From: Candidatus Woesearchaeota archaeon
GTDB lineage: Archaea; Nanobdellota; Nanobdellia; Pacearchaeales; GW2011-AR1
Length of the DNA: 64,000 bases
Reading direction: 5' to 3'
NCBI GenBank assembly: GCA_964516745.1
Contig: CAZEYD010000003.1
Location: forward strand, 2,607-66,606
Part shown: positions 1 to 64,000 of the stretch, one piece after another
Position numbering within the stretch: the first letter of the stretch is position 1
How the letters are laid out: every line of letters begins with the position of its first letter
The notes under the pieces: model-generated
What the model was told of the DNA's origin: nothing
The model's input: the letters and a program-made list of their open reading frames with translations, nothing else
The model's database searches: none
Position numbers and translations under genes: made by a program

Positions 1-194
1 TGAAAAAGGTGGTCTAATCGGAATAGGTATAATACTCGTGGTAATATCTATATTATCAAAGTAATTAAATTTTGTGTCATAACATTTTTGTTTTAATACA
101 AGAAATATTTCTTCAGAAGCTAGATGTTAATATTTTGAATTGTGCAAACAAGTATGTTACACAAAAAGGAGTTTTAATTTAGGGAAAGCCGCAA

Positions 195-971
195 TTAACT
201 AAACCTCTTCTCACAATATTCTACCAATTCTTCTCCTTCGATGAATCTTGTTTCCGCACCTGTTCTTATAAAAAAAATCCTATGTTTATTAAGATCCAAG
301 AACACCTTGGCATCACCCTTTGTGACTTTTACCAAACAAAGTACCTTATCATCTTCTACGGGAAAACTAATTTCCAAATATTCATCTAAATGGTTGTATA
401 TCTTTGCAGGGAAATATGGTCTAATTATTTCGTCAATTATCATTCTAGAATATCCATCTTCACAAGGATCTTTAAGTTTATTAAACTCATCCTTAACCCC
501 TATTATTTTATCTACCATATCGTTTTTATTCTCTTTTATTCCTATAACCAAATGCCCTCCCCGAGAATTCATAAGGGCCGCAATTGTCTCTGCAATAATT
601 ACCTTAGATGCTTTCTGACCAAACATATGTAGTTCAGAAGATTTACTTTCTTTTATTTGTTGACTTGTCCAATGAAGGCTCCAAAGAGCGCTAGATTTAA
701 ATTCAATATTAAATTTTTCTCCTTTCTTTATTAATTCCTTTATGTTTATTTCTTCTTTTTTTGTCTCTTCGGTAACATCTTCAAACTCCTCTCCAAAAGT
801 CTTAACTCTCCCAATGTTTTCATCTTCTAACTTAACCATAATTCCATGGGGGTGAGATTGAGCTTTGGTCAATATTTCTCTAACTTTCCCATTAACAATT
901 TTATCATAATTACCCTTGAGAGAAATACCTACTTTTGATCCTATCTTTATTTTATCTCTAGTTATTTCCAT
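195..971 (-). CDS. Fusion protein: N-terminal YwbE/DUF2196-like domain plus C-terminal AlbA_2 (Schlafen-like, putative DNA-binding) domain
   Basis: The N-terminus (KIGSKVGISLK...AQSHPHGIMVKLEDENIGRVK) matches the remembered B. subtilis YwbE pattern SHPHGIKVRL..G.VGRV. The C-terminus has AlbA_2 hallmarks IEFKSS and NSRGGHLVIGI...IIGV. It is the last gene of the coupled minus-strand operon, with a 1-nt gap to the PLD gene. Confidence 0.6.
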   Translation of the reverse strand: MEITRDKIKIGSKVGISLKGNYDKIVNGKVREILTKAQSHPHGIMVKLEDENIGRVKTFGEEFEDVTEETKKEEINIKELIKKGEKFNIEFKSSALWSLHWTSQQIKESKSSELHMFGQKASKVIIAETIAALMNSRGGHLVIGIKENKNDMVDKIIGVKDEFNKLKDPCEDGYSRMIIDEIIRPYFPAKIYNHLDEYLEISFPVEDDKVLCLVKVTKGDAKVFLDLNKHRIFFIRTGAETRFIEGEELVEYCEKRFS

Positions 972-972
972 T

Positions 973-1923
973 TTATTTTACTCTCCTGATTCTTTGAGAA
1001 TGTTTCCCAGGGATATCAACTTCATATAAGCCATCACTTAATTTCTCAATCCATTTATATAAAACCTGAATATTTCCAGTTAAATTTCTACGACTTGGGA
1101 TTGGAACATTTGTACAGTTATCCTGAATCCATTTTTTAACTCTTCCAAAATATCTTTCTTCTTCATTAATGAATTTTAGTAATTCACTTACAAAAGGAGA
1201 TTTAAAAAATTTCCTTTTAAGATGGGAGACAAATTCATTCTCAGATAAATTTTCTGGGACATTATATAGTTCTGCATCATGTATTGCGCAAGCTATTCGC
1301 TCCCTAGAGCTACCTTTAAAATTATTTGAATATATTTTAAAAAAATCATCAATACTATAGCTCATGGGAAGTGTAGATATTAAAAAATCTTTCTTAGGGT
1401 TTTTAATGATCGGTTCTTTTATTTTTTCTAATTTGGGCAGGTTTTTTAGATCTTCTTTAAATTGTTCATAGATTTCTTCTGTAACTAATATTGCTTCATC
1501 TAATATTTTTTTAAAATATGAAATAGAACTATCATCTAGCTTATCTATTTTATTTATTAATTCATAATTATGATTATCTACTAAAGCCAAACCATTATTT
1601 GAAATATTAGCACTTCCCATTATACAAGAATCACAATCTCTGATAATAACTTTTAAGTGGATTTTTTGATTAAGATGTAAATTAATTCCCTCTTTTTCGC
1701 AAAATTTGTATAATTCAATATCAGAAGATCCGAACTGCATATCTCTTAGTTTCCAGGTAGTTATTACTGTTATTTTTTTTGCCTTGACATTATCTAATAA
1801 TTTTTCTAAAACTTTTACTTTAATATAAGGAGAAATTATCATGAGTTCATAGCATTCACTAGAAACATAATTCTTTATATAAGAGAAAAATTCGTTTTTT
1901 TTAGAGGTTTTTAAATTATTCAT
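973..1923 (-). CDS. Phospholipase-D-family (single HKD) nuclease with an unassigned ~150-aa C-terminal domain
   Basis: A complete HKD motif is present: HLKVIIRD-CDSCIM-GSAN (HxK-x4-D-x6-GSxN). There is one copy per chain, as in Nuc/BfiI-type nucleases. The start overlaps the helicase stop by 4 nt (ATGA). Confidence 0.75.
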   Translation of the reverse strand: MNNLKTSKKNEFFSYIKNYVSSECYELMIISPYIKVKVLEKLLDNVKAKKITVITTWKLRDMQFGSSDIELYKFCEKEGINLHLNQKIHLKVIIRDCDSCIMGSANISNNGLALVDNHNYELINKIDKLDDSSISYFKKILDEAILVTEEIYEQFKEDLKNLPKLEKIKEPIIKNPKKDFLISTLPMSYSIDDFFKIYSNNFKGSSRERIACAIHDAELYNVPENLSENEFVSHLKRKFFKSPFVSELLKFINEEERYFGRVKKWIQDNCTNVPIPSRRNLTGNIQVLYKWIEKLSDGLYEVDIPGKHSQRIRRVK

Positions 1924-3632
1924 TCCTCGTGGTCTCCCCAGGAACTGATATAATTCTCGAAAGAAATTTTATGTTTTTCTGAGAAGTTTTTTATATTATC
2001 TTCCATTTCAATTATCTTGCAAGAAGAGGTTCCTCCTAATTTTGTGCCCCTTAAACCTCTTCCAATCATTTGAGAATGCAATACTTCTGAGGTTGTTACT
2101 CTTGTAATAAAAAGGCAATCGACTTTTGGTGCATCAAAACCCATTGAGAGTACCCCATAATTACACAAAACTCTTATTTTCCCATATCTAAATGCTTTTA
2201 TGGCAGCATCCCTCGACCTTCCATCAGAATCACCATCTAGGTGAAAAGAAGAATATCCATTTTTCAATAACCATATGGAGATCATTTTTGAATGCTCAAT
2301 ACTATTCCCAAAGAAGAGTATTTGATTTGTATCTTCATGATCTCCCAAAACTTCTCTTAATTTATCAGTAATTATTATGTTCCTATTACCATCTCTTGAT
2401 ATTTTTTCTATTATTTTCTTCGGAAATTCACTAAATTCCTTTTCAATTTTCTTAACTTCTTTTTCGTTTAATCCTATCTCCTCATTTTTATACACAATCG
2501 GATCATATTTTGGTTTTGCCATTATTCCCTCATCTATTAGATAATCGATTAGGAGTTTATCTGAATTAAACCTTAAGGGTATGATATTCCCTCTTCCAAA
2601 AAAATCAATTAATTTATTTGTACCTACTACCCCTTCTCTTATGGGGGTTGCTGTTAAACCCAAAATCCTGGTTCCCGTAGTTTTATCTATTAACTCCTTT
2701 ATTTTCTTATTCCACTTATCGGCAACACACATATGTGCCTCATCTATTATAATAAGGCCCACATTAGATTTTCTTATTTTGCTTATGCTTTTTTCATTTA
2801 ATGATTGAAAGGATGTTGCGATAAATGAACTCTCCTCCTTTATTTTATCTCCCTTTCCCCCATAAACTTCTTGTATTTTTAGTTCTCTATTTCCGAGATT
2901 TTCCCAAACATCAAAAAATTCCTCAGAAGCCTGTTGCAGGAGTTCTTTTGTGTGGGCTATCCAAACCACACTATGGTTCTTATTTTTTGATAAATATGAA
3001 GAAGCTATTTCCACAGCAGTTCTAGTTTTTCCAGTTCCAGTGGGCATATTTAACATGGCTCTTTTAAATCCTCCACTTATTTTATCTAAAGTTTCTTGAT
3101 GTGCAATTGATTGATAATTTTTGAATATTTTAAATGGAGATCTGTTAGCAAAAGCCTCATTTATTTTATCTTTATCAACAGGATCTAGAAACTTTTTATA
3201 TTTTAAAAACCAAGGGTAAACTATTGCAGAACCCTTTTTCTCATTATTGTATTCCGAAAGATTAAGCATAAATTCTGGTATGTCTAAAATCTTCGCAAGC
3301 TTTAGTGAATTCTTATTTAAACCCCAGGGGGTCTTTAATATTTCATCTATAATTGACTTCTTATCTTTTTTGGATATTTTTAGCTCTTTTGAAATCAACT
3401 TAAGTTCATTCTCCGTTAAATAAGAAAAAATTTTCTTTCTAAATGATTGATTACACATTTTAGGTATGGCAATCATCTTATATATTTGAGATTTTTCGAA
3501 TCTATCATCTATTAATGGAGTCTTGCTCTTTCTCTCAGTCAATAGGGGCTCTAATATCTGGAGATATTCAGGTTTTAGAGCTTTATTTATCTCCCTTGAA
3601 TCTATTCCACTCCAAAAATTATCTAAGATCAT
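1920..3632 (-). CDS. Superfamily-2 DEAD/DEAH (ResIII-type) helicase/ATPase with an ~190-aa N-terminal extension
   Basis: Motifs: Walker A MPTGTGKTRTA, DEAH box IIIDEAHMC, motif III GLTATP, motif VI QMIGRGLRG. There is a 1-nt gap to the upstream GHKL gene. Confidence 0.85.
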   Translation of the reverse strand: MILDNFWSGIDSREINKALKPEYLQILEPLLTERKSKTPLIDDRFEKSQIYKMIAIPKMCNQSFRKKIFSYLTENELKLISKELKISKKDKKSIIDEILKTPWGLNKNSLKLAKILDIPEFMLNLSEYNNEKKGSAIVYPWFLKYKKFLDPVDKDKINEAFANRSPFKIFKNYQSIAHQETLDKISGGFKRAMLNMPTGTGKTRTAVEIASSYLSKNKNHSVVWIAHTKELLQQASEEFFDVWENLGNRELKIQEVYGGKGDKIKEESSFIATSFQSLNEKSISKIRKSNVGLIIIDEAHMCVADKWNKKIKELIDKTTGTRILGLTATPIREGVVGTNKLIDFFGRGNIIPLRFNSDKLLIDYLIDEGIMAKPKYDPIVYKNEEIGLNEKEVKKIEKEFSEFPKKIIEKISRDGNRNIIITDKLREVLGDHEDTNQILFFGNSIEHSKMISIWLLKNGYSSFHLDGDSDGRSRDAAIKAFRYGKIRVLCNYGVLSMGFDAPKVDCLFITRVTTSEVLHSQMIGRGLRGTKLGGTSSCKIIEMEDNIKNFSEKHKISFENYISSWGDHEE

Positions 3633-3633
3633 C

Positions 3634-5424
3634 TTAGTTCTCCTCTTCTTCTTCTGCTGTTTCTCTCTTTATTATGTATTTTCTAGATAGTTGTCCCCAT
3701 CTTGAAAGAAATTCGTCTATGTAATGCTGCTGAACCCCACTAGGAGTTATTGTTGCTAGAGATATAATCATTGTTTGCAAAAGAATTTCCCAGGTAACCT
3801 GTAATTCGTGGTATTTTAATGCCAAGACTTCAGAGGTTAACTCTTCTTTCTCAGATAGTTTGAATAATTCGTCTTCAACATTCTCCATTTTTCTAAATAA
3901 TGGATGATTCATATATTTGGCCATTATTATATCCCCTCCTTTAGAAAAATATTCAAATAAAAGATTTGTATCTTTTGGGACCCTTTTCTCATTATCTTTC
4001 TGGGTTACAAAGTGCCTATCACTTAATTGTTCCAAAATTTCCCTTCTTTCAGAGGTCTTTAATTTCAGTTTATCTAGAAATTCATTTGGTGTTTCTTTTG
4101 TATCGCTATCTGGTATATCATCTGGATCATAATCTGGGCCGCCATTATCCTTTTCTTTATCTTTCTTTTTCTTTCCCTCTTTCTTCCTATCTTCCTGAAA
4201 GTCTTCTTTTATCGTATCTCTTAATACTTTAACCGTAGATGCTACCTCCTCTTTTAGTTTCTTACGTATCTCTGAACTAAGTTCAACCTGAAATTTCATT
4301 GCTTTGGGTTTTAGCGTATCATCAATATCTGAGCTATACTCTATCTCTATACCCCACCAACGATCTAACGGATCATATCTACCAAATAAATAGTGATCAT
4401 GTAACCAACTTACTTCTCTATTGTCTCTTAAAATTGAAATTTTACTGGAATCTCTAAGCTTGTTTTTTTGTCCAACTATTAATCTTTCTTTCACATTTAT
4501 AGGATCTCTTGCTGAAGCATTTTTAGAGACATCACTATATTTTCTCCATTCTTTTGGTGAAAGTCCAAAATTAACTTTTATTTGACTAAATCCCGAACCA
4601 TCTAGCTTGGGAAATTCTATCACAATGGGTCTTATCTTTTCACTACCCTTTTTATCTTTATCTCTATAAGGTATTTTGTAGAGAGGATCATATATTCTAT
4701 CAATTAGTTCATCATTATAATAAATATTTCTTTTGATTTCATTTTTCTTAATTTTTGACTCCCAACTGTTCCCATTTTTTTCGGTTTTAACAACCTTGTC
4801 TCCCAGAAATTTTCTATAAGCTCTAGAAATCCAAAATGATATCTCCTCTTTATCTTCTTCAATATGACCCAAGTCTACTTCGCTCCATATAGTTATTGTA
4901 CCAGATTTAAGGTCTGACCAATATTCCTTTAGTTCCTTTGGGGGTTCCTCTTTTGTGGCATCTTTCGGGTAAGATTGAGTAGTGTCTTCAATAATTGGAT
5001 CATCTAAATAGAAATAGGCGTGATGCCATTCCCCCCCCTTTGTCTTTGAGTACATATCGCATTTTCTACCAGTGTTAAGAAATGAATAAACGGCTCCAAC
5101 CCCAAATTTTCCCATTTTATCCTCACCACTGCCATTATCTTCATGATAACCGACAACAAGACAATCAGATAATTCTTCAGGATTCATACCACTGCCATCA
5201 TCTATAAAGGTTATCTCTTCGGGTTCTTCAGTAACTAATTGTCCAAGTATCTTTTTCCATTTAATATTTATTCTTATATTTTTTGAATTAAATTGTATTG
5301 AATTATCTATTATCTCTCCTATGCTTGCATATAGTGGCATTAGGTGATTCCTGTTTGATTCTATGGCCTGTCTTTCATTTCCGTTTTTGGGTGAAAAGGG
5401 TCTTCTGATTTTCTCCGTTACCAT
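3634..5424 (-). CDS. GHKL-superfamily (HATPase_c_3 / MORC-MutL-like) ATPase
   Basis: Bergerat-fold motifs: N-box GEIIDNSIQF, G1 box IDDGSGM, G2 box GKFGVGA. It also has a lysine/acid-rich linker and a long C-terminal region. It is the first gene of the minus-strand operon, divergent from dndB. Confidence 0.75.
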   Translation of the reverse strand: MVTEKIRRPFSPKNGNERQAIESNRNHLMPLYASIGEIIDNSIQFNSKNIRINIKWKKILGQLVTEEPEEITFIDDGSGMNPEELSDCLVVGYHEDNGSGEDKMGKFGVGAVYSFLNTGRKCDMYSKTKGGEWHHAYFYLDDPIIEDTTQSYPKDATKEEPPKELKEYWSDLKSGTITIWSEVDLGHIEEDKEEISFWISRAYRKFLGDKVVKTEKNGNSWESKIKKNEIKRNIYYNDELIDRIYDPLYKIPYRDKDKKGSEKIRPIVIEFPKLDGSGFSQIKVNFGLSPKEWRKYSDVSKNASARDPINVKERLIVGQKNKLRDSSKISILRDNREVSWLHDHYLFGRYDPLDRWWGIEIEYSSDIDDTLKPKAMKFQVELSSEIRKKLKEEVASTVKVLRDTIKEDFQEDRKKEGKKKKDKEKDNGGPDYDPDDIPDSDTKETPNEFLDKLKLKTSERREILEQLSDRHFVTQKDNEKRVPKDTNLLFEYFSKGGDIIMAKYMNHPLFRKMENVEDELFKLSEKEELTSEVLALKYHELQVTWEILLQTMIISLATITPSGVQQHYIDEFLSRWGQLSRKYIIKRETAEEEEEN

Positions 5425-5512
5425 TACACTTATTGTTGTATTTATTTATTATAAAGTTTACCCCATTTTATTAAAATATTAAAATATGCGCAAGTTCCCA
5501 TTAACCCTTTTT

Positions 5513-5545
5513 GGAAGTCAAATTTCTCACCCCGGAAGTTAAATT
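5513..5545 (+). promoter_or_regulatory. Direct repeat GGAAGT(C/T)AAATT x2, 21 bp apart, immediately upstream of dndB; candidate operator in the divergent promoter region
   Basis: 5513-5524 reads ggaagtcaaatt and 5534-5545 reads ggaagttaaatt (11/12 identical). AT-rich TATA-like elements (attaaaat x2 at ~5470-5485; aaattataga at 5541-5550) lie in the same 127-bp intergenic region. Confidence 0.3.
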
Positions 5546-5551
5546 ATAGAA

Positions 5552-6670
5552 ATGTTTAAATACTCTTTTTTACCATATTTTCTTATGACTACAAAAAAGA
5601 AAGATAACAGTACAAAGATGGATGAGTATAATAACTTTTCCTTTTCTGCAATTAGGGGAATTCAAGCCGGCCGAGAATATTACACCGTCATGTGTCAACT
5701 TAAATTAGTATCAAAAATATTTATTTTTAATGAGTCTAGTCTACCACCAGAACTTCGAGCCCAAAGGACATTAAACAAAGCAAGAATACCTGAAATAGTA
5801 AATTACATTAATGGAAATCCAGAAGATTATACTTTTTCATCTATTACTGCTTCAATCGACGGAGATGTAAAATTTATTCCTGCAGAGAAGATTGGGATTA
5901 ATTCTCGTGTGGGAACCTTGCTTGTCCCAATGGACTCCAGATTTGTAATTAATGATGGACAGCATAGACGTGCAGCAATTGAACAAGCAATAGCTCTAAA
6001 TCCAGAATTGGGAAACGAGACAATATCTGTAGTATTTTATATAGATAGAGGACTAAAAAGAAGTCAGCAAATGTTTTCAGATCTTAATAAGCATGCCGTC
6101 AAACCCACAACATCGTTAAGTATTTTTTATAATCACCGAGATAAATTTTCTAGAGAATTAATTTCTATAATGACAAAGGTACCAATCTTAGCAAATGGAT
6201 TGACAGAAGTAGAAAAAACGTCAATATCTAATAGATCAAATAAGGTTTTTACACTAAATAGTCTATACAACTCTACAAAAGATCTACTCGGCAAAAAAGG
6301 TAAAAATATAGAAATTAATTCTCATGAAAAAGAAATCGTAATAGAATTCTGGAATGAGGTATATGATAAAAATGAGGAATGGAAAAAAATTGTCTCTGAG
6401 GAAATAACCCCCTATGAATTAAGGGAGGGTTATATAAGTGGGACCGGTATAATTCTTCATTCACTAGGTATTTTAGGTTTTAATCTTATGAAAAGATATC
6501 CAAAGAATTGGAAAAACAAACTTGACGGCCTAAGGAATGTTAATTGGAAAAAGAATAATCCTCAATGGGAGGGGATAGCCATGATTCATGGAAGAGTTAG
6601 CAAATCAAGAGATTTTCTAAATAGGACAAGTAAATTTTTAAGTGAAGCTATTGGCTTAGAGGGAATATAA
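5552..6670 (+). CDS. dndB: DndB-like DGQHR-domain protein (regulator of DNA phosphorothioation)
   Basis: It has the exact DGQHR motif (VINDGQHRRAAIEQA) and sits immediately upstream of, and overlapping (TAATG), dndC. The true start may be an internal Met (MTTKK at 5585 or MDEYN at 5615). Confidence 0.75.
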   Translation: MFKYSFLPYFLMTTKKKDNSTKMDEYNNFSFSAIRGIQAGREYYTVMCQLKLVSKIFIFNESSLPPELRAQRTLNKARIPEIVNYINGNPEDYTFSSITASIDGDVKFIPAEKIGINSRVGTLLVPMDSRFVINDGQHRRAAIEQAIALNPELGNETISVVFYIDRGLKRSQQMFSDLNKHAVKPTTSLSIFYNHRDKFSRELISIMTKVPILANGLTEVEKTSISNRSNKVFTLNSLYNSTKDLLGKKGKNIEINSHEKEIVIEFWNEVYDKNEEWKKIVSEEITPYELREGYISGTGIILHSLGILGFNLMKRYPKNWKNKLDGLRNVNWKKNNPQWEGIAMIHGRVSKSRDFLNRTSKFLSEAIGLEGI

Positions 6671-8070
6671 TGTCTGAAGAGTCTGTATTTGACACAAGAA
6701 CCTTAAAAGATATATATTCTGAAATACAAAAAGTATACCTAAGTGATGAACGACCTTGGGTAATAGCTTTTAGTGGAGGTAAGGACTCAACTGCTGTTTT
6801 GCAATTGGTTTGGGAAGCATTAGCGTTATTAGATAGAGATCAATTAAAAAAACCTATTGAAGTCGTAACATCTAATACTTTTGTAGAGTCTCCTGTTCTT
6901 TTAGAATATGTCTCTAAAGTACAGAGCCTTATGAAAAAGGCTGCGAAAAAGCAAAATATCCCCATTAAAGTTCATAATGTATTTCCAAAAATAAGTGAAA
7001 CATTTTGGTCTAATTTACTTGGGAAGGGATATCCTGCTCCAACGCAACAATTTCGCTGGTGTACAACAAGAATGAAAATTGACCCCATGGATGAATTTAT
7101 ATTTAAAGAGGTAAGTAAGTATGGTGAGGTCATATTAGCTTTGGGGGTTAGAAGTGCAGAGAGTCAGTCTAGAGCAAGATCTATGGAGTCCCATAAGATT
7201 GAGGGATCATTGCTTTCGAGACATACAAAATTCTCGCAAGCATTGGTATATACTCCAATTTCATCCTTTAGTACGGAAGACGTATGGACATACCTTCTTC
7301 AAAAAACACCTCCATGGGGAGCCAACAATAAAGATCTTTTAACTATGTACGCTGGTAAAAATTCTAAAGAATGCCCTTTGATCGTAGATAAAAATTCTCC
7401 TTCTTGTGGTGGTAGTCGTTTTGGTTGTTGGACTTGCACTTTGGTTAAAGAAGACAAAACCATGATTCAAATGATAAATGATGGTAATGAAAGACTAAGG
7501 CCTATGGCAGAATTACGATCCCTCCTATACAAAACAACCATCCCTGAAAATAAAGCAAAATATAGGGAATACAAGGGGAGAAATGGGAGACTAAGATTAA
7601 AAGAAGATGGCACAATCATTAGGGGACCCTATAAGTTAAGTTTTTCAAAGGAGCTACTTGAAACAGTTCTTAAGATACAAAAAGATATAGAAGAATCAAA
7701 TATAGGCCTTGAGTTTTCAGTAATTAGACCAGAGGAAATCCATGAGATACGAAGGCTTTGGCTTCTTGAAAGAGGAGACTGGGAAGATTCAGTTCCAAAG
7801 ATCTATAGAGAAGTCATGGGGCGAGACTTAGATTGGCTTGATGAAGACCTGGGTCTTTTTTCAGAAAAGGAAAACGATTTACTTACAAGAATATCTGAGA
7901 AAGAGGGCGTTCCTATTAGTCTTGTAAGAAAATTGCTTGATCTAGAAAAACAAATTCAAGGAATGACGAGAAGGTCTTCTGTGTATGTCAAATTAGATAA
8001 AATATTATCTGAAGAATGGAGAAGTGAAGATAAAATTGTGGAGGAATTAAAAATAGAAAATGATAATTAA
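6670..8070 (+). CDS. dndC: DndC, PAPS-reductase/PP-loop ATP pyrophosphatase of the phosphorothioation machinery
   Basis: It has the PP-loop FSGGKDST and a Cys cluster CGGSRFGCWTC (Fe-S ligands). Size and its position between dndB and dndD agree. Confidence 0.85.
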   Translation: MSEESVFDTRTLKDIYSEIQKVYLSDERPWVIAFSGGKDSTAVLQLVWEALALLDRDQLKKPIEVVTSNTFVESPVLLEYVSKVQSLMKKAAKKQNIPIKVHNVFPKISETFWSNLLGKGYPAPTQQFRWCTTRMKIDPMDEFIFKEVSKYGEVILALGVRSAESQSRARSMESHKIEGSLLSRHTKFSQALVYTPISSFSTEDVWTYLLQKTPPWGANNKDLLTMYAGKNSKECPLIVDKNSPSCGGSRFGCWTCTLVKEDKTMIQMINDGNERLRPMAELRSLLYKTTIPENKAKYREYKGRNGRLRLKEDGTIIRGPYKLSFSKELLETVLKIQKDIEESNIGLEFSVIRPEEIHEIRRLWLLERGDWEDSVPKIYREVMGRDLDWLDEDLGLFSEKENDLLTRISEKEGVPISLVRKLLDLEKQIQGMTRRSSVYVKLDKILSEEWRSEDKIVEELKIENDN

Positions 8071-10045
8071 TAAATTAAAGCTTAATAATTTTGGAATATA
8101 TTCTGGTGAACATACTTTTGATCTTAAGCCAAAGAGGGATAAAAATATAGTTTTAATTGGTGGTCAGAATGGCAATGGGAAAACAACTTTCTTTGAAGCA
8201 ATACGACTATGCCTTTATGGTGCCAAGGTTCTTGATGGAGTTTTTAAAAGAAAGGAATATGAAAAATATTTACTCGAAAAAATACACAACAACCCCTTGA
8301 AAAAAGTTTTTAATGATTCTGCCTATGTAGAACTAGAATTTCAATATTCTACGCTTGGAGAAATAGAAACATATAGAATCATTAGATCATGGAAAGAAAT
8401 AAAAAAGAATGTTGTTGAAGAATTCTTTAATATTGAAAAAAATAAAAAAACCTTAGATTTGGACCCTGATCAGTGGCAGGAATTCATTAATGGATTAATA
8501 CCTCCAGGACTATCTAAGCTATTCTTTTTTGATGGAGAAAAATTACAAAATCTTGCAGGAGATTCAAAAGATGATCATCAACTGGGAGATTCTTTTGATT
8601 CTTTGATGGGAATTGATCTAGCTGAGAAACTTATAGCTGATTTAAAAATATATTCTTCCAAAAACCTAAAGACTCTTTCTAATGAAGATAATTCAAAATT
8701 AAAGGAATTAGAAGATCAAAAAGAAAATTTTTTAAGGTCTATTGAGGTTCTTATTTATTCAAAAGCAGAAGTAAAGACTAAAATAGATTCCATAAACTTG
8801 TCTATTGAGAAAGTTGATGAAAAGATTAGTCTTGAGGGTGGATCTTTTGCGGTCAAAAGAGACATGTTGGAGGAAGAGAAGAAAAAATTAGAATTAAAAT
8901 CAGTTGAAGCAGAAGAACAAATGAGAGAATTGTGTTTAGGAAGACTTCCTTTTATGTTTTCTTCAGATATTAACAAGAGTCTTAAAAAAAGTTTAACCAA
9001 AGAAAGAGAATCAAGAAAAAAAGTAATCTTCAATGATACATTAAATGAAAAATTCAGTTTAATGAGAGAGGGCCTAGCTAATAATAAAAAGGTAAGTGAT
9101 AAATTCTCTAAAAAAGAAGATCTTGATGAACTTCTGGGTTTAATTGAAAGTGAATTGAAAGTGAATTCAAAAAGTATTGATAAAAAACAGGTCCATAGTA
9201 TTTCTGATGAAGAAGTTCAGAAAATATCATTTCTATTTGATATTGTGGAATCAGAAGATAAAGAAAAATTTCTTAAATTATCTAAGGAGTATGAAATATT
9301 CTCCAAGAAAATTCACATTCTTGAAAGACAAATAACCTTTGCTCCTGAAGAATCTACAATAAAGCCATATCTGGATCATATTAACGATTTAAATAGAAAG
9401 CTTGGATATTATGAATCTCAAATCAAACATCTTGATGAGGAAAAAATAAAAAAAATGTTTGATGTAGAAAAAATAAAAAGAGAAATAAAAAAATTGGAAG
9501 AAAAAGCTAAATTCAAGAAAGGATTAAAAAATAAAGCCATGATTGTAGAAAAAGTTCAAAAAGTTTTGGGTAAATATAACAATGAATTTAAAAAATTAAA
9601 AATAGAAGAATTTACTGAAGAATTTATTAAATCATTTAACTTTTTGATGAGAAAGAAGGACTTGTGTAATAAGATTGAAGTTAATCCTTTAACCTATGAA
9701 GTTACGCTCTATAATTCTAAAAATCAAAAGATTCCCAAAAGGATGTTGTCTGCAGGTGAAAAACAAATATATGCATTGTCAGTATTATGGACTCTAACAA
9801 AGATATCAAAAAGATCTCTCCCCTTTATAATAGATACACCCATGGGAAGATTAGACAAAGAACATAGAGACTCCTTTGTCCTAAATTTTCTTCCCAAGGC
9901 CGGTCAGCAATTAATTATATTATCCACAAATTCTGAAATAGACTTAGAATATGCGAAACAATTAAAACCATTTTTATCGAAAAAAATAATTTTAAAATAT
10001 AACGATGGAGAAACTAAACCAGAGGAAGGGTATTTTAAAAAATAA
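8060..10045 (+). CDS. dndD: DndD, SMC/ABC-like ATPase
   Basis: It has Walker A GGQNGNGKTT, a long Lys/Glu-rich coiled-coil middle, the ABC signature LSAGEKQ and Walker B PFIIDTP. It overlaps dndC by 11 nt. Confidence 0.8.
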   Translation: MIINKLKLNNFGIYSGEHTFDLKPKRDKNIVLIGGQNGNGKTTFFEAIRLCLYGAKVLDGVFKRKEYEKYLLEKIHNNPLKKVFNDSAYVELEFQYSTLGEIETYRIIRSWKEIKKNVVEEFFNIEKNKKTLDLDPDQWQEFINGLIPPGLSKLFFFDGEKLQNLAGDSKDDHQLGDSFDSLMGIDLAEKLIADLKIYSSKNLKTLSNEDNSKLKELEDQKENFLRSIEVLIYSKAEVKTKIDSINLSIEKVDEKISLEGGSFAVKRDMLEEEKKKLELKSVEAEEQMRELCLGRLPFMFSSDINKSLKKSLTKERESRKKVIFNDTLNEKFSLMREGLANNKKVSDKFSKKEDLDELLGLIESELKVNSKSIDKKQVHSISDEEVQKISFLFDIVESEDKEKFLKLSKEYEIFSKKIHILERQITFAPEESTIKPYLDHINDLNRKLGYYESQIKHLDEEKIKKMFDVEKIKREIKKLEEKAKFKKGLKNKAMIVEKVQKVLGKYNNEFKKLKIEEFTEEFIKSFNFLMRKKDLCNKIEVNPLTYEVTLYNSKNQKIPKRMLSAGEKQIYALSVLWTLTKISKRSLPFIIDTPMGRLDKEHRDSFVLNFLPKAGQQLIILSTNSEIDLEYAKQLKPFLSKKIILKYNDGETKPEEGYFKK

Positions 10046-10047
10046 AT

Positions 10048-10410
10048 ATGGCAAACTTTACAAGAATAAAAATAGGTAACGATGCGACATTAAAACTGCA
10101 AACTCTTAAGGGAAGAACTGGATTGACTCCTAATATTTTGTGCAGAATTGCTATTTGTTATTCATTGAATAAAACAAAAATAACAAATCTTATCCCGGTT
10201 GACGAGTTGGGACAAGAATTCAATAGACACACCCTTATGGGAGAATATGATTCATTAATTGTTGCTTTAATAAGAGAAAAATGTATTCTTGACGGACTAG
10301 ATCCTGAAAAAGATTTTATGATGATCTTTAAATCCCATCTAAATAACGGCATTGTAGCGATATATGCAAGAATAAAAAACATATCGGATCTTGCAAATTT
10401 ATTAGAATGA
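10048..10410 (+). CDS. dndE: DndE-like small protein
   Basis: This 120-aa ORF lies directly after dndD (2-nt gap) and overlaps the cysteine desulfurase by ATGA. The call rests mainly on size and conserved operon position, not on a motif I can recite. Confidence 0.55.
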   Translation: MANFTRIKIGNDATLKLQTLKGRTGLTPNILCRIAICYSLNKTKITNLIPVDELGQEFNRHTLMGEYDSLIVALIREKCILDGLDPEKDFMMIFKSHLNNGIVAIYARIKNISDLANLLE

Positions 10411-11555
10411 AAACACCTATATATCTAGATAGTCATGCGACTACAAAAATAGATGAAAGAGTATTATCTGAAATGATGATCTATTTTAGAAAAGATTATG
10501 CAAACCCATCTAGCATAGACCACATCCAAGGGAATCAAGTTTCGGAAAAAGTCGAAGAATCTAGAAGTGAAATCGCCGAATGTATTAATGCCTATGAAGA
10601 TGAAATAATTTTTACAAGTGGAGCAACAGAATCTAATAATTTATCTATTCTTGGTGTGGCAAAATCTCTAAAGAGTAAAGGGAATCATATAATAACTACA
10701 AAAATGGAACATAAAGCCATTTTGAACACATGTTCAAAATTGGAAGAGGAGGATTTTGATGTGACTTATCTTGAAGTAAATAAGAATGGTCAAATAAGTC
10801 TTCAAAAATTAAAAGATGCTATTAACAAAAGGACTATCCTTGTTTCGGTAATGGCCGCCAACAATGAAATTGGATCTATACTACCAATAGAAAAAATTGG
10901 GGAAATATTAAAAGACAAAGATATACTTTTCCATACTGATGCTACACAAATAATAGCCTATAAGAAGATTGATGTAAAAAAAATGAATATTGATCTGATG
11001 TCTATTTCTGGTCACAAAATTTATGGACCCAAGGGGATCGGAGCGCTTTATGTAAAAAGAGGAATAAAATTAACTCCAATAATGTATGGAGGAGGACAAG
11101 AAAGGGGTATAAGACCAGGGACTTTAAATGTCCCAGGAATAATTGGATTATCAAAGGCCATGAGGTTAGTTAATGAAGAAAGAATAGAAAATTCAGAAAA
11201 AATACTGAGACTAAGAAATCTATTTATAGATATTTTATCAAAGAATATTGAATTTCAGCTTAATGGATCTTTAGATCAAAGGTTACCAAATAATATTAGT
11301 ATATTTATACCAGGCATTGACGCAAAGGCCTTAATTACCAAAGTAAAGGATTATGTCTCTATATCTGCTGGTTCCGCCTGTAATACTGATAGGGTTAATC
11401 CTTCTCACGTAATGATTGGTATGGGCCATGATAAAGAAAGAGCATTTTCTACAATAAGAATAGGAATAAGTAAACATAATACTGAAGAAGAAATATTATT
11501 TGCTGCAGAAAAAATATCACAAGGTATAAATAAAATGTTAAACTTTTTTAATTGA
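10407..11555 (+). CDS. dndA: Cysteine desulfurase (DndA/IscS/NifS family, class V aminotransferase)
   Basis: It has the PLP-lysine motif SGHKIYGPKGIG, the catalytic Cys loop SAGSAC and the N-terminal IYLDSHATT pattern. It is the last gene of the dnd operon. Confidence 0.85.
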   Translation: MKTPIYLDSHATTKIDERVLSEMMIYFRKDYANPSSIDHIQGNQVSEKVEESRSEIAECINAYEDEIIFTSGATESNNLSILGVAKSLKSKGNHIITTKMEHKAILNTCSKLEEEDFDVTYLEVNKNGQISLQKLKDAINKRTILVSVMAANNEIGSILPIEKIGEILKDKDILFHTDATQIIAYKKIDVKKMNIDLMSISGHKIYGPKGIGALYVKRGIKLTPIMYGGGQERGIRPGTLNVPGIIGLSKAMRLVNEERIENSEKILRLRNLFIDILSKNIEFQLNGSLDQRLPNNISIFIPGIDAKALITKVKDYVSISAGSACNTDRVNPSHVMIGMGHDKERAFSTIRIGISKHNTEEEILFAAEKISQGINKMLNFFN

Positions 11556-11703
11556 TTATACATAATTATTCCAGCCGAGGTTAACGGGAAGAAACCTAAA
11601 TCTTTTTTCACAGCAATCTTCCCCGCATCAAACATTATTTTCATAATTCTTCTATCTATAACATTTTTGTCTATTGGAAAAATTGAATAAATATTGTAAT
11701 AAA

Positions 11704-12870
11704 TTATCTCTTAAATCTCTTTTTTGTTTCCTTGTGAACTTTCTCAAAGTCTTGTGGTGTTATTTCTTTAATCTTAAAATGTTTCTTTATTAGTATTTCC
11801 CAAGCTTCTAACATCTCGACTTGTTCATTTGCTCTTTCTACTATTTCTATATTTGATTTTATTATTTCTCTATTTGATTTTTCTAATTGTTCTATTCTCT
11901 TTTCATAATCTATTTTCTTTTGTGGTGGTATATCTTCAAACTTGTATATAGTCTTCCCAACTGCTTCCTTTACATCTTTATTACTCATGTGAGTATAAAC
12001 ATCACCCATCGATTTACTATGTCCTAAGAACTTCTGTGCAATTTTGTCTGGTATACTAGCATTTGTATAAAGTTCTGTAGCCCTAGAATGTCTTAAAATA
12101 TAAGGATAGATTCTTCTTCCTAGAACATCTTGAGAAATTCGTCCTAACCATTGTGATGCTGTATCTTTTCTTAGTGGTTTTGAAGGATCTGATTTGGCAG
12201 GAAAAACCAAAGGATTAGAAAAATCTTCTCTTTGTTCTTTTAACTTCTGAAGATAAAATGTTGCTTCACTAACATAAACACTTCTTGCCTTATGTGTTTT
12301 AGTAGCATAAATGTTTAACTCGCTTATATCTCCCTCAACATTCAACTTTACTTTATTCCAAGTAAGAGTTCTTAGTTCTGCAGGTCTTAACCCAGATTCA
12401 TATAATGTAATAAAAAATGTTTTCCAATATGTTCTTTGTTCAGCTTTCATAATTTTTTCTATATCATCTTTTGAAACTAATGTATCAGAGTTAATTTTCT
12501 CTTCATTAATCTTCATGTGAAGTTTAATATCTTCTAAATTCTGGAATCTATCTGACCAATCTTTAAACTTCCATCTAAGAAATCGTTTTATTGATGCTTT
12601 ATACTCATTTTGTGTTGAATTAGTATTATCACTTGATTTTAACAAAGAAAGGTAATCTCTTAGGTCCTGTAATGATACTTTATCTAAATCCTTGTTTATG
12701 ATATATCTGAATACTGTTATAGTTCTTTTATTGTTCTCTAACCGTTTTGCAGAACTAGAAGTGATTGATACATATTTAACAAATTTATTAACAACATCTT
12801 GGTCCTTTTTTGATAACTTTGAAAAAATCTTCTGAACTTCGCCTTTCTTAAACTTAGGATATTCCTTCAT
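11704..12870 (-). CDS. Tyrosine recombinase / phage-type integrase (XerC/D-like)
   Basis: Catalytic residues appear in order: GLRPAELRTL (Arg), LRHSRAT (HxxR), LGHSKSMGDVYTH (His...Tyr). The N-terminal region resembles a SAM-like core-binding domain. Confidence 0.8.
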   Translation of the reverse strand: MKEYPKFKKGEVQKIFSKLSKKDQDVVNKFVKYVSITSSSAKRLENNKRTITVFRYIINKDLDKVSLQDLRDYLSLLKSSDNTNSTQNEYKASIKRFLRWKFKDWSDRFQNLEDIKLHMKINEEKINSDTLVSKDDIEKIMKAEQRTYWKTFFITLYESGLRPAELRTLTWNKVKLNVEGDISELNIYATKTHKARSVYVSEATFYLQKLKEQREDFSNPLVFPAKSDPSKPLRKDTASQWLGRISQDVLGRRIYPYILRHSRATELYTNASIPDKIAQKFLGHSKSMGDVYTHMSNKDVKEAVGKTIYKFEDIPPQKKIDYEKRIEQLEKSNREIIKSNIEIVERANEQVEMLEAWEILIKKHFKIKEITPQDFEKVHKETKKRFKR

Positions 12871-13061
12871 TCTAGTATAAAAACTATAACACTTATAAAT
12901 GTTGACAAAATGTAAAGAACTATACTATTGAGGCATTGCTTGACTAAATTCTTCTCCCTATTATCTAATCAAGATAATTAACTTATCCCTTTTTCCTTTT
13001 TAAAAGTTGTGATTATGACTTCCATCATCATCTTTTTAAAACTAAACCACTTATCTTTTTT

Positions 13062-15446
13062 ATGGATTTGAAAGAAATAAAAAATTGGAATGTTGAAATT
13101 GAGAAGAAGATTACTGCTAGGTGGAAAGATGCTGAGATGTTTGTGTTTGATATTGATACTAAAAAAAAGATTTATTCTATTGATACGCCGCCGCCGTATA
13201 TTAATTCGCCGATTCATATTGGGCATGCGATTACTTATTCTTTTATGGATATGTTTGCTCGTTATAAAAGGATGAAAGGTTTTGAAGTTTTGTTCCCTTT
13301 GGGTTTGGATAATAATGGTTTGCCGATTGAGATAGGTGCTGAGAAAAAATTTAAAATCTCTGCATTTAATGTCTCTCGAGAAAAATTCTTGGATTATTGT
13401 AAGCAGTTACTTGAAGAATGTGGTATTGAATCAACTGAAACTTTTGCTCAACTTGGTATTAGTTTTTCTTCTTACAAAGAGGGGAACCATATTGGCTCGA
13501 TTTACAAGACTGATGATCCTAAATATCGTGCTATGACTCAAAATACTTTTATTGATTTATACAAAAAAGGGTTGGCTTATGAGGATGCTAGAGTTAATAA
13601 TTGGGACCCTAAATTAAGGACGACGATTGCTGATTCTGAGATTGAGTATAAGGAAATTGCGTCGACGTTTAATGATATTGAGTGGACGATCAAAGATTCA
13701 GATGAAAAAATTGTTATTGCAACAACTAGGCCTGAATTAATTTGTTCTTGTGGTATGATTATTTATCATTCTGATGATGAGAGGTATAAACATTTGGAAG
13801 GAAAAATTGCGATTACTCCAATTTTTGGTAAAGAGATCATGATTAAGGCACATCCTTTGGCTGATATTGAGAAGGGAACTGGTATTGTTATGATGTGTTC
13901 TGCTGGTGATTTATCTGATGTTCAATTTTTTAGAGAGCAAGGAATTAAGCCTATTATTTCTATTGAGATGGATGGAACTATGAATTCTAATGCTGGAAAA
14001 TATAAGAGTTTGAAGGTAAAAGAAGCTAGGGCTAAAATTATTGAGGATTTACAAGAAGCCGGTTTGTTAATTAAGCAAGAGAAAATTACACATAGAACTC
14101 CTATTTCTGAAAGAAGTGGTGCCGAAATTGAATTTATTGAGATGCCTGAATTTTATTTAAAACAGTTAGAAAACAAAGAAAAGGTTAGAGAGATTGCTGA
14201 AAAAGATATTAACTTTTATCCTGAACATTCTAGAAAAAATTTAAATTCTTGGATTGATTCTATCTCTATTGATTGGCCTATTTCTAGGAGAAGATTTTAT
14301 GCGACAGAGATTCCTTTATGGTATGCTAAAAATGATAAGAAACAATTAGTTGCTTTACCCAATAAGTTAAAATATTACCAACCGTGGAAAAAAGATGTCC
14401 CTCAAGAAGCTGAAGTTTGGTGTGATGGAAAAAATACTGGAAAGATTGTTTCAGATTATAATTTAGAATGGGTCGGTGAAGTGAGAGTTTTTGATACTTG
14501 GATGGATTCTTCTATTTCGGAGTTGATTATGCTACAATATAAGATAAATGATGAGTTTTTTAATCGAGCATATCCTGCGAGTTTGAGGCCTCAGGGCAAG
14601 GACATTGTTAGAACTTGGTTGTATTATAGTTTACTTCGTGGATATCTGGAAAAAGGAAATGCGTGTTTCGATGATGTTTGGATTCATCAACATATTTTAG
14701 ATAGTAAGGGCAATAAGATGAGTAAATCTAAGGGGAATGGTATTGATCCTAAGGAATTGATTGCTGAGTATAGTGCTGAGGCTGTTAGATTTTGGGCTGC
14801 TGTTGAGGGTGATTTGAGTAAGAGTGATTTTAAATGCTCTAGAGATAGAATTTCTGGTGAGAAGAAGTCGTTGAATAAATTGTTGAATGTTTCTAAATTT
14901 GTTATGATGTTTGAGAAGCCGGAAAAAGTTCCTAATTTGATGAATGTTGATAAATTGTTTATTGATTATGTTAATGATATGACTGTTAGAATTGATGCTC
15001 AGTATGAAAAATATGATTTTAATCATCCTGCTCAAGAGTTGAGATTTTTCTTGTGGGACGTTTTTGCTTCTAATTATTTGGAATTGGTTAAGAATAGAGC
15101 TTATAATGAGGAAAAGAATTTTAATGATGATGAAAGTGCATCGGCTCGTTATACTTTGCATTATATTTTAGAGAAATTGCTTACATTATTCTATCCTATT
15201 ATTCCACAGGTTACAACGACGATTGCTGAGAATAAGGGTATTGATTTGTTAAGAGCTGAGTGGCCTAATAGCGAAAAAGGTAGTAGTGATTTAGCATTGG
15301 TTGGGAGAATTATGGAATTTAATTCTGATGTTTGGAAAAATAAAAAAAATGCTGGGGTTTCGTTGAGAGACGGGATTGATGGTGTTAAAATCCCCGATGA
15401 GTTAAAGTTTGTTGAGAAAGATTTGAAAGTTTGTCATAAGATTTAG
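13062..15446 (+). CDS. valS: Valyl-tRNA synthetase (class Ia aaRS)
   Basis: It has the HIGH motif PIHIGHAITY, the KMSKS motif NKMSKSKGN, an editing-domain insert and DTWMDSS. The length (794 aa) fits archaeal ValRS better than IleRS or LeuRS. Confidence 0.75.
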   Translation: MDLKEIKNWNVEIEKKITARWKDAEMFVFDIDTKKKIYSIDTPPPYINSPIHIGHAITYSFMDMFARYKRMKGFEVLFPLGLDNNGLPIEIGAEKKFKISAFNVSREKFLDYCKQLLEECGIESTETFAQLGISFSSYKEGNHIGSIYKTDDPKYRAMTQNTFIDLYKKGLAYEDARVNNWDPKLRTTIADSEIEYKEIASTFNDIEWTIKDSDEKIVIATTRPELICSCGMIIYHSDDERYKHLEGKIAITPIFGKEIMIKAHPLADIEKGTGIVMMCSAGDLSDVQFFREQGIKPIISIEMDGTMNSNAGKYKSLKVKEARAKIIEDLQEAGLLIKQEKITHRTPISERSGAEIEFIEMPEFYLKQLENKEKVREIAEKDINFYPEHSRKNLNSWIDSISIDWPISRRRFYATEIPLWYAKNDKKQLVALPNKLKYYQPWKKDVPQEAEVWCDGKNTGKIVSDYNLEWVGEVRVFDTWMDSSISELIMLQYKINDEFFNRAYPASLRPQGKDIVRTWLYYSLLRGYLEKGNACFDDVWIHQHILDSKGNKMSKSKGNGIDPKELIAEYSAEAVRFWAAVEGDLSKSDFKCSRDRISGEKKSLNKLLNVSKFVMMFEKPEKVPNLMNVDKLFIDYVNDMTVRIDAQYEKYDFNHPAQELRFFLWDVFASNYLELVKNRAYNEEKNFNDDESASARYTLHYILEKLLTLFYPIIPQVTTTIAENKGIDLLRAEWPNSEKGSSDLALVGRIMEFNSDVWKNKKNAGVSLRDGIDGVKIPDELKFVEKDLKVCHKI

Positions 15447-15832
15447 ATTTGATTTTCTAGGGGAAGATATTTTGCTATTGTTTTTTCCAATTGTGGATAA
15501 GTCCAAATTCTGTTAAATTCACTTCGTTCCATTTGTTTAAATTCAGGATGAGTTCCTGCCATTTTTTTTCTTGAATCTATTACTTCTAAAGCTATCATTT
15601 TCTTACCTTTTGCATTATATTTTTCTATTAAGATTGGAATATGTTTGTTTCTAGCTGTAATTATAATATCGGCCCATTTTACATCTTCAAATTTTACTTC
15701 ATTTACAGGTTTAGGATCCCATTTACAGGGCCCGACGCCACCATATCTTGTTTCATAGCCTAACTGTTCTAAATAATCAGCTAGGTATTTACTTCTATTC
15801 TGCCCCATCGTGCAAACACAAAGAACTTTCAT
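15443..15832 (-). CDS. Low-molecular-weight phosphatase-like protein (CX5R-S motif)
   Basis: MKVLCVCTMGQNRSKY contains C-X5-R-S as in LMW-PTP/ArsC-type phosphatases. I chose the internal ATG at 15832, which forms an ATGA overlap with the Nudix gene stop, instead of the track start at 15886. Confidence 0.5.
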   Translation of the reverse strand: MKVLCVCTMGQNRSKYLADYLEQLGYETRYGGVGPCKWDPKPVNEVKFEDVKWADIIITARNKHIPILIEKYNAKGKKMIALEVIDSRKKMAGTHPEFKQMERSEFNRIWTYPQLEKTIAKYLPLENQI

Positions 15833-16320
15833 TCGTTTAAAGCCTCTATTGCTTTTTTTAATTGATGTAATCCATTTTCTTCCCATTTTGTATGTTCTAT
15901 GAATTTATCTGAATGAACAAATTTTCGACCTGGTATAATTCCTTCTGCGGGATCAATTGTTTGTTCTTTGATTTTATGAATTCTTGCTACGTATCTTAAT
16001 TGGTGATCTCGTTTATCTTCGTTGTCGCCTCGTTTTAATGATGTAATATAACCTAATCGTTTTATATTTTTTAATTCTAAATCGGCCTCTTCGTCAACTT
16101 CTCTAATTAGACAAGCCTCGAAATTTTCGTCATATTCTTCTAAGTGTCCTCCTGGCAATGTCCAATTTGTTTTATCAGGAAAGCTTACTAGACAGACATT
16201 ATCTTCGTCATCAAAAATAAATCCTAAAATACTTGTCACACCATTTAATTTTTCAAAATCAATATCATCAAACCATTCACAATCATAAATATTATCCTCC
16301 CAAAGAATCTCAAATTTCAT
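15829..16320 (-). CDS. Nudix hydrolase
   Basis: It has a Nudix box, GGHLEEYDENFEACLIREVDEEADL (G-x5-E-x7-REvxEE). Confidence 0.8.
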   Translation of the reverse strand: MKFEILWEDNIYDCEWFDDIDFEKLNGVTSILGFIFDDEDNVCLVSFPDKTNWTLPGGHLEEYDENFEACLIREVDEEADLELKNIKRLGYITSLKRGDNEDKRDHQLRYVARIHKIKEQTIDPAEGIIPGRKFVHSDKFIEHTKWEENGLHQLKKAIEALNE

Positions 16321-16391
16321 ATTTTTAGTAAAAAACTTGACTTTTTATATTTTTGCAAAACACATAAAAAGCTTTCTGTCTTTAGTTGTTT

Positions 16392-16919
16392 ATGAAAAAA
16401 GATGATGTTAAAATGAAAAAGAGAGGTGTTCAATCAAATAAAGCGAAAAATGTGATTTTGACAATTTCTATTGCTTTGGTTGTTGTGTTCTTTGTTGCTT
16501 ATGCTATTCAGGCTATTTATCCTGCTCCTGAGTATTCTGATTTTTGTGATGACAAACCATCTCTTGTTTTTATTAATGAATCTGGTGTGTGTGAAGCTGG
16601 CGGTGGTCGTTGGAATGGTAATGAGAAAGGCGGTTTTTGTGAGAACAACTATGAATGTAATGAAGAGTATAATTCTGTAAGAGATATTTATGAGAGAAAT
16701 GTTTTTTTTATTAATTTAAGTTTAGGTCTTGTTATTATTGTTCTATCGCTTTTGTTAATAGTTGAATCTGTCTCTACTGGCTTAATGGGTGGTGGAACGA
16801 TTTTGTTGATTTATGGAACGATTCGATATTGGAATGATTTGAATAATGTTTTGAAGACGTTGATGTTGGGTGCTGTATTGGGTGTGTTGATTTGGTTGGG
16901 ATATAAGAAGTTGAAGTGA
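16392..16919 (+). CDS. Membrane protein with Cys-rich extracytoplasmic loop, function unknown
   Basis: It has an N-terminal TM, a Cys-rich segment (CDD...CEAGGGRWNG...CENNYEC) and two C-terminal TM segments. The track start at 16386 is TTG, so the ATG at 16392 is used. Confidence 0.4.
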   Translation: MKKDDVKMKKRGVQSNKAKNVILTISIALVVVFFVAYAIQAIYPAPEYSDFCDDKPSLVFINESGVCEAGGGRWNGNEKGGFCENNYECNEEYNSVRDIYERNVFFINLSLGLVIIVLSLLLIVESVSTGLMGGGTILLIYGTIRYWNDLNNVLKTLMLGAVLGVLIWLGYKKLK

Positions 16920-16933
16920 GGATGAAATGATAA

Positions 16934-17176
16934 TTAGATTAAGGAAGAAATAATCCATAAAATGATGACGATAATCATTATTACGATAGTCGCAATCACT
17001 CCAATCTTTTTTCGTAATGGGACTTCACCTTGGGATGTTAGTATATAAGAGTCTATTTGTTTTCCACCTTGTATACCTGCTACCCAAATCTTTTTTCTTT
17101 TAGGGTCAAGTAAATCGATTTTTTTAGACATATTATGTATGACAGTTTTAACTTTATATGTTTTCTCACAATACAA
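16934..17176 (-). CDS. Small membrane-anchored protein, unknown function
   Basis: This 80-aa ORF has a C-terminal TM (VIATIVIMIIVIILWIISSLI) and overlaps the uppP 3' end by 11 nt in the same orientation. Confidence 0.3.
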   Translation of the reverse strand: MYCEKTYKVKTVIHNMSKKIDLLDPKRKKIWVAGIQGGKQIDSYILTSQGEVPLRKKIGVIATIVIMIIVIILWIISSLI

Positions 17177-17912
17177 AGAATAAGACTAAACTAATAATTC
17201 CAATAAGCCAACAGTAAAAACTAAACATCCAAAATTTATCGTTCTTTATTATTTTCATTAATACATTTAAAAATAATAAGCTTAATATGAAACAGACTAT
17301 TGCACTTACTACAATTGATGATGTTAGTTGAAAGGTTTCTAGTTTTAAAAATTCCAATATGAATGCGGCTATGCTTAGTGGAATAAATAATAAGAATGAA
17401 AACCTCGCTGCTTTTTCTTTGTCAACTCCCTGGAATAATCCTGCCGAGATTGTCATTCCGCTTCGGCTAATTCCTGGGAATAATGCTAGTGCTTGTAATA
17501 ATCCTATCTTTAAACTTTTCTTTGTGTCTAATTCCTTCTTATTTTTTGTGAAAAATCTTGTTAGATAAAGTACTGTACCTGTAAAAATAAAAGCTAGTCC
17601 TAAAAATAGATATGAAGAAAATGCTTGTTCTACGAAATCGTTAAAGAAAAATCCTACTGCGGCTGCTGGGATTGTTGCAATAATCCAATATATCCACATT
17701 TTTCTTGTTTCTTTTTTGAATGTAATTAAATATACTAATTCTTTTCTTAAAAATATCATTACGGCAAATAGGCTTGCTAGGTGAAGTATTGTGAAGAAAA
17801 AAAGGTTTGGTGAAGATATTAAATTTGACACAAGGGCAAGATGTCCCGAGGATGAAACTGGTAAATATTCTGTTGCTGCTTGTATTACAGCTAATAATAT
17901 TTCACTTATCAT
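17166..17912 (-). CDS. uppP: Undecaprenyl-diphosphatase (BacA/UppP family)
   Basis: It has the signature EYLPVSSSGHL near the N-terminus and a second motif PGISRSG, with about 8 TM segments. Confidence 0.85.
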   Translation of the reverse strand: MISEILLAVIQAATEYLPVSSSGHLALVSNLISSPNLFFFTILHLASLFAVMIFLRKELVYLITFKKETRKMWIYWIIATIPAAAVGFFFNDFVEQAFSSYLFLGLAFIFTGTVLYLTRFFTKNKKELDTKKSLKIGLLQALALFPGISRSGMTISAGLFQGVDKEKAARFSFLLFIPLSIAAFILEFLKLETFQLTSSIVVSAIVCFILSLLFLNVLMKIIKNDKFWMFSFYCWLIGIISLVLFFVL

Positions 17913-17944
17913 TTTAATTTAGAAACAAAAAAATTTATAAAGAT

Positions 17945-18241
17945 ATGTGTATCTTGATTTGTATGAAAAAGAGAGTGAGCATATCTAAATTAGATTACTA
18001 TGTTTTTGGTGTAGCATGTTTGCTGTTAGGAATTTCTTTTTCTGGTCTTCTATTGAATATCAAACCTATTAGTTTTCTGTTTTTATTTGTAAGATATAAA
18101 TGGGCTTTTTTGGCTCTTGCGATAATCGTTGGTATTAAGCCTTGGTGGGTAGCTATGTTTGGCAAAAAAAGTGCTGAGGGTATTGTTGAAAAACAAAAGA
18201 GAAAGATTACAACTAAAAAAATAGCGAAAAAGAAAAAGTGA
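17945..18241 (+). CDS. Small membrane protein with Lys-rich tail
   Basis: It has two or three TM segments and a basic C-terminus. It overlaps the next ORF by 4 nt. Confidence 0.3.
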   Translation: MCILICMKKRVSISKLDYYVFGVACLLLGISFSGLLLNIKPISFLFLFVRYKWAFLALAIIVGIKPWWVAMFGKKSAEGIVEKQKRKITTKKIAKKKK

Positions 18242-18780
18242 AAAATAAAATAGCTGCAATGGAGATGAGTATTGGAACGATTGTTACAATTGTATTATCA
18301 ATGACATTACTTATTGGTGGAATTATGCTTGTTACTAATATTTCAAAAAGCGGTGCTGATATTGTAGATATGACTGATTCTCAGGTTAAAAATCAAATTA
18401 ATCAACTTTTTGGTGAGGATGATAAAATTATAATGTATCCAGACTCTAGAGAGGTTAAAATACAAATGGGAGATTATGATGCTTTTGCTTTTGGTATTAA
18501 AAATTTGATTACTGGTGGAAGTGGTCAAGATGCTGAATTTGAATATGATGTTCGTGTTTTGGATAAAGGAGATTGTCCTGATAATGCGAGAATAGAAAAT
18601 TGGATTGTCCTTGGGAAAGAGGGTAAAGTTAAGATTCCGCAAGGAGATGTTTATGTGAATAAAGTAAAATTATTAATTCCTGAAGGATCTCCGTTATGTG
18701 GTTTTAGGTTGGCTATAGATGTTAAAGTTAATGGTAATAATTATTATAGCGATTCTATGGATGTAATAGTTAAAGGTTAA
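18238..18780 (+). CDS. Putative archaeal type-IV-pilin-like / class III signal peptide protein
   Basis: The N-terminus MKNKIAAMEMSIGTIVTIVLSMTLLIGGIMLV has a short basic leader, small residues, an acidic residue early in the mature part and a hydrophobic helix, as in archaeal prepilin signals. Confidence 0.4.
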   Translation: MKNKIAAMEMSIGTIVTIVLSMTLLIGGIMLVTNISKSGADIVDMTDSQVKNQINQLFGEDDKIIMYPDSREVKIQMGDYDAFAFGIKNLITGGSGQDAEFEYDVRVLDKGDCPDNARIENWIVLGKEGKVKIPQGDVYVNKVKLLIPEGSPLCGFRLAIDVKVNGNNYYSDSMDVIVKG

Positions 18781-18924
18781 GGTTTTTTGATTTCTAAAAT
18801 TTTAAATAGTCTCTTTTTGTTAGTTAAATATGGTATTAAAATTATATAATACAATGAGTCGGGAGAAGGAAGTATTTGTCCCAATTGAAGATTCTAAAGA
18901 TGGTTTTATCTTGGAGATTACTTA

Positions 18925-19521
18925 ATGGCAAACTTAAAGGAACCAACATTAACAAATTTGATTAATAGTTTTAATACTATAAATAAACTCAAAATACCTC
19001 GAATGAGTATTCTTAATTTACAACTTTATGCTGAACATTATGTTAATGAAATAGTCGGGTTTGAAGTCGGTAATAACGCAAAAAATGAGATTAGAACTTA
19101 TTTATCTTTTCCACAAAAATTAAGAATTTTAAAAAAAATGAAAATATTAGATGAAAAACAGATAAAAATATTAGAATTACTAAATAAAATTAGAGATGAA
19201 ATGGTTCATGAATTGATATTAAATTCAGAATCTATTTCTAAAAAATTAAAATATGCTAAATTCGATTTTGTTTATGGATGGACAATTCTTAATAAAAATA
19301 AACAAAAAGTTGGTAAAATTATTGATTTAAAAAAGATATATAAAAAGATTGATGACAAATTTAAACAACTTTTTACTTCGATAATTCTTATCATTGGAAT
19401 TTTACACAACAAATTAAAATTGTTGGAAAAGGAAGGTGTAAGTGAGTTTATTGATATTAATATTATTGAAAATAAAAATGAAACTAATATTGAGTTAATA
19501 GTTCGTAGTTTAAATTCCTAA
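18925..19521 (+). CDS. Hypothetical protein
   Basis: Long ORF with ordinary composition. No motif recognised. Confidence 0.35.
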   Translation: MANLKEPTLTNLINSFNTINKLKIPRMSILNLQLYAEHYVNEIVGFEVGNNAKNEIRTYLSFPQKLRILKKMKILDEKQIKILELLNKIRDEMVHELILNSESISKKLKYAKFDFVYGWTILNKNKQKVGKIIDLKKIYKKIDDKFKQLFTSIILIIGILHNKLKLLEKEGVSEFIDINIIENKNETNIELIVRSLNS

Positions 19522-19727
19522 AATTATTCTTGCTTCTGATTCTTCATATATTTTTGTTACTGGTTCTTCGTCTTCACTTTCTTCATTCTCTTCTAATTCT
19601 TTGTCAGGCTTTTCACTCTTTTCCATTAAATATGTATGTCAATGATCTATTTAAGGTTAGTTATATAGGAAAATCCTTTTTTACAAGAAGATTTATATAA
19701 TACTATTGTTAATTACTAATATATAAA

Positions 19728-22232
19728 ATGGGTGAGATCTTTATTAAGTGGCTTTCTGAATTATCAAAGATGGATGTGCCCTTGGCTGGTGGAAAAGGTG
19801 CAAATTTAGGTGAAATGTATAATGCTAAGTTTCCTGTCCCACAAGCGTTTATCGTTACAACAAAGGCGTTTTTTTATTTTTTAAAGAAGACAAATATTGA
19901 AGAAAATATAAAGGAATTGTTATCTAGAATTAAAGTTGATGATACTGCAGATTTACAAATGAAAGCAAAAGAAATTAGAGAAATAATTATTAAAACAGAA
20001 ATACCAAAAGATTTGGAACAGGTAATTTTGGAAGCTTATGATCATTTCAATATTGATTTGAATAGTATGAAAGACTCCCCGGGAGCTTTAGCTATATTAA
20101 GGTCATCTAGAGAAGCTGTTTTTGTATCTGTTAGGTCATCTGCAACTGCTGAAGATTTGGGTGATGCGAGTTTTGCTGGTCAACAAGAAAGTTTTATAAA
20201 TGTAAAAGGGAATCCTGAATTAATAGAAAATATTAAACGTGTTTTTGCTTCAATTTTTACAGCTCGTTCAATTTACTATAGGAAAAAGAAGGGATTTGAC
20301 CCTTTAGTTGGTATTGCAGCTGTCGTTCAAAAAATGATTAATTCGGATAAATCTGGTGTTATGTTTTCTAAACATCCTGTTACTGGGAGTGAGAATATTT
20401 TGATAGAATCTGTTTGGGGTCAAGGAGAAGGTATTGTTTCTGGAAAAATTAAACCGGATCAACATGTTTTGAATCAAGACTTAGAAATATTAGAAGAGGT
20501 TATTTCTGATAAAAAATTAGCTATTGTTAGAACAGCTGGTGGACAAACTAAAACTGTTCAACTAACAGAAGAACGTTCTAAAATGAAGGTTTTGAAAACT
20601 TATGAATTAAAACAGTTAGCTGAATTTGCTATTAAGTTAGAAAAACATTACGATAAGCCACAAGATATTGAATTTGCTATTGAAAGTGATAATATTTATA
20701 TTTTACAAACAAGACCTATAACTACACTCAATAATAAGAAAGAAGTTCAAGATATTGATGGACATTTGTTGACTCAGGGCTTAGCTGCATCTCCTGGTGT
20801 TGCATCTGGTATTGTTAAAATTATTAATTCTATGGATGATTTGGATAAGATTAAACAAGGAGATGTTTTAGTTACAACGATGACTAATCCAGATATGGTT
20901 GTTGCAATGCAAAGAGCTGCTGCAATTGTGACCTCTGAGGGTGGTGTTACTGCACATGCTGCGATTGTTTCAAGAGAGATGGGTATTCCTGCTATTGTTG
21001 GTGCACAAAACGCTTTAGACGTATTGGATGATGGAATGGAAATTACTGTCGATGGTTTTAATGGAAAGGTTTTTTCTGGGATTGCCGAAAATAGAAGTGT
21101 TGTGATTAAACCTATCGTGGACACAAAAATAGATATAAAGGTTATGATTGATTTACCTAAATTTGCAGAACGAGCTGCTAAAACTAAAGCTGATGGTATT
21201 GGTTTGATTCGTCTGGAGGGATTAATTGCTTCTAATCAGAAACATCCTTTGGCTTATGAGGCTGAAGATAATTTAGAGGGCTATAAAGATATGTTAAAAG
21301 ATGGATTAAAAGAGATTGCTGAACAATTTATTGGGAAACCTATTTGGATAAGAGCATCTGATATAAGAAGTGATGAATATGCTAATTTGCAGGGTGCTCC
21401 AAAAGAGATTGAAAGAAACCCTATGCTTGGATTTCATGGTATAAGATTTTCGTTAAAACATATTGACATCTTGAAAGCTGAATTACTAGCTATTAAAGAA
21501 TTGGCTGGACAGGGACATAAATTTGGGATTATGTTTCCACAGGTTATTTCAATCGATGAAGTTAAACAGACTAAGAAGATATTTGAAGAAGTCGGCTGTA
21601 TTGATAAAGTTGAATTTGGAGTTATGATTGAAACACCTGCTGCCGCAATTTTAATTAAAGATATTTGTGAAATTGGAATTGACTTCATCTCTTTTGGTAC
21701 TAATGATTTAACTCAATATACTTTAGCAATTGATAGAGGGAATGAAGATGTTCAATATATTTATGACGAAATGAACTGGGCTGTCTTGAAACAAATTAGT
21801 AGGGTTATTAGAGAGTGTAAAAAACAAGGTGTTAAGACTTCTATTTGTGGTCAGGCTGGTAGTAAACCTGAAATGGTAAAGTTTTTAGTCAAAGCTGGGA
21901 TTGATTCCATCTCTGTTAACGCAGATGCTGCTTATGATATTTCTTTGTTAGTTCAGAGATTAGAAAATGGGGAAGATGTTGATTTAGATAAAAAAGATGA
22001 GAAGAATAAGGAAAATATTGTAGTGGTTGATGAGCCTGTAGAAGAAGAAAAGGAAACTGAAGTTAATATTGAAAAAGATAAAGAAATTGAAATTGTTGAT
22101 GAAGAGGATAAGGAATCTATTGTAAATGAAGAAAATGAAGAAGGATTGGAAATAGATGAGAATGTTAGTGAAGAAGAAGAAAGTGAATTAGATATTCCTG
22201 AAGAAAATCAAACAGAAAATATTTTTAGTTGA
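19728..22232 (+). CDS. ppsA: Phosphoenolpyruvate synthase (pyruvate, water dikinase) with an ~90-aa acidic C-terminal tail
   Basis: It has the N-terminal ATP-grasp pattern LAGGKGANLGEM...PVPQAF, the phosphohistidine swivel GGVTAHAAIVSREMGIPAIVG and a C-terminal PEP-utilising TIM barrel (GTNDLTQYTLA). Confidence 0.85.
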   Translation: MGEIFIKWLSELSKMDVPLAGGKGANLGEMYNAKFPVPQAFIVTTKAFFYFLKKTNIEENIKELLSRIKVDDTADLQMKAKEIREIIIKTEIPKDLEQVILEAYDHFNIDLNSMKDSPGALAILRSSREAVFVSVRSSATAEDLGDASFAGQQESFINVKGNPELIENIKRVFASIFTARSIYYRKKKGFDPLVGIAAVVQKMINSDKSGVMFSKHPVTGSENILIESVWGQGEGIVSGKIKPDQHVLNQDLEILEEVISDKKLAIVRTAGGQTKTVQLTEERSKMKVLKTYELKQLAEFAIKLEKHYDKPQDIEFAIESDNIYILQTRPITTLNNKKEVQDIDGHLLTQGLAASPGVASGIVKIINSMDDLDKIKQGDVLVTTMTNPDMVVAMQRAAAIVTSEGGVTAHAAIVSREMGIPAIVGAQNALDVLDDGMEITVDGFNGKVFSGIAENRSVVIKPIVDTKIDIKVMIDLPKFAERAAKTKADGIGLIRLEGLIASNQKHPLAYEAEDNLEGYKDMLKDGLKEIAEQFIGKPIWIRASDIRSDEYANLQGAPKEIERNPMLGFHGIRFSLKHIDILKAELLAIKELAGQGHKFGIMFPQVISIDEVKQTKKIFEEVGCIDKVEFGVMIETPAAAILIKDICEIGIDFISFGTNDLTQYTLAIDRGNEDVQYIYDEMNWAVLKQISRVIRECKKQGVKTSICGQAGSKPEMVKFLVKAGIDSISVNADAAYDISLLVQRLENGEDVDLDKKDEKNKENIVVVDEPVEEEKETEVNIEKDKEIEIVDEEDKESIVNEENEEGLEIDENVSEEEESELDIPEENQTENIFS

Positions 22233-22297
22233 TTGTTGTCATTATATAGACACAACATAATGGAAAGATTTATATAGTCTAAAATATTCTGATAGAT

Positions 22298-22984
22298 ATG
22301 GCACCAATTAGTAATTTAGAAAAATTAATAAAAGAAAATCAATTTTTAATGGGTATAGATTCTATCATAGATGGAAAAATACAAAATCCTACAAGTCAAC
22401 AAAATCTATTACATAATTTTCAAGATTATTATCACTATACAGAAAGATTACTTGATAAAGGTTCTGAATATTTCCCCGATATGGATGGAGAACAAATTAA
22501 GTCAGCTTCGTATGATTATAAAGATCTGATTTTACCTAGGATTATTGAATATGTTAAAAATGATATTTCTGGTAAAAACGAAGTTTTGGAAAAATTAAGT
22601 TCAAATGAAACAATTATGCAAGAATTAGCAATGAAATATAATGAAAATCATAAAGATTTAGATGTTTTGAATGAATATCTGCAAAAATCTGATATTCAAA
22701 GTATTCGAGGTTTTGTTCAGAAATTATACAATCCATCAGGAGATATTGTATGGAAAAAATTTATAAATTTAGCTCGTAGTGATCAATTGATGAATATTGG
22801 AAAATTAGAATTAGAAAGAATGCAATCACATGTTTTAGACCCATTCTATGATATAAACGGAGAAGGAAAACCAATATATAACGCTACTAAGGCAGTTAAA
22901 TATCTAAAAGAAACACTTAAGACTGATGAGGCATATTTAGATATGATTAAATATTTACCAGTTGAGAAAGCACCTTCTAAATAG
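22298..22984 (+). CDS. Hypothetical protein
   Basis: 228-aa ORF. No motif recognised. Confidence 0.35.
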   Translation: MAPISNLEKLIKENQFLMGIDSIIDGKIQNPTSQQNLLHNFQDYYHYTERLLDKGSEYFPDMDGEQIKSASYDYKDLILPRIIEYVKNDISGKNEVLEKLSSNETIMQELAMKYNENHKDLDVLNEYLQKSDIQSIRGFVQKLYNPSGDIVWKKFINLARSDQLMNIGKLELERMQSHVLDPFYDINGEGKPIYNATKAVKYLKETLKTDEAYLDMIKYLPVEKAPSK

Positions 22985-23006
22985 GAACTAATCTAAAAAT
23001 TATTTT

Positions 23007-23981
23007 TTATTTTTTTGCTCTTACTAAATCTTCAACTAATTTTGCCATTTCTCCTAAGAATTCATCGGCGATTTTGAATAGTTCGTCGAGATTTTTTCCT
23101 TCAATTGATAATCTGTTACCATGAACAATATCTTTTGCTAAGGAATGAACTATGTCGTAATATTTTACATATTTTTTATCTATTAATTTTGGTTTGACGA
23201 AACTATCATTCAAGACACGTCCAACATCTTCAGGAGAAGCTGGCATTATATCTGCTGCAATTAGTGCCGCATGTGCCGCATCAACCATACTCCAATAGAT
23301 TCCATCAACGACTGCAAGCATTGCGCCCTTTGCTCGTGTTAAATGTGTTGGTGCTCGTTCTAATAATGTGTAAATAGATTCAGGAGTTGCTTTTATTTTC
23401 CCTTCTTTTAATAATAATCGTAATGGATTAAAAAAACCACCAAAATCAATCAGTGCTTCTCCACTTCGTAATACATTAAGTACTACTGGATCTCCTCGTA
23501 ATAAATCGCTCCACCATGTTGATAATTTTACCGAACTTATATGTAATGGTTTTTGGTATTTATTTTTATTAAGCAAAATAGATAGTTTCTTTCTATACCA
23601 AGCGACTAACTCTTCGTCGAATTTTATGGAAACATCATCTATTAAAATTATTACATCAATATCTGATTGGTCTGTCATATCTCGTTTTACACTTGATCCA
23701 AATAATATAATAGATTTAATCATTGTATCAAATTCTTTGTAAATTTTGGTTGCAAAATCCATTGCGATTTCTCGTTCTGTAGCTAACATCATAGTATCCC
23801 TTGCTGTTTTTACATTTTTTACAACCTGAGAACGGGTTTGTGCAATTGGTTTATCTTTATAGACTACGTTTCTCTTTTGAACTGTAGGCTTAACATGCTT
23901 AGTAGACTTAATAGTTTTAGCAGTCTTATGACTTTTCTTCGTTGTTGTTTTCTTCTTAGAAATCTTAGATTTAACTACCAT
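23007..23981 (-). CDS. Pol-beta-superfamily nucleotidyltransferase with Lys-rich N-terminal tail and helical HEPN-like C-terminal region
   Basis: It has the NTase motif ILFGSSVKRD...SDIDVIILIDD (GS...DxD). The C-terminal helical region includes AAHAALIAA. Confidence 0.55.
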   Translation of the reverse strand: MVVKSKISKKKTTTKKSHKTAKTIKSTKHVKPTVQKRNVVYKDKPIAQTRSQVVKNVKTARDTMMLATEREIAMDFATKIYKEFDTMIKSIILFGSSVKRDMTDQSDIDVIILIDDVSIKFDEELVAWYRKKLSILLNKNKYQKPLHISSVKLSTWWSDLLRGDPVVLNVLRSGEALIDFGGFFNPLRLLLKEGKIKATPESIYTLLERAPTHLTRAKGAMLAVVDGIYWSMVDAAHAALIAADIMPASPEDVGRVLNDSFVKPKLIDKKYVKYYDIVHSLAKDIVHGNRLSIEGKNLDELFKIADEFLGEMAKLVEDLVRAKK

Positions 23982-24061
23982 TTATACCCTTTTTCATTAA
24001 TTTATAGTAGTTATGTTTTATAAATCTTTGCAGATTTCTTCTTTTAAAAAAGAAGTCATCT

Positions 24062-24224
24062 GGGAGCACTGCTAAGTGTACCCCATAATGCGTTGAGTTC
24101 TTGGGCAAAGAAAACGATTTGTTGAATGTAAACATTCAATTATTGCTCGGCAAATGCATTTTCCGTTTGCCCAGAAGGTACCTGCGTTGGTGCATTTGTC
24201 TGCGCTAGAGGGTTTGGGTTTTTT
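24062..24224 (+). ncRNA. Candidate structured ncRNA (unclassified) in the 445-bp divergent intergenic region upstream of thrS
   Basis: It is locally GC-enriched relative to its surroundings. It has nested helices: ttct-t-gggcaaa (24098-24109) pairs with tttgcccagaa (24166-24176). An apical hairpin ttgaatg-taaa-cattcaa lies at 24122-24139 and a 5' hairpin ggg-a-gcac...gtgt-a-ccc at 24062-24083. It ends in a T6 run (24219-24224). No ORF with a start codon exists on either strand. Confidence 0.3.
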
Positions 24225-24434
24225 ATGAAAAAATCTAGCAAAATATTTATAAAGTTTGATTGTTTATGCTTTCTATGATTAGTAAAAATGTTTTTGGATG
24301 GAATGTTTTGACTAGTGTGACCACTACCTTTTAGGTGGTTGTATTCTTAATATGGCTTACAAGATTAAATTTTTATTTGAAAGAGAATATTATATAAAAC
24401 TAAAATTTAAAAAGCAGAGAGGGCTTTGTTTTTT

Positions 24435-26162
24435 ATGAAAACATTAAATTTGCATTGTGATTATATTAAGTTTAAGGCTTTAAAGAAAGCTTTGAAGAAA
24501 ATTGATGAGATTGCTCCTGAACAGAATTTAGAGGGAAGTGTGGAAGAATGTTTGGTTGTTTTGGCTGCTGTTGAAAAAGGAGATAACGTTAAAGATAGTG
24601 TCGGTTTATTGGTTCAGAATATCAAAGATATTGTTGAACAGGTTCAATGTGATAATATTGTTTTGTATCCTTATGCTCATTTATCTAGCAATCTTGGTTC
24701 TCCTGAAGTTGCTGTGAAGATTTTGGATGCTACAGCTGAAGAGTTACGTAAAGAGTTGAATGTTGTTCAAGCCCCTTTTGGTTATTATAAGACTTTTGAA
24801 TTAAAAGTCAAAGGTCATCCGTTAAGTGAATTAAGTCGTGAGATTGTTGTTAAAGGTAACGAAGAAGAGGCAGAATTGAGTGATGAAGAAAGGAAGAAAA
24901 TGTGGCGTGCTATGAAAAAAGTTAAAATGCAATCTATTAGAGGGATTAATGATAAAAAAAGCAATGTAGAACTGGGAAGGGAATTAGATTTATTTATTGT
25001 TAGTGAGGTTGTTGGACCTGGATTGCCTCTATTCACTCCTAAAGGTGCCGCTATAAAGAGAGAGCTTGAACGTTTTACAACTGATGAAGAATTGAGAAGA
25101 GGATATGAATATACATCTACTCCTATCATGGCTAAGAGTGATTTATACAAAATCTCTGGTCACTGGCAACACTATAAGAAAGATATGTTTGTTTTAAATG
25201 TTGAAGGTAATGATTATGCTTTAAGACCTATGACATGCCCTTTTCAGTTTGTATTATTTAACAGGAAACCACGAAGCTACAAAGATTTACCAAAAAAATA
25301 TGCTGAAATTGCTACACTATATAGAAAGGAACAATCCGGAGAACTTAGAGGGTTAACTAGATTATGGCAATTTACTTTAGCTGATGCTCATATAATTTGC
25401 ACCCCTGATCAATTAGAAGAAGAATTTAATGGAGTTATAGATTTAGTTAATTATATTATGGATACTTTGGATATAGAGGTTACTTATCAATTTTCCAAAT
25501 GGGATCCGGAAAATAAAAATAATAAATACATTGACAATCCTGCTGCGTGGAAGGCTTCGCAATCTTCTATGAAGAAGATTTTGGACAATCTAGGAATTGA
25601 TTATGTTGCTAAAGATGGTGAAGCCGCATTCTATGGCCCAAAACTAGATTTACAATATAAAGATGTTTATGGGAAAGAAGATACTTTGATTACTATTCAA
25701 ATTGATTTTGCACTTCCTGATAAATTTGGTTTGAGTTATTTGGATAAAGATGGGAAAGAAAAAAGACCAATGGTTATCCACAGATCTTCTACTGGAGCTA
25801 CAGAGAGAGTTATGTCATACTTATTAGAAAAAACACAGGGTAATTTACCGTTATGGTTGAGTCCTATACAAGCAAAGATTCTTAGTATGAATGAAAATGT
25901 GAATGAATACGCTGATAAAGTTAAAAAGCGACTATCTGAAGAAGGAATTAGAGTTGATAGTGATTTTTCTGATGACAAAATTGGTAAAAAAGTTAGAAAT
26001 GCGTATTTGGAAAAAGTGTTTTATTTAGTGACCATCGGTGATCAGGAAAATGAGGAAGAAACGGTTGCGATTAAACAACGTGGAACTAATGAGATTCTGA
26101 AATTAAGTTTAGATGATTTTATTTCTAAAATCAAAGAAGAAATTAAGACTAGAAAGAGATAA
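24435..26162 (+). CDS. thrS: Threonyl-tRNA synthetase, archaeal type with N-terminal DTD-like editing domain
   Basis: The N-terminus MKTLNLHCDYIKFKALKKA resembles the archaeal ThrRS editing domain. It has class II core motifs (LRPMTCPFQ, HRSSTGATERVMSYLLE) and a C-terminal anticodon-binding domain. The track start at 24426 is TTG, so the ATG at 24435 is used. Confidence 0.85.
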   Translation: MKTLNLHCDYIKFKALKKALKKIDEIAPEQNLEGSVEECLVVLAAVEKGDNVKDSVGLLVQNIKDIVEQVQCDNIVLYPYAHLSSNLGSPEVAVKILDATAEELRKELNVVQAPFGYYKTFELKVKGHPLSELSREIVVKGNEEEAELSDEERKKMWRAMKKVKMQSIRGINDKKSNVELGRELDLFIVSEVVGPGLPLFTPKGAAIKRELERFTTDEELRRGYEYTSTPIMAKSDLYKISGHWQHYKKDMFVLNVEGNDYALRPMTCPFQFVLFNRKPRSYKDLPKKYAEIATLYRKEQSGELRGLTRLWQFTLADAHIICTPDQLEEEFNGVIDLVNYIMDTLDIEVTYQFSKWDPENKNNKYIDNPAAWKASQSSMKKILDNLGIDYVAKDGEAAFYGPKLDLQYKDVYGKEDTLITIQIDFALPDKFGLSYLDKDGKEKRPMVIHRSSTGATERVMSYLLEKTQGNLPLWLSPIQAKILSMNENVNEYADKVKKRLSEEGIRVDSDFSDDKIGKKVRNAYLEKVFYLVTIGDQENEEETVAIKQRGTNEILKLSLDDFISKIKEEIKTRKR

Positions 26163-26198
26163 AGAAAAGATTATAAACTTGCTTAAGCTATTTTAATT

Positions 26199-26435
26199 AT
26201 GAGGTGGGGAAAGTTTATTTTGATTTTTCAAGCTGTTGTTACGTTAGTTATAGGAATTCTTTTGTTATCACTTGTTTTAGTTCTTGATGCTTCTGTCCAT
26301 GAAGACGACATATCAGGGGACCAGGATGATTTGAGTAAGTTTGAATTTGCTAAAGAGAGATTTTATCAAGGAAGTTATATTTTCGTTCTTATATCTTGTA
26401 TAGAACTTATCATTATTTGGAGACTTCTGAAATAA
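26199..26435 (+). CDS. Small two-TM membrane protein
   Basis: 78-aa ORF with two hydrophobic helices. Confidence 0.3.
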   Translation: MRWGKFILIFQAVVTLVIGILLLSLVLVLDASVHEDDISGDQDDLSKFEFAKERFYQGSYIFVLISCIELIIIWRLLK

Positions 26436-26465
26436 TACTTCTGACATTAGATGGCGGACTTATTC

Positions 26466-26909
26466 TTATTTAATAACCCATGTTTGAATTATTATGAATA
26501 TTATTGCAATTATACTTATTAATCCTTGAACAGCTTCGAATGCTGGACTTTTTATTTGTAGAAATGTTAAAATTCCTGCTATTGTTGCAAGTGCTCCTAC
26601 AATTAATGTTGTTATAGAAGAAAAATTTCTTTCATTTAAGGTGTCGTCAATCTTTTTGAATAGTCTTTTTGGGTTTGATTCAATGATAAAACCTATTCCT
26701 AAAATTAAAAACCATAGGGATTCTACATAATAATCTAAATTAACTAGAAAAAGAGTTCTGGTTATAATTCCTAGAAATCCAATTATAGATACAATGGACA
26801 ATATGATAACAAAAGGTTTTGAAACACGAAATTCTTTACACATTATTTTGAGTTCTTCTTCGGCAACTTGTTTTGCTATTTTTTCTGCCTCTTTCTTTTC
26901 ACCAAACAT
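26466..26909 (-). CDS. Membrane protein, unknown function
   Basis: 147-aa ORF with four predicted TM helices. Confidence 0.35.
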   Translation of the reverse strand: MFGEKKEAEKIAKQVAEEELKIMCKEFRVSKPFVIILSIVSIIGFLGIITRTLFLVNLDYYVESLWFLILGIGFIIESNPKRLFKKIDDTLNERNFSSITTLIVGALATIAGILTFLQIKSPAFEAVQGLISIIAIIFIIIQTWVIK

Positions 26910-26950
26910 ACTTGAAGTAGGAAATCGGAATTTATAAATTTATTTAAAAC

Positions 26951-27652
26951 TTAACATCTAACTTCAATTAAATCGAAATAAATCTCTGCTGTTTTTTTTA
27001 ACTTTTTAAGATATCTTTCTTGTGTATTTCTTTTTGTTGCGAATTCTTTATCAATAAAATTTCCTTCAGACTTGAATCCTTGGAGGAAATACTTTTTTGG
27101 TTTAGTTTTGATTAATTCGTTAAGCCATTTTCCGATTCTTCTTATATCTTCTCTTGTATGTAAATCTCTTATAATTGTAGTTCTAAATTCATAATTTTTC
27201 AATTGTGATATAACTTTTATTGATTTTTCAATTAAAGATATATCAACTTTTACATTGGCTGTTAAATCATATTTTTCTTTAGAATTTTTTATATCCATTG
27301 CAACGTAATCAATTAATTCTTCTTCAATATATTCTTCTAATTTTTCTGGGTTTGTTCCATTGGTATCTATTTTTACAAGATAGCCCATTGATTTAATTTG
27401 TATTAAGAAATCTTTATCTAATGTTAAGAGAGGCTCACCACCTGTTATACAAACGGCGTCTAATTTACCTTTTCGTTGTTCTAAAAATATTAATATTTCT
27501 TTTTCTGAAAAACTACTATAAGCTTCTTCTGTAACAAGTTCTGCGTTGTAACAAAATCCACAACGAAAATTACAGCCATATAAGAATATCGTACAAGCAA
27601 TTTTGCCAGGATAATCTATTAAAGTTGTTTTTTGTAATCCACAAATTTTCAT
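26951..27652 (-). CDS. nrdG: Anaerobic ribonucleotide reductase activating protein (radical SAM)
   Basis: It has the radical-SAM cluster CNFRCGFC, the GGEP motif (ITGGEPL), and lies directly downstream of nrdD. Confidence 0.85.
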   Translation of the reverse strand: MKICGLQKTTLIDYPGKIACTIFLYGCNFRCGFCYNAELVTEEAYSSFSEKEILIFLEQRKGKLDAVCITGGEPLLTLDKDFLIQIKSMGYLVKIDTNGTNPEKLEEYIEEELIDYVAMDIKNSKEKYDLTANVKVDISLIEKSIKVISQLKNYEFRTTIIRDLHTREDIRRIGKWLNELIKTKPKKYFLQGFKSEGNFIDKEFATKRNTQERYLKKLKKTAEIYFDLIEVRC

Positions 27653-27682
27653 TTTAAAAAAGAAAAAGAAAGAAAGAGATAA

Positions 27683-27799
27683 TTAGGCCTTGAAGGTCTT
27701 CCTATCTCTAAATTCTTCTAGCTTTCCATCATTCCATCGTGATGTTGGTCTAAGATAACCTACTACACGACTCCAGACTTCACACTTCGTTCTTCCCAT
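27683..27799 (-). other. nrdD: Glycyl-radical C-terminal segment of NrdD, encoded in the +1 frame relative to the main nrdD ORF
   Basis: The minus-strand translation is MGRTKCEVWSRVVGYLRPTSRWNDGKLEEFRDRKTFKA-stop. It contains the class III RNR glycyl-radical signature RVVGY. It overlaps the main ORF stop by 20 nt and is not in the supplied ORF track (under 60 aa). Confidence 0.8.
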
Positions 27800-29924
27800 A
27801 TTGTTCAACCTCCTTTTTTATTGAAGAATTTTCCACTAACACATTGATATTTCTATTTTCTTTCACTACATCACTATCAATTATTTCTGAAACTGAAGCA
27901 TGTCTTGATTGTATTTTATCTGCCATATCTAACTCTTCATCACACTTTGGACAATATTCATGTTCTCCTGCTAAATATCCATGAATTGGACAAATAGAAA
28001 ATGTTGGTGTTATTGTAAAATATGGGATATGATAATTTGCTGATATTTTCCTTACCATTTGTTTTGCAGATTCTGGAGTTATTTTCTCTCCGATAAATGT
28101 ATGAAAAGTTGTTCCTCCTGTATATTTACATTGTAATTGATCTTGTAAGTCCAATGCTGCAAAAACATCATCTGAGAAATCTACTGGTAATTGTGTTGAA
28201 TTTGTATAATATGGAGCTGCACCTTTTTTATATGCTTCTTCATTAGCACAGATTATTTTTCCGAATCTTTTTTTGTCTATTCTAGCAAATCTGTATGTTG
28301 TTCCCTCTCCCGGTGTTGCTTCTAGATTATACAGATTTCCTGTCTCTTCTTGATAGCTTGTTAATCGTTGACGCATAAAATCTAATATTCTTATTGTAAA
28401 TGCGTGACCTTTTTCTGTAGCTATTGTTTCTCCTGGCATAAAATTCAAGATTGCTTCATTCATCCCTAATAACCCTATAGTTGCAAAATGATTTTTCCAA
28501 TATTGTTTAAATCTTTGATAAACTTGTCTAAGATAGAATTTGCTATATGGATAAAGTCCCATTTCTGTAAATTTTTCTATTGTTTTTCTTTTAATTTCTA
28601 AAGATTCTTTTGCTAATTCCATTAATCTATCTAACCTTGCCATAAAGTCATCTTCGCTAGTTGAAGTATAACCTAATCTTGCCATATTTATAGTTACTAC
28701 ACCGATTGATCCTGTTTGCGGATTTGCTCCAAATAGTCCTCCTCCTCTTTTTTGTAGTTCTGTATTATCAATTCTTAAACGACAACACATGCTTCTGGAA
28801 TCTTCAGGTTTCATATCTGAATTAACATAATTAGAAAAATTTGGGATTCCGTACTTAGAAGTCATTTCCCATATTAAATTATAGTTTGGATCATCCCAAT
28901 TAAAATCTTTTGTAATATTATATGTAGGAATTGGGAATGTAAAAACTCGACCTGAAGCATCACCCTCGATCATACATTCTGCGAATGCTTTGTTTAACAT
29001 ATTCATTTCTTCTTGAAATTCTTTATATGTTTCTCTCTGAACTTGACCACCTATGATTACATGTTCATTTTGCATATAACTAGGGACCAGTAAATCCATT
29101 GTAATATTAGTAAATGGTGTTTGGAAACCTACCCTTGTTGGAACAGCTAAATTAAAAATAAATTCTTGCATTGCTTGTCTTACTTGTTTATATGTTAATT
29201 CATCATATCTTATGAATGGGGCTAATAGTGTGTCAAAATTACTAAATGCTTGTGCTCCTGCACTTTCTCCTTGCAATGTATAAAAGAAGTTAACCATTTG
29301 TCCAAGTGCTGTTCTTAGGTGTTTTGCAGGCCTACTAGAAACTTTTTCCTTTACTCCTTGGAATCCCACTGTCAATAAATCTTTCAAATCCCATCCTACA
29401 CAATAAGCGCCCAGAGTTCCTAAATCGTGAACATGCAAATCACCTGATTCATGAGTTTTTCTAATTGCTTCAGGATAGATCCTTCTTATCCAATAATTAC
29501 TAATAATTTTAGTTGCAATGTAATTATTTAATCCTTGTAATGAATATCCCATATTTGAGTTTTCTTTTACCATCCAGTCATTTAGACCAATATAATCTTC
29601 AACCGCTTCAATTGTATCAAATAAACCTTTAACATTTCTTAATTCTGCTCTGCTTTTCCTATATAATATATAAGATTTAGCTACTTGGTCATGTCCTTTC
29701 TTAATTAAAACTTCTTCAACTAAATCTTGTACATCTTCTACGCCTGGAATGTTATGTTGGCCATATCTTTCATCCAGTTTATCAACTACAAGTTGTGTTA
29801 AGATGGATACTTTCTCTCTATCTTTACCACCAACTGCTCGTGCCGCTTTCCAAATAGCATGATTAATTTTATCAATATCAAAATTTACTACATCACCATC
29901 TCTTTTACGAATTTTATTTACCAT
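27780..29924 (-). CDS. nrdD: Anaerobic (class III) ribonucleoside-triphosphate reductase, main ORF lacking the glycyl-radical motif
   Basis: It has an N-terminal ATP-cone (VNKIRKRDGDVVNFDIDKI), a large class III RNR core and Zn-site cysteines CPIHG...CPKC. It ends 38 codons short of the expected RVVGY motif, which lies downstream in another frame. Confidence 0.85.
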   Translation of the reverse strand: MVNKIRKRDGDVVNFDIDKINHAIWKAARAVGGKDREKVSILTQLVVDKLDERYGQHNIPGVEDVQDLVEEVLIKKGHDQVAKSYILYRKSRAELRNVKGLFDTIEAVEDYIGLNDWMVKENSNMGYSLQGLNNYIATKIISNYWIRRIYPEAIRKTHESGDLHVHDLGTLGAYCVGWDLKDLLTVGFQGVKEKVSSRPAKHLRTALGQMVNFFYTLQGESAGAQAFSNFDTLLAPFIRYDELTYKQVRQAMQEFIFNLAVPTRVGFQTPFTNITMDLLVPSYMQNEHVIIGGQVQRETYKEFQEEMNMLNKAFAECMIEGDASGRVFTFPIPTYNITKDFNWDDPNYNLIWEMTSKYGIPNFSNYVNSDMKPEDSRSMCCRLRIDNTELQKRGGGLFGANPQTGSIGVVTINMARLGYTSTSEDDFMARLDRLMELAKESLEIKRKTIEKFTEMGLYPYSKFYLRQVYQRFKQYWKNHFATIGLLGMNEAILNFMPGETIATEKGHAFTIRILDFMRQRLTSYQEETGNLYNLEATPGEGTTYRFARIDKKRFGKIICANEEAYKKGAAPYYTNSTQLPVDFSDDVFAALDLQDQLQCKYTGGTTFHTFIGEKITPESAKQMVRKISANYHIPYFTITPTFSICPIHGYLAGEHEYCPKCDEELDMADKIQSRHASVSEIIDSDVVKENRNINVLVENSSIKKEVEQYGKNEV

Positions 29925-30366
29925 TTGATTTTAACCCCTTTAATTCATCTTCAAAATCAGCTAAACTATCAAATTCTTTGTATACTGCAGCAAACCTAAT
30001 ATATGCAATTTTATCAACCTTTTTTAATTCAGACATTACTATTCTACCAATCTTTTTGGTCTCAATATCTTTATCTTTCGCAAAACGATATATCTTTGAT
30101 TCTAATTTATTTATTACACTATCTATTTCTTCGGTATCAAGTTGTCGTTTCTCTAAACATTTAGCCACTCCATTATATAACTTTTTACGATCAAATCTTT
30201 CCTTAGAACCATTTTTTTTAATTACACTTAGATTTAACTCAATTCTTTCATAAGTAGTAAATCTTTTATTACATCTCAAACATTCACGCCTTCTTCTAGT
30301 TACAGATTCGTTATCTCTTTTATCAGTTACTTTTGTTTCTTCTTGATTACAATATGGGCATAACAT
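29914..30366 (-). CDS. nrdR: NrdR transcriptional repressor (Zn-ribbon plus ATP-cone)
   Basis: It starts MLCPYCNQEETKVTDKR...CLRCNKRFTTYERIE, followed by an ATP-cone. It overlaps the nrdD start by 11 nt. Confidence 0.85.
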   Translation of the reverse strand: MLCPYCNQEETKVTDKRDNESVTRRRRECLRCNKRFTTYERIELNLSVIKKNGSKERFDRKKLYNGVAKCLEKRQLDTEEIDSVINKLESKIYRFAKDKDIETKKIGRIVMSELKKVDKIAYIRFAAVYKEFDSLADFEDELKGLKSNGK

Positions 30367-30387
30367 TTTGTTCCTCCTTGCTAATAA

Positions 30388-30435
30388 CTACAATATATTG
30401 TGTGTATCATACACATCACACACAACTAGTTGTGG
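30388..30435 (-). promoter_or_regulatory. Two NrdR boxes upstream of nrdR-nrdD-nrdG
   Basis: Box 1 at 30388-30403 reads CTACAATATATTGTGT, 14/16 to the remembered consensus acaCwAtATaTwGtgt. Box 2 at 30420-30435 reads ACACAACTAGTTGTGG, with matching palindromic arms and a divergent centre. The centres are 32 bp apart. A further palindrome TGTGTATCATACACA (30401-30415) lies between them. Confidence 0.6.
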
Positions 30436-30575
30436 TCGCGATATAAGACAAATATCTTTAGTATTTAAAGATTATGCTCTTCCTGTGAGATATTACTTTC
30501 TCGTTACAATGAATTTTTATAAAGAAACCGGATAAGTTAAAGATGTGTTGTTGATATAAAGAAATAAATTCAATA

Positions 30576-31427
30576 TCATATCCCATCTAACATTTCGCAA
30601 TAATTACAGAAATCCTTTCGTGATGGCTCACCACATTTTTTACATTGTTTTATTTCCACTTTGTTATCTATACGTAATTTTGGCACTATATTTTGGAACT
30701 CTTTTACTATTTTTGTTTTTTGGTTAGTTGCTATTTTATCTGTCCAACCCCTTGTTTCTACCCTATATGTCCCAAAAGCACATGGACATCTATCATATAA
30801 TATCTTAAACTCTTGCTTCTTAGCATATTCTCTAATCTCATCTTCTGGAACGAAAAACAAAGGCTTTACTCTTTGAACAAACCCATCTATCGATTTTCCA
30901 CCTGTTGCTGGAGATGAATTTACACCTAATAAGATATTTCCTTTTAAAAAATTCATTAATACATTCTGTGTTTCATCGTCTAGATTATGACCTGTGACCA
31001 ACTTATCTCCTCCTAATTTCTTTGCCCATTTATTAAGAATCCATCTTTTTATTGTTCCACATACAGAGCACCCTGTTAGATTCTTTTTTTGTTTTAATAC
31101 TGACTTAATAAAACATATCCCCTGTCCTAATTCCTTCTTTAAATCGACTATAGTAAGCTCTACGCCTAATTCTTTGCATAAGTTGATCATATTGTTATTA
31201 TGAATTTTACTCCATTGACCTAAATTTAAATCAATCATTAATCCATGGATATTATAACCTAATTTATTTAAGATGTATAATATACTTGTAGAATCTTTTC
31301 CGCCAGATAGTGCTACGATAATTTTATCACTTTTCTTACATAAGTTGTATTGCTTTATTGTGTTTTTAACTTCTTGTTCGATATTCATAAATGAGAATAG
31401 GTTAATTAATTTAAAAACCTTAACCAT
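30576..31427 (-). CDS. tRNA-thiolation PP-loop ATPase (TtcA/TtuA/NcsA family)
   Basis: It has the PP-loop VALSGGKDSTS, Fe-S/active-site cysteines CSVCGTIKR and DRCPC, and a C-terminal Zn-ribbon CKKCGE...CNYC. An alternative start is the ATG at 31388 (MNIEQEV). Confidence 0.7.
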   Translation of the reverse strand: MVKVFKLINLFSFMNIEQEVKNTIKQYNLCKKSDKIIVALSGGKDSTSILYILNKLGYNIHGLMIDLNLGQWSKIHNNNMINLCKELGVELTIVDLKKELGQGICFIKSVLKQKKNLTGCSVCGTIKRWILNKWAKKLGGDKLVTGHNLDDETQNVLMNFLKGNILLGVNSSPATGGKSIDGFVQRVKPLFFVPEDEIREYAKKQEFKILYDRCPCAFGTYRVETRGWTDKIATNQKTKIVKEFQNIVPKLRIDNKVEIKQCKKCGEPSRKDFCNYCEMLDGI

Positions 31428-32163
31428 AAACGTTTTTTAAAATATTAATAGTTCTATTTTCCAATTCTTCAACTAAATGTAATGGAGTATAAATATTTGG
31501 TGAAGTAGAACGAGCTATTGTTATTAATGCAGGTTTGAACTTGATAAGTTTTAAAAGATTTTCAAAATGGAATAGATTTTCTTCTTCATTATAATCATAA
31601 TATTCTCCTCTGTGATTGTTAATATCGTAATCTTCTAAACAAGCAAAAGCATCTAAATCGACATCTAGTATAAAAGGATCATCTAGATATTCTGAAATAT
31701 GTTCTATCTTTTCTGATAACATTGGATAATTCGAAATGAACAGTTTTGATTTTGGTGTTTTTCCCTTATTCCAAAATATTTTCATTAATTTTGGGTTTCT
31801 TTCTTCATAACCTTCAATTGTCAAATTGTTTTGATATTCTAAATATTGGAATATGTTATTTGGTCTATCTGCCCAACGAGGATTATGCCAAACTACAGAA
31901 TCAATAACACCATGATGAAATGCTGCACAAATAAAATCGTTAATATACAAAGAAGTTATGGAATAATTTTTGGGATCAACTAATCCACTAACAGGAGCAC
32001 CATGAATCATGTCGGAATGATCATCTATGTGCAATAATTTTAATGGTCTGTGATATTTTAGAGAGAGCTCATACCAATAAGAAAAAACTTCATTGTGCGG
32101 ATTTACAACTTTAACTGGTATTTTCGAGATAATTTCGCTTCTATGTTCTAAATCTAAGTTCAT
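31420..32163 (-). CDS. Hypothetical protein with His/Asp-rich motif (LHIDDHSDM)
   Basis: 247-aa ORF. The HxDxHxD-like motif suggests a metal-dependent hydrolase fold, but I cannot assign a family. Confidence 0.3.
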   Translation of the reverse strand: MNLDLEHRSEIISKIPVKVVNPHNEVFSYWYELSLKYHRPLKLLHIDDHSDMIHGAPVSGLVDPKNYSITSLYINDFICAAFHHGVIDSVVWHNPRWADRPNNIFQYLEYQNNLTIEGYEERNPKLMKIFWNKGKTPKSKLFISNYPMLSEKIEHISEYLDDPFILDVDLDAFACLEDYDINNHRGEYYDYNEEENLFHFENLLKLIKFKPALITIARSTSPNIYTPLHLVEELENRTINILKNVYG

Positions 32164-32212
32164 AAAAAATACGCGAGTTAGACATTTAAAGATGTATTGA
32201 TTAATGAATAAA

Positions 32213-33364
32213 TTAACAAGAACCAGATGCTGCTTGAGCTGATGCAGAACTTAGCACTGTTTCACATTCCTCTGGAGCTGTATTAAATGCTGAACATATT
32301 GCTGTCTTATATGCTTCAGATGTCCTTCCAACATTTGCTTTTACTCCATTAATCATTACTGTAGGAGATCCAGTGACACCACTTTGCTGAGCTCTTGCCG
32401 AATAATCTGCAAGCATTGCTGTTCCTTCCGATTCTACACAATCCAGAATTTTATTAGTATCAATATTTAATGATTTCATTAAAGTTAAAGATTCTTCCAT
32501 ATTACATTCCTCAGTTCTATTTGTTGAACACTTTGGATATATGTCTGTTACAAATTTTGATGCATAATCCCAATAGTTTCCAGGATTTAATTTTTGTATA
32601 CATGCTTGTATCATATTCTGTTTTGTTTCATAAGCGCCATGACCATCATAATATGTTAATACTTCGAAATCTACATCCGCTTCTAATAATGAAGCTACTT
32701 CTGCCATTGGACCTTGAGCTTGAACTCCGTATGGGCAATATGACCAAACATATAATTCAACTTTTGGTTTATCAGAAGTGGGAATTGTTTCATCTTGAGT
32801 TGGTTGCTGTGAAGGAGTTGAAGCTTCGGATGCTTGTTCTATTTCTGCTAAAGGAACTAATTGTCCATTAATCAAATTTTTACCATCTCCTGTCAAATAT
32901 AATGGTGGGAACTCTTGTTCTCCTACTGAAACAGTTACAGAATATATTCCACCTTCGTAAGTTGTTTCTACCAAAGTTGCATCAACACCCTGAGATGCTG
33001 CAAATTTTAAGATTAACTCCCCTGCTGCTTGTTCACTAATAACAGAGACATTTGATGTTGTTGTTAAATTTAATATTCCTAACGCTACCAATGCCATACT
33101 TAATATAATTGTTGCTAACATCCAGGCGTTATTGTTTACTTTCTTAGATTTCTTTTTGTTTAAAGGTTTTTTAGTAGAATGTTTTTTTATTGTGGGTATT
33201 TTTATTGTAAATGTTTTTCCAGAATACTTTTTATTTGAAGGGTTTTTTGCTGTAGATTTTTTTGCTGTAGATATCTTCGTTGTAGGCTTATTGCCTACAG
33301 ATTCTTCTTTGTTTATAGAAGCCTTATCATCATCACTTTTTTTTATTGTTTTTTCAACAACCAT
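32213..33364 (-). CDS. Membrane-anchored DsbA/thioredoxin-fold protein with a CPYG (monothiol) active-site variant
   Basis: It has a Lys-rich N-terminus and a single TM (WMLATIILSMALVALGIL). The thioredoxin-like domain has YVWSYCPYGVQA where CxxC is expected, and the DsbA-like cis-Pro loop VTGSPTVMING. Confidence 0.5.
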   Translation of the reverse strand: MVVEKTIKKSDDDKASINKEESVGNKPTTKISTAKKSTAKNPSNKKYSGKTFTIKIPTIKKHSTKKPLNKKKSKKVNNNAWMLATIILSMALVALGILNLTTTSNVSVISEQAAGELILKFAASQGVDATLVETTYEGGIYSVTVSVGEQEFPPLYLTGDGKNLINGQLVPLAEIEQASEASTPSQQPTQDETIPTSDKPKVELYVWSYCPYGVQAQGPMAEVASLLEADVDFEVLTYYDGHGAYETKQNMIQACIQKLNPGNYWDYASKFVTDIYPKCSTNRTEECNMEESLTLMKSLNIDTNKILDCVESEGTAMLADYSARAQQSGVTGSPTVMINGVKANVGRTSEAYKTAICSAFNTAPEECETVLSSASAQAASGSC

Positions 33365-33428
33365 AGATTACTTAATTTCATTTTATTTATAAATGTTTTG
33401 TATAAAATCACCTTTTCTAATTATTTTT

Positions 33429-33917
33429 TTATAATTCTAAAAATGCTTTTATTTGTGACGATAAACCGTCGGCATCACCCGCTAATCTATCTTCGTATTC
33501 GTCATTTGTGGTTCGCATTATATAATTATCATACAATCCTCTCATGAATTTTACAAAAACTTTTCCTTCCCATCTTTTTTCATAATCTTTTTCTAAATCT
33601 GCAGAAATTTCCATTTTTATTTCACCTTTATTTGTTTTTTCTTTTTTCCCATTTCGTTCAATCTCAGCAGAGTTCATAGTTAGAATGTGCCATTTTATTA
33701 CTATATGATTTTTGAAGTAATCTGTCACTTTTTTTGACGCTTCCCATTTTAGTTGAATTTCTTTTCCTGCGTCGCTATTTTTTTCAACATATTCTTTTTC
33801 TTCAAGAAGATATCCTTTATCTTTAAACCAATCAAAACAAAAAGCATAAAGATCTTTATAATTCCAAAAACCTACTTTTTTTATTTTTTGTTCGAATACT
33901 TTGCTTTTCATTCCCAT
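33429..33917 (-). CDS. Hypothetical protein
   Basis: 162-aa ORF. No motif recognised. Confidence 0.3.
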   Translation of the reverse strand: MGMKSKVFEQKIKKVGFWNYKDLYAFCFDWFKDKGYLLEEKEYVEKNSDAGKEIQLKWEASKKVTDYFKNHIVIKWHILTMNSAEIERNGKKEKTNKGEIKMEISADLEKDYEKRWEGKVFVKFMRGLYDNYIMRTTNDEYEDRLAGDADGLSSQIKAFLEL

Positions 33918-34073
33918 AAGGATTAAACTATATTATAATATATAAATGTTTTGAGAAAGATATGTTGAGAAAATATTTTTAACATTCATATATTTTGCCT
34001 TCTGTCATAAATAAATATGATGGAATTAAAAAGAATATAAGGCAATTGCAAATAGGAAATTTATAATAGGAAA

Positions 34074-34328
34074 TTATTTCAATTTTTTAAATTCGGAAAC
34101 CGCACTATCAACTTCTTTTTCAATTGAAATTATTGCATCTTTAATCAATTTCTTAGGGTTATCACCTTCGACGTGTAAGATTGGAGATTCTGACGGATGA
34201 TTTTGTTTCCATACGGCTAGTTTTGCACCATTTTCGTTTAAATAAACTCTTAGCACTTCTGCAATTGTTAGGTTGCTTATTTCTAATTCTAATAAACTTT
34301 TTTCCTCTTTTATTATTTTGATTTCCAT
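34074..34328 (-). CDS. rpoL: DNA-directed RNA polymerase subunit L (Rpb11 homologue)
   Basis: MEIKIIKEEKSLLELEI...AVWKQNHPSESPILHVEGDNPKKLIKDAIISIEKEV parallels the remembered Sulfolobus RpoL ([26 protein letters not shown]...YYQPHPLSD...PKDALLKAIENI). The track start at 34343 is TTG, so the ATG at 34328 is used. Confidence 0.65.
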   Translation of the reverse strand: MEIKIIKEEKSLLELEISNLTIAEVLRVYLNENGAKLAVWKQNHPSESPILHVEGDNPKKLIKDAIISIEKEVDSAVSEFKKLK

Positions 34329-34414
34329 AAAATAATAATTCAAAACATCCTTTAAAAGGTTTGCGATTTGTTGTGTATCACAAACCTTTTATATTTAGAA
34401 TTATTTAATTTATT

Positions 34415-34771
34415 ATGGTAATCTCATGGATTGTTATATTGGTGCTTTTAGGGATTGGTTTAGTTTATATGAAGTTAGAGCATCATGGAAGACTACTAAA
34501 GGCTGGGATTTTGGTTTTTTTTCTTTTGTTGATTCTTTTTTCTATGTCTAGTATTTTCAAGACTAGAGATACGGATTCTTCGTCACCGAAAGAAGTTATG
34601 AATACTATTTATCTTTATTTTGGTTGGTTAGGAAATACCGTTAATCAATTGTGGGATGTTGGTAGTGATACTGTTGTCGCTGTTGGAAATGTCGTTAAGA
34701 TTAATGATTCTGAGATTGAATTGGAGAAATATGATTGGAAAGGGAAGATTAAGTTGCCTTTTAAAAAATGA
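34415..34771 (+). CDS. Small membrane protein
   Basis: 118-aa ORF with two N-terminal TM helices. Confidence 0.3.
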   Translation: MVISWIVILVLLGIGLVYMKLEHHGRLLKAGILVFFLLLILFSMSSIFKTRDTDSSSPKEVMNTIYLYFGWLGNTVNQLWDVGSDTVVAVGNVVKINDSEIELEKYDWKGKIKLPFKK

Positions 34772-34864
34772 TGGTCTGTACTAAAATTTTGACTGAGATA
34801 ACTACATTACCAATATAATAAGTGTTTTCAAGTTTTATTATAATGGGTTTTAAAGATTCCAAGT

Positions 34865-35002
34865 TCAGATGTATTCTATAGTAGCCCCTGGTTTAACATT
34901 TGAGCCAAATCCTAATTTAGGAGTTGAATCAAAACAAACTCTTCCAATATTATTCAATTGCATAAGCTCATCAACTAGCTCTCTTTCCAGCTCTGGCTCT
35001 AT
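34865..35002 (-). other. guaA: In-frame continuation of GMP synthase subunit B beyond a TAA stop (conserved C-terminal dimerisation-domain end)
   Basis: In the same frame as 35003-35824, after TAA (35003-35005), the sequence reads IEPELERELVDELMQLNNIGRVCFDSTPKLGFGSNVKPGATIEYI-stop. This corresponds to the canonical GuaA C-terminus ...LPYELLERIS..I..EV.GVNRVVYDI..KPPATIEWE. Confidence 0.7.
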
Positions 35003-35824
35003 TTAAAAAGGCACATATTCAACAATATTATCTTTTGACTTTTGACTGACTGCCCTGATTAGTAGGATATACCCTAAAGCACCCTCGCTTTTTTTGTTTA
35101 TGTATGTGACAGGAGAGCAATCGCACAAATAGGGAAAGATTTGATAACACTCTTTAAAGTTATTTTTATGTTTCTCAATAAATTTATCTACAATCAAAGT
35201 AGATTTTCGGATTAGCCCTAACTTCTCTGAATTAACATCTCCACCAAATCTAATTAGTAATCCTGGTCCAGGAAAAGGTCTTCTATTAACTATTTCATTT
35301 GGTAATCCCAATTCCTTAGCAAGTTTCCTAATGTTATTTTTAGAAACTCCCCTAACTGGTTCAATGACTTTTAATTTTTGATCTTCAAATAACTTGGTCG
35401 GGCAATTGTGATAAACTTTAGCTTGATTACTCCAAAATTGAGTGCCTTGAGCAATAAATTTGATATTATTCTCAATCAAATATTGTGTGAACAATTCAAA
35501 GTATTTCTCTCTAAAAGTATTTCGCTTTTTTATGGGATCATAAATACCCTTTAAGACTGAATAAAATTCTTCTTTTTTATCCAAAATCTTTAAATTATAT
35601 CCTGATTTTTTAAAGGCAGATGCAACTTCTATGATTTCATTTTCTCTCATATAACCAGTATCCATCAACAAAACTTCATAATCAATCCCTGATTTTTTTA
35701 AAAGTGCGGCAGAAGTTGTAGAGTCAACTCCACCAGAGACCGAAATCAAAACCTTCTCATTAATTTCCTTTTTCACCTTATTACAGAAATCATGAATATA
35801 TTTTTTCTTATCAAATTTATCCAT
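35003..35824 (-). CDS. guaA: GMP synthase subunit B (ATP pyrophosphatase domain), terminated early by an in-frame TAA
   Basis: It has the PP-loop ISVSGGVDSTT and the GuaA signature NRRPFPGPGLLIRFGGDV. Confidence 0.8.
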   Translation of the reverse strand: MDKFDKKKYIHDFCNKVKKEINEKVLISVSGGVDSTTSAALLKKSGIDYEVLLMDTGYMRENEIIEVASAFKKSGYNLKILDKKEEFYSVLKGIYDPIKKRNTFREKYFELFTQYLIENNIKFIAQGTQFWSNQAKVYHNCPTKLFEDQKLKVIEPVRGVSKNNIRKLAKELGLPNEIVNRRPFPGPGLLIRFGGDVNSEKLGLIRKSTLIVDKFIEKHKNNFKECYQIFPYLCDCSPVTYINKKSEGALGYILLIRAVSQKSKDNIVEYVPF

Positions 35825-36051
35825 AGATAAAAATATCTTTAGACATTTAAATAATTTTTCATAATTTTTTATTCACGAGAAATAGAGAATCTAACTATAA
35901 AAATTAGATTTATCCCTACTATCATCTAAAGCATATACAAGCCTGGCATGTGGATCTACTCAATATTCACTCTGAAATATTTATGATCACTTCGTTGATA
36001 AAAATTCGAGCAAATATCTCGCCCACGACTTGTCGTGTGTTCAATCTATGG

Positions 36052-36124
36052 AAGCCTGACATGGGGATTGAACCCACGACCTCCGCATTACCAATGCGAC
36101 GCTCTACCAACTGAGCTAATCAGG
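36052..36124 (-). tRNA. tRNA-Thr (anticodon GGU)
   Basis: The minus strand reads GCCTGAT-TA-GCTC-AGTTGGTA-GAGC-G-TCGCA-TTGGTAA-TGCGG-AGGTC-GTGGG-TTCAATC-CCCAT-GTCAGGC-T. It folds into a full cloverleaf of 73 nt with anticodon GGT. Confidence 0.9.
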
Positions 36125-36195
36125 CATGGATTAAAATTGAGAACTTGGTTTATATATTTTGATATTCTAATAATGGTGTTTTATTTATAATGGGA

Positions 36196-36642
36196 TTATA
36201 AAAGAATTTGATTTATTTTGTCTTTGATTTTTTTATGTAATTTGTTATAATCTTCTTTCGTAATTTCTTTTCTTTTCCAAACTTCTATTTTTATATTATC
36301 TTTATCATTTCTTGGTATTATATGAAAATGTGTGTGGAATATATATTGTCCTGCAGCAGCACCATTATTCAACAACAAATTGTTACCTTGGTTTTCTATT
36401 CTTAGTGCTTTAGTTATTAGTTTAATATGTTTAAATAAATCTAATAGGATCTTATTTGGAATATCTTCATAATTTACATAATGTTTTTTTGGAATTACTA
36501 AAATATGACCATCTTCTGTCGCTGGGAAATCTATAGATAAAAAAGATAAAGAATGTTCTGTTTCATGCAAAATTTTAAATGGATAGTTACCTCTATGTTT
36601 TTTTAATCGTTTATTTATAAATTCACAGAATATACAATCCAT
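36196..36642 (-). CDS. HIT-family (histidine triad) nucleotide hydrolase/transferase
   Basis: It has the histidine triad HTHFHIIPR, and CIFC near the N-terminus. Confidence 0.85.
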   Translation of the reverse strand: MDCIFCEFINKRLKKHRGNYPFKILHETEHSLSFLSIDFPATEDGHILVIPKKHYVNYEDIPNKILLDLFKHIKLITKALRIENQGNNLLLNNGAAAGQYIFHTHFHIIPRNDKDNIKIEVWKRKEITKEDYNKLHKKIKDKINQILL

Positions 36643-36666
36643 TGTAATTATCAGTATAAGAGATAT

Positions 36667-38040
36667 TTAAACCTTTTTTGTTCGTTTGTTTTTCTTATCA
36701 TGCAAGTGTTTACAAATTATTATTGTTAATATTATTAGTAATAATAATAATATTAAAGAGATTATTCCCCATATCCGTTTTTCGATATTATTATATAGTT
36801 TAGTTAAAGGTGAAATGTTCTCTGCTCTTCTTAAAACAACTTTTTCAATCATTACCGATTTTTCTCCGTTACTAATAAATTCTATATAAAAATAATAATC
36901 TCCATCTTTTAATTCTTCCATTAAATCGAAATCTCTTTCTAAAACAATGTCACCTAAAGAAGAAACGCCTTCTTTAGTTGAGAAAATAACATTTCCTTGG
37001 TTATCTAATAAAGATATAGATAACATTCCTTCCAATAGACCAATGCTTTCTAGTTCTTTGACAATTGTTATTATTGTTGTAATTTTTTCTAAATCAACTA
37101 TATCCTTACTTGGAACTTCTAATTCGACATTAAATAATGGAGTTCTTTCTTGAACATTTAGAATGATTGTCACGATATATGTTAAGTCTGTATTTTGACC
37201 TTTGATTTTTATTCTTCCAATAAGGACTTCTTCTTTAGCATTTTCCGGAATTTTGAATTTTAATGTTAATGATTTTGTTTCGTCTGAATTTAAAGTATAA
37301 TAAGAGCTATCTATATAACAATAATTCTGAAATCCTATTAATTCTAATTCAACCGTTAAATCCTTTTCTTGATTATTTTTTATTAAAATTGTTTTATTAA
37401 ACTCGTCTCCGGGATATCCCACGAAATTAAGAGGGTCGGATAAAATCAAAGAAAATGCTTCTTCTATCAAATCTTGATTTGTTGAAGTGGATGAACCTCC
37501 ACCACTATTATCTTCTGTAAGCGTGCTTTCGAGAGCTTCTCTTATAGTGTAAACTCCATTAAAATCCTCAACACTTACTTCTAGCTCATTGTTTAAGTTA
37601 CTTATAACAATACAATTTGAACAAATAACATTGTTCTTATATGGTTGTGGATTATTAAAACTAAGATTCTTAAATGTAATAATTGCAGGATTATTTAATG
37701 AAGATAATGCGCTTATATTAATAGAAATGAAATTGTGGGAGATTGTTATAGATCCCCCTAAATAAATAATATTATCGATGGAATCTTGAACTAAATTAAT
37801 ATTTTGAATGAATTTAATTTTTCCAAAATCATAAATTTCTAATCTTAAGTCCTTAATATCTTCTAATTGACTGTCATTTAGATAAAGAAAATCTGTAGTA
37901 TTTCCATCTAATTCTCCTTCTAAAACTTGAATCCCAGGATCAATAGTAATACTCGAAGAGGTATCTAATGAAACTGCACTAGAAAAACTAATGAATAAAG
38001 CTATTAATATTAATGAGAAAAAATAATGAGAAAAATTCAT
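36667..38040 (-). CDS. Secreted, C-terminally membrane-anchored surface protein (Ig/CARDB-like beta domains)
   Basis: It has the signal peptide MNFSHYFFSLILIALFISFSSAVS, many N-x-S/T sequons, and a C-terminal TM plus basic tail (ILTIIICKHLHDKKNKRTKKV). I use the ATG at 38040, just after the upstream stop, rather than the track start at 38088. Confidence 0.5.
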   Translation of the reverse strand: MNFSHYFFSLILIALFISFSSAVSLDTSSSITIDPGIQVLEGELDGNTTDFLYLNDSQLEDIKDLRLEIYDFGKIKFIQNINLVQDSIDNIIYLGGSITISHNFISINISALSSLNNPAIITFKNLSFNNPQPYKNNVICSNCIVISNLNNELEVSVEDFNGVYTIREALESTLTEDNSGGGSSTSTNQDLIEEAFSLILSDPLNFVGYPGDEFNKTILIKNNQEKDLTVELELIGFQNYCYIDSSYYTLNSDETKSLTLKFKIPENAKEEVLIGRIKIKGQNTDLTYIVTIILNVQERTPLFNVELEVPSKDIVDLEKITTIITIVKELESIGLLEGMLSISLLDNQGNVIFSTKEGVSSLGDIVLERDFDLMEELKDGDYYFYIEFISNGEKSVMIEKVVLRRAENISPLTKLYNNIEKRIWGIISLILLLLLIILTIIICKHLHDKKNKRTKKV

Positions 38041-38041
38041 T

Positions 38042-38659
38042 TTATTTTTTCTTGACTGGTTTCTTTTTTGAAGGTTTTTTCTTAGCATTTTTCTGGCTTA
38101 AGAGATAGACCGTAATTCCAGCTGAAATTAAAGCTATTAATGCATAAATTATTGTGTAATTTGTTCTTGATTCTTGACATTGTACTCTTACTGTTAATGG
38201 AGCACTTACTGTTGCTTTTGTTGCTGAACCTGAACCTGAACCATCTGAAGGAATTGTTTGAACTAATACTTCACCAACATATTCTTTTCTTTCTTCATGA
38301 CAGGTTTGTTTACATAAAAAATTACCTATAGCACAATCCATTTCATATACTCTTGGAACTTTAAAACAAAAATTGACTGGTATTGCTGAATCACTGCCTG
38401 TTTCTGCAGGAATATCTACAGTATCAGAGCCTTGTGATTTTAATATATCTTTTAATTCTTCAGATACTTCCAATTTTACTGTTGAAGTTCCAGGGAATGG
38501 ATTATATACTGAATAAATAATACAATTTTCTTCTCCCTCAAATACTAAAATAGATTGTTGAGTAAGACTAATTCCAACACCTGCTGAAACATATGTTGTA
38601 ACTAAGAATATACTGACTAAAAGCATTACACTCATTCTTATCACCTCTTGTTTTTTCAT
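38042..38659 (-). CDS. Secreted Cys-containing protein with C-terminal TM anchor and poly-Lys tail
   Basis: It has an N-terminal signal (MSVMLLVSIFLVTTYVSAG), a GSGSGS linker, and a C-terminal TM followed by KKKPSKKKPVKKK. Confidence 0.45.
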   Translation of the reverse strand: MKKQEVIRMSVMLLVSIFLVTTYVSAGVGISLTQQSILVFEGEENCIIYSVYNPFPGTSTVKLEVSEELKDILKSQGSDTVDIPAETGSDSAIPVNFCFKVPRVYEMDCAIGNFLCKQTCHEERKEYVGEVLVQTIPSDGSGSGSATKATVSAPLTVRVQCQESRTNYTIIYALIALISAGITVYLLSQKNAKKKPSKKKPVKKK

Positions 38660-38661
38660 TT

Positions 38662-39225
38662 TTATCCTGCTACTCCTGTTACACTAATTGTATTATTATA
38701 TGTTCCTACTGCTACTGCTGCTGGAATATCTAACCAAAACCTATAGTAAACTTTATCTCCAACCCCAACACTTGTTCCTGCTGCCTGAGGGCTTGTTGTA
38801 AATGAAATTGCGCTTGCTACAGCGGGTATTGCTAAATCTGTTGAAGCTGCATGATAATATGATTCGTTCCCTAATCCTATTTCTTCACCACCAGAAGTAT
38901 TCATTGGGCCATCTGCCTCTACTGTAAATGTTACTGGAGAATTTGAATCAGAAGAAACCTCCATATAATAAGCTGAACCATCAGAATCTAAGTGATTTGC
39001 TGTAGCATTAATATCTGTTGAGGCTGTACTATTTGATGTTCCAAAACCAATTCCGTCACTTAAATTTCCGGACATTGAAATTGCATAATATTGTTGAATT
39101 GTAACACTTGACACTGTTGACTCAATAGCGTGTCCAGTTATACTAGAATTTTCAATAAATAATAAAACTATAGAACATAAAAAAACTAAAGCAAAAATAC
39201 CTATTATGTAATTTTTTCTATCCAT
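38662..39225 (-). CDS. Small secreted protein paralogous to the C-terminal domain of the giant surface protein
   Basis: Its N-terminal TM is followed by ENSSITGHAI, compared with FSSITGYSI in the giant protein. Its C-terminal strand VYYRFWLDIPAAVAVGTYNNTISVTG compares with IFLKFFLDVPPAQAVGIYNNSLEIKA at the giant protein C-terminus. Confidence 0.5.
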   Translation of the reverse strand: MDRKNYIIGIFALVFLCSIVLLFIENSSITGHAIESTVSSVTIQQYYAISMSGNLSDGIGFGTSNSTASTDINATANHLDSDGSAYYMEVSSDSNSPVTFTVEADGPMNTSGGEEIGLGNESYYHAASTDLAIPAVASAISFTTSPQAAGTSVGVGDKVYYRFWLDIPAAVAVGTYNNTISVTGVAG

Positions 39226-39273
39226 ATGTTTTATTGGACTTTATTCTTTATAAGTTTTTTGTATTATATCTAA

Positions 39274-42200
39274 TTATATTTGGGACCCATAAGGAATGGC
39301 TTTTATTTCTAAAGAATTATTATAAATTCCAACAGCTTGAGCAGGAGGAACATCTAAAAAGAATTTTAGGAATATTGCAGTATCATTTTGAAGGTTTTCG
39401 CCTATTTTGTTGTCAGCATAGTTTGTTGTAAGAGAGAACTTGTTTATATCAGGTACTGTAGAATTTGTAGAATTGTAACTAAACTTTTCATAAGTTATAT
39501 TTAAGACATCTAAATCAGCAGTCATTAGGTTTTTGTCTCCCCTAATATATAAGTCAATTCCTCCGTTTTCTACAGATATATTTATGTAATAACCTGTTGC
39601 ACTTTCTCCATTGTTTGATGGAGCTGATAGATTATAAGAGGGAATTGTTGCCACATCCCAGGTTATTGAAGAGGATAAGTTTGGTGAAAGATAAATTGCA
39701 TATGAGCCAATATTATAAACTGTTAATTCTCTTTCTTCACTAGTTGCTATCTTACCGGCTTCATCATAACAAGTTACCTTCCATAAATAAAAATCGTTTT
39801 CTAAAGTTCTTGTGAAGCTTAGTGTTGTGTCTTTTGTGGGATTCTCTGTGGTGTTGTAAATTGAACTATTAATAATAAGGCTACAGTTATCAAGATTGTT
39901 ATCGTCTGTTACATTATAGTTGAAAATGATTGTATTTGTTGTCAAATTTATTGCCTCGTTTGCTGGCGAAACTAATTCTACTGTTGGATTTTCTAAATCT
40001 GATAAATTTATTGTTACAGTTATTATTTCGCTTGCTATGTTTCCCACTGTATCATTTGAACTTAGGTTAATAGAATAAATTCCTTCAGTGATTGCTGTTT
40101 TGTTTATTATGTCTGAACCAGAAATTTCAAAATTTGTTGTATCATTTATCCAAGTTGTGTCGATTCCGACTCCTAAACCATCTGAGGAAGAGAATGCGAT
40201 TGAGACTGATTCGTTGTTGTAACCAGAATAATCTGAGACTGTGATTATTGGTGCTGTTATGTCAGTACAAACATTATCAGTACAGACATAACTGGACTCA
40301 CAATCTGAATCTTCAATACATTCTATAACGTTTAGGGTTCTTAGCTCTGTAGAATTTGTATTGGATTCATTATCTATCGCAAAAGTTTGGAAGATATAAT
40401 CATTTACAGGAAGGTTTGATTTTTCAACTTGAAAATACCAAGAAGTATTGCTTAATTTATTTAGTCCAGTATGATAATCTTTTAATATTTCCGAATCATT
40501 TAATGCTTCATTATAAAATATTATTTCATCTAAAGTACCGTCAATTTTCCAACCCCAATTGTTACCAAAAATTATATTTCCTGAATTATCGATACTTCCA
40601 GTTAACGAACTTATATCTAAAGAATTAGTTTGTTTTATACCGTTAACAAATATTGTTACATCTCCGGTATTTCTATTTACAATATAAGCTAGGTGAGCCC
40701 AAGTATCTTTAATATCAATTGGTCGGCTTCCAGTATCTAACCAAACGTAATCCTCAACATAATCAGTCCCGTTATTAACACAAATTAAAATAGCGTCATC
40801 TGAATTAGCAGCACCAAATGCCCATCCGTTCCCTCCGACACCAGCACCACAATTGGTATTAGATTTTTTTAATGTTACAAAACCTCTTGGATAAGTATAA
40901 TCTCTATTATAAACCCACATAGAAATTGTAAAAGATTCTAAATTTAAACTTGTGTCATCAGAAATTTCAAGAGCATCGTCACTAAAGACTCTTGCTCCAC
41001 CAAACTTACCAGTTGTATTCCATTCGGTTTCCCAATTTATAATTGTTTGATCATAACCAGACCAGTCAGAAAGATCTGTTGAATTATCGAAACTTAAACC
41101 TAATACAATTCTTTCATCTCCTTTATCAATAATTTCTGAAGAATCACAATAGTCCTCGGTACATGTATAATTTGTACCATTCCAATTAAAAGTTGCATTC
41201 ATTAAATTTAAGTTTGTAATTGTTGTATTGAAAATTATTGTTGTGTTCATTGTTTTTGAATCATTCTCTGGTGTTGGTTCTACAAATTCGATGGTAAAAG
41301 GTGAATATACGGAAAGTTCTAAATTCTTTTCTAAATTATTTGTTACATTAAATACATCAGTCTCGGAACTATAGCCATCTTTTGTTGCTGTGATATTGTA
41401 ATCTTTGTAATAAACGTCTGTTTCATTTTGGATTGAACCTAATACAGTCATTGAAGTTATTTTACCAAGCGAATTTGTTAGTTCTGTTTTTAGGATTGAG
41501 TCTGATTCGTCTCTAATTGTTACATTTGCATTTTCTAAGTCGTTTGAATTTGTGTCGTTGATGTAGGCTGAGAGATACCAGTGTTTGTTTAAGGTTCCTG
41601 TTGCTGAAGGGTTGTAATAAAGTGAAATATCTGAGCCATCTGCTTTTGTTACATTTGTTAGGTTCCATTCTCCGTTTGATGCAAGAGACTCAATCAAAAC
41701 TTCGAAATCGGCAGTTCCTAATGCGTTAAGCGTTGAATTATACATTGTTAGATTTGAAGACCCGCTATAAACATAAAGTCCTCTTGAGTAATCATTTGAA
41801 GTATAAATTTTATCATTTATAATTCTGTTATTATCGGAATTATAGAGTATGTAACCATTTGAAGATGCCCCAGTTATATTAATATTATTTGATGTAAAAT
41901 TATTATTCTTAGAATCATCTAAAAGAATACCCATACTACCAAGTTGGGTTGTAAGAATATTATTATTGGATATATTATTCTCATCAGATAATACATATAT
42001 TCCATGACCATATGAACCGTGAGTTGTTATGTTGTTATTGAAGATTACACAATTATGGTCATTACTATTAAGAATAATACCATAAGCATAAGAGCTTGTC
42101 GAAGTGTGAATATTATTATTTGTTGCATTATTACTTGGTGAATTTGAAAAAACTATTGCTTCACCAGAGCCACTGGTATTAATATTATTATAACTTATAT

Positions 42201-45200
42201 CGTTGTTTGTAATGTCTTCTAAATAAATTGCATCAGCACTTGTTGAGACATTATTATAAATAATACTATTATTTGTAGATGTTGAAGAAATATAATAACC
42301 ATAAGTTGAAGAAATATTGTTATATGAAAAAGTGTTATGGTCTGAATTTGATATTGAATTTCCGTCATCATTTGCGAGAATGTTATTATTTGAAAAATTA
42401 TTATAATCTGAATCTGCTATGTACATTCCATCTGCATCAGCATTGAAAGTTGAAATCGTATTATTATAAATCAAGCTTGAATCAACATTTTCTAATTTGA
42501 ATCCATGATTATCATTTCCTGAAGAACTTCCTTCATTTATTAAACAATTTTTAATTGTTAAATTATCATAACCATTACTAAAAACTCCATAACCAGTTGT
42601 TCCATCTGTTGAATAGTTTATTTTGTACCCTTGACAATCTAAGGTTACATTATCGGCCGTTATGTTAAAACACGTTTCTGTTGAAGAAACATTTTGTGTT
42701 AAAAGATATTCTTGGTTTGCTGTGTCTAGAGTTTGACAGGAGGTTAAGTTTATTGCTCCGGGTGTTAACTCTAAGTTTTTTTCTAGATTGTTTGTTACAT
42801 TGAATATTTCTGAACTGGTCTCATAATCTGTTTTTGTTGCTGTGATGTTGTAATCTTTGTAATAAATATCTGTTTCGTTTTGAGTTGAGCCTAAAACAAT
42901 CATGGAAGTTATTTTCCCGAGTGAGCTTGTTAACTCGGTTTTTAGGATTTCATCGGCGTCGTTACGAATTGTTACATTTGCATTTTCTAAGTCGTTTGAA
43001 GATGTGTCGTTTATGTAGGCTAAAAGATACCAATGTTTGTTAAGAACAGAGCCTGTCATACTCGGATTATAATCAACTGAAATATCTGAACCATCGGCTT
43101 GTGTTACATTTGTTAGGTTCCAAATGCTACTCTCTGCAGTAGCTGAGGTATAGAAGTCATAAGCACCTCCAACTGCATCTAATGTAAAGTTAAACATCGA
43201 GAATGTTGAATTATCATCTATAGCAATAGCATAATTGTCAATATCAGAGATATTGAAGTGAGACAGAGTATTATTATATGCTTCATCAAACCACATACCC
43301 TCATTAGTAATATTGAAGATATTGAAATAAGAAAGAATGTTATTAGATGACGCATCAAGAAAATATGGGCCATAAGCACCATCAAAAATATTGAAATAAG
43401 AGAAGGTATTGTTGTCTGAAGATGATAATTCAAAGCCATCGTCACCATTAAAAGAAATATTAAAAGAAGAGAATGTATTATTGTTAGAAGAAGATAGATA
43501 AAAACCATCAACACTGGCATTATAAATCTTAAAAGAAGATAAAATATTATTATCTGAAGAAGTAAAATAAATACCATCATCACCAGTATTAGAAATGTTA
43601 AAAGATGATAAAATATTATTATCTGAAGAAGTAAAATAAATACCATCATCACCAGTATTAGAAATGTTAAAAGATGATAAAATATTATCATCTGATTGTG
43701 CAAGATAAAAACCATAATTATCTACATTAGAAATATTAGAAAAAGAAAAAGTATTATCAGAAGAAGATTCTGAATAAATACCATGATGACCTGTATCAGA
43801 AATGTTAAAAGATGAAAAGTTATTGTTTTCTGAATAATCTAATTGAACACCATCATCACCAATACTAGAAATGTTAAAAGATGAAAAAGTATTGTTTCCT
43901 GAATATTCTAAATAAATACCTTCATAATCAATATCAGAAATGTTGAAAGATGAGAAAGTATTGTTGTCTGAGGAATCTAATTGAATACCATCATCACTAA
44001 TACTAGAAATGTTAAAAGATGAAAAAGTGTTATTGTTTGAAGAATCTAAATAGATACCTTCATAATAAATATTTGAAATATTAAAATCAGAAAAGATGTT
44101 ATTGTCTGAAGAACCTTGTAATTGAATTCCACTCTCACCAGCATTAGAGATATTAAAATAAGAAAAATTATTCTCTTCTGAAAGATCCAAATAAAGGCCA
44201 TCTTCATCAACATCAGAAATATTAAAAGAAGAAAAGGTATTATTAGATGAAGAATCTCCTAAATAAAGACCATTATTACCTCCATCAGAAATATTAAAAG
44301 AAGAAAAGGTGTTATTTGATGAATTTGTTATATCAAAACAAACACCATCAATCCTAAATATATTAAAAGAAGAAAAATTATTATTAGATGATTCATCAAG
44401 CAAATAAGGTCCGAAAGCAGAATCAGAAATATTAAAGTCAAAGAAAATATTATTATTAGAAGCGGATATTTCAAAGGCATCATTATTAACCTCAGATATA
44501 TTAAAAGAAGAAAGAGTATTATTGTCTGAAGAAACAAAATAAAAACCATCATCTGTGATATCAGAAATATCGAAAAAAGAAAGATTATTATTGCCTGAAG
44601 AATATAAGTAAAAACTATAATAAGCATCAGAAATGTTAAAATGAGAAAAAGTGTTATTGTCTGAAGAATCTTCTAAAAGAATGCCAGAAGAACTTACATT
44701 AAAGATATTGAAAAAAGAAAAGGTATTATCTGAAGAATGATTATCTAACTTAATTCCATCCTCAACAATATTAGATATATTGAAAAGAGAAAAAGTGTTA
44801 TTTGAAGAAAAGATATCAATATCAAGACCTTTGTAGGCAGAAAAAGAAATATCAAAAGAAGAAAAGGTATTATCTGAAGAATTTCCTAAATAAAAACTAT
44901 TAGAAACTGTATCAAAAATATAAAAAGAAGAAAAAATGTTATTTGAAGAATCTCCTAAATAAAGACCTTTCCAACCAATATTAGAAAAATTAAAAACAGA
45001 AAATGTGTTATTTAAAGAATTTTGTAATTCAAGACCATTGCCACCAGTATCAAAAATATTGAAGAAAGAAAATGTGTTATTTGGAGAATCATCTAAATAA
45101 AGACCACCAGAAGAACCACCAATAGTTGTAATATTATTATAACTTAAATCATTCAAGAAAGAAACATCTAAATAAATCCCATCAGAAGAACTACTAGTAG

Positions 45201-48200
45201 TTGTAATATTATTATAAGTTATATTATTTAATGAAGAATCATACGTGTAAATTCCCATAGAAGAACTACTAGTAGTTGTAATATTATTATAAGCTATATA
45301 ATTCTCATCAGAATACATAATGTACATTCCAACTCCCCATGTATCAGAAGAATGAATTATATTATCTGTAATATTTGTATTAGTTACAACGCTATAATAC
45401 ATAGCAGGACCATGTCCAGTAACCAAACTGTTATTTTTAACTAAACTATTATTAGACTCAGATAAATAAATTGCAAACTCATCATATACTTCTTCTTCAT
45501 ATTCATAAATCAAACAATTCTTAATTATTAAATTATCATAACCATCACTAGAAACACCATAACCACCCGAATAATTTATTTTATATCCTTGACAATCCAA
45601 AGTTACATTGTCGGCTGTGATTGTAAAACAAGTTTCTGCCGAAGAAACATTATTTAGTAAAATGTATTCTGTATTTACAGAATCTAAAGTTTGACATGAT
45701 GTTAAACCAACTGCTCCTTCTGTTAATTCTAAATTCTTTTCTAGGTTGTTTGTTACATTAAATAAATCTGTTTCTGAGGAATACCCGTTTTTTGTTGCTG
45801 TGATGTTGTAATCTTTGTAATAAGTATTTGTTTCATTTTGTATCGAACCTAGAACAGCCATTGAGGTTATTTTACCTAATGAGTTTGTTAATTCTGTTTT
45901 TAGGATTGAATCTGATTCGTCTCGGATTGTTACATTTGCATCTTCTAAATCGTTTGAGTTTGTGTCGTTAATGTAGGCTGAGAGATACCAGTGTTTATTT
46001 AAAGTTCCTGAAGCTGAAGCATCATAATAAACTGAAATATCTGAACCATCTATTTGAGTAACATTTGTTAAGTTCCATTCTCCATCAATAACTGATGATT
46101 TAATATAAAAATCATATGCGCCTGAATCAGAAGAATTAATAGTGGTGTTAGTAATCTGTAAAGTTGAGAATCCTTCTTTGATATAAACTCCTTCAGAATC
46201 AGCCCCACTTGTATAAATTAAATTATTTATTAGAATTGTATTGTTTGCTTCATCAATATAAATTCCATGTGCCTCTGCTTTAAGAGTCGTTACATTATTT
46301 GATGAAATATTGTTGTTATTTGTACTAATAACAATTCCATAACTGTATCCACCAGTACTGTCAGTTGTTATATTATTTTGATAAATAAAATTATTTATTG
46401 AACCATCATTAGCATCATCTCCTAATTCGATTCCGTAGGCCCAATCCAAACCTTGAGTTACAATCTGATTATGTGTAAGATTATTATTTATTGATGCAGT
46501 TCCTAAGGAAATACCATGACCACCTCCACCATTAGTTTCAATGGTATTATAACTAATATCATTACTTTCAGAACCTTCTAATTCAAAAGCTTCTGCCCAA
46601 GATCCATCAGTAGTAATATTATTATATGTAAAAGAATTATTATCTCCAGAGTCAATATAAATCCCGTCTCCATAATTTTCTAATGTAGTTATATTATTTG
46701 AGGTTATATTATTATTATCTGTAGCAATGTAAACACCATAAGAATTACCGCCTGTACAATTTGTTGTAATATTATTTTGATAAATTAAATTGTTCGAAGA
46801 ACTATCATCTGTTAAAATACCCTGAGTCCAATCCAGACCTTGAGTTACTATTTGATTGAAGGTTATATTATTATTAATAGAAACTCCTCCTAAAGATACA
46901 CCATGACTGGACCCACCATTAATTTCAATGGTATTATAACTAATATCACTTAATAAAGAATCAGATAAGTAAAAACCTGAAGCATCACTACCAGAAGTTG
47001 TAATATTATTATAGGTTGCAGAATTGTTTTCAGAAGTTATAAAGTAGAATCCTAAAGCATCACTACCAGAAGTATTAATAAAATTATAACTCAAGTCGTT
47101 TAACGAAGAATCAGATAAGTAAAATCCCGAAGCGTCACTACCAGTAGTTGTGATATTATTATAAGTTACAGAATTGTTTTCAGAAGTTATAAAATAAATT
47201 CCAAGTCCCCAAGCATTGGAAGAATTAATCATATTTTGTGTAATGTTAGAATTATTTATTGAGCTATATTTTATTCCCTGACCTTTTCCAGTTATTAATA
47301 TATTATTAAATATTGAATGATCTTTTGAATTAAGTAAATAAATTGCATTTTTATCTACTGTATCTTCCTCACCCTCATAAATTAAACAATTTTGTATTAT
47401 TAAACCATTATATCCGTTACTAAGAACTCCATAACTTGTTGTTCCACCTGTTGAATAATTTATTTTATATCCTTGACAGTCTAGAGTTACATTGTCTGCT
47501 GTGATTGTAAAACAAGTTGTTGTTGAGGAGACATTATTAATTAAAGTATACTCTTTATTTGCAGTATTTAATGTTTGACAGGAGGTTATTTGTCCGGGTA
47601 GAAGATTAATTTGAACATAGAATATTTCACTTGTTATTTCTCCTACACTGTCATTTGCACTAATGTTTAACCAATAGGTTCCTACAGATAATACTGTTTT
47701 GTTGATTATTGTTGATCCACTTATTTCGAAGTTAGTTGTGTCATTTATCCAAACTGTATCAATACCTGTTCCTTCATCTGCGACTGTAAAACCTACTGAT
47801 ACCGATTCATTGGTATACCCTGAATAATCTGAGATTGTAATTGTTGGAGGAGTCGAACCAACACATTCATTATCTGAACAAGTATCAATGCCAGTACAGT
47901 CCGCAGTTTCTGTACATTCTACTACATTTAATGTTCTTGTTCCTGTTGAATCTTGATTGTCAAAATCATCAACCGCAAATAATTCGTATTGATAATCATA
48001 AATTGACAATCCTGTAAATGGGAATGCCAAGTTGTAAGTTATTGAATTAACTTGATTTAATCCTTTTTCATAAAGTTCAGTAATTTCTGATTGAGAAAGT
48101 GAACGATTGTAAATTAATAATTCATCTAAGTAACCATCAAAATTGTCAGCATACCCATCTCCAATTATTAAATCATTTGTAGAAGCAACAGGAATTTGAT

Positions 48201-51200
48201 GATCCACTGACAAATCTGCAGTATCAAATTCTCCATTAAAATAAAAAACTATTTTTTCGGTTGTTCCATTGTCAAATACTTCTCTTATAATTGTCACATA
48301 GACCCATTCATTTGCTAAAAAGTTTGAACTAGTACTGTCAAAATATTCATAGGCTGAATCATTCCCATGATAATAAACGATACGGCCTGTTCCTACATTT
48401 TTAATTGAGAACTCATTTCCATAATGTTTATGTAATACACTTTGATCAATACTCTCTACTTGGAATGGATACATCCAAAACGAAATTGTCATATCACCTA
48501 TTAATTGTAAATCAGGATCATTAGATACGGTTATGTAATCGCTTTCACCTGAAAGATTTAACGCCCCACCGAAAACTCCATCTGAAGACCATGAAGAGCC
48601 AGTATTTGTTGCAGCATCATTATTTCCCGACCAATCAGAATAATCTGATGAATTATCAAAGCTCATTCCTAATTTTAAATCAGTAGTATTATATGAAACA
48701 AATAAGTTATCACAATTAGTTTTTGTACAAGTATAATTTGTGGAATTCCAATTAAATGTTAAATTCGCGAAATTTGTTTCTGTTATTGTGAAATTGAAAT
48801 CATAAGAGGTGTTGATTGAAGTTGTATCGTTTGGTGGTGTTGGGGAATTTACGGAGATTACAGGAAATATTGTGTCTACATAAAATGAAACTGAATCACT
48901 TCCTTCATCTCCGTTGGTATTATTACAGTATACTGCCCAGACATTTGAACCTTGAGCTGCTGTTTGAGAAGACCAATTTGTTCCAGCAGAAACAGGTGCA
49001 GAGTTTACAGAACCATTGAAATACCAACATTTATCTAAAGTTCCAGAAGCTGAAGCTGTATAATTTATGTCTAAAGTATTTGTGGTATAATTTGTTGAAG
49101 TTGGAGATGAAATTGTAAGATTTACAGAAGAAGCTGAAGCGACCTTAAATGTTGCAATTGAAGCATATGCTTGATCTGAAGTTTGACTAGACCAGTCGGC
49201 TGTTGTTTCTAAAGTTCCTATTGAGCCTAAATTTTTATAGGCAATACCTAAACCAGGTTCACCACCACTACCAGGATTAATATATTGTAATTCTGTAAAA
49301 TCATTAGACCAACTCCTACTAGATCCTCCAGCATTATCTGAAGAATCTAATGCAAACATTGCAATTGCTAATTCATCATCTTGAGTAGTTGAAGAAGTTG
49401 TTCCTGTTGAAATATAATAGACAGCAACACCATCTTCAGCATTTTCGGTTGATACATCTAATACTGAACTTGACTCTAATCCTGAAAATTCACCAACCCA
49501 ACAAGCAGCAGCTTTATCACTACCCTGTGTCCAAGTAATTGTTGTTTCTCCTCCTGTTGAAACTTTGTAAGCCATTGCACCTGAAACACTTGAGCCAGCA
49601 TAATCATCAATTAGTGTAAAACCTGAAGGAATTGTATAACTTCCTACACCTTTATCACTCCCAATTGCAGTTACAATTAAATTTCCAGGGGATGCACCTG
49701 AAGATAAAGTACAGTTTAAAACAGTCTGTGCAATAGTATGATAATTTGTAATTTCTTGAATTTTTGTTGCTTTTGTTGAAGTATCTACAGTAAAAACTAC
49801 AATATCACTATTAATATTACTCTCTGTATCATTACAATATACTGTCCAGTTATTTGAGTCTTCATTTGCTGTAAGTGAAGTCCAATTTGTTCCAGCAGAA
49901 ACAGGTGAAGAATTTGTTACACCATTATTGTACCAACATTTATCTAAAGTTCCGGTTGCTGAAGCTGTATAATTTAAATCAAAGGTAGTGTAATTATATG
50001 TTGAAGATGTTGGAGAATCAATATTTACAGATACTGGTCCGATAGCTGTAAGTTTAAATGTTGCAAGAATTGCATAGGTTTGATCAGATCCTGTCCAACT
50101 TGCAGTTGTTTCAACTGTTCCGACTGAAATTAAATCTTTATATGCAATAGCTAAACCAGGATTACCATTATAAGTAAAATCTATTTCTGTAAAATCATTT
50201 GACCAAGCTCTATCAGCAGTATTAGAATAGGTATCTACTCCAAACATTGCAATTGCTAATTCATTTGCTTGTGAAGTTACAGAAGTTGTTCCTGTTGAAA
50301 TTGAAGATACACCTGAACTATCTTCGATTCCTTCTGATGAAACATCAAATACCCCAGAAGTTTCTAATCCTGAATATTCTCCTACCCAACAAACTGTATC
50401 TTGTGTTGTACTTCCTTGAGTCCAGGTGATTGCTGTTTCGCCACCTGTTGAAACTTTGTAAGCCATTGCACCTGAAACACTTGCTCCAGCATAATCTTCA
50501 ATTAAGGTAAATCCTGTTGGAACTGTATAATTGATAGAATCTTTATCAGTTGCAATTGCTGTCACAATTAAGTTTCCGAATGTTGCACTAGAACTTAATG
50601 TACATGCAATTGCAGCACCATTATCAGTATTTGATGTATCTTGTACTAATTCTGCTTTTACAGAAGTATCAACTGTAAAAGTTACCAGATCACTTTCTAT
50701 ATCATTAGAAGTATCATTACAGTATACTGTCCAATTATTTTCCCCTTCATTCGCTGTAAGTGATGTCCAGTTTGTTCCAACGGAAACAACAGAAGAGTTA
50801 GTTGTTCCATTGCTATACCAACATTTGTCTAATGTACCACTTTCAGCAGCTGTATAAGTTAAGTTAAAAGTTGTATAGTTAAAAATAGAAGCTGTTGGTG
50901 AAAGAATATTAATTCTTGCAGGTACAGGTATTAATTCAACTCCTATCTGAACCCATGTATCACTAAATCCACTCCAACCCATTCTTACGGTTCCATCATT
51001 ATCATATCCATCTGCTATTGCTGCTGTTGTAGAACCTTCATCAGAATATCCTCTTTGCGTAGCATCATCTCCAGATATTGAAATTGAAGCACCTGGATCA
51101 CGATCTAAACCAAAAACATTTACTACCCAATTATCTGCTGAAGAAGAATTTACATCCAAACTAGAAGAAGAACCATAATCACCTCCAACAGATGTTGCAG

Positions 51201-53049
51201 AACTTAAATTTAAAGAATCGACTCCGTAATAAACTGCTGATACACCTGCTGCTTCTTCAGCACTGTCTGCTGTAAAAGTTACAAGAACTTCATAAGCAGC
51301 ACCACAATCTGGATCACTTAGATTCCACATCTCAGCAGATACATCTGGAAGTGCATCTTCATCTCTTTGTACTAGTGTTAAAGAATCACCATTGTAAGTT
51401 ATAGCGTCTACGGTTACAGTCGGTTCACTATCAATTGAAATTCCAACGATTAATACCATATCGTTTCCACAAGTTATATCATGATCCCAAGACATTTCAG
51501 TATCCCATAAATCAGGAGTTGAACCTGTTGCAACAGTATCGTCAAAAGTTATTGGATCAATAATTAAATCAAACTCTACTGGCGCACCAATTATTCTTAG
51601 ATCAAAAGAATCTTGTTCTCCTACTAAATTATCAAGGTATACCTTGTATTGTTTGAATTCTGAAATATTTTCAATTGTTTGAATTATTGTGTTTCCGTCT
51701 TTTTCATAAATTTCTATTGAAGCTGTTTGGTTGCTTCTTGCGTATACTGTAATATCTCGAGTTGAATCTAATAAACTTTCAAATTGAACTGTTACAAATT
51801 CATTTGATTGAATCACTGGGGAGAATGTCCCATCAAGAGTTGAAACTTGGTCGTAGATGTCAGCTAGAAAGTTTTTGTTTTCGTCTAAGTGTTCTGCAGA
51901 AGAAATCTCAACTATTAATTCATAGTTTTGATCTAACAAATTTGGAACGATCCATTCAATATAATCAACCAATCCATTGTTATCAAGATCGTAAGAGATT
52001 ATTTCTGTAGAAACTCTTTCATTGTTTTTTTTATGATAAAGTTTTATTTGTGATTCTTTTACTTGTTTTTCTAGAGTTGTGTAGGCTAAGATGTTTTCAT
52101 AATTCAATTCCTCTGGTGCAAAAACTCGGATATTCTTTTGTTTATTAGAAACTTTTTCTTCATGACTTTGTGGTGCTTGTGTATAATATTCTATAACCAC
52201 TTCAACTTCTTCAGTTGTTTCAATTTCTATTATTTCTGTTAAATCAATTTCTTTTTTGTTTTGTTTTCCTTTTTTGTTTTGGTTTTCTTTTAGTTTCCCT
52301 GATTGTTTTAATGTTGACTCATCGATTACTTGACCAGTCATTGTTAAAGATTGGAAAAATGAGGTTATTTTTTTTATGAACCCTAATGAAAATGTTCTAT
52401 TTGAAACGACGTGACCTGTTATTTTCATTGTTTTGATTTTTTTTCTTTCTTCTTTTTTGACCTTTTTGTTATAATCTTCAAATTCTTTTTCTAGTTTCTT
52501 GGCTTGTTTTCCTGTTGAAATAGAAATATTTGTTGAATCTATTGGGATTTCTGTTGTAATATCTAAAGTTTCAGATTTATTTATTTTTATTATTTTAAGC
52601 CATTTTACTGGTTGATTGATTACAATTGTTGACTGTTTTAGAGTTTCATCGACGGTCGAAGATTCTGAAGCTAATATAACAAGGGAACTATTAGATAGAG
52701 TTATGTTGGACAATTGCACTTCTTTAAGGATTGATACGTTTGATTCCGGGAGTGACGCAGTAGAGGAACTATTTGATATATCCATATTGGTTAATTGCGT
52801 TTCTTTAGAGATTGATATGTTTGATTCTTGGAGTGACGCAATGGAGGAACTATTAGATATATTTATGTTGGATAATTGCGTTTCTTTAGAGATTGATATG
52901 TTTGATTCTAGGGAATCATTTGCTATGCTATATCCAGTTATTGAAGAGAATAAAAGGAAGGTTACGGAAGAATATATAATGAACATTATCAAAACTGATA
53001 TTATCGAAAAGATTATAATAGCCTTATTATTTCGCGCTCTTTTTTTCAT
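39274..53049 (-). CDS. Giant (4591 aa) cell-surface protein: N-terminal TM/signal, Ig-like modules, two LamG/ConA-like domains, three parallel beta-helix (PbH1) super-modules
   Basis: It is a single uninterrupted 13.8-kb ORF. It has LamG-like blocks (...WSGNNDAATNTG..GGALNLSG...LDELLIYNRSLS and ...WSGYDQT...GGARVF...LDEIIFYNEALN). It has long runs of 22-24-aa beta-helix coils (NNTFSSFNISxxxxDGIYLDSS) and abundant N-x-S/T sequons and Cys pairs. Confidence 0.8.
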   Translation of the reverse strand: MKKRARNNKAIIIFSIISVLIMFIIYSSVTFLLFSSITGYSIANDSLESNISISKETQLSNINISNSSSIASLQESNISISKETQLTNMDISNSSSTASLPESNVSILKEVQLSNITLSNSSLVILASESSTVDETLKQSTIVINQPVKWLKIIKINKSETLDITTEIPIDSTNISISTGKQAKKLEKEFEDYNKKVKKEERKKIKTMKITGHVVSNRTFSLGFIKKITSFFQSLTMTGQVIDESTLKQSGKLKENQNKKGKQNKKEIDLTEIIEIETTEEVEVVIEYYTQAPQSHEEKVSNKQKNIRVFAPEELNYENILAYTTLEKQVKESQIKLYHKKNNERVSTEIISYDLDNNGLVDYIEWIVPNLLDQNYELIVEISSAEHLDENKNFLADIYDQVSTLDGTFSPVIQSNEFVTVQFESLLDSTRDITVYARSNQTASIEIYEKDGNTIIQTIENISEFKQYKVYLDNLVGEQDSFDLRIIGAPVEFDLIIDPITFDDTVATGSTPDLWDTEMSWDHDITCGNDMVLIVGISIDSEPTVTVDAITYNGDSLTLVQRDEDALPDVSAEMWNLSDPDCGAAYEVLVTFTADSAEEAAGVSAVYYGVDSLNLSSATSVGGDYGSSSSLDVNSSSADNWVVNVFGLDRDPGASISISGDDATQRGYSDEGSTTAAIADGYDNDGTVRMGWSGFSDTWVQIGVELIPVPARINILSPTASIFNYTTFNLTYTAAESGTLDKCWYSNGTTNSSVVSVGTNWTSLTANEGENNWTVYCNDTSNDIESDLVTFTVDTSVKAELVQDTSNTDNGAAIACTLSSSATFGNLIVTAIATDKDSINYTVPTGFTLIEDYAGASVSGAMAYKVSTGGETAITWTQGSTTQDTVCWVGEYSGLETSGVFDVSSEGIEDSSGVSSISTGTTSVTSQANELAIAMFGVDTYSNTADRAWSNDFTEIDFTYNGNPGLAIAYKDLISVGTVETTASWTGSDQTYAILATFKLTAIGPVSVNIDSPTSSTYNYTTFDLNYTASATGTLDKCWYNNGVTNSSPVSAGTNWTSLTANEDSNNWTVYCNDTESNINSDIVVFTVDTSTKATKIQEITNYHTIAQTVLNCTLSSGASPGNLIVTAIGSDKGVGSYTIPSGFTLIDDYAGSSVSGAMAYKVSTGGETTITWTQGSDKAAACWVGEFSGLESSSVLDVSTENAEDGVAVYYISTGTTSSTTQDDELAIAMFALDSSDNAGGSSRSWSNDFTELQYINPGSGGEPGLGIAYKNLGSIGTLETTADWSSQTSDQAYASIATFKVASASSVNLTISSPTSTNYTTNTLDINYTASASGTLDKCWYFNGSVNSAPVSAGTNWSSQTAAQGSNVWAVYCNNTNGDEGSDSVSFYVDTIFPVISVNSPTPPNDTTSINTSYDFNFTITETNFANLTFNWNSTNYTCTKTNCDNLFVSYNTTDLKLGMSFDNSSDYSDWSGNNDAATNTGSSWSSDGVFGGALNLSGESDYITVSNDPDLQLIGDMTISFWMYPFQVESIDQSVLHKHYGNEFSIKNVGTGRIVYYHGNDSAYEYFDSTSSNFLANEWVYVTIIREVFDNGTTEKIVFYFNGEFDTADLSVDHQIPVASTNDLIIGDGYADNFDGYLDELLIYNRSLSQSEITELYEKGLNQVNSITYNLAFPFTGLSIYDYQYELFAVDDFDNQDSTGTRTLNVVECTETADCTGIDTCSDNECVGSTPPTITISDYSGYTNESVSVGFTVADEGTGIDTVWINDTTNFEISGSTIINKTVLSVGTYWLNISANDSVGEITSEIFYVQINLLPGQITSCQTLNTANKEYTLINNVSSTTTCFTITADNVTLDCQGYKINYSTGGTTSYGVLSNGYNGLIIQNCLIYEGEEDTVDKNAIYLLNSKDHSIFNNILITGKGQGIKYSSINNSNITQNMINSSNAWGLGIYFITSENNSVTYNNITTTGSDASGFYLSDSSLNDLSYNFINTSGSDALGFYFITSENNSATYNNITTSGSDASGFYLSDSLLSDISYNTIEINGGSSHGVSLGGVSINNNITFNQIVTQGLDWTQGILTDDSSSNNLIYQNNITTNCTGGNSYGVYIATDNNNITSNNITTLENYGDGIYIDSGDNNSFTYNNITTDGSWAEAFELEGSESNDISYNTIETNGGGGHGISLGTASINNNLTHNQIVTQGLDWAYGIELGDDANDGSINNFIYQNNITTDSTGGYSYGIVISTNNNNISSNNVTTLKAEAHGIYIDEANNTILINNLIYTSGADSEGVYIKEGFSTLQITNTTINSSDSGAYDFYIKSSVIDGEWNLTNVTQIDGSDISVYYDASASGTLNKHWYLSAYINDTNSNDLEDANVTIRDESDSILKTELTNSLGKITSMAVLGSIQNETNTYYKDYNITATKNGYSSETDLFNVTNNLEKNLELTEGAVGLTSCQTLDSVNTEYILLNNVSSAETCFTITADNVTLDCQGYKINYSGGYGVSSDGYDNLIIKNCLIYEYEEEVYDEFAIYLSESNNSLVKNNSLVTGHGPAMYYSVVTNTNITDNIIHSSDTWGVGMYIMYSDENYIAYNNITTTSSSSMGIYTYDSSLNNITYNNITTTSSSSDGIYLDVSFLNDLSYNNITTIGGSSGGLYLDDSPNNTFSFFNIFDTGGNGLELQNSLNNTFSVFNFSNIGWKGLYLGDSSNNIFSSFYIFDTVSNSFYLGNSSDNTFSSFDISFSAYKGLDIDIFSSNNTFSLFNISNIVEDGIKLDNHSSDNTFSFFNIFNVSSSGILLEDSSDNNTFSHFNISDAYYSFYLYSSGNNNLSFFDISDITDDGFYFVSSDNNTLSSFNISEVNNDAFEISASNNNIFFDFNISDSAFGPYLLDESSNNNFSSFNIFRIDGVCFDITNSSNNTFSSFNISDGGNNGLYLGDSSSNNTFSSFNISDVDEDGLYLDLSEENNFSYFNISNAGESGIQLQGSSDNNIFSDFNISNIYYEGIYLDSSNNNTFSSFNISSISDDGIQLDSSDNNTFSSFNISDIDYEGIYLEYSGNNTFSSFNISSIGDDGVQLDYSENNNFSSFNISDTGHHGIYSESSSDNTFSFSNISNVDNYGFYLAQSDDNILSSFNISNTGDDGIYFTSSDNNILSSFNISNTGDDGIYFTSSDNNILSSFKIYNASVDGFYLSSSNNNTFSSFNISFNGDDGFELSSSDNNTFSYFNIFDGAYGPYFLDASSNNILSYFNIFNITNEGMWFDEAYNNTLSHFNISDIDNYAIAIDDNSTFSMFNFTLDAVGGAYDFYTSATAESSIWNLTNVTQADGSDISVDYNPSMTGSVLNKHWYLLAYINDTSSNDLENANVTIRNDADEILKTELTSSLGKITSMIVLGSTQNETDIYYKDYNITATKTDYETSSEIFNVTNNLEKNLELTPGAINLTSCQTLDTANQEYLLTQNVSSTETCFNITADNVTLDCQGYKINYSTDGTTGYGVFSNGYDNLTIKNCLINEGSSSGNDNHGFKLENVDSSLIYNNTISTFNADADGMYIADSDYNNFSNNNILANDDGNSISNSDHNTFSYNNISSTYGYYISSTSTNNSIIYNNVSTSADAIYLEDITNNDISYNNINTSGSGEAIVFSNSPSNNATNNNIHTSTSSYAYGIILNSNDHNCVIFNNNITTHGSYGHGIYVLSDENNISNNNILTTQLGSMGILLDDSKNNNFTSNNINITGASSNGYILYNSDNNRIINDKIYTSNDYSRGLYVYSGSSNLTMYNSTLNALGTADFEVLIESLASNGEWNLTNVTKADGSDISLYYNPSATGTLNKHWYLSAYINDTNSNDLENANVTIRDESDSILKTELTNSLGKITSMTVLGSIQNETDVYYKDYNITATKDGYSSETDVFNVTNNLEKNLELSVYSPFTIEFVEPTPENDSKTMNTTIIFNTTITNLNLMNATFNWNGTNYTCTEDYCDSSEIIDKGDERIVLGLSFDNSTDLSDWSGYDQTIINWETEWNTTGKFGGARVFSDDALEISDDTSLNLESFTISMWVYNRDYTYPRGFVTLKKSNTNCGAGVGGNGWAFGAANSDDAILICVNNGTDYVEDYVWLDTGSRPIDIKDTWAHLAYIVNRNTGDVTIFVNGIKQTNSLDISSLTGSIDNSGNIIFGNNWGWKIDGTLDEIIFYNEALNDSEILKDYHTGLNKLSNTSWYFQVEKSNLPVNDYIFQTFAIDNESNTNSTELRTLNVIECIEDSDCESSYVCTDNVCTDITAPIITVSDYSGYNNESVSIAFSSSDGLGVGIDTTWINDTTNFEISGSDIINKTAITEGIYSINLSSNDTVGNIASEIITVTINLSDLENPTVELVSPANEAINLTTNTIIFNYNVTDDNNLDNCSLIINSSIYNTTENPTKDTTLSFTRTLENDFYLWKVTCYDEAGKIATSEERELTVYNIGSYAIYLSPNLSSSITWDVATIPSYNLSAPSNNGESATGYYINISVENGGIDLYIRGDKNLMTADLDVLNITYEKFSYNSTNSTVPDINKFSLTTNYADNKIGENLQNDTAIFLKFFLDVPPAQAVGIYNNSLEIKAIPYGSQI
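41325..47590 (-). repeat. Three large beta-helix super-modules (A ~45715-47590, B ~42775-45715, C ~41325-42775)
   Basis: Each super-module opens with CQTL(N/D)(T/S)(A/V)N(K/T/Q)EY...CF(T/N)ITADNVTLDCQGYKINYS. Each closes with a ~95-aa module (S/T)(V/G)(L/T)LNKHWYL(S/L)AYINDT(N/S)SNDLE.ANVTIR...NLEKNLEL. A sampled 82-nt stretch of the closing module is ~93% identical between copies A and C (76/82 by eye). Confidence 0.7.
43185..45095 (-). repeat. Array of ~27 consecutive 22-24-aa (66-72 nt) beta-helix coil repeats
   Basis: I counted ~27 units of the form NNTFSSFNIS-x5-DG-x-YL-x-SS. Two adjacent 69-nt units (43552-43620 and 43621-43689) are identical at 68/69 positions by my reading. Confidence 0.8.
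48850..50930 (-). repeat. Three tandem ~0.9-kb modules (Ig-like domain with TLDKCWY motif, followed in copies 1-2 by a ~200-aa beta domain)
   Basis: The GTLDKCWY(S/N/F)NG motif recurs at ~50825, ~49935 and ~49030. The flanking text (TNWTSLTANE..NNWTVYCNDT...TFTVDTS, and GFTLI(E/D)DYAG(A/S)SVSGAMAYKVSTGGET) is near-identical between copies. Confidence 0.75.
52666..52908 (-). repeat. Three tandem 81-nt (27-aa) repeats near the N-terminus of the giant protein
   Basis: The three units are ESNISISKETQLSNINISNSSSIASLQ, ESNISISKETQLTNMDISNSSSTASLP and ESNVSILKEVQLSNITLSNSSLVILAS (aa 48-128). Confidence 0.85.
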
Positions 53050-53226
53050 GTATAATTAAGAGAGTTTTAGCTTATAAAATTTTGTTTGTTTGAAGGGCTT
53101 TTAGTGTGTAGAAACGTTGGTTTTTTAGATGTTTTGATTTTTCTCATATTAGAGAAAGATTTTGACTGGAATGTATATATTCTAAAATAATTAATTTTAT
53201 AACTAAGCTTACTATTTCTATACTAG

Positions 53227-54732
53227 ATGGCAATTACAACTGTTATAGGTGCTTTTTTTGGGGATGAAGGGAAGGGTAAACAAATTGCTGCATTTGCCGA
53301 GGAGCTTTCTCGTAATACTGAATCGTTTTTTTCAAAGGTTGCGAATAAAGAGATTATTGGTTATGGTATTAGAGTTAATGGTGGTCCTAATGGCGGTCAT
53401 GCTTTGGTAGAAAATGGAGTTAAGGTTTCTGGGCATGTTGTTCCTTCTACTATATTATATCCTCGTATTTTGAGTATTATCGGTGCTGGTTGTGCTATTA
53501 ATTTAGCTAAACTTGCGAAAGAGATTAATGATTTTAGAGAAAAGGGCTTTTTTAGAGGATCTCTTGTTGTTGACGGTAATGCACAAATTATTATTGAAGC
53601 TTATGAAAAATTAGATGGATTAAGAAATGGAAGAGATTCTACTGGTTCTGGTATTTCTGATGTTTTTGGACACAAGGGTAAAAGGGATGGTATTAGAGCT
53701 AGAGATTTATTGGATCAGAGGAGACTTGCTGAAAAAGTCAACAACCTAATTCCTACACTTTATGCTGAAATGTATGAAATCACTCGAAAGAAATTAGGTG
53801 TAGAACTTGGAGATCCTAGAATTATTGAAGATGAGAACTATTTGAAATTTGTTAGAGATTATTCTATTGAAAATATTATGAATTCATTTAATGAATATCA
53901 AAATCTTTCGCAGCAAATTATCTCTAATGAAATTGCTGATGAGTTAAGAGATGCTGTTCATTTGAACAAACCGATATTGAGTGAAGGATCACAATCATAT
54001 TATTTAGGTATTGATTCTGGTTTAGAAAGAGGATCGTCTAGTGTGATTAACCCTTCTGGAATATTTGTTACACAAGGTATTCCTCAAATGAGACAAAGAA
54101 TTGTTGCTGTGACCAAGGCGTTTTTTAGTAGAGTTGGAAATGGTTATTTTGTTGGTGAATTTGGAGATAGAAGTAAGGCTGTAAAGAAAGGTCCTTTGTT
54201 GATGTCTTTAGGACTTTCCGAAGATGCACCTAGAGAGGAATATTTACAGATGTCTATTGATATGATGAGGTCTGATGATCCTCAAAAGATTGGTGACGGT
54301 TTAAGATTATTTTATGGTGAATTTGGTGAGACGACTAAATTCCCTCGTGGAAAATCGCCTTTTGATTTAGTTGCTATGAGATCTTTGTTTAAACAAATTG
54401 CTAGAGGATCACAAAATGAGATTGAATTACATATTAATCAAATGGATGGTTTAGAACATTTTGATAGGGTTCCTATCATTACTGAATATGCTGCACCTGA
54501 TGGGAAGAGATATAGAACTATTCCTGCGATGAATGATTGGAGACTTAAACAATTAACTCCTATTGTTCAATATTTGCCTTCTTGGGAGAAAAAGCTTGAA
54601 GGAGCATATGAACAATGGCCTAATGCTGCTAAGGATTTTATTAATTTTATAGAAATTGAGAGTGGTTTTAGAGTTGGTGGTATTGGAAATGGTCCTGAGG
54701 CTAAAGATATTATTAAGATTCCTAGAAGATGA
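53227..54732 (+). CDS. Adenylosuccinate synthetase-like protein (divergent, with insertions)
   Basis: It has the P-loop GAFFGDEGKGKQ (canonical GxQWGDEGKGK), GGPNGGHAL (canonical GGNNAGHT), SEGSQSYYLGIDSG (canonical EGAQG..LDiD.G) and KAFFSRVGNGYF (canonical KAYtTRVG.GPF). The canonical TGRxRR IMP/GTP loop appears as TTKFPRGK. Confidence 0.6.
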   Translation: MAITTVIGAFFGDEGKGKQIAAFAEELSRNTESFFSKVANKEIIGYGIRVNGGPNGGHALVENGVKVSGHVVPSTILYPRILSIIGAGCAINLAKLAKEINDFREKGFFRGSLVVDGNAQIIIEAYEKLDGLRNGRDSTGSGISDVFGHKGKRDGIRARDLLDQRRLAEKVNNLIPTLYAEMYEITRKKLGVELGDPRIIEDENYLKFVRDYSIENIMNSFNEYQNLSQQIISNEIADELRDAVHLNKPILSEGSQSYYLGIDSGLERGSSSVINPSGIFVTQGIPQMRQRIVAVTKAFFSRVGNGYFVGEFGDRSKAVKKGPLLMSLGLSEDAPREEYLQMSIDMMRSDDPQKIGDGLRLFYGEFGETTKFPRGKSPFDLVAMRSLFKQIARGSQNEIELHINQMDGLEHFDRVPIITEYAAPDGKRYRTIPAMNDWRLKQLTPIVQYLPSWEKKLEGAYEQWPNAAKDFINFIEIESGFRVGGIGNGPEAKDIIKIPRR

Positions 54733-54778
54733 AGTTTTTGTCGACAACTTTTTAAAGAGATATTGAGGTGACTTTCTT

Positions 54779-56170
54779 ATGATAAAAAGGAGACCTAAAC
54801 GTAGTAAGAAAGACATGACAAAGCTCATGCTAGAGGGAAATGTTTTGAAGGCGATTATTGCAATTTCACTTCCTATTGTTTTTACACATCTGTTGCAATC
54901 TCTTTATCAGTTGACGGATACTTTTTGGGTTGGTCGTCTTGGAGCTAATGCTGTTGCGGCTGTTTCTATGAGTTTCCCTATTTTGTTTTTCTTGATTTCA
55001 TTTATTATTGGGTTGACGATTGCTGGATCTATTTTGATTGCTCAGTATAATGGAAAAGGTGATAAGAAAAATAGAGATACTGTTTTTTCGCAAACACTGT
55101 CAATGACTGTTTTACTTTCTTTGGTACTAACTGTTGTTGGATTAATTTGTAGTAAGTTTTTTGTTGGTCTGATGACGAAAGATCCTGTGATTTTTGCTCA
55201 GGCTGTTGGCTATTTGAACATTTCATTTCTTGGTTTGATTTTTGCATTTGTGTATAATACATTTCAGGCTTCATTGCGTGGACTTGGTGAAGTCAAATTC
55301 CCTATGTATGTTATTCTTTTTACTGTTACTTTGAATTTTTTATTAGATCCTTTGCTTATGTTTGGATTTGGTCCGATTAAGGGAATGGGTGTTAATGGTG
55401 TTGCGTGGGCAACCTTTGCGACACAAGCTCTTTCTGCTATTATCGGGATGTTCTTTCTTATTAGGGGAAAATATCATCTTAAATTAATTCCAAGACAATT
55501 AATCCCTCATAAAGTTTGGTTTAAAAAATTGTTTTTTATGGGATTGCCAACGTCTATTGAACAATCGTCTAGAGCTTTTTCTAATATCATTATGACTGGA
55601 ATGGCTGCGGCTTTTGGAACTATATTTTTAGCGGCTTTTGGTATTGGATCTAGGATATTTATTTTAGTTATCATTCCTGCACTTGCTATTTCTATTGGAA
55701 TATCGACTTTAGTTGGAAATAACTTAGGTGCGAAGAAGATTGAACGAGCAGAGAAAATTACTAATATTGGTGGATTGTTGAGTTTTGGTATCCTTAGTTT
55801 TGTTGGTTTAGTTATTATTCTTTTTGCTAAACATATTGTAGGATTTTTTATTCCTGGGGAAACAACTGTAATTGTTGAGGCTGTTAGATTTTTAATTTGT
55901 GCTTCGCTTTCATTTGGTTTTATAGGATATCAAATGGTTTTAATTGGGACAATTCGTGGGGCGGGCAAAACAATGCTTGCAATGTTTGTGTCGCTTGTTC
56001 AGATTGTAATGATGATTGCTACTGCTATTGTTTTGACTAAAGTTTTTCAGATGGGACCTTTTGGACTTTGGTTAGCTTATCCTATCTCTAATTTTGTCGG
56101 TGCTTTTGTTGCGCTTGTTGCTTATAGAACTGGAACTTGGAAACATAAGAATTTGGTTGGGCATTCTTGA
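54779..56170 (+). CDS. MATE-family efflux transporter
   Basis: It is 463 aa with ~12 TM helices in two 6-TM halves. The N-terminal pattern (PIVFTHLLQSLYQLTDTFWVGRLG) is typical of MATE/NorM-DinF. Confidence 0.8.
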   Translation: MIKRRPKRSKKDMTKLMLEGNVLKAIIAISLPIVFTHLLQSLYQLTDTFWVGRLGANAVAAVSMSFPILFFLISFIIGLTIAGSILIAQYNGKGDKKNRDTVFSQTLSMTVLLSLVLTVVGLICSKFFVGLMTKDPVIFAQAVGYLNISFLGLIFAFVYNTFQASLRGLGEVKFPMYVILFTVTLNFLLDPLLMFGFGPIKGMGVNGVAWATFATQALSAIIGMFFLIRGKYHLKLIPRQLIPHKVWFKKLFFMGLPTSIEQSSRAFSNIIMTGMAAAFGTIFLAAFGIGSRIFILVIIPALAISIGISTLVGNNLGAKKIERAEKITNIGGLLSFGILSFVGLVIILFAKHIVGFFIPGETTVIVEAVRFLICASLSFGFIGYQMVLIGTIRGAGKTMLAMFVSLVQIVMMIATAIVLTKVFQMGPFGLWLAYPISNFVGAFVALVAYRTGTWKHKNLVGHS

Positions 56171-56206
56171 TAATGTTGTAAAGATTTTAAAAATTAATAT
56201 TATCGT

Positions 56207-56368
56207 TTATTTTTTATGTTTTTTTATAATTATTAAAGATATTGTTAGTAATATAAAAGCCAAAGCAGTTCCAGCATAAGCAAGAAAATTTGTTTCTGGT
56301 TCTGGGAATAGAAATAGAGTTGTAATTCCGATTACTATAGTTATATAGATTAAATATTGAATTTTCAT
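56207..56368 (-). CDS. Possible small (53 aa) two-TM membrane protein, absent from the ORF track
   Basis: The minus strand from the ATG at 56368 reads MKIQYLIYITIVIGITTLFLFPEPETNFLAYAGTALAFILLTISLIIIKKHKK-stop. It lies in an otherwise empty 334-bp intergenic region. Confidence 0.3.
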   Translation of the reverse strand: MKIQYLIYITIVIGITTLFLFPEPETNFLAYAGTALAFILLTISLIIIKKHKK

Positions 56369-56504
56369 ACATTTGTGTGAGATTTTAGATTTATATAAAT
56401 GTTTTTGAGTACTTGTCTTGAGTCATATATTACTCAATGTTTGGGTTTAGGAAGTTTGGAATAAAACTCGTTAAATATAAAAGTAAAATGGGTATTCTGT
56501 TGTT

Positions 56505-56987
56505 ATGAAAAAAGAACTAACATGTCTATTAATAGATCCACGTGAAAATGCTTACGAATCAGAATCTGAAAGTTTTAAAGAAAGAATAGATTATTGGATA
56601 AACAAATATACTTCTGAAAGGCAATTATCTGGTGTCATTCATAGTTATGAAACTTGGTTCCATATAGATGATGACTCTTCTTTCAAACCTGAAAAATCAG
56701 ATATTTTGATAAATCCTCTTTTGGATTATATGGATAATGACCATGATGAATATATTGTTGATATTGATAATGTTATGTATGCTGCTCAAATTCAAGAAAA
56801 AAACTCAAAACTGCTTTGTATTTTTACCTTACATCCTCAAGATTTTAGTTGGTCTTTAGATTCTGAGATAGAAAACCTTCAAAGTGAAATGAAGCGTCAA
56901 TTACCAAATTTCAAAGGAATATATGTTAATGAAGAAAATCTGGATTATTCGGGTTTTGTTAGCTTGATAGAAACGCATCTTTCTTAG
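56505..56987 (+). CDS. Hypothetical acidic protein
   Basis: 160-aa ORF. No motif recognised. Confidence 0.35.
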   Translation: MKKELTCLLIDPRENAYESESESFKERIDYWINKYTSERQLSGVIHSYETWFHIDDDSSFKPEKSDILINPLLDYMDNDHDEYIVDIDNVMYAAQIQEKNSKLLCIFTLHPQDFSWSLDSEIENLQSEMKRQLPNFKGIYVNEENLDYSGFVSLIETHLS

Positions 56988-57065
56988 TAGTACTTTACGG
57001 ATTGGTGTTTAATATTGGATTCCAAAAACTAAAAACTTTATAAAATGTGATTTCTATTTTATTAT

Positions 57066-58724
57066 ATGACAATTTTAAATATGAATAGAAAAGAGCTTGA
57101 GAAATATATTGGTCCGTTAACACAGAGGATGCAAGATAGTATTACTGATATGGGTACGCCGATCGAGGAAGTTACTAAAGATGATGTTTCCGTTGAGATT
57201 TTTCCTAATCGTCCTGATTTATTATCTGTTCATAATTTTGCTCGTGCTGTTAATCAATATAATGAGAAAGGGAAAATTGCTTCTTTTAAGATAAATGCGC
57301 CTAGAAAAAATTATGTTGTAAAGATTGAGAAATCTGTCAAAAGTGTTAGGCCTTATACTGTTTGTGCTATTATTCGTGGAATTAACTTTAATGATGAAAA
57401 AATTAAAGATGTGATTGATATTCAGGAGAAATTACACAATTCTATTGGTCGTAAAAGGAAAAAGTTAGCTATTGGTATTTATCCAATGGAACATATTACT
57501 TTGCCTATTACTTTCAAGGCCGATAAACCTGAGAATATTAAATTTCAACCTTTGGAATTTCCTAGAGTTATTAATGCTAAACAAATTTTAAAACAACATC
57601 CTACTGGTCGTGAGTATGCTAATTTGTTAAAGGGTTATAAAGAATTTCCGTTTTTTGTTGATGCTAACGGTGAAATTCTAAGTGTTCCACCTATTATCAA
57701 TTCAGATAAGACTGGTAGAATAACGAATAAAACTAAGGATGTTTTTATTGAGTGTTCTGGTCATAATTTACATTATTTGCAAAAAACTTTGAATATTATG
57801 GTTGCTGCTTTTTCAGCAATGGGTGGAAAAATCTTTGCAATGAGAATTGTAGATAAACAAGAAAAGAACCTTGTAACACCTGATATGGCTATGACCAAAA
57901 TGAATTTTAAAATTAGTGATATTAACAAAACTCTTGGATTAGAATTGAATGAGAAAAATATTATCAAATATTTATCTAAAATGGGTCTTGGGTTTCAAAA
58001 ACATCGTGGAGTTACTTCTGCTTTAGTTCCTGCTTATAGAACCGATATTTTGCATTGGATTGATTTGACAGAAGAAGTTGCTATTGCTTATGGTTATAAT
58101 AATTTTGACCCTATTATCCCAAAGATTTCAACTATTGCTGAAGAAGATCCTAATGCTATTGTGAAACGAAGAATTGCTAATATTTTAGTTGGTTTAAAAC
58201 TATTTGAAATTTCATCTTTTCATTTAACAACTAAAAAAAATACGAAAAAGATCCATTTTAATTTTAACGACTTTATTGAATTGGAAGACTCTAAGACTGA
58301 AAAAGATACTTTAAGACATGATTTGTTAACTAATCAATTACAGGTTTTATCTGATAATTCTGATTCAAGTTACCCACAAAAGATTTTTGAAATCGGGACT
58401 GTTTTTGAGAAAGATGATTCTAGTAATACTGGTGTTAAAGAAACTGAACATCTAGCTATTTCATTAATTGACGAATCTGTTAATTTTACTGAATTAAAAC
58501 AGGTGCTGGATTATTTATTTAAAATGTTGGATATTAAATATAAAATTGAGAATGATGATGAACATCCCGCTTACATTAATGGTAGAGCTGGAATAATTAG
58601 AATAGATGGAAAAGTTATTGGTCATATTGGTGAGATTTGTCCTCGTGTTTTGAATAATTGGAAGATTAAGATGCCAATTGTTGCATTGGAGATTGATATT
58701 AGTTTTTTATTGAAGAAAAGTTAG
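57066..58724 (+). CDS. pheT: Phenylalanyl-tRNA synthetase beta subunit, archaeal type
   Basis: The N-terminal pattern (...ELEKYIG...VEIFPNRPDLLSVHNFARAV) matches archaeal PheT B1/B3-4 domains. Its size (552 aa) and C-terminal class-II-like domain agree. Confidence 0.85.
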   Translation: MTILNMNRKELEKYIGPLTQRMQDSITDMGTPIEEVTKDDVSVEIFPNRPDLLSVHNFARAVNQYNEKGKIASFKINAPRKNYVVKIEKSVKSVRPYTVCAIIRGINFNDEKIKDVIDIQEKLHNSIGRKRKKLAIGIYPMEHITLPITFKADKPENIKFQPLEFPRVINAKQILKQHPTGREYANLLKGYKEFPFFVDANGEILSVPPIINSDKTGRITNKTKDVFIECSGHNLHYLQKTLNIMVAAFSAMGGKIFAMRIVDKQEKNLVTPDMAMTKMNFKISDINKTLGLELNEKNIIKYLSKMGLGFQKHRGVTSALVPAYRTDILHWIDLTEEVAIAYGYNNFDPIIPKISTIAEEDPNAIVKRRIANILVGLKLFEISSFHLTTKKNTKKIHFNFNDFIELEDSKTEKDTLRHDLLTNQLQVLSDNSDSSYPQKIFEIGTVFEKDDSSNTGVKETEHLAISLIDESVNFTELKQVLDYLFKMLDIKYKIENDDEHPAYINGRAGIIRIDGKVIGHIGEICPRVLNNWKIKMPIVALEIDISFLLKKS

Positions 58725-58734
58725 AAGTACTTTT

Positions 58735-58998
58735 TTAGATATTATTTTCTGTCCATTCTTTTATATCTCTTTCTAAACCAGTCCCAGAAACAATGACATG
58801 ATAATTGTCAATTGCATATTTCAAATCTGTAACAATCTCCATAATACAATGTTTTTCAGTTTCCTCTATTAATTTTTTCGTTGCATCAGAAAAAGTTTCA
58901 CCTTCATACCTTAATCCAATCATTTTATATTCTGATAATTTTTTATCTTGAGAACTTGCATAATCTCCGGCAGAAGACGTAAGCAATTCTATTGTCAT
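58735..58998 (-). CDS. Hypothetical small protein
   Basis: 87-aa ORF. No motif recognised. Confidence 0.3.
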   Translation of the reverse strand: MTIELLTSSAGDYASSQDKKLSEYKMIGLRYEGETFSDATKKLIEETEKHCIMEIVTDLKYAIDNYHVIVSGTGLERDIKEWTENNI

Positions 58999-59034
58999 AA
59001 AAATATAATGAAAAATAACTTTATAAATTTTTGT

Positions 59035-59517
59035 TTATCCAAAATATCCGTTTTTAACAGATTCCTTTTCTTCTTCTTTTTTAAAATCTATTTTATCCAA
59101 AAGATTTAAGATTTGACATTTTAATTCCTGCCATTTGTCAAAACCATTATTTAAAAATTCTGATTCCAGTTGTTCAGAATAGATTGTGTCTAACTTCATT
59201 GATTGTACTTGAAATATTGATAATTCTTTATATATTTCTTTAATTAATTTTTTATCTTCCTCGGATATATTTCTTAATAAAGAATAAACAAACATAGGTG
59301 AAGATGTTGGGTTTTTTAGTAATTCGAATAGTTGTAAGTATGCTGAGAATTTTTGTCCCATGATTTTTCTGATATCCCTTATTAAAAACTGGTTTTCTTC
59401 TTCTAGGTGTTTTGCTACTTCAAAATCTTCATTTAGTTTCTCAAAATCTGGTAAAGTATAATCTAATTTATTGTATTCTTCTTTTAACGTGATGTAATCT
59501 GTTTTTTCTTCTTCCAT
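59035..59517 (-). CDS. Hypothetical protein (start moved to MEEEKTD)
   Basis: The track ORF extends to 59634, but its first 39 codons (Pro/Gly/Arg-rich) run through the GC-rich RNA-like segment. The ATG at 59517 starts composition typical of this genome. Confidence 0.4.
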   Translation of the reverse strand: MEEEKTDYITLKEEYNKLDYTLPDFEKLNEDFEVAKHLEEENQFLIRDIRKIMGQKFSAYLQLFELLKNPTSSPMFVYSLLRNISEEDKKLIKEIYKELSIFQVQSMKLDTIYSEQLESEFLNNGFDKWQELKCQILNLLDKIDFKKEEEKESVKNGYFG

Positions 59518-59551
59518 GATATTGTTGAGTTTTGAAGTTTTATAAGGTTTT

Positions 59552-59668
59552 GGGGACGGGCTGGGAGTACAACGAGTTGTACCTCGCTGAAACGGTAAAC
59601 CATTTCCGGGCGCTCGAAAATTGAGTAAACCCAATTTAGAGAAACGAACTCTTATCGTTCGATTCCCC
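59552..59668 (-). rRNA. Candidate divergent 5S rRNA (117 nt)
   Basis: This is a GC-enriched 117-nt segment 15 nt downstream of tRNA-Phe on the same strand. The minus strand contains ACUCAAUUUUCGAGCGCCCGGAAAUGGUUUACC, resembling the remembered archaeal 5S helix III/loop C region ACUCAUUUCGAACCCGGAAGUUAAGCC. It can be drawn as a three-way junction: termini GGGGA/UCCCC, a long arm 9-80, and a hairpin GUACAA-CUCG-UUGUAC. Confidence 0.45.
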
Positions 59669-59683
59669 TAGATAAATAGAGGA

Positions 59684-59755
59684 TGGGGCTGGGGAGAATC
59701 GAACTCCCTACACCACGGTCTTCAGCCGTGTGCTCTCCCAATGAGCTACAGCCCC
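59684..59755 (-). tRNA. tRNA-Phe (anticodon GAA)
   Basis: The minus strand reads GGGGCTG-TA-GCTC-ATTGGGA-GAGC-A-CACGG-CTGAAGA-CCGTG-GTGTA-GGGAG-TTCGATT-CTCCC-CAGCCCC-A. It forms a perfect 7-bp acceptor stem and a full cloverleaf of 72 nt. Confidence 0.9.
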
Positions 59756-59808
59756 AATGTTATGAGGAGAAGATAAACCTTTTTAAAGTTTCTTGATTTA
59801 TTATTTCT

Positions 59809-60315
59809 ATGTGGTTATTAGGCTTTCTTGTGGCGATTATTTATTTACCGATTTTTATATTTTGGATTAATTCTGATTTTAGAAAGAGATTTTCTGAGGT
59901 GACTTCGTTTGGACATGATCAGTGGATTGAGGTTATTATTGGACTATTGTATGGTGTGATTATTATTAATGGTTTTATGTTGAATTTGGTTTCTTCGTTA
60001 TTTGGAATCATTTCTGGTGCTTTAATTTATTTGTTTGGTTTATCTATGACACTTAGGGGATATTGGGACTTTTGTTTTAACGATGGATTGATTACAACTG
60101 GAGTTTTTGCTCGTTCTAGGAATCCTACTTATGTTTTTGGATTTGTTGCTATTTTTGGGGTTGTGTTGATGACGAGGGCTTTGGGATTACTTATTGCTGT
60201 TTGTATTTTGTTGTTGTTAACTCATAAGATTATATTGAATGAGGAAAAAGCTTTGGGAAAAAAGTATGGGAAGAAGTACGAACAGTATAAGAAAAAAGTT
60301 GCGAGATATTTTTAG
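59809..60315 (+). CDS. Isoprenylcysteine carboxyl methyltransferase / phospholipid methyltransferase-family membrane protein
   Basis: It has multiple TM helices and the C-terminal signature RSRNPTYVFG...H..ILNEEKALGKKYGKKYEQYKKKV. Confidence 0.65.
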   Translation: MWLLGFLVAIIYLPIFIFWINSDFRKRFSEVTSFGHDQWIEVIIGLLYGVIIINGFMLNLVSSLFGIISGALIYLFGLSMTLRGYWDFCFNDGLITTGVFARSRNPTYVFGFVAIFGVVLMTRALGLLIAVCILLLLTHKIILNEEKALGKKYGKKYEQYKKKVARYF

Positions 60316-60443
60316 GCTCTCTTTTTTGTAAAAAAGATCCCCTGGAGAGAAAAAGCTTATTGTTAAATGTTTTACATTTAATGTATTTATCATCCATAGT
60401 CTTACTACATAATCCTTAAATAAAAAAATCTTTTTCATGTAAA

Positions 60444-61103
60444 ATGAATAAATTATTTATATTTGATATGGATGGTGTAATAGCAAATACAGAAGAGGCA
60501 TATATAGATGCTTTTCGTAATCTAGGACATAATATTAAAATTGATAAAAAAAGATGGTTTAATGAATTTCCAGGAACTGGTCCTCATTATGTTATTTCAA
60601 CCCTTTTTGAAGAGAACAATTATAAATCAACAGAAAAAATAGAATACTGGATTGATTTATGGAAAAAGGAATATGAATCTATTATAAAGAAGGGAGACAT
60701 AAAACCAATTGAGGGATTTTTGAATTTCAATAAACAACTTAATGATATTAATATTCCGAAAATAATCGCGACAGGAAGTCATACAAAGAATGCATTACTG
60801 GTTCTTCAATTATTTAATATTGTAGATGAATTTGATATTGTTGGTTCTGAAGACGTTAAAGCAAGGAAACCTAATCCTGACTTATTTCTTGAAGCTGCAA
60901 GAAGACTTGATTATCAACCAAAAGATTGTATTGTTTTTGAAGACTCTCTTGTTGGAATACAGGCAGCGAAGGCTGCAGGAATGAAATGTGTTGCAGTTGC
61001 TAGCACTTTTTCAAGAGATATTTTAGAAAAGGAGAATCCGGATTTAATAATAAATAATTATGTAGATGTAAATCCAAAAGATATTTTAAATTATATAAAA
61101 TAA
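60444..61103 (+). CDS. HAD-superfamily hydrolase (beta-phosphoglucomutase-like subfamily IA)
   Basis: HAD motifs: I FDMDGVIANTEE, II IATGS, III KARKPNPDLF, IV FEDSLVGIQAAKAAGM. Confidence 0.8.
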   Translation: MNKLFIFDMDGVIANTEEAYIDAFRNLGHNIKIDKKRWFNEFPGTGPHYVISTLFEENNYKSTEKIEYWIDLWKKEYESIIKKGDIKPIEGFLNFNKQLNDINIPKIIATGSHTKNALLVLQLFNIVDEFDIVGSEDVKARKPNPDLFLEAARRLDYQPKDCIVFEDSLVGIQAAKAAGMKCVAVASTFSRDILEKENPDLIINNYVDVNPKDILNYIK

Positions 61104-61105
61104 AA

Positions 61106-61501
61106 ACCAGTGGGAAATAGGCCACATTCTGTTAAACGCTGTCTCTTGTGAGCAGACCGTTTATGCTAATATCTGACTAAGCCCGGGTTATACCGGTTGC
61201 ATCAATTAGGGTGCTCGTTCCATCAATTCTTTTGTCATTGTCTGTTGCTTACCTTTAAGTTAATTTAATTGTTGCCAACTAAACCACATTAAAGCCCAAC
61301 TTCACTCTAAACAAAAGCTGTGTCGTTTCTATCTCAGAGCCCGACGTCGCCGCCGACCATTTTAATGGCTAATTCCTATTTCTAAGCTTTGTTAATAAAT
61401 TAACAAAGGATGTGCGGACCTTCCTCGAAGAATTCATCAATCATTTAACATTGAGTGAACATTTAAGTTCTTGAATTCAACCATTAGCTATCCCACTGGT
61501 T
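61106..61501 (-). ncRNA. rnpB: RNase P RNA
   Basis: This is an ORF-free 436-bp gap. The termini pair perfectly (ACCAGUGGGA ... UCCCACUGGU, P1). On the minus strand, a CR-I-like GAGGAAGGUCCGCAC lies at plus 61412-61426. An AUAACCCGGGCUUA lies at plus 61178-61191, compared with the canonical ACAGAACCCGGCUUA. GGUAAGCAACAGA and ACAGAAUGUGG elements are also present. Confidence 0.75.
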
Positions 61502-61539
61502 AATATTATAGGTTTTTGGGAGTTTTTAAGAGTTTGGGA

Positions 61540-62652
61540 TTACACCATTCCTAGTTTTATTGCTATTAACATTCCAATTCCTAATACTAAAATGATAATC
61601 CCGGCTATTAGATGTAAAATCTTTAATTTTTTCTGCCGGAATTTTTCAGCTTTCTCTGTTGTTGTAAATCCGAAAAATATTCCTAAATTGATTAATATCA
61701 TTGGTGAAATAAAAATAAGATTATATAATAATAGTAAAAATATTGCGTATGATTTTGTTGTTGCTTGAGATAAAAGTCCTAAAATTACAATATATGGACC
61801 AGATGTACATGGTAGTAAGAAAAGACTTACTACAAATCCTACAGAAAAAGCACCAGGGACAGATGTTACACTTTTTAGTAAACTTTTCATTTTTGGTCTC
61901 CATGAATCTGGAACTTCCATTTTAAACCATTTACCATACCAAAGAAAATCTTTTAGATTAAATATACCGATAAAAATTGCTAGTATCGCTACTATTAAAT
62001 AAAAAGTATGACTGATACCCGTGGCTTGAATTGCCGTATAAAGTCCTATACCCATTAAAAAATATGATATAAAAATTGAAGATGAGAATGCTAAACCTGC
62101 AAATAAAGCCTTTTTTTTGTTTTTAGATACTAAAATTGTTGACATTAAAATTATTAGAACTGCAAATGCGCATGGATTTATAGCATCAACTAATGCTGCT
62201 GATAAAACTGCTGGAACTGTTAATTTTTGTAATTTTATTTTGTTATTAGTATTTACATTTTGTAGTGGATCTTCACATCCAAAAATTGAACAATTATTAA
62301 TGATTTCTTTTAATTCAAATTCTACATTATTATCAAACCCTACTAATATCTTATTATCAATAAATATGGTAGGAACTCCTTCTATGGTATAATTATAATA
62401 TTGAGCTATTTGATGAAATAATTCTCGCTCTTGATTATCAAAATATGTTTCATGTTCTTCTACAACTAATGTTGGATATTCATTTTGAAGTATTATTAAC
62501 GATTCTAACGCCTTTCCACAATGAGGACATCCCTCACCGTAAAAGATGTGGAGTGTTACCTCTGTTGACTCTTCTGTTATTGCAAAAACGAGATGAGTAC
62601 CCATTAATAGGACACCTAACAATATTATTACATTAATGTTTCTTTTTTTCAT
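61540..62652 (-). CDS. Thioredoxin-like domain fused to a CcdA/DsbD-family transmembrane thiol-disulfide electron transporter
   Basis: It has an N-terminal signal/TM and CxxC (GEGCPHCGKA). The membrane domain has DAINPCAF and LPCTSGPY motifs typical of the DsbD_2/CcdA family. Confidence 0.75.
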   Translation of the reverse strand: MKKRNINVIILLGVLLMGTHLVFAITEESTEVTLHIFYGEGCPHCGKALESLIILQNEYPTLVVEEHETYFDNQERELFHQIAQYYNYTIEGVPTIFIDNKILVGFDNNVEFELKEIINNCSIFGCEDPLQNVNTNNKIKLQKLTVPAVLSAALVDAINPCAFAVLIILMSTILVSKNKKKALFAGLAFSSSIFISYFLMGIGLYTAIQATGISHTFYLIVAILAIFIGIFNLKDFLWYGKWFKMEVPDSWRPKMKSLLKSVTSVPGAFSVGFVVSLFLLPCTSGPYIVILGLLSQATTKSYAIFLLLLYNLIFISPMILINLGIFFGFTTTEKAEKFRQKKLKILHLIAGIIILVLGIGMLIAIKLGMV

Positions 62653-62709
62653 GTATTACAATAGATGATACAACCTATATATATTTGTTTCAAAAAATGA
62701 AACAACTCT

Positions 62710-63195
62710 TTATTGAAGAAACAATTCCTTCATCTTTTTATTTAAAGAAATAGTATTCGTCATCCCATTTGGTGTTTTACATAATATATCTTTTTGTTCT
62801 AATTTTAATAATATTCTGGATACTTTTACTCTTGCAATCTTTGTATCTTTTACTATATTTGACTGTGATATCTCTCCACCTTTTTCTATAATTGCTCTAA
62901 CTACTTTTCTCATATCTGGATCTAAAAAGTTCAAAGTTATATCTATATTTTTGTTTAATTTAGAAATCTTTTTTTGATTTTTTTCTGATATAAAATAATA
63001 TAGCAAACTTCCTATAAATAACCCAAATAATGATAAAAGTATCATTACTAGTAAAAGTTCGTTCTTTTTACGACATTCTAAATTACAAAGAATCTTTTCA
63101 TTCAAATATACTATTGTAAAGAAAATAACTGTACCGAATCCTGAGCAAATTCCAAGGATTAACCATAATTCTAAAAATCTATTTTTGATTCTCAT
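62710..63195 (-). CDS. Membrane-anchored winged-helix (MarR/ArsR-like) putative regulator
   Basis: It has two N-terminal TM helices, then a wHTH-like segment VVRAIIEKGGEISQSNIVKDTKIARVKVSRILLKLEQKDIL. Confidence 0.45.
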   Translation of the reverse strand: MRIKNRFLELWLILGICSGFGTVIFFTIVYLNEKILCNLECRKKNELLLVMILLSLFGLFIGSLLYYFISEKNQKKISKLNKNIDITLNFLDPDMRKVVRAIIEKGGEISQSNIVKDTKIARVKVSRILLKLEQKDILCKTPNGMTNTISLNKKMKELFLQ

Positions 63196-63285
63196 AATGA
63201 ATAATACCCATGCTTATTATTAAAGTTTTCTTATGATATTTTTATAAACTAATATATGTCTTTGTTATCATTATTTATCTTTTAA

Positions 63286-63579
63286 TTATATTACTTCATT
63301 AACTCTTTTATCATTTTCTTCTTGGAATTTTATCCCCTTTTCATCTAAAGCTTTTTCCATATTGATTCCTATTTTGCCTGTTATTATTAATTTTACATTC
63401 TTTTCAGCTAACATGTATGCTACAGAAAATCCTGCACCGCCAGAACCCTTTGCGAATGGATTTTTTATTAATTCTATCATTTTTTTATCTTCAAAGATAA
63501 AATAATAAGGAGCTCTTCCACCATTTGTACTTATCTTTGAATCAACATCTTTTCCTTCAGAAGATATCGCTATTTTCAT
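63286..63579 (-). CDS. NifX/NifB-C-terminal-like (Nitro_FeMo-Co family) small protein
   Basis: MKIAISSEG...GGRAPYYFIFED...ELIKNPF...GGAGFSVAYMLAEKNVKLIITGKIGINMEKALDEKGIKF follows the family pattern MKIAv.s....v..hFG.a..f.i.d......i.N......G.G...a..l...gv..vi.g.iG..a...L...GI. Confidence 0.6.
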   Translation of the reverse strand: MKIAISSEGKDVDSKISTNGGRAPYYFIFEDKKMIELIKNPFAKGSGGAGFSVAYMLAEKNVKLIITGKIGINMEKALDEKGIKFQEENDKRVNEVI

Positions 63580-64000
63580 TTTTTTACCTCCATTAACTTA
63601 TTTAATAATATTCCTTGAATAACGGATATAATTATCATTACTATTGATAGAATTAAAATATATTGCCAATTGAAATATATTATTGCCAAAGGTAAAATCG
63701 GTATCTTAATTGCGCGATTATATAAGAAACAGGAAATCAGTCCATAACTTAATCCTTTATGTTTTAAATCTCCCAAAAGAGGATACCACATATAAATTGG
63801 TCCTGATGATAAGATTCCTCCAATAATTACAAAAAACCATTTTTTTATTCCCTTTTCTTTAAGATGTTTCATAACAAATTTAGGTGTAATAAAATAATTA
63901 GATAATGTCATTAATATAAAAACCAAAACAAATATTGGAATTACTTTATATATAATCTCGGCAAAAAAATCTAAACTTTTAGAATAAATATCTTGATTAA
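63576..64000 (-). CDS. Permease-like membrane protein, 5'-truncated by the window edge
   Basis: The reading frame stays open from 63926 to the window end (the track start is TTG). It has hydrophobic helices and resembles ArsP-type two-cluster permeases that often neighbour small redox proteins. Confidence 0.4.
   Translation of the reverse strand, partial: NQDIYSKSLDFFAEIIYKVIPIFVLVFILMTLSNYFITPKFVMKHLKEKGIKKWFFVIIGGILSSGPIYMWYPLLGDLKHKGLSYGLISCFLYNRAIKIPILPLAIIYFNWQYILILSIVMIIISVIQGILLNKLMEVKK

Follow-up and report, generated by a model that had tools for sequence, protein, structure and literature searches.

A candidate restriction arm for phosphorothioate-based restriction-modification: a MORC-like GHKL ATPase, an SF2 helicase and a PLD-family nuclease linked to Dnd and Ssp genes

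A four-gene cassette in a 64,000-nucleotide stretch of a Candidatus Woesearchaeota archaeon contig (hereafter the window) was interpreted as the probable restriction arm of a phosphorothioate (PT)-based restriction-modification system, a reading to which we assign, on sequence and predicted structure, a probability of roughly 0.65. Its core is a trio encoding a MORC-like GHKL ATPase, an SF2 helicase and a PLD-family nuclease, and the linkage of this trio to PT-writing genes across Bacteria and Archaea is near-obligate.

The cassette occupies the minus strand. The first gene encodes the 596-residue GHKL ATPase (3634..5424), with Pfam domain HATPase_c_3 at residues 35–138 (57.1 bits; cutoff 25). 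It is followed by the genes for a 570-residue SF2 helicase/translocase with a RadD/HsdR-like motor (1920..3632; ResIII at 171–332, 104.4 bits over a cutoff of 22.5, and Helicase_C at 423–528, 57.3 over 23.5), a 316-residue single-HKD PLD-family nuclease with a conserved C-terminal winged-helix-like domain (973..1923; PLDc_2 at 26–128, 31.1 over 27), and an accessory 258-residue protein combining DUF2196 (YwbE; 4–58, 54.2 over 25) with a Schlafen-type AlbA_2 domain (195..971; SLFN_AlbA_2 at 108–242, 45.4 over 25.3). Neighbouring genes are separated by 1 nt at the first and third junctions and overlap by 4 nt at the second. An ORF check returned exactly the coordinates and junctions given in an earlier note made from the sequence alone, and all domains expected there were recovered above Pfam gathering scores.

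An AT-rich intergenic region of 127 bp (5425..5551), which presumably holds the promoters of both operons, separates the cassette from an intact, divergent dndBCDEA operon, at the distance the note had given. The gene callers placed the dndB start 11 codons downstream (361 residues), which would extend the spacer to 160 bp. The plus-strand operon comprises dndB, for a DGQHR-domain regulator of PT modification (5552..6670; Pfam DndB, 403 bits; TIGR03233, 433 bits, cutoff 328), dndC, for a PAPS-reductase-like sulfurtransferase (6670..8070; TIGR03183, 511 bits, cutoff 290), dndD, for an SMC/ABC-type ATPase (8060..10045; TIGR03185, 476.6 bits, cutoff 245.85), dndE (10048..10410; TIGR03184, 77.6 bits, cutoff 71.85; Pfam DndE) and dndA, for a cysteine desulfurase (10407..11555; Aminotran_5, 290.9 bits; PADLOC DndA, 1.6e-153). 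The products of dndB, dndC, dndD and dndE scored above the NCBIfam equivalog cut-offs, and DndA, a desulfurase of the IscS/DndA type, fell just under both of its NCBIfam cut-offs. Beyond the operon, a minus-strand gene for a XerA-like tyrosine integrase (11704..12870; Phage_integrase, 65 bits; best match archaeal XerA-type) adjoins valS (13062–15446) and probably marks the right edge of the island. Just outside the left end of the window, more defence-like genes were seen, encoding a DUF2779 protein and a 676-residue AlbA_2 protein. A Pfam search of the ten ORFs spanning 195–12870 found no methyltransferase domain, which upheld the reported lack of a DNA methyltransferase.

All motifs quoted in the note were located in the translations. 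The GHKL protein (EIIDNS, DDGSGM and GKFGVG) has a Bergerat ATP-binding domain at its N-terminus, followed by a conserved middle part that contains the motifs DPLY and RWWG and by a helical C-terminal part; residues E37, D40, N41, D75, G77, G79, G108 and G110, along with DPLY and RWWG, are invariant across homologues. In the helicase (PTGTGKT, DEAH, GLTATP and QMIGRGLRG), motifs I, II, III and VI show no variation in the homologue alignment (K202, D297-E298-A299-H300, Q521, R525 and R528), as are H89, K91 and N106 of the nuclease (HLKVIIRD-CDSCIM-GSAN). The AlbA_2 protein (IEFKSS and NSRGGHLVIGI) has its E85-x4-E90-x-K92 and GG-L-G motifs conserved in 16 orthologues. The invariance of the catalytic residues among homologues marks these ORFs as genuine genes maintained by selection and not as chance occurrences.

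The family profile of the GHKL protein matched MORC2, MORC4 and MORC3 best in the PDB. The NCBIfam models nearest to the helicase were those of RadD and the R subunit of EcoAI, with scores far short of the cut-offs, and its matches to the PADLOC PbeA and type IV restriction enzyme models were confined to the motor; the N-terminal domain (~168 residues) gave no sequence match in Pfam or the PDB. The AlphaFold model of the nuclease (pLDDT 92.4) was nearest in fold to SauUSI (7clg, E 6.5e-8), followed by NucT, Nuc and Zucchini. Its C-terminal 141 residues, modelled separately (pLDDT 91.8), returned weak matches to winged-helix-turn-helix regulators (E 0.26–1.5), and profile searches of the PDB gave nothing for this domain. 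A ScoMcrA-type sulfur-binding domain at the nuclease C-terminus, a comparison that the note had proposed, was thus not supported: the matches were weak and of a generic winged-helix kind, and the ScoMcrA domain was absent from the best 50 listed. No PT-reading domain was recognisable when the nuclease C-terminus and the helicase N-terminus were compared by sequence, and the former also by fold.

An exhaustive profile search placed the core trio in a family of ~1,090 clusters at 50% identity (E ≤ 1e-30), ranging from methanogens to cyanobacteria and proteobacteria. A first impression that the GHKL family was extremely rare, with five orthologues, was discarded as an artefact of a word-index search after a large family had emerged from the nuclease search, from two scans of loci and from the exhaustive profile search. 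Complete E. coli genomes, searched by megablast with a locus from a Klebsiella MAG, gave no hit and thus no E. coli example. Gene order across the family is GHKL-SF2-PLD or SF2-GHKL-PLD. The four-gene unit described earlier was retained in part: the GHKL, SF2 and PLD genes form the conserved trio, whereas the DUF2196/AlbA_2 gene, found at 7/44 and 15/45 trio loci, is an accessory part, lying downstream of the nuclease gene or divergently upstream of the GHKL gene.

Linkage was scored as the presence of PT-modification genes within 10 kb of the trio at loci of at least 18 kb, in two independently anchored samples. Such genes were found at 27 of 28 loci from species-representative genomes and 8 of 9 from metagenome contigs, 35 of 37 in total, against none of 11 GHKL relatives that lack the helicase and nuclease (Fisher p = 3e-9), which bears out the enrichment that the earlier note had proposed to look for. 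The one long exception, L108, had looked free of PT genes, but a stand-alone gene for a PAPS reductase lies directly upstream, at a distance of 60 nt. The trio is partnered by Dnd at some loci and by Ssp at others, the latter being commoner. The trio is divergent from the PT genes in the window, co-directional with them at L037 and convergent at seven loci (L003, L102, L104, L106, L125, L126 and L149). On plasmid A of Trichormus variabilis (L097), it sits between sspD and a cysteine desulfurase gene, interleaved with the ssp genes. In PLSDB, sspD also occurs on at least 12 of the 14 plasmids that encode a family GHKL protein of full length. In Methanosarcina mazei, the trio adjoins a Pbe-like module, and dndC is absent from the surrounding 10 kb.

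These counts bear on whether the cassette could be a defence system of its own, lying beside dnd merely because both accumulate in defence islands. The setting of the window locus would suit such an origin, being an integrase-bounded island with the DUF2779 and 676-residue AlbA_2 genes past the left end of the window. However, PT genes accompany the trio at 35 of 37 long loci, in bacterial and archaeal DNA alike and in various arrangements, the relatives without helicase and nuclease show no such neighbours (0/11), and the L097 trio is interleaved with ssp genes. The contrast between trio and GHKL-only loci effectively excludes chance co-location, and we regard an independent system as very improbable and close to refuted. 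Persistence of the linkage through changes of arrangement (divergent, convergent or co-directional) and of PT system (Dnd or Ssp) instead supports a restriction arm.

The note had placed the cassette outside known systems, and comparison with DndFGH, SspFGH, SspE, PbeABCD, Mza, DISARM, Azaca and Mokosh agreed in yielding no match. Like DndFGH and SspFGH, it accompanies PT-writing genes as an optional set of several genes, an ATPase gene among them, but it shares no homology with either. PADLOC found no DndF, DndG or DndH among the four cassette proteins, no NCBIfam dnd-associated or Dpt family exceeded its cut-off, and no SspF, SspG or SspH was matched by PADLOC in the window cassette or in an Ssp-linked trio. 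At locus L096, where an SspFGH module and the trio module stand side by side and a different endonuclease gene replaces the PLD nuclease gene, the PADLOC SspF and SspG models recognised the true sspF and sspG at 1e-237 and 1e-219; the missing matches in the cassette are therefore not due to model failure. The idea that the cassette is SspFGH under another description was dropped, as these models picked the neighbouring L096 genes and not the trio. In the literature, SspF is described by a Walker A motif only and SspH has an FtsK-like tail (PMC8092258). SspFGH damages DNA without PT and is toxic in its absence (PMC8092258), which is the behaviour predicted for the trio cassette.

The archaeal PT-based defence system PbeABCD, in which PbeA is an HKD nuclease fused to an SF2 helicase (PMC10853773), resembles the cassette in being archaeal, Dnd-linked and based on HKD chemistry with an SF2 motor. 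PbeA was the best PADLOC match of the window helicase (1.5e-26), in the motor alone (model positions 246–619 of 672), and the sole element of the window resembling the small protein PbeB is the Sp-DndD tail at the C-terminus of DndC (PF20306, residues 401–446; PADLOC PbeB, 1e-5). In the cassette, however, the nuclease has a gene of its own and shows no relationship to the N-terminal part of PbeA (0.3% probability in hhalign), and a GHKL ATPase is found in place of a second pair of CxC-type ABC ATPase (PbeC) and DndE-like protein (PbeD), the window encoding one DndD and one DndE. The Pbe-like helicase of M. mazei is only 26% identical to the window helicase, in the motor region. A split PbeA as the origin of helicase and nuclease was consequently rejected on the motor-only similarity and the lack of resemblance between the nuclease and the PbeA N-terminus.

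SauUSI, a single-polypeptide, ATP-dependent type IV restriction enzyme that attacks 5mC/5hmC DNA and has no GHKL partner, likewise joins a nuclease carrying one HKD motif to an SF2 motor and a domain that reads DNA; in the cassette, these parts are instead spread over three genes and tied to a self-modification system. Pfam detected no Z1, DUF or AIPR partner domains of Mza in the cassette, and the NCBIfam MzaB model matched the N-terminal GHKL domain alone, far below cut-off (23.1 bits; cutoff 850). DISARM was set aside for lack of DUF1998 and a methylase (Pfam), DrmC matching the nuclease weakly (PADLOC, E 8e-9; NCBIfam, 16 bits, cutoff 133). Azaca and Mokosh gave weak local HKD-motif matches in PADLOC (ZacB, 2.5e-6; MkoC, 1.9e-6), their other components being absent. 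MANTIS/Gao_RL, an AAA+ ATPase, methyltransferase and helicase-nuclease, was dismissed as unrelated. Neither PADLOC nor NCBIfam has a model for the GHKL and AlbA_2 proteins, and both gave generic motor or HKD matches for the other two. The architecture itself was predicted for MORC-type restriction-modification operons by Iyer, Abhiman and Aravind in 2008, with HKD/PLD as one listed nuclease option and DNA methylases present (PMC2292703). By its motifs, the cassette shares with these MORC/paraMORC operons a GHKL ATPase with intact ATP-binding motifs and an adjacent SF2 helicase and nuclease gene, next to a DNA-modifying enzyme; however, that partner is a DNA methyltransferase there and DndBCDEA or SspABCD in the cassette family. 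The 2008 study makes no mention of dnd or phosphorothioation (PMC2292703), and the searchable literature, which leaves subscription-only papers outside, yielded no PT system linked to GHKL/MORC ATPases and no description of the module.

Both the proximity of the nuclease fold to the SauUSI PLD domain and that of the GHKL profile to MORC support the restriction-arm reading; the lack of a recognisable PT-reading domain and the M. mazei locus count against it. In the mechanism we propose, DndBCDEA would place PT marks on the host chromosome, and the GHKL ATPase, helicase and nuclease would assemble into an ATP-dependent complex for DNA surveillance and cleavage. A MORC/MutL-like GHKL dimer may act as an ATP-driven clamp on DNA, which the SF2 motor would translocate along or remodel, with the winged-helix-like tail of the nuclease binding DNA. 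As the nuclease has a single HKD motif and, by analogy with Nuc, BfiI and SauUSI, two such motifs would be needed for an active site, cutting would be licensed only once two protomers meet on DNA lacking PT, and PT on self-DNA would block this licensing. The DUF2196/AlbA_2 protein could be an optional addition, serving as a further sensor or as a nuclease effector of the Schlafen type. Of the earlier proposal of a restriction arm with PT as the self mark, the absence of a known-system match and the PT linkage stood; that PT protects against the module, rather than activating it, is what we infer.

Activation would be the case if the module were PT-stimulated in the manner of SspE, with host PT sites recruiting or activating the GHKL-SF2-PLD complex against invading DNA and the cassette alone being inert. 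The genomic linkage would fit this scheme equally well, and SspE, an alternative partner of SspBCD and likewise a PT-linked defence effector, sets the precedent, its activity being stimulated rather than prevented by PT and the protein being non-toxic without PT (PMC8092258). However, SspE is a single protein with unrelated domains (a DUF262/DUF1524 nickase), Pfam and PADLOC revealed no DUF262 or DUF1524/HNH domain and no similarity to SspE in the cassette proteins, and an ATP motor with a non-specific dimerising nuclease is reminiscent of restriction enzymes against unmarked DNA, as in the SauUSI-like fold and MORC-type operons. PT stimulation was thus considered unlikely.

The module might alternatively serve PT modification or the maintenance of PT-DNA instead of defence, either through MutL/UvrD/MutH-like repair or editing of nicks or oxidised PT sites, or by aiding DndCDE in target access. 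The combination of GHKL protein, helicase and nuclease does parallel MutL-UvrD-MutH of mismatch repair (PMC2292703), and at one locus the trio is embedded in an ssp operon. Against this, the module is optional, as expected of an exchangeable restriction partner, being present on only ~12 of 73 sspD plasmids (~16%; PLSDB) and missing from many dnd/ssp loci. Furthermore, it sits in integrase-bounded, defence-rich islands, and its nuclease gene was swapped at L096, as is typical of defence effectors. We therefore hold a housekeeping role to be improbable, and a restriction arm remains the preferred explanation.

More broadly, we lean towards the view that unnamed, widespread MORC-like GHKL-helicase-PLD restriction modules are a major missing partner of PT systems in Bacteria and Archaea, for which Dnd and Ssp would be interchangeable. 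Dnd writes PT on both DNA strands and Ssp on one. Since two different writers are served and no known sulfur-binding domain was found, the PT mark or the writer complex would need a new kind of reader. For the majority of dnd and ssp clusters, no restriction partner is known. For sspBCD loci, this proportion was reported as 83.9% (PMC8092258), and the module may explain a sizeable share of such 'orphan' PT clusters. The 2008 prediction of MORC-type restriction-modification would gain a second modification chemistry, and the family provides models lacking in PADLOC, DefenseFinder and NCBIfam. It would also connect a backbone modification with MORC-like ATPases, a group with eukaryotic relatives that are readers of epigenetic marks. 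How PT systems discriminate self from non-self despite partial modification is a standing question. A third or fourth restriction arm without homology to the others would offer a new, tractable system in which to approach it, and the enzymology of GHKL clamps, SF2 motors and dimerising PLD nucleases has been well worked out in other settings.

The cassette comprises four minus-strand open reading frames (5424–3634, 3632–1920, 1923–973 and 971–195) whose junctions are gaps of 1 nt or an overlap of 4 nt; gene 1 starts 127 bp from the divergent dndB. Positions and junctions were reproduced exactly as the earlier note had read them, as was the 127-bp spacing, and all the motifs it had quoted for the four proteins were found in the translations. 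The domains it had predicted were matched in Pfam above gathering scores, with HATPase_c_3 in gene 1 (GHKL ATPase), ResIII plus Helicase_C in gene 2 (SF2 helicase), PLDc_2 in gene 3 (PLD nuclease) and DUF2196 plus SLFN_AlbA_2 in gene 4, and its claim that methyltransferases are absent agreed with the Pfam search, which detected no such domain between 195 and 12870. The plus strand carries dndB, dndC, dndD, dndE and dndA, the first four above NCBIfam equivalog cut-offs, and a XerA-like integrase (11704–12870) lies between the island and valS. The pheT gene of the window is of the archaeal type (467 bits versus a cutoff of 283), and the host is therefore an archaeon. Within the divergent spacer, a tandem ATTAAAAT ATTAAAAT repeat was seen at 5460–5480, which in DNA of 30% GC may be due to chance. 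Residues 401–446 of DndC (6670–8070) form a C-terminal Sp-DndD (PF20306)/PbeB-like tail, a fusion also present in the relatives' loci L001, L003 and L102. A single giant ORF of 4,591 aa occupies 39274–53049 on the minus strand.

An initial GHKL homology search returned only five orthologues, with 45–49% identity. The same four genes as in the window were found convergent with dndBCDEA in L003 and L004. In L001, GHKL-SF2 was joined by a truncated PLD, and an IS66 insertion lay between these genes and dndEDCB; a 22%-identical GHKL relative was located in sspA-B-C-D-SF2-GHKL-PLD operons. Two samples were then compiled, comprising 329 confirmed relatives found by scanning GTDB species, each represented by a single genome, for motifs, and 103 from JGI metagenome contigs scanned with PLD as the anchor, and the best 80 loci of each were annotated using tblastn with the window's nine proteins and the Ssp and Pbe proteins. 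An exhaustive profile search yielded 1,090 representatives of 50%-identity clusters at E ≤ 1e-30.

The earlier note had proposed surveying orthologues for dnd genes within 10 kb, and this survey revealed strong linkage to genes writing the phosphorothioate (PT) mark. In loci 18 kb or longer, such genes lay no more than 10 kb from the trio of GHKL, helicase and PLD genes in 27 of 28 cases in the GTDB sample and 8 of 9 in the JGI sample, versus 0 of 11 related GHKL loci from clades lacking helicase and nuclease, which served as an internal control (Fisher p = 3e-9). Mere co-location of an independent cassette with dnd by chance is virtually excluded by these data. They also uphold the PT linkage expected from the earlier proposal of a restriction arm; the role of PT as the self mark and the cutting of non-PT DNA, like every other function given here to the cassette, are inferred from sequence and context. 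In L108, the sole exception of this length, a PAPS-reductase gene standing alone was found 60 nt upstream of GHKL. Two further apparent exceptions, L020 and L105, are cut off by the contig edge at the usual place of dnd, and in another, from Methanosarcina mazei, the trio sits beside a Pbe-like module. In this last locus (L098, 1226–10981), a PbeA-PbeB-PbeC-PbeD-like module directly precedes the trio, dndC is absent within 10 kb, and ~2.6 kb downstream come an AlbA_2 gene and then a HATPase_c_4 gene.

On plasmid A of Trichormus variabilis ATCC 29413 (L097; NC_007410, trio genes AVA_RS27545–27535), the order is sspB, sspC, sspD, two small genes, a 768-aa DndB-like gene, helicase, GHKL, PLD and cysteine desulfurase, which places the trio inside the modification operon. 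A full-length GHKL of the family is encoded on 14 PLSDB plasmids, at least 12 of which also carry sspD, corresponding to about 16% of the 73 sspD-bearing PLSDB plasmids; the published figures for SspFGH and SspE are 7.3% and 7.4%, respectively (PMC8092258). Long DndB/DGQHR-domain proteins (620–768 aa) recur beside the trio (L097, 5878–8184; L002, 19113–20975; L112, L120 and L140), including in loci of the Ssp type, from which dndB is normally absent. In Vibrio cholerae BI-5D (L083, 4309–11665), two tandem helicase-GHKL pairs, with PLD after the first, adjoin a single sspBCD. A separate GHKL clade without adjacent helicase or PLD was observed beside dndBCDEA in Paenibacillus, Saccharibacillus, Dactylosporangium and Flavobacterium (L019, L021, L026 and L031), and may be another GHKL-based partner for PT systems, different from the cassette. 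In L019, the GHKL gene adjoins ORFs sized like PbeA, PbeC and PbeD, of which only a 677-aa ORF was confirmed by tblastn, as DndD-like.

When 132 GHKL proteins were placed in a rough neighbour-joining tree, the family divided by gene order. The SF2-GHKL-PLD clade is almost always Ssp-linked, with a few Dnd-linked members (L037 in Methanomassiliicoccaceae, and L046), whereas the GHKL-SF2-PLD clade, which includes the window, is mostly Dnd-linked and usually convergent, with some Ssp-linked members (L016, L150 and L156). Since both PT systems occur within each clade, partners were switched several times with PT linkage retained. The AlbA_2 gene, often present in the GHKL-SF2-PLD clade after PLD or divergently upstream, was found in 7 of 44 and 15 of 45 trio loci in the two samples and is therefore an accessory; of the four-gene module originally proposed, the trio is conserved but AlbA_2 is not a fixed part. 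Past the AlbA_2 gene, beyond the window's left end (L005, 15361–20228), the island encodes a 676-aa AlbA_2 protein besides a Cas4/RecB-like protein with DUF2779. The latter kind of protein is also encoded upstream of the trio in L108 (2649–4112), an unrelated locus, and may be another recurrent accessory of trio loci. For the GHKL and helicase of the window, the nearest counterparts are in L001–L003 (43–48%), and for its PLD and AlbA_2 proteins they are in L102, L104, L106, L098 and L020 (44–55%), whose GHKL proteins are just 26–28% identical to that of the window. Judged from these identities, the cassette (195–5424) is mosaic, which implies that a sensor/motor pair has recombined with an effector pair.

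The best solved relatives of the GHKL family profile are MORC2, MORC4 and MORC3, and the ATP-binding residues, together with the DPLY and RWWG motifs, are invariant across relatives, as are all SF2 motifs of the helicase. No relative was detectable for the ~168-aa helicase N-terminal domain in sequence searches of Pfam and the PDB. The PLD protein was modelled with a pLDDT of 92; its N-terminal half forms a Nuc-like nuclease with one HKD motif, for which the SauUSI nuclease domain, NucT, Nuc and Zucchini are the closest folds. Its C-terminal 141 residues, modelled separately (pLDDT 92), resemble winged-helix regulators only weakly, and the ScoMcrA sulfur-binding domain, a comparison suggested in the earlier note, was not among the 50 best matches listed. 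The AlbA_2 protein keeps E-x4-E-x-K and GG-L-G motifs across 16 orthologues, which we take to be compatible with a putative Schlafen-type nuclease site.

Classification as a known system would have spoken against a new module, and no named system was matched in PADLOC v2 or NCBIfam. With PADLOC v2, the GHKL and AlbA_2 proteins matched no model, the helicase matched PbeA, type IV and type I restriction-enzyme models over the motor only, and the PLD protein gave weak matches, by its HKD motif alone, to DrmC, ZacB and MkoC. All NCBIfam matches fell far under cut-off (MzaB, 23 bits versus 850; dnd_restrict_1, 57 versus 600; DrmC, 16 versus 133). As sspBCD adjoins distant relatives of the cassette, SspFGH had to be considered seriously. 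However, SspF has a Walker A motif only and SspH an FtsK-like tail (PMC8092258), unlike the GHKL, SF2 and PLD proteins of the cassette, and in an Agrobacterium plasmid (L096) the SspF and SspG models match genes neighbouring the helicase-GHKL pair (2.8e-237 and 5.9e-219), followed by an FtsK/SpoIIIE protein. SspFGH was thus ruled out, and the two modules are distinct and able to co-occur. In this one locus, on plasmid pAtCFBP7129b, PLD is replaced by another endonuclease, a 359-aa protein after GHKL (9028–10107) whose N-terminus matches a PADLOC "Effector endonuclease" model; the locus shows both nuclease swapping and the stacking of two restriction arms.

Taken with its genomic context, the cassette is best explained as a PT-coupled, ATP-dependent restriction arm. 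Self DNA would be marked by DndBCDEA, the SF2 translocase would survey DNA together with a GHKL clamp resembling MORC proteins, and the single-HKD nuclease, which would need to pair to form one active site, would cut DNA without PT. This model borrows from the GHKL/SF2/nuclease architecture predicted for MORC-type R-M operons by Iyer et al. (PMC2292703) and from the behaviour shown for SspFGH and DndFGH, both of them damaging to DNA that lacks PT and toxic when the writer is missing (PMC8092258). The faster-evolving GHKL-helicase pair and two domains, the helicase N-terminal and the PLD C-terminal, are candidate PT readers. Rival readings to this restriction arm would have the cassette stimulated by PT, as in SspE, or acting in repair or in support of modification.

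In the openly searchable literature, no PT system linked to GHKL, MORC or HATPase proteins was found; neither do two recent comparative-genomics papers on Dnd and BREX/Ssp make this connection (PMC10853773, PMC12839542), and dnd is not mentioned in the MORC paper of 2008 (PMC2292703). PT-based R-M as a kind of system and the domain trio as MORC-type R-M were already known separately. Checked against PADLOC v2, NCBIfam and the open literature, their combination appears to be a hitherto undescribed module that is conserved and widespread.
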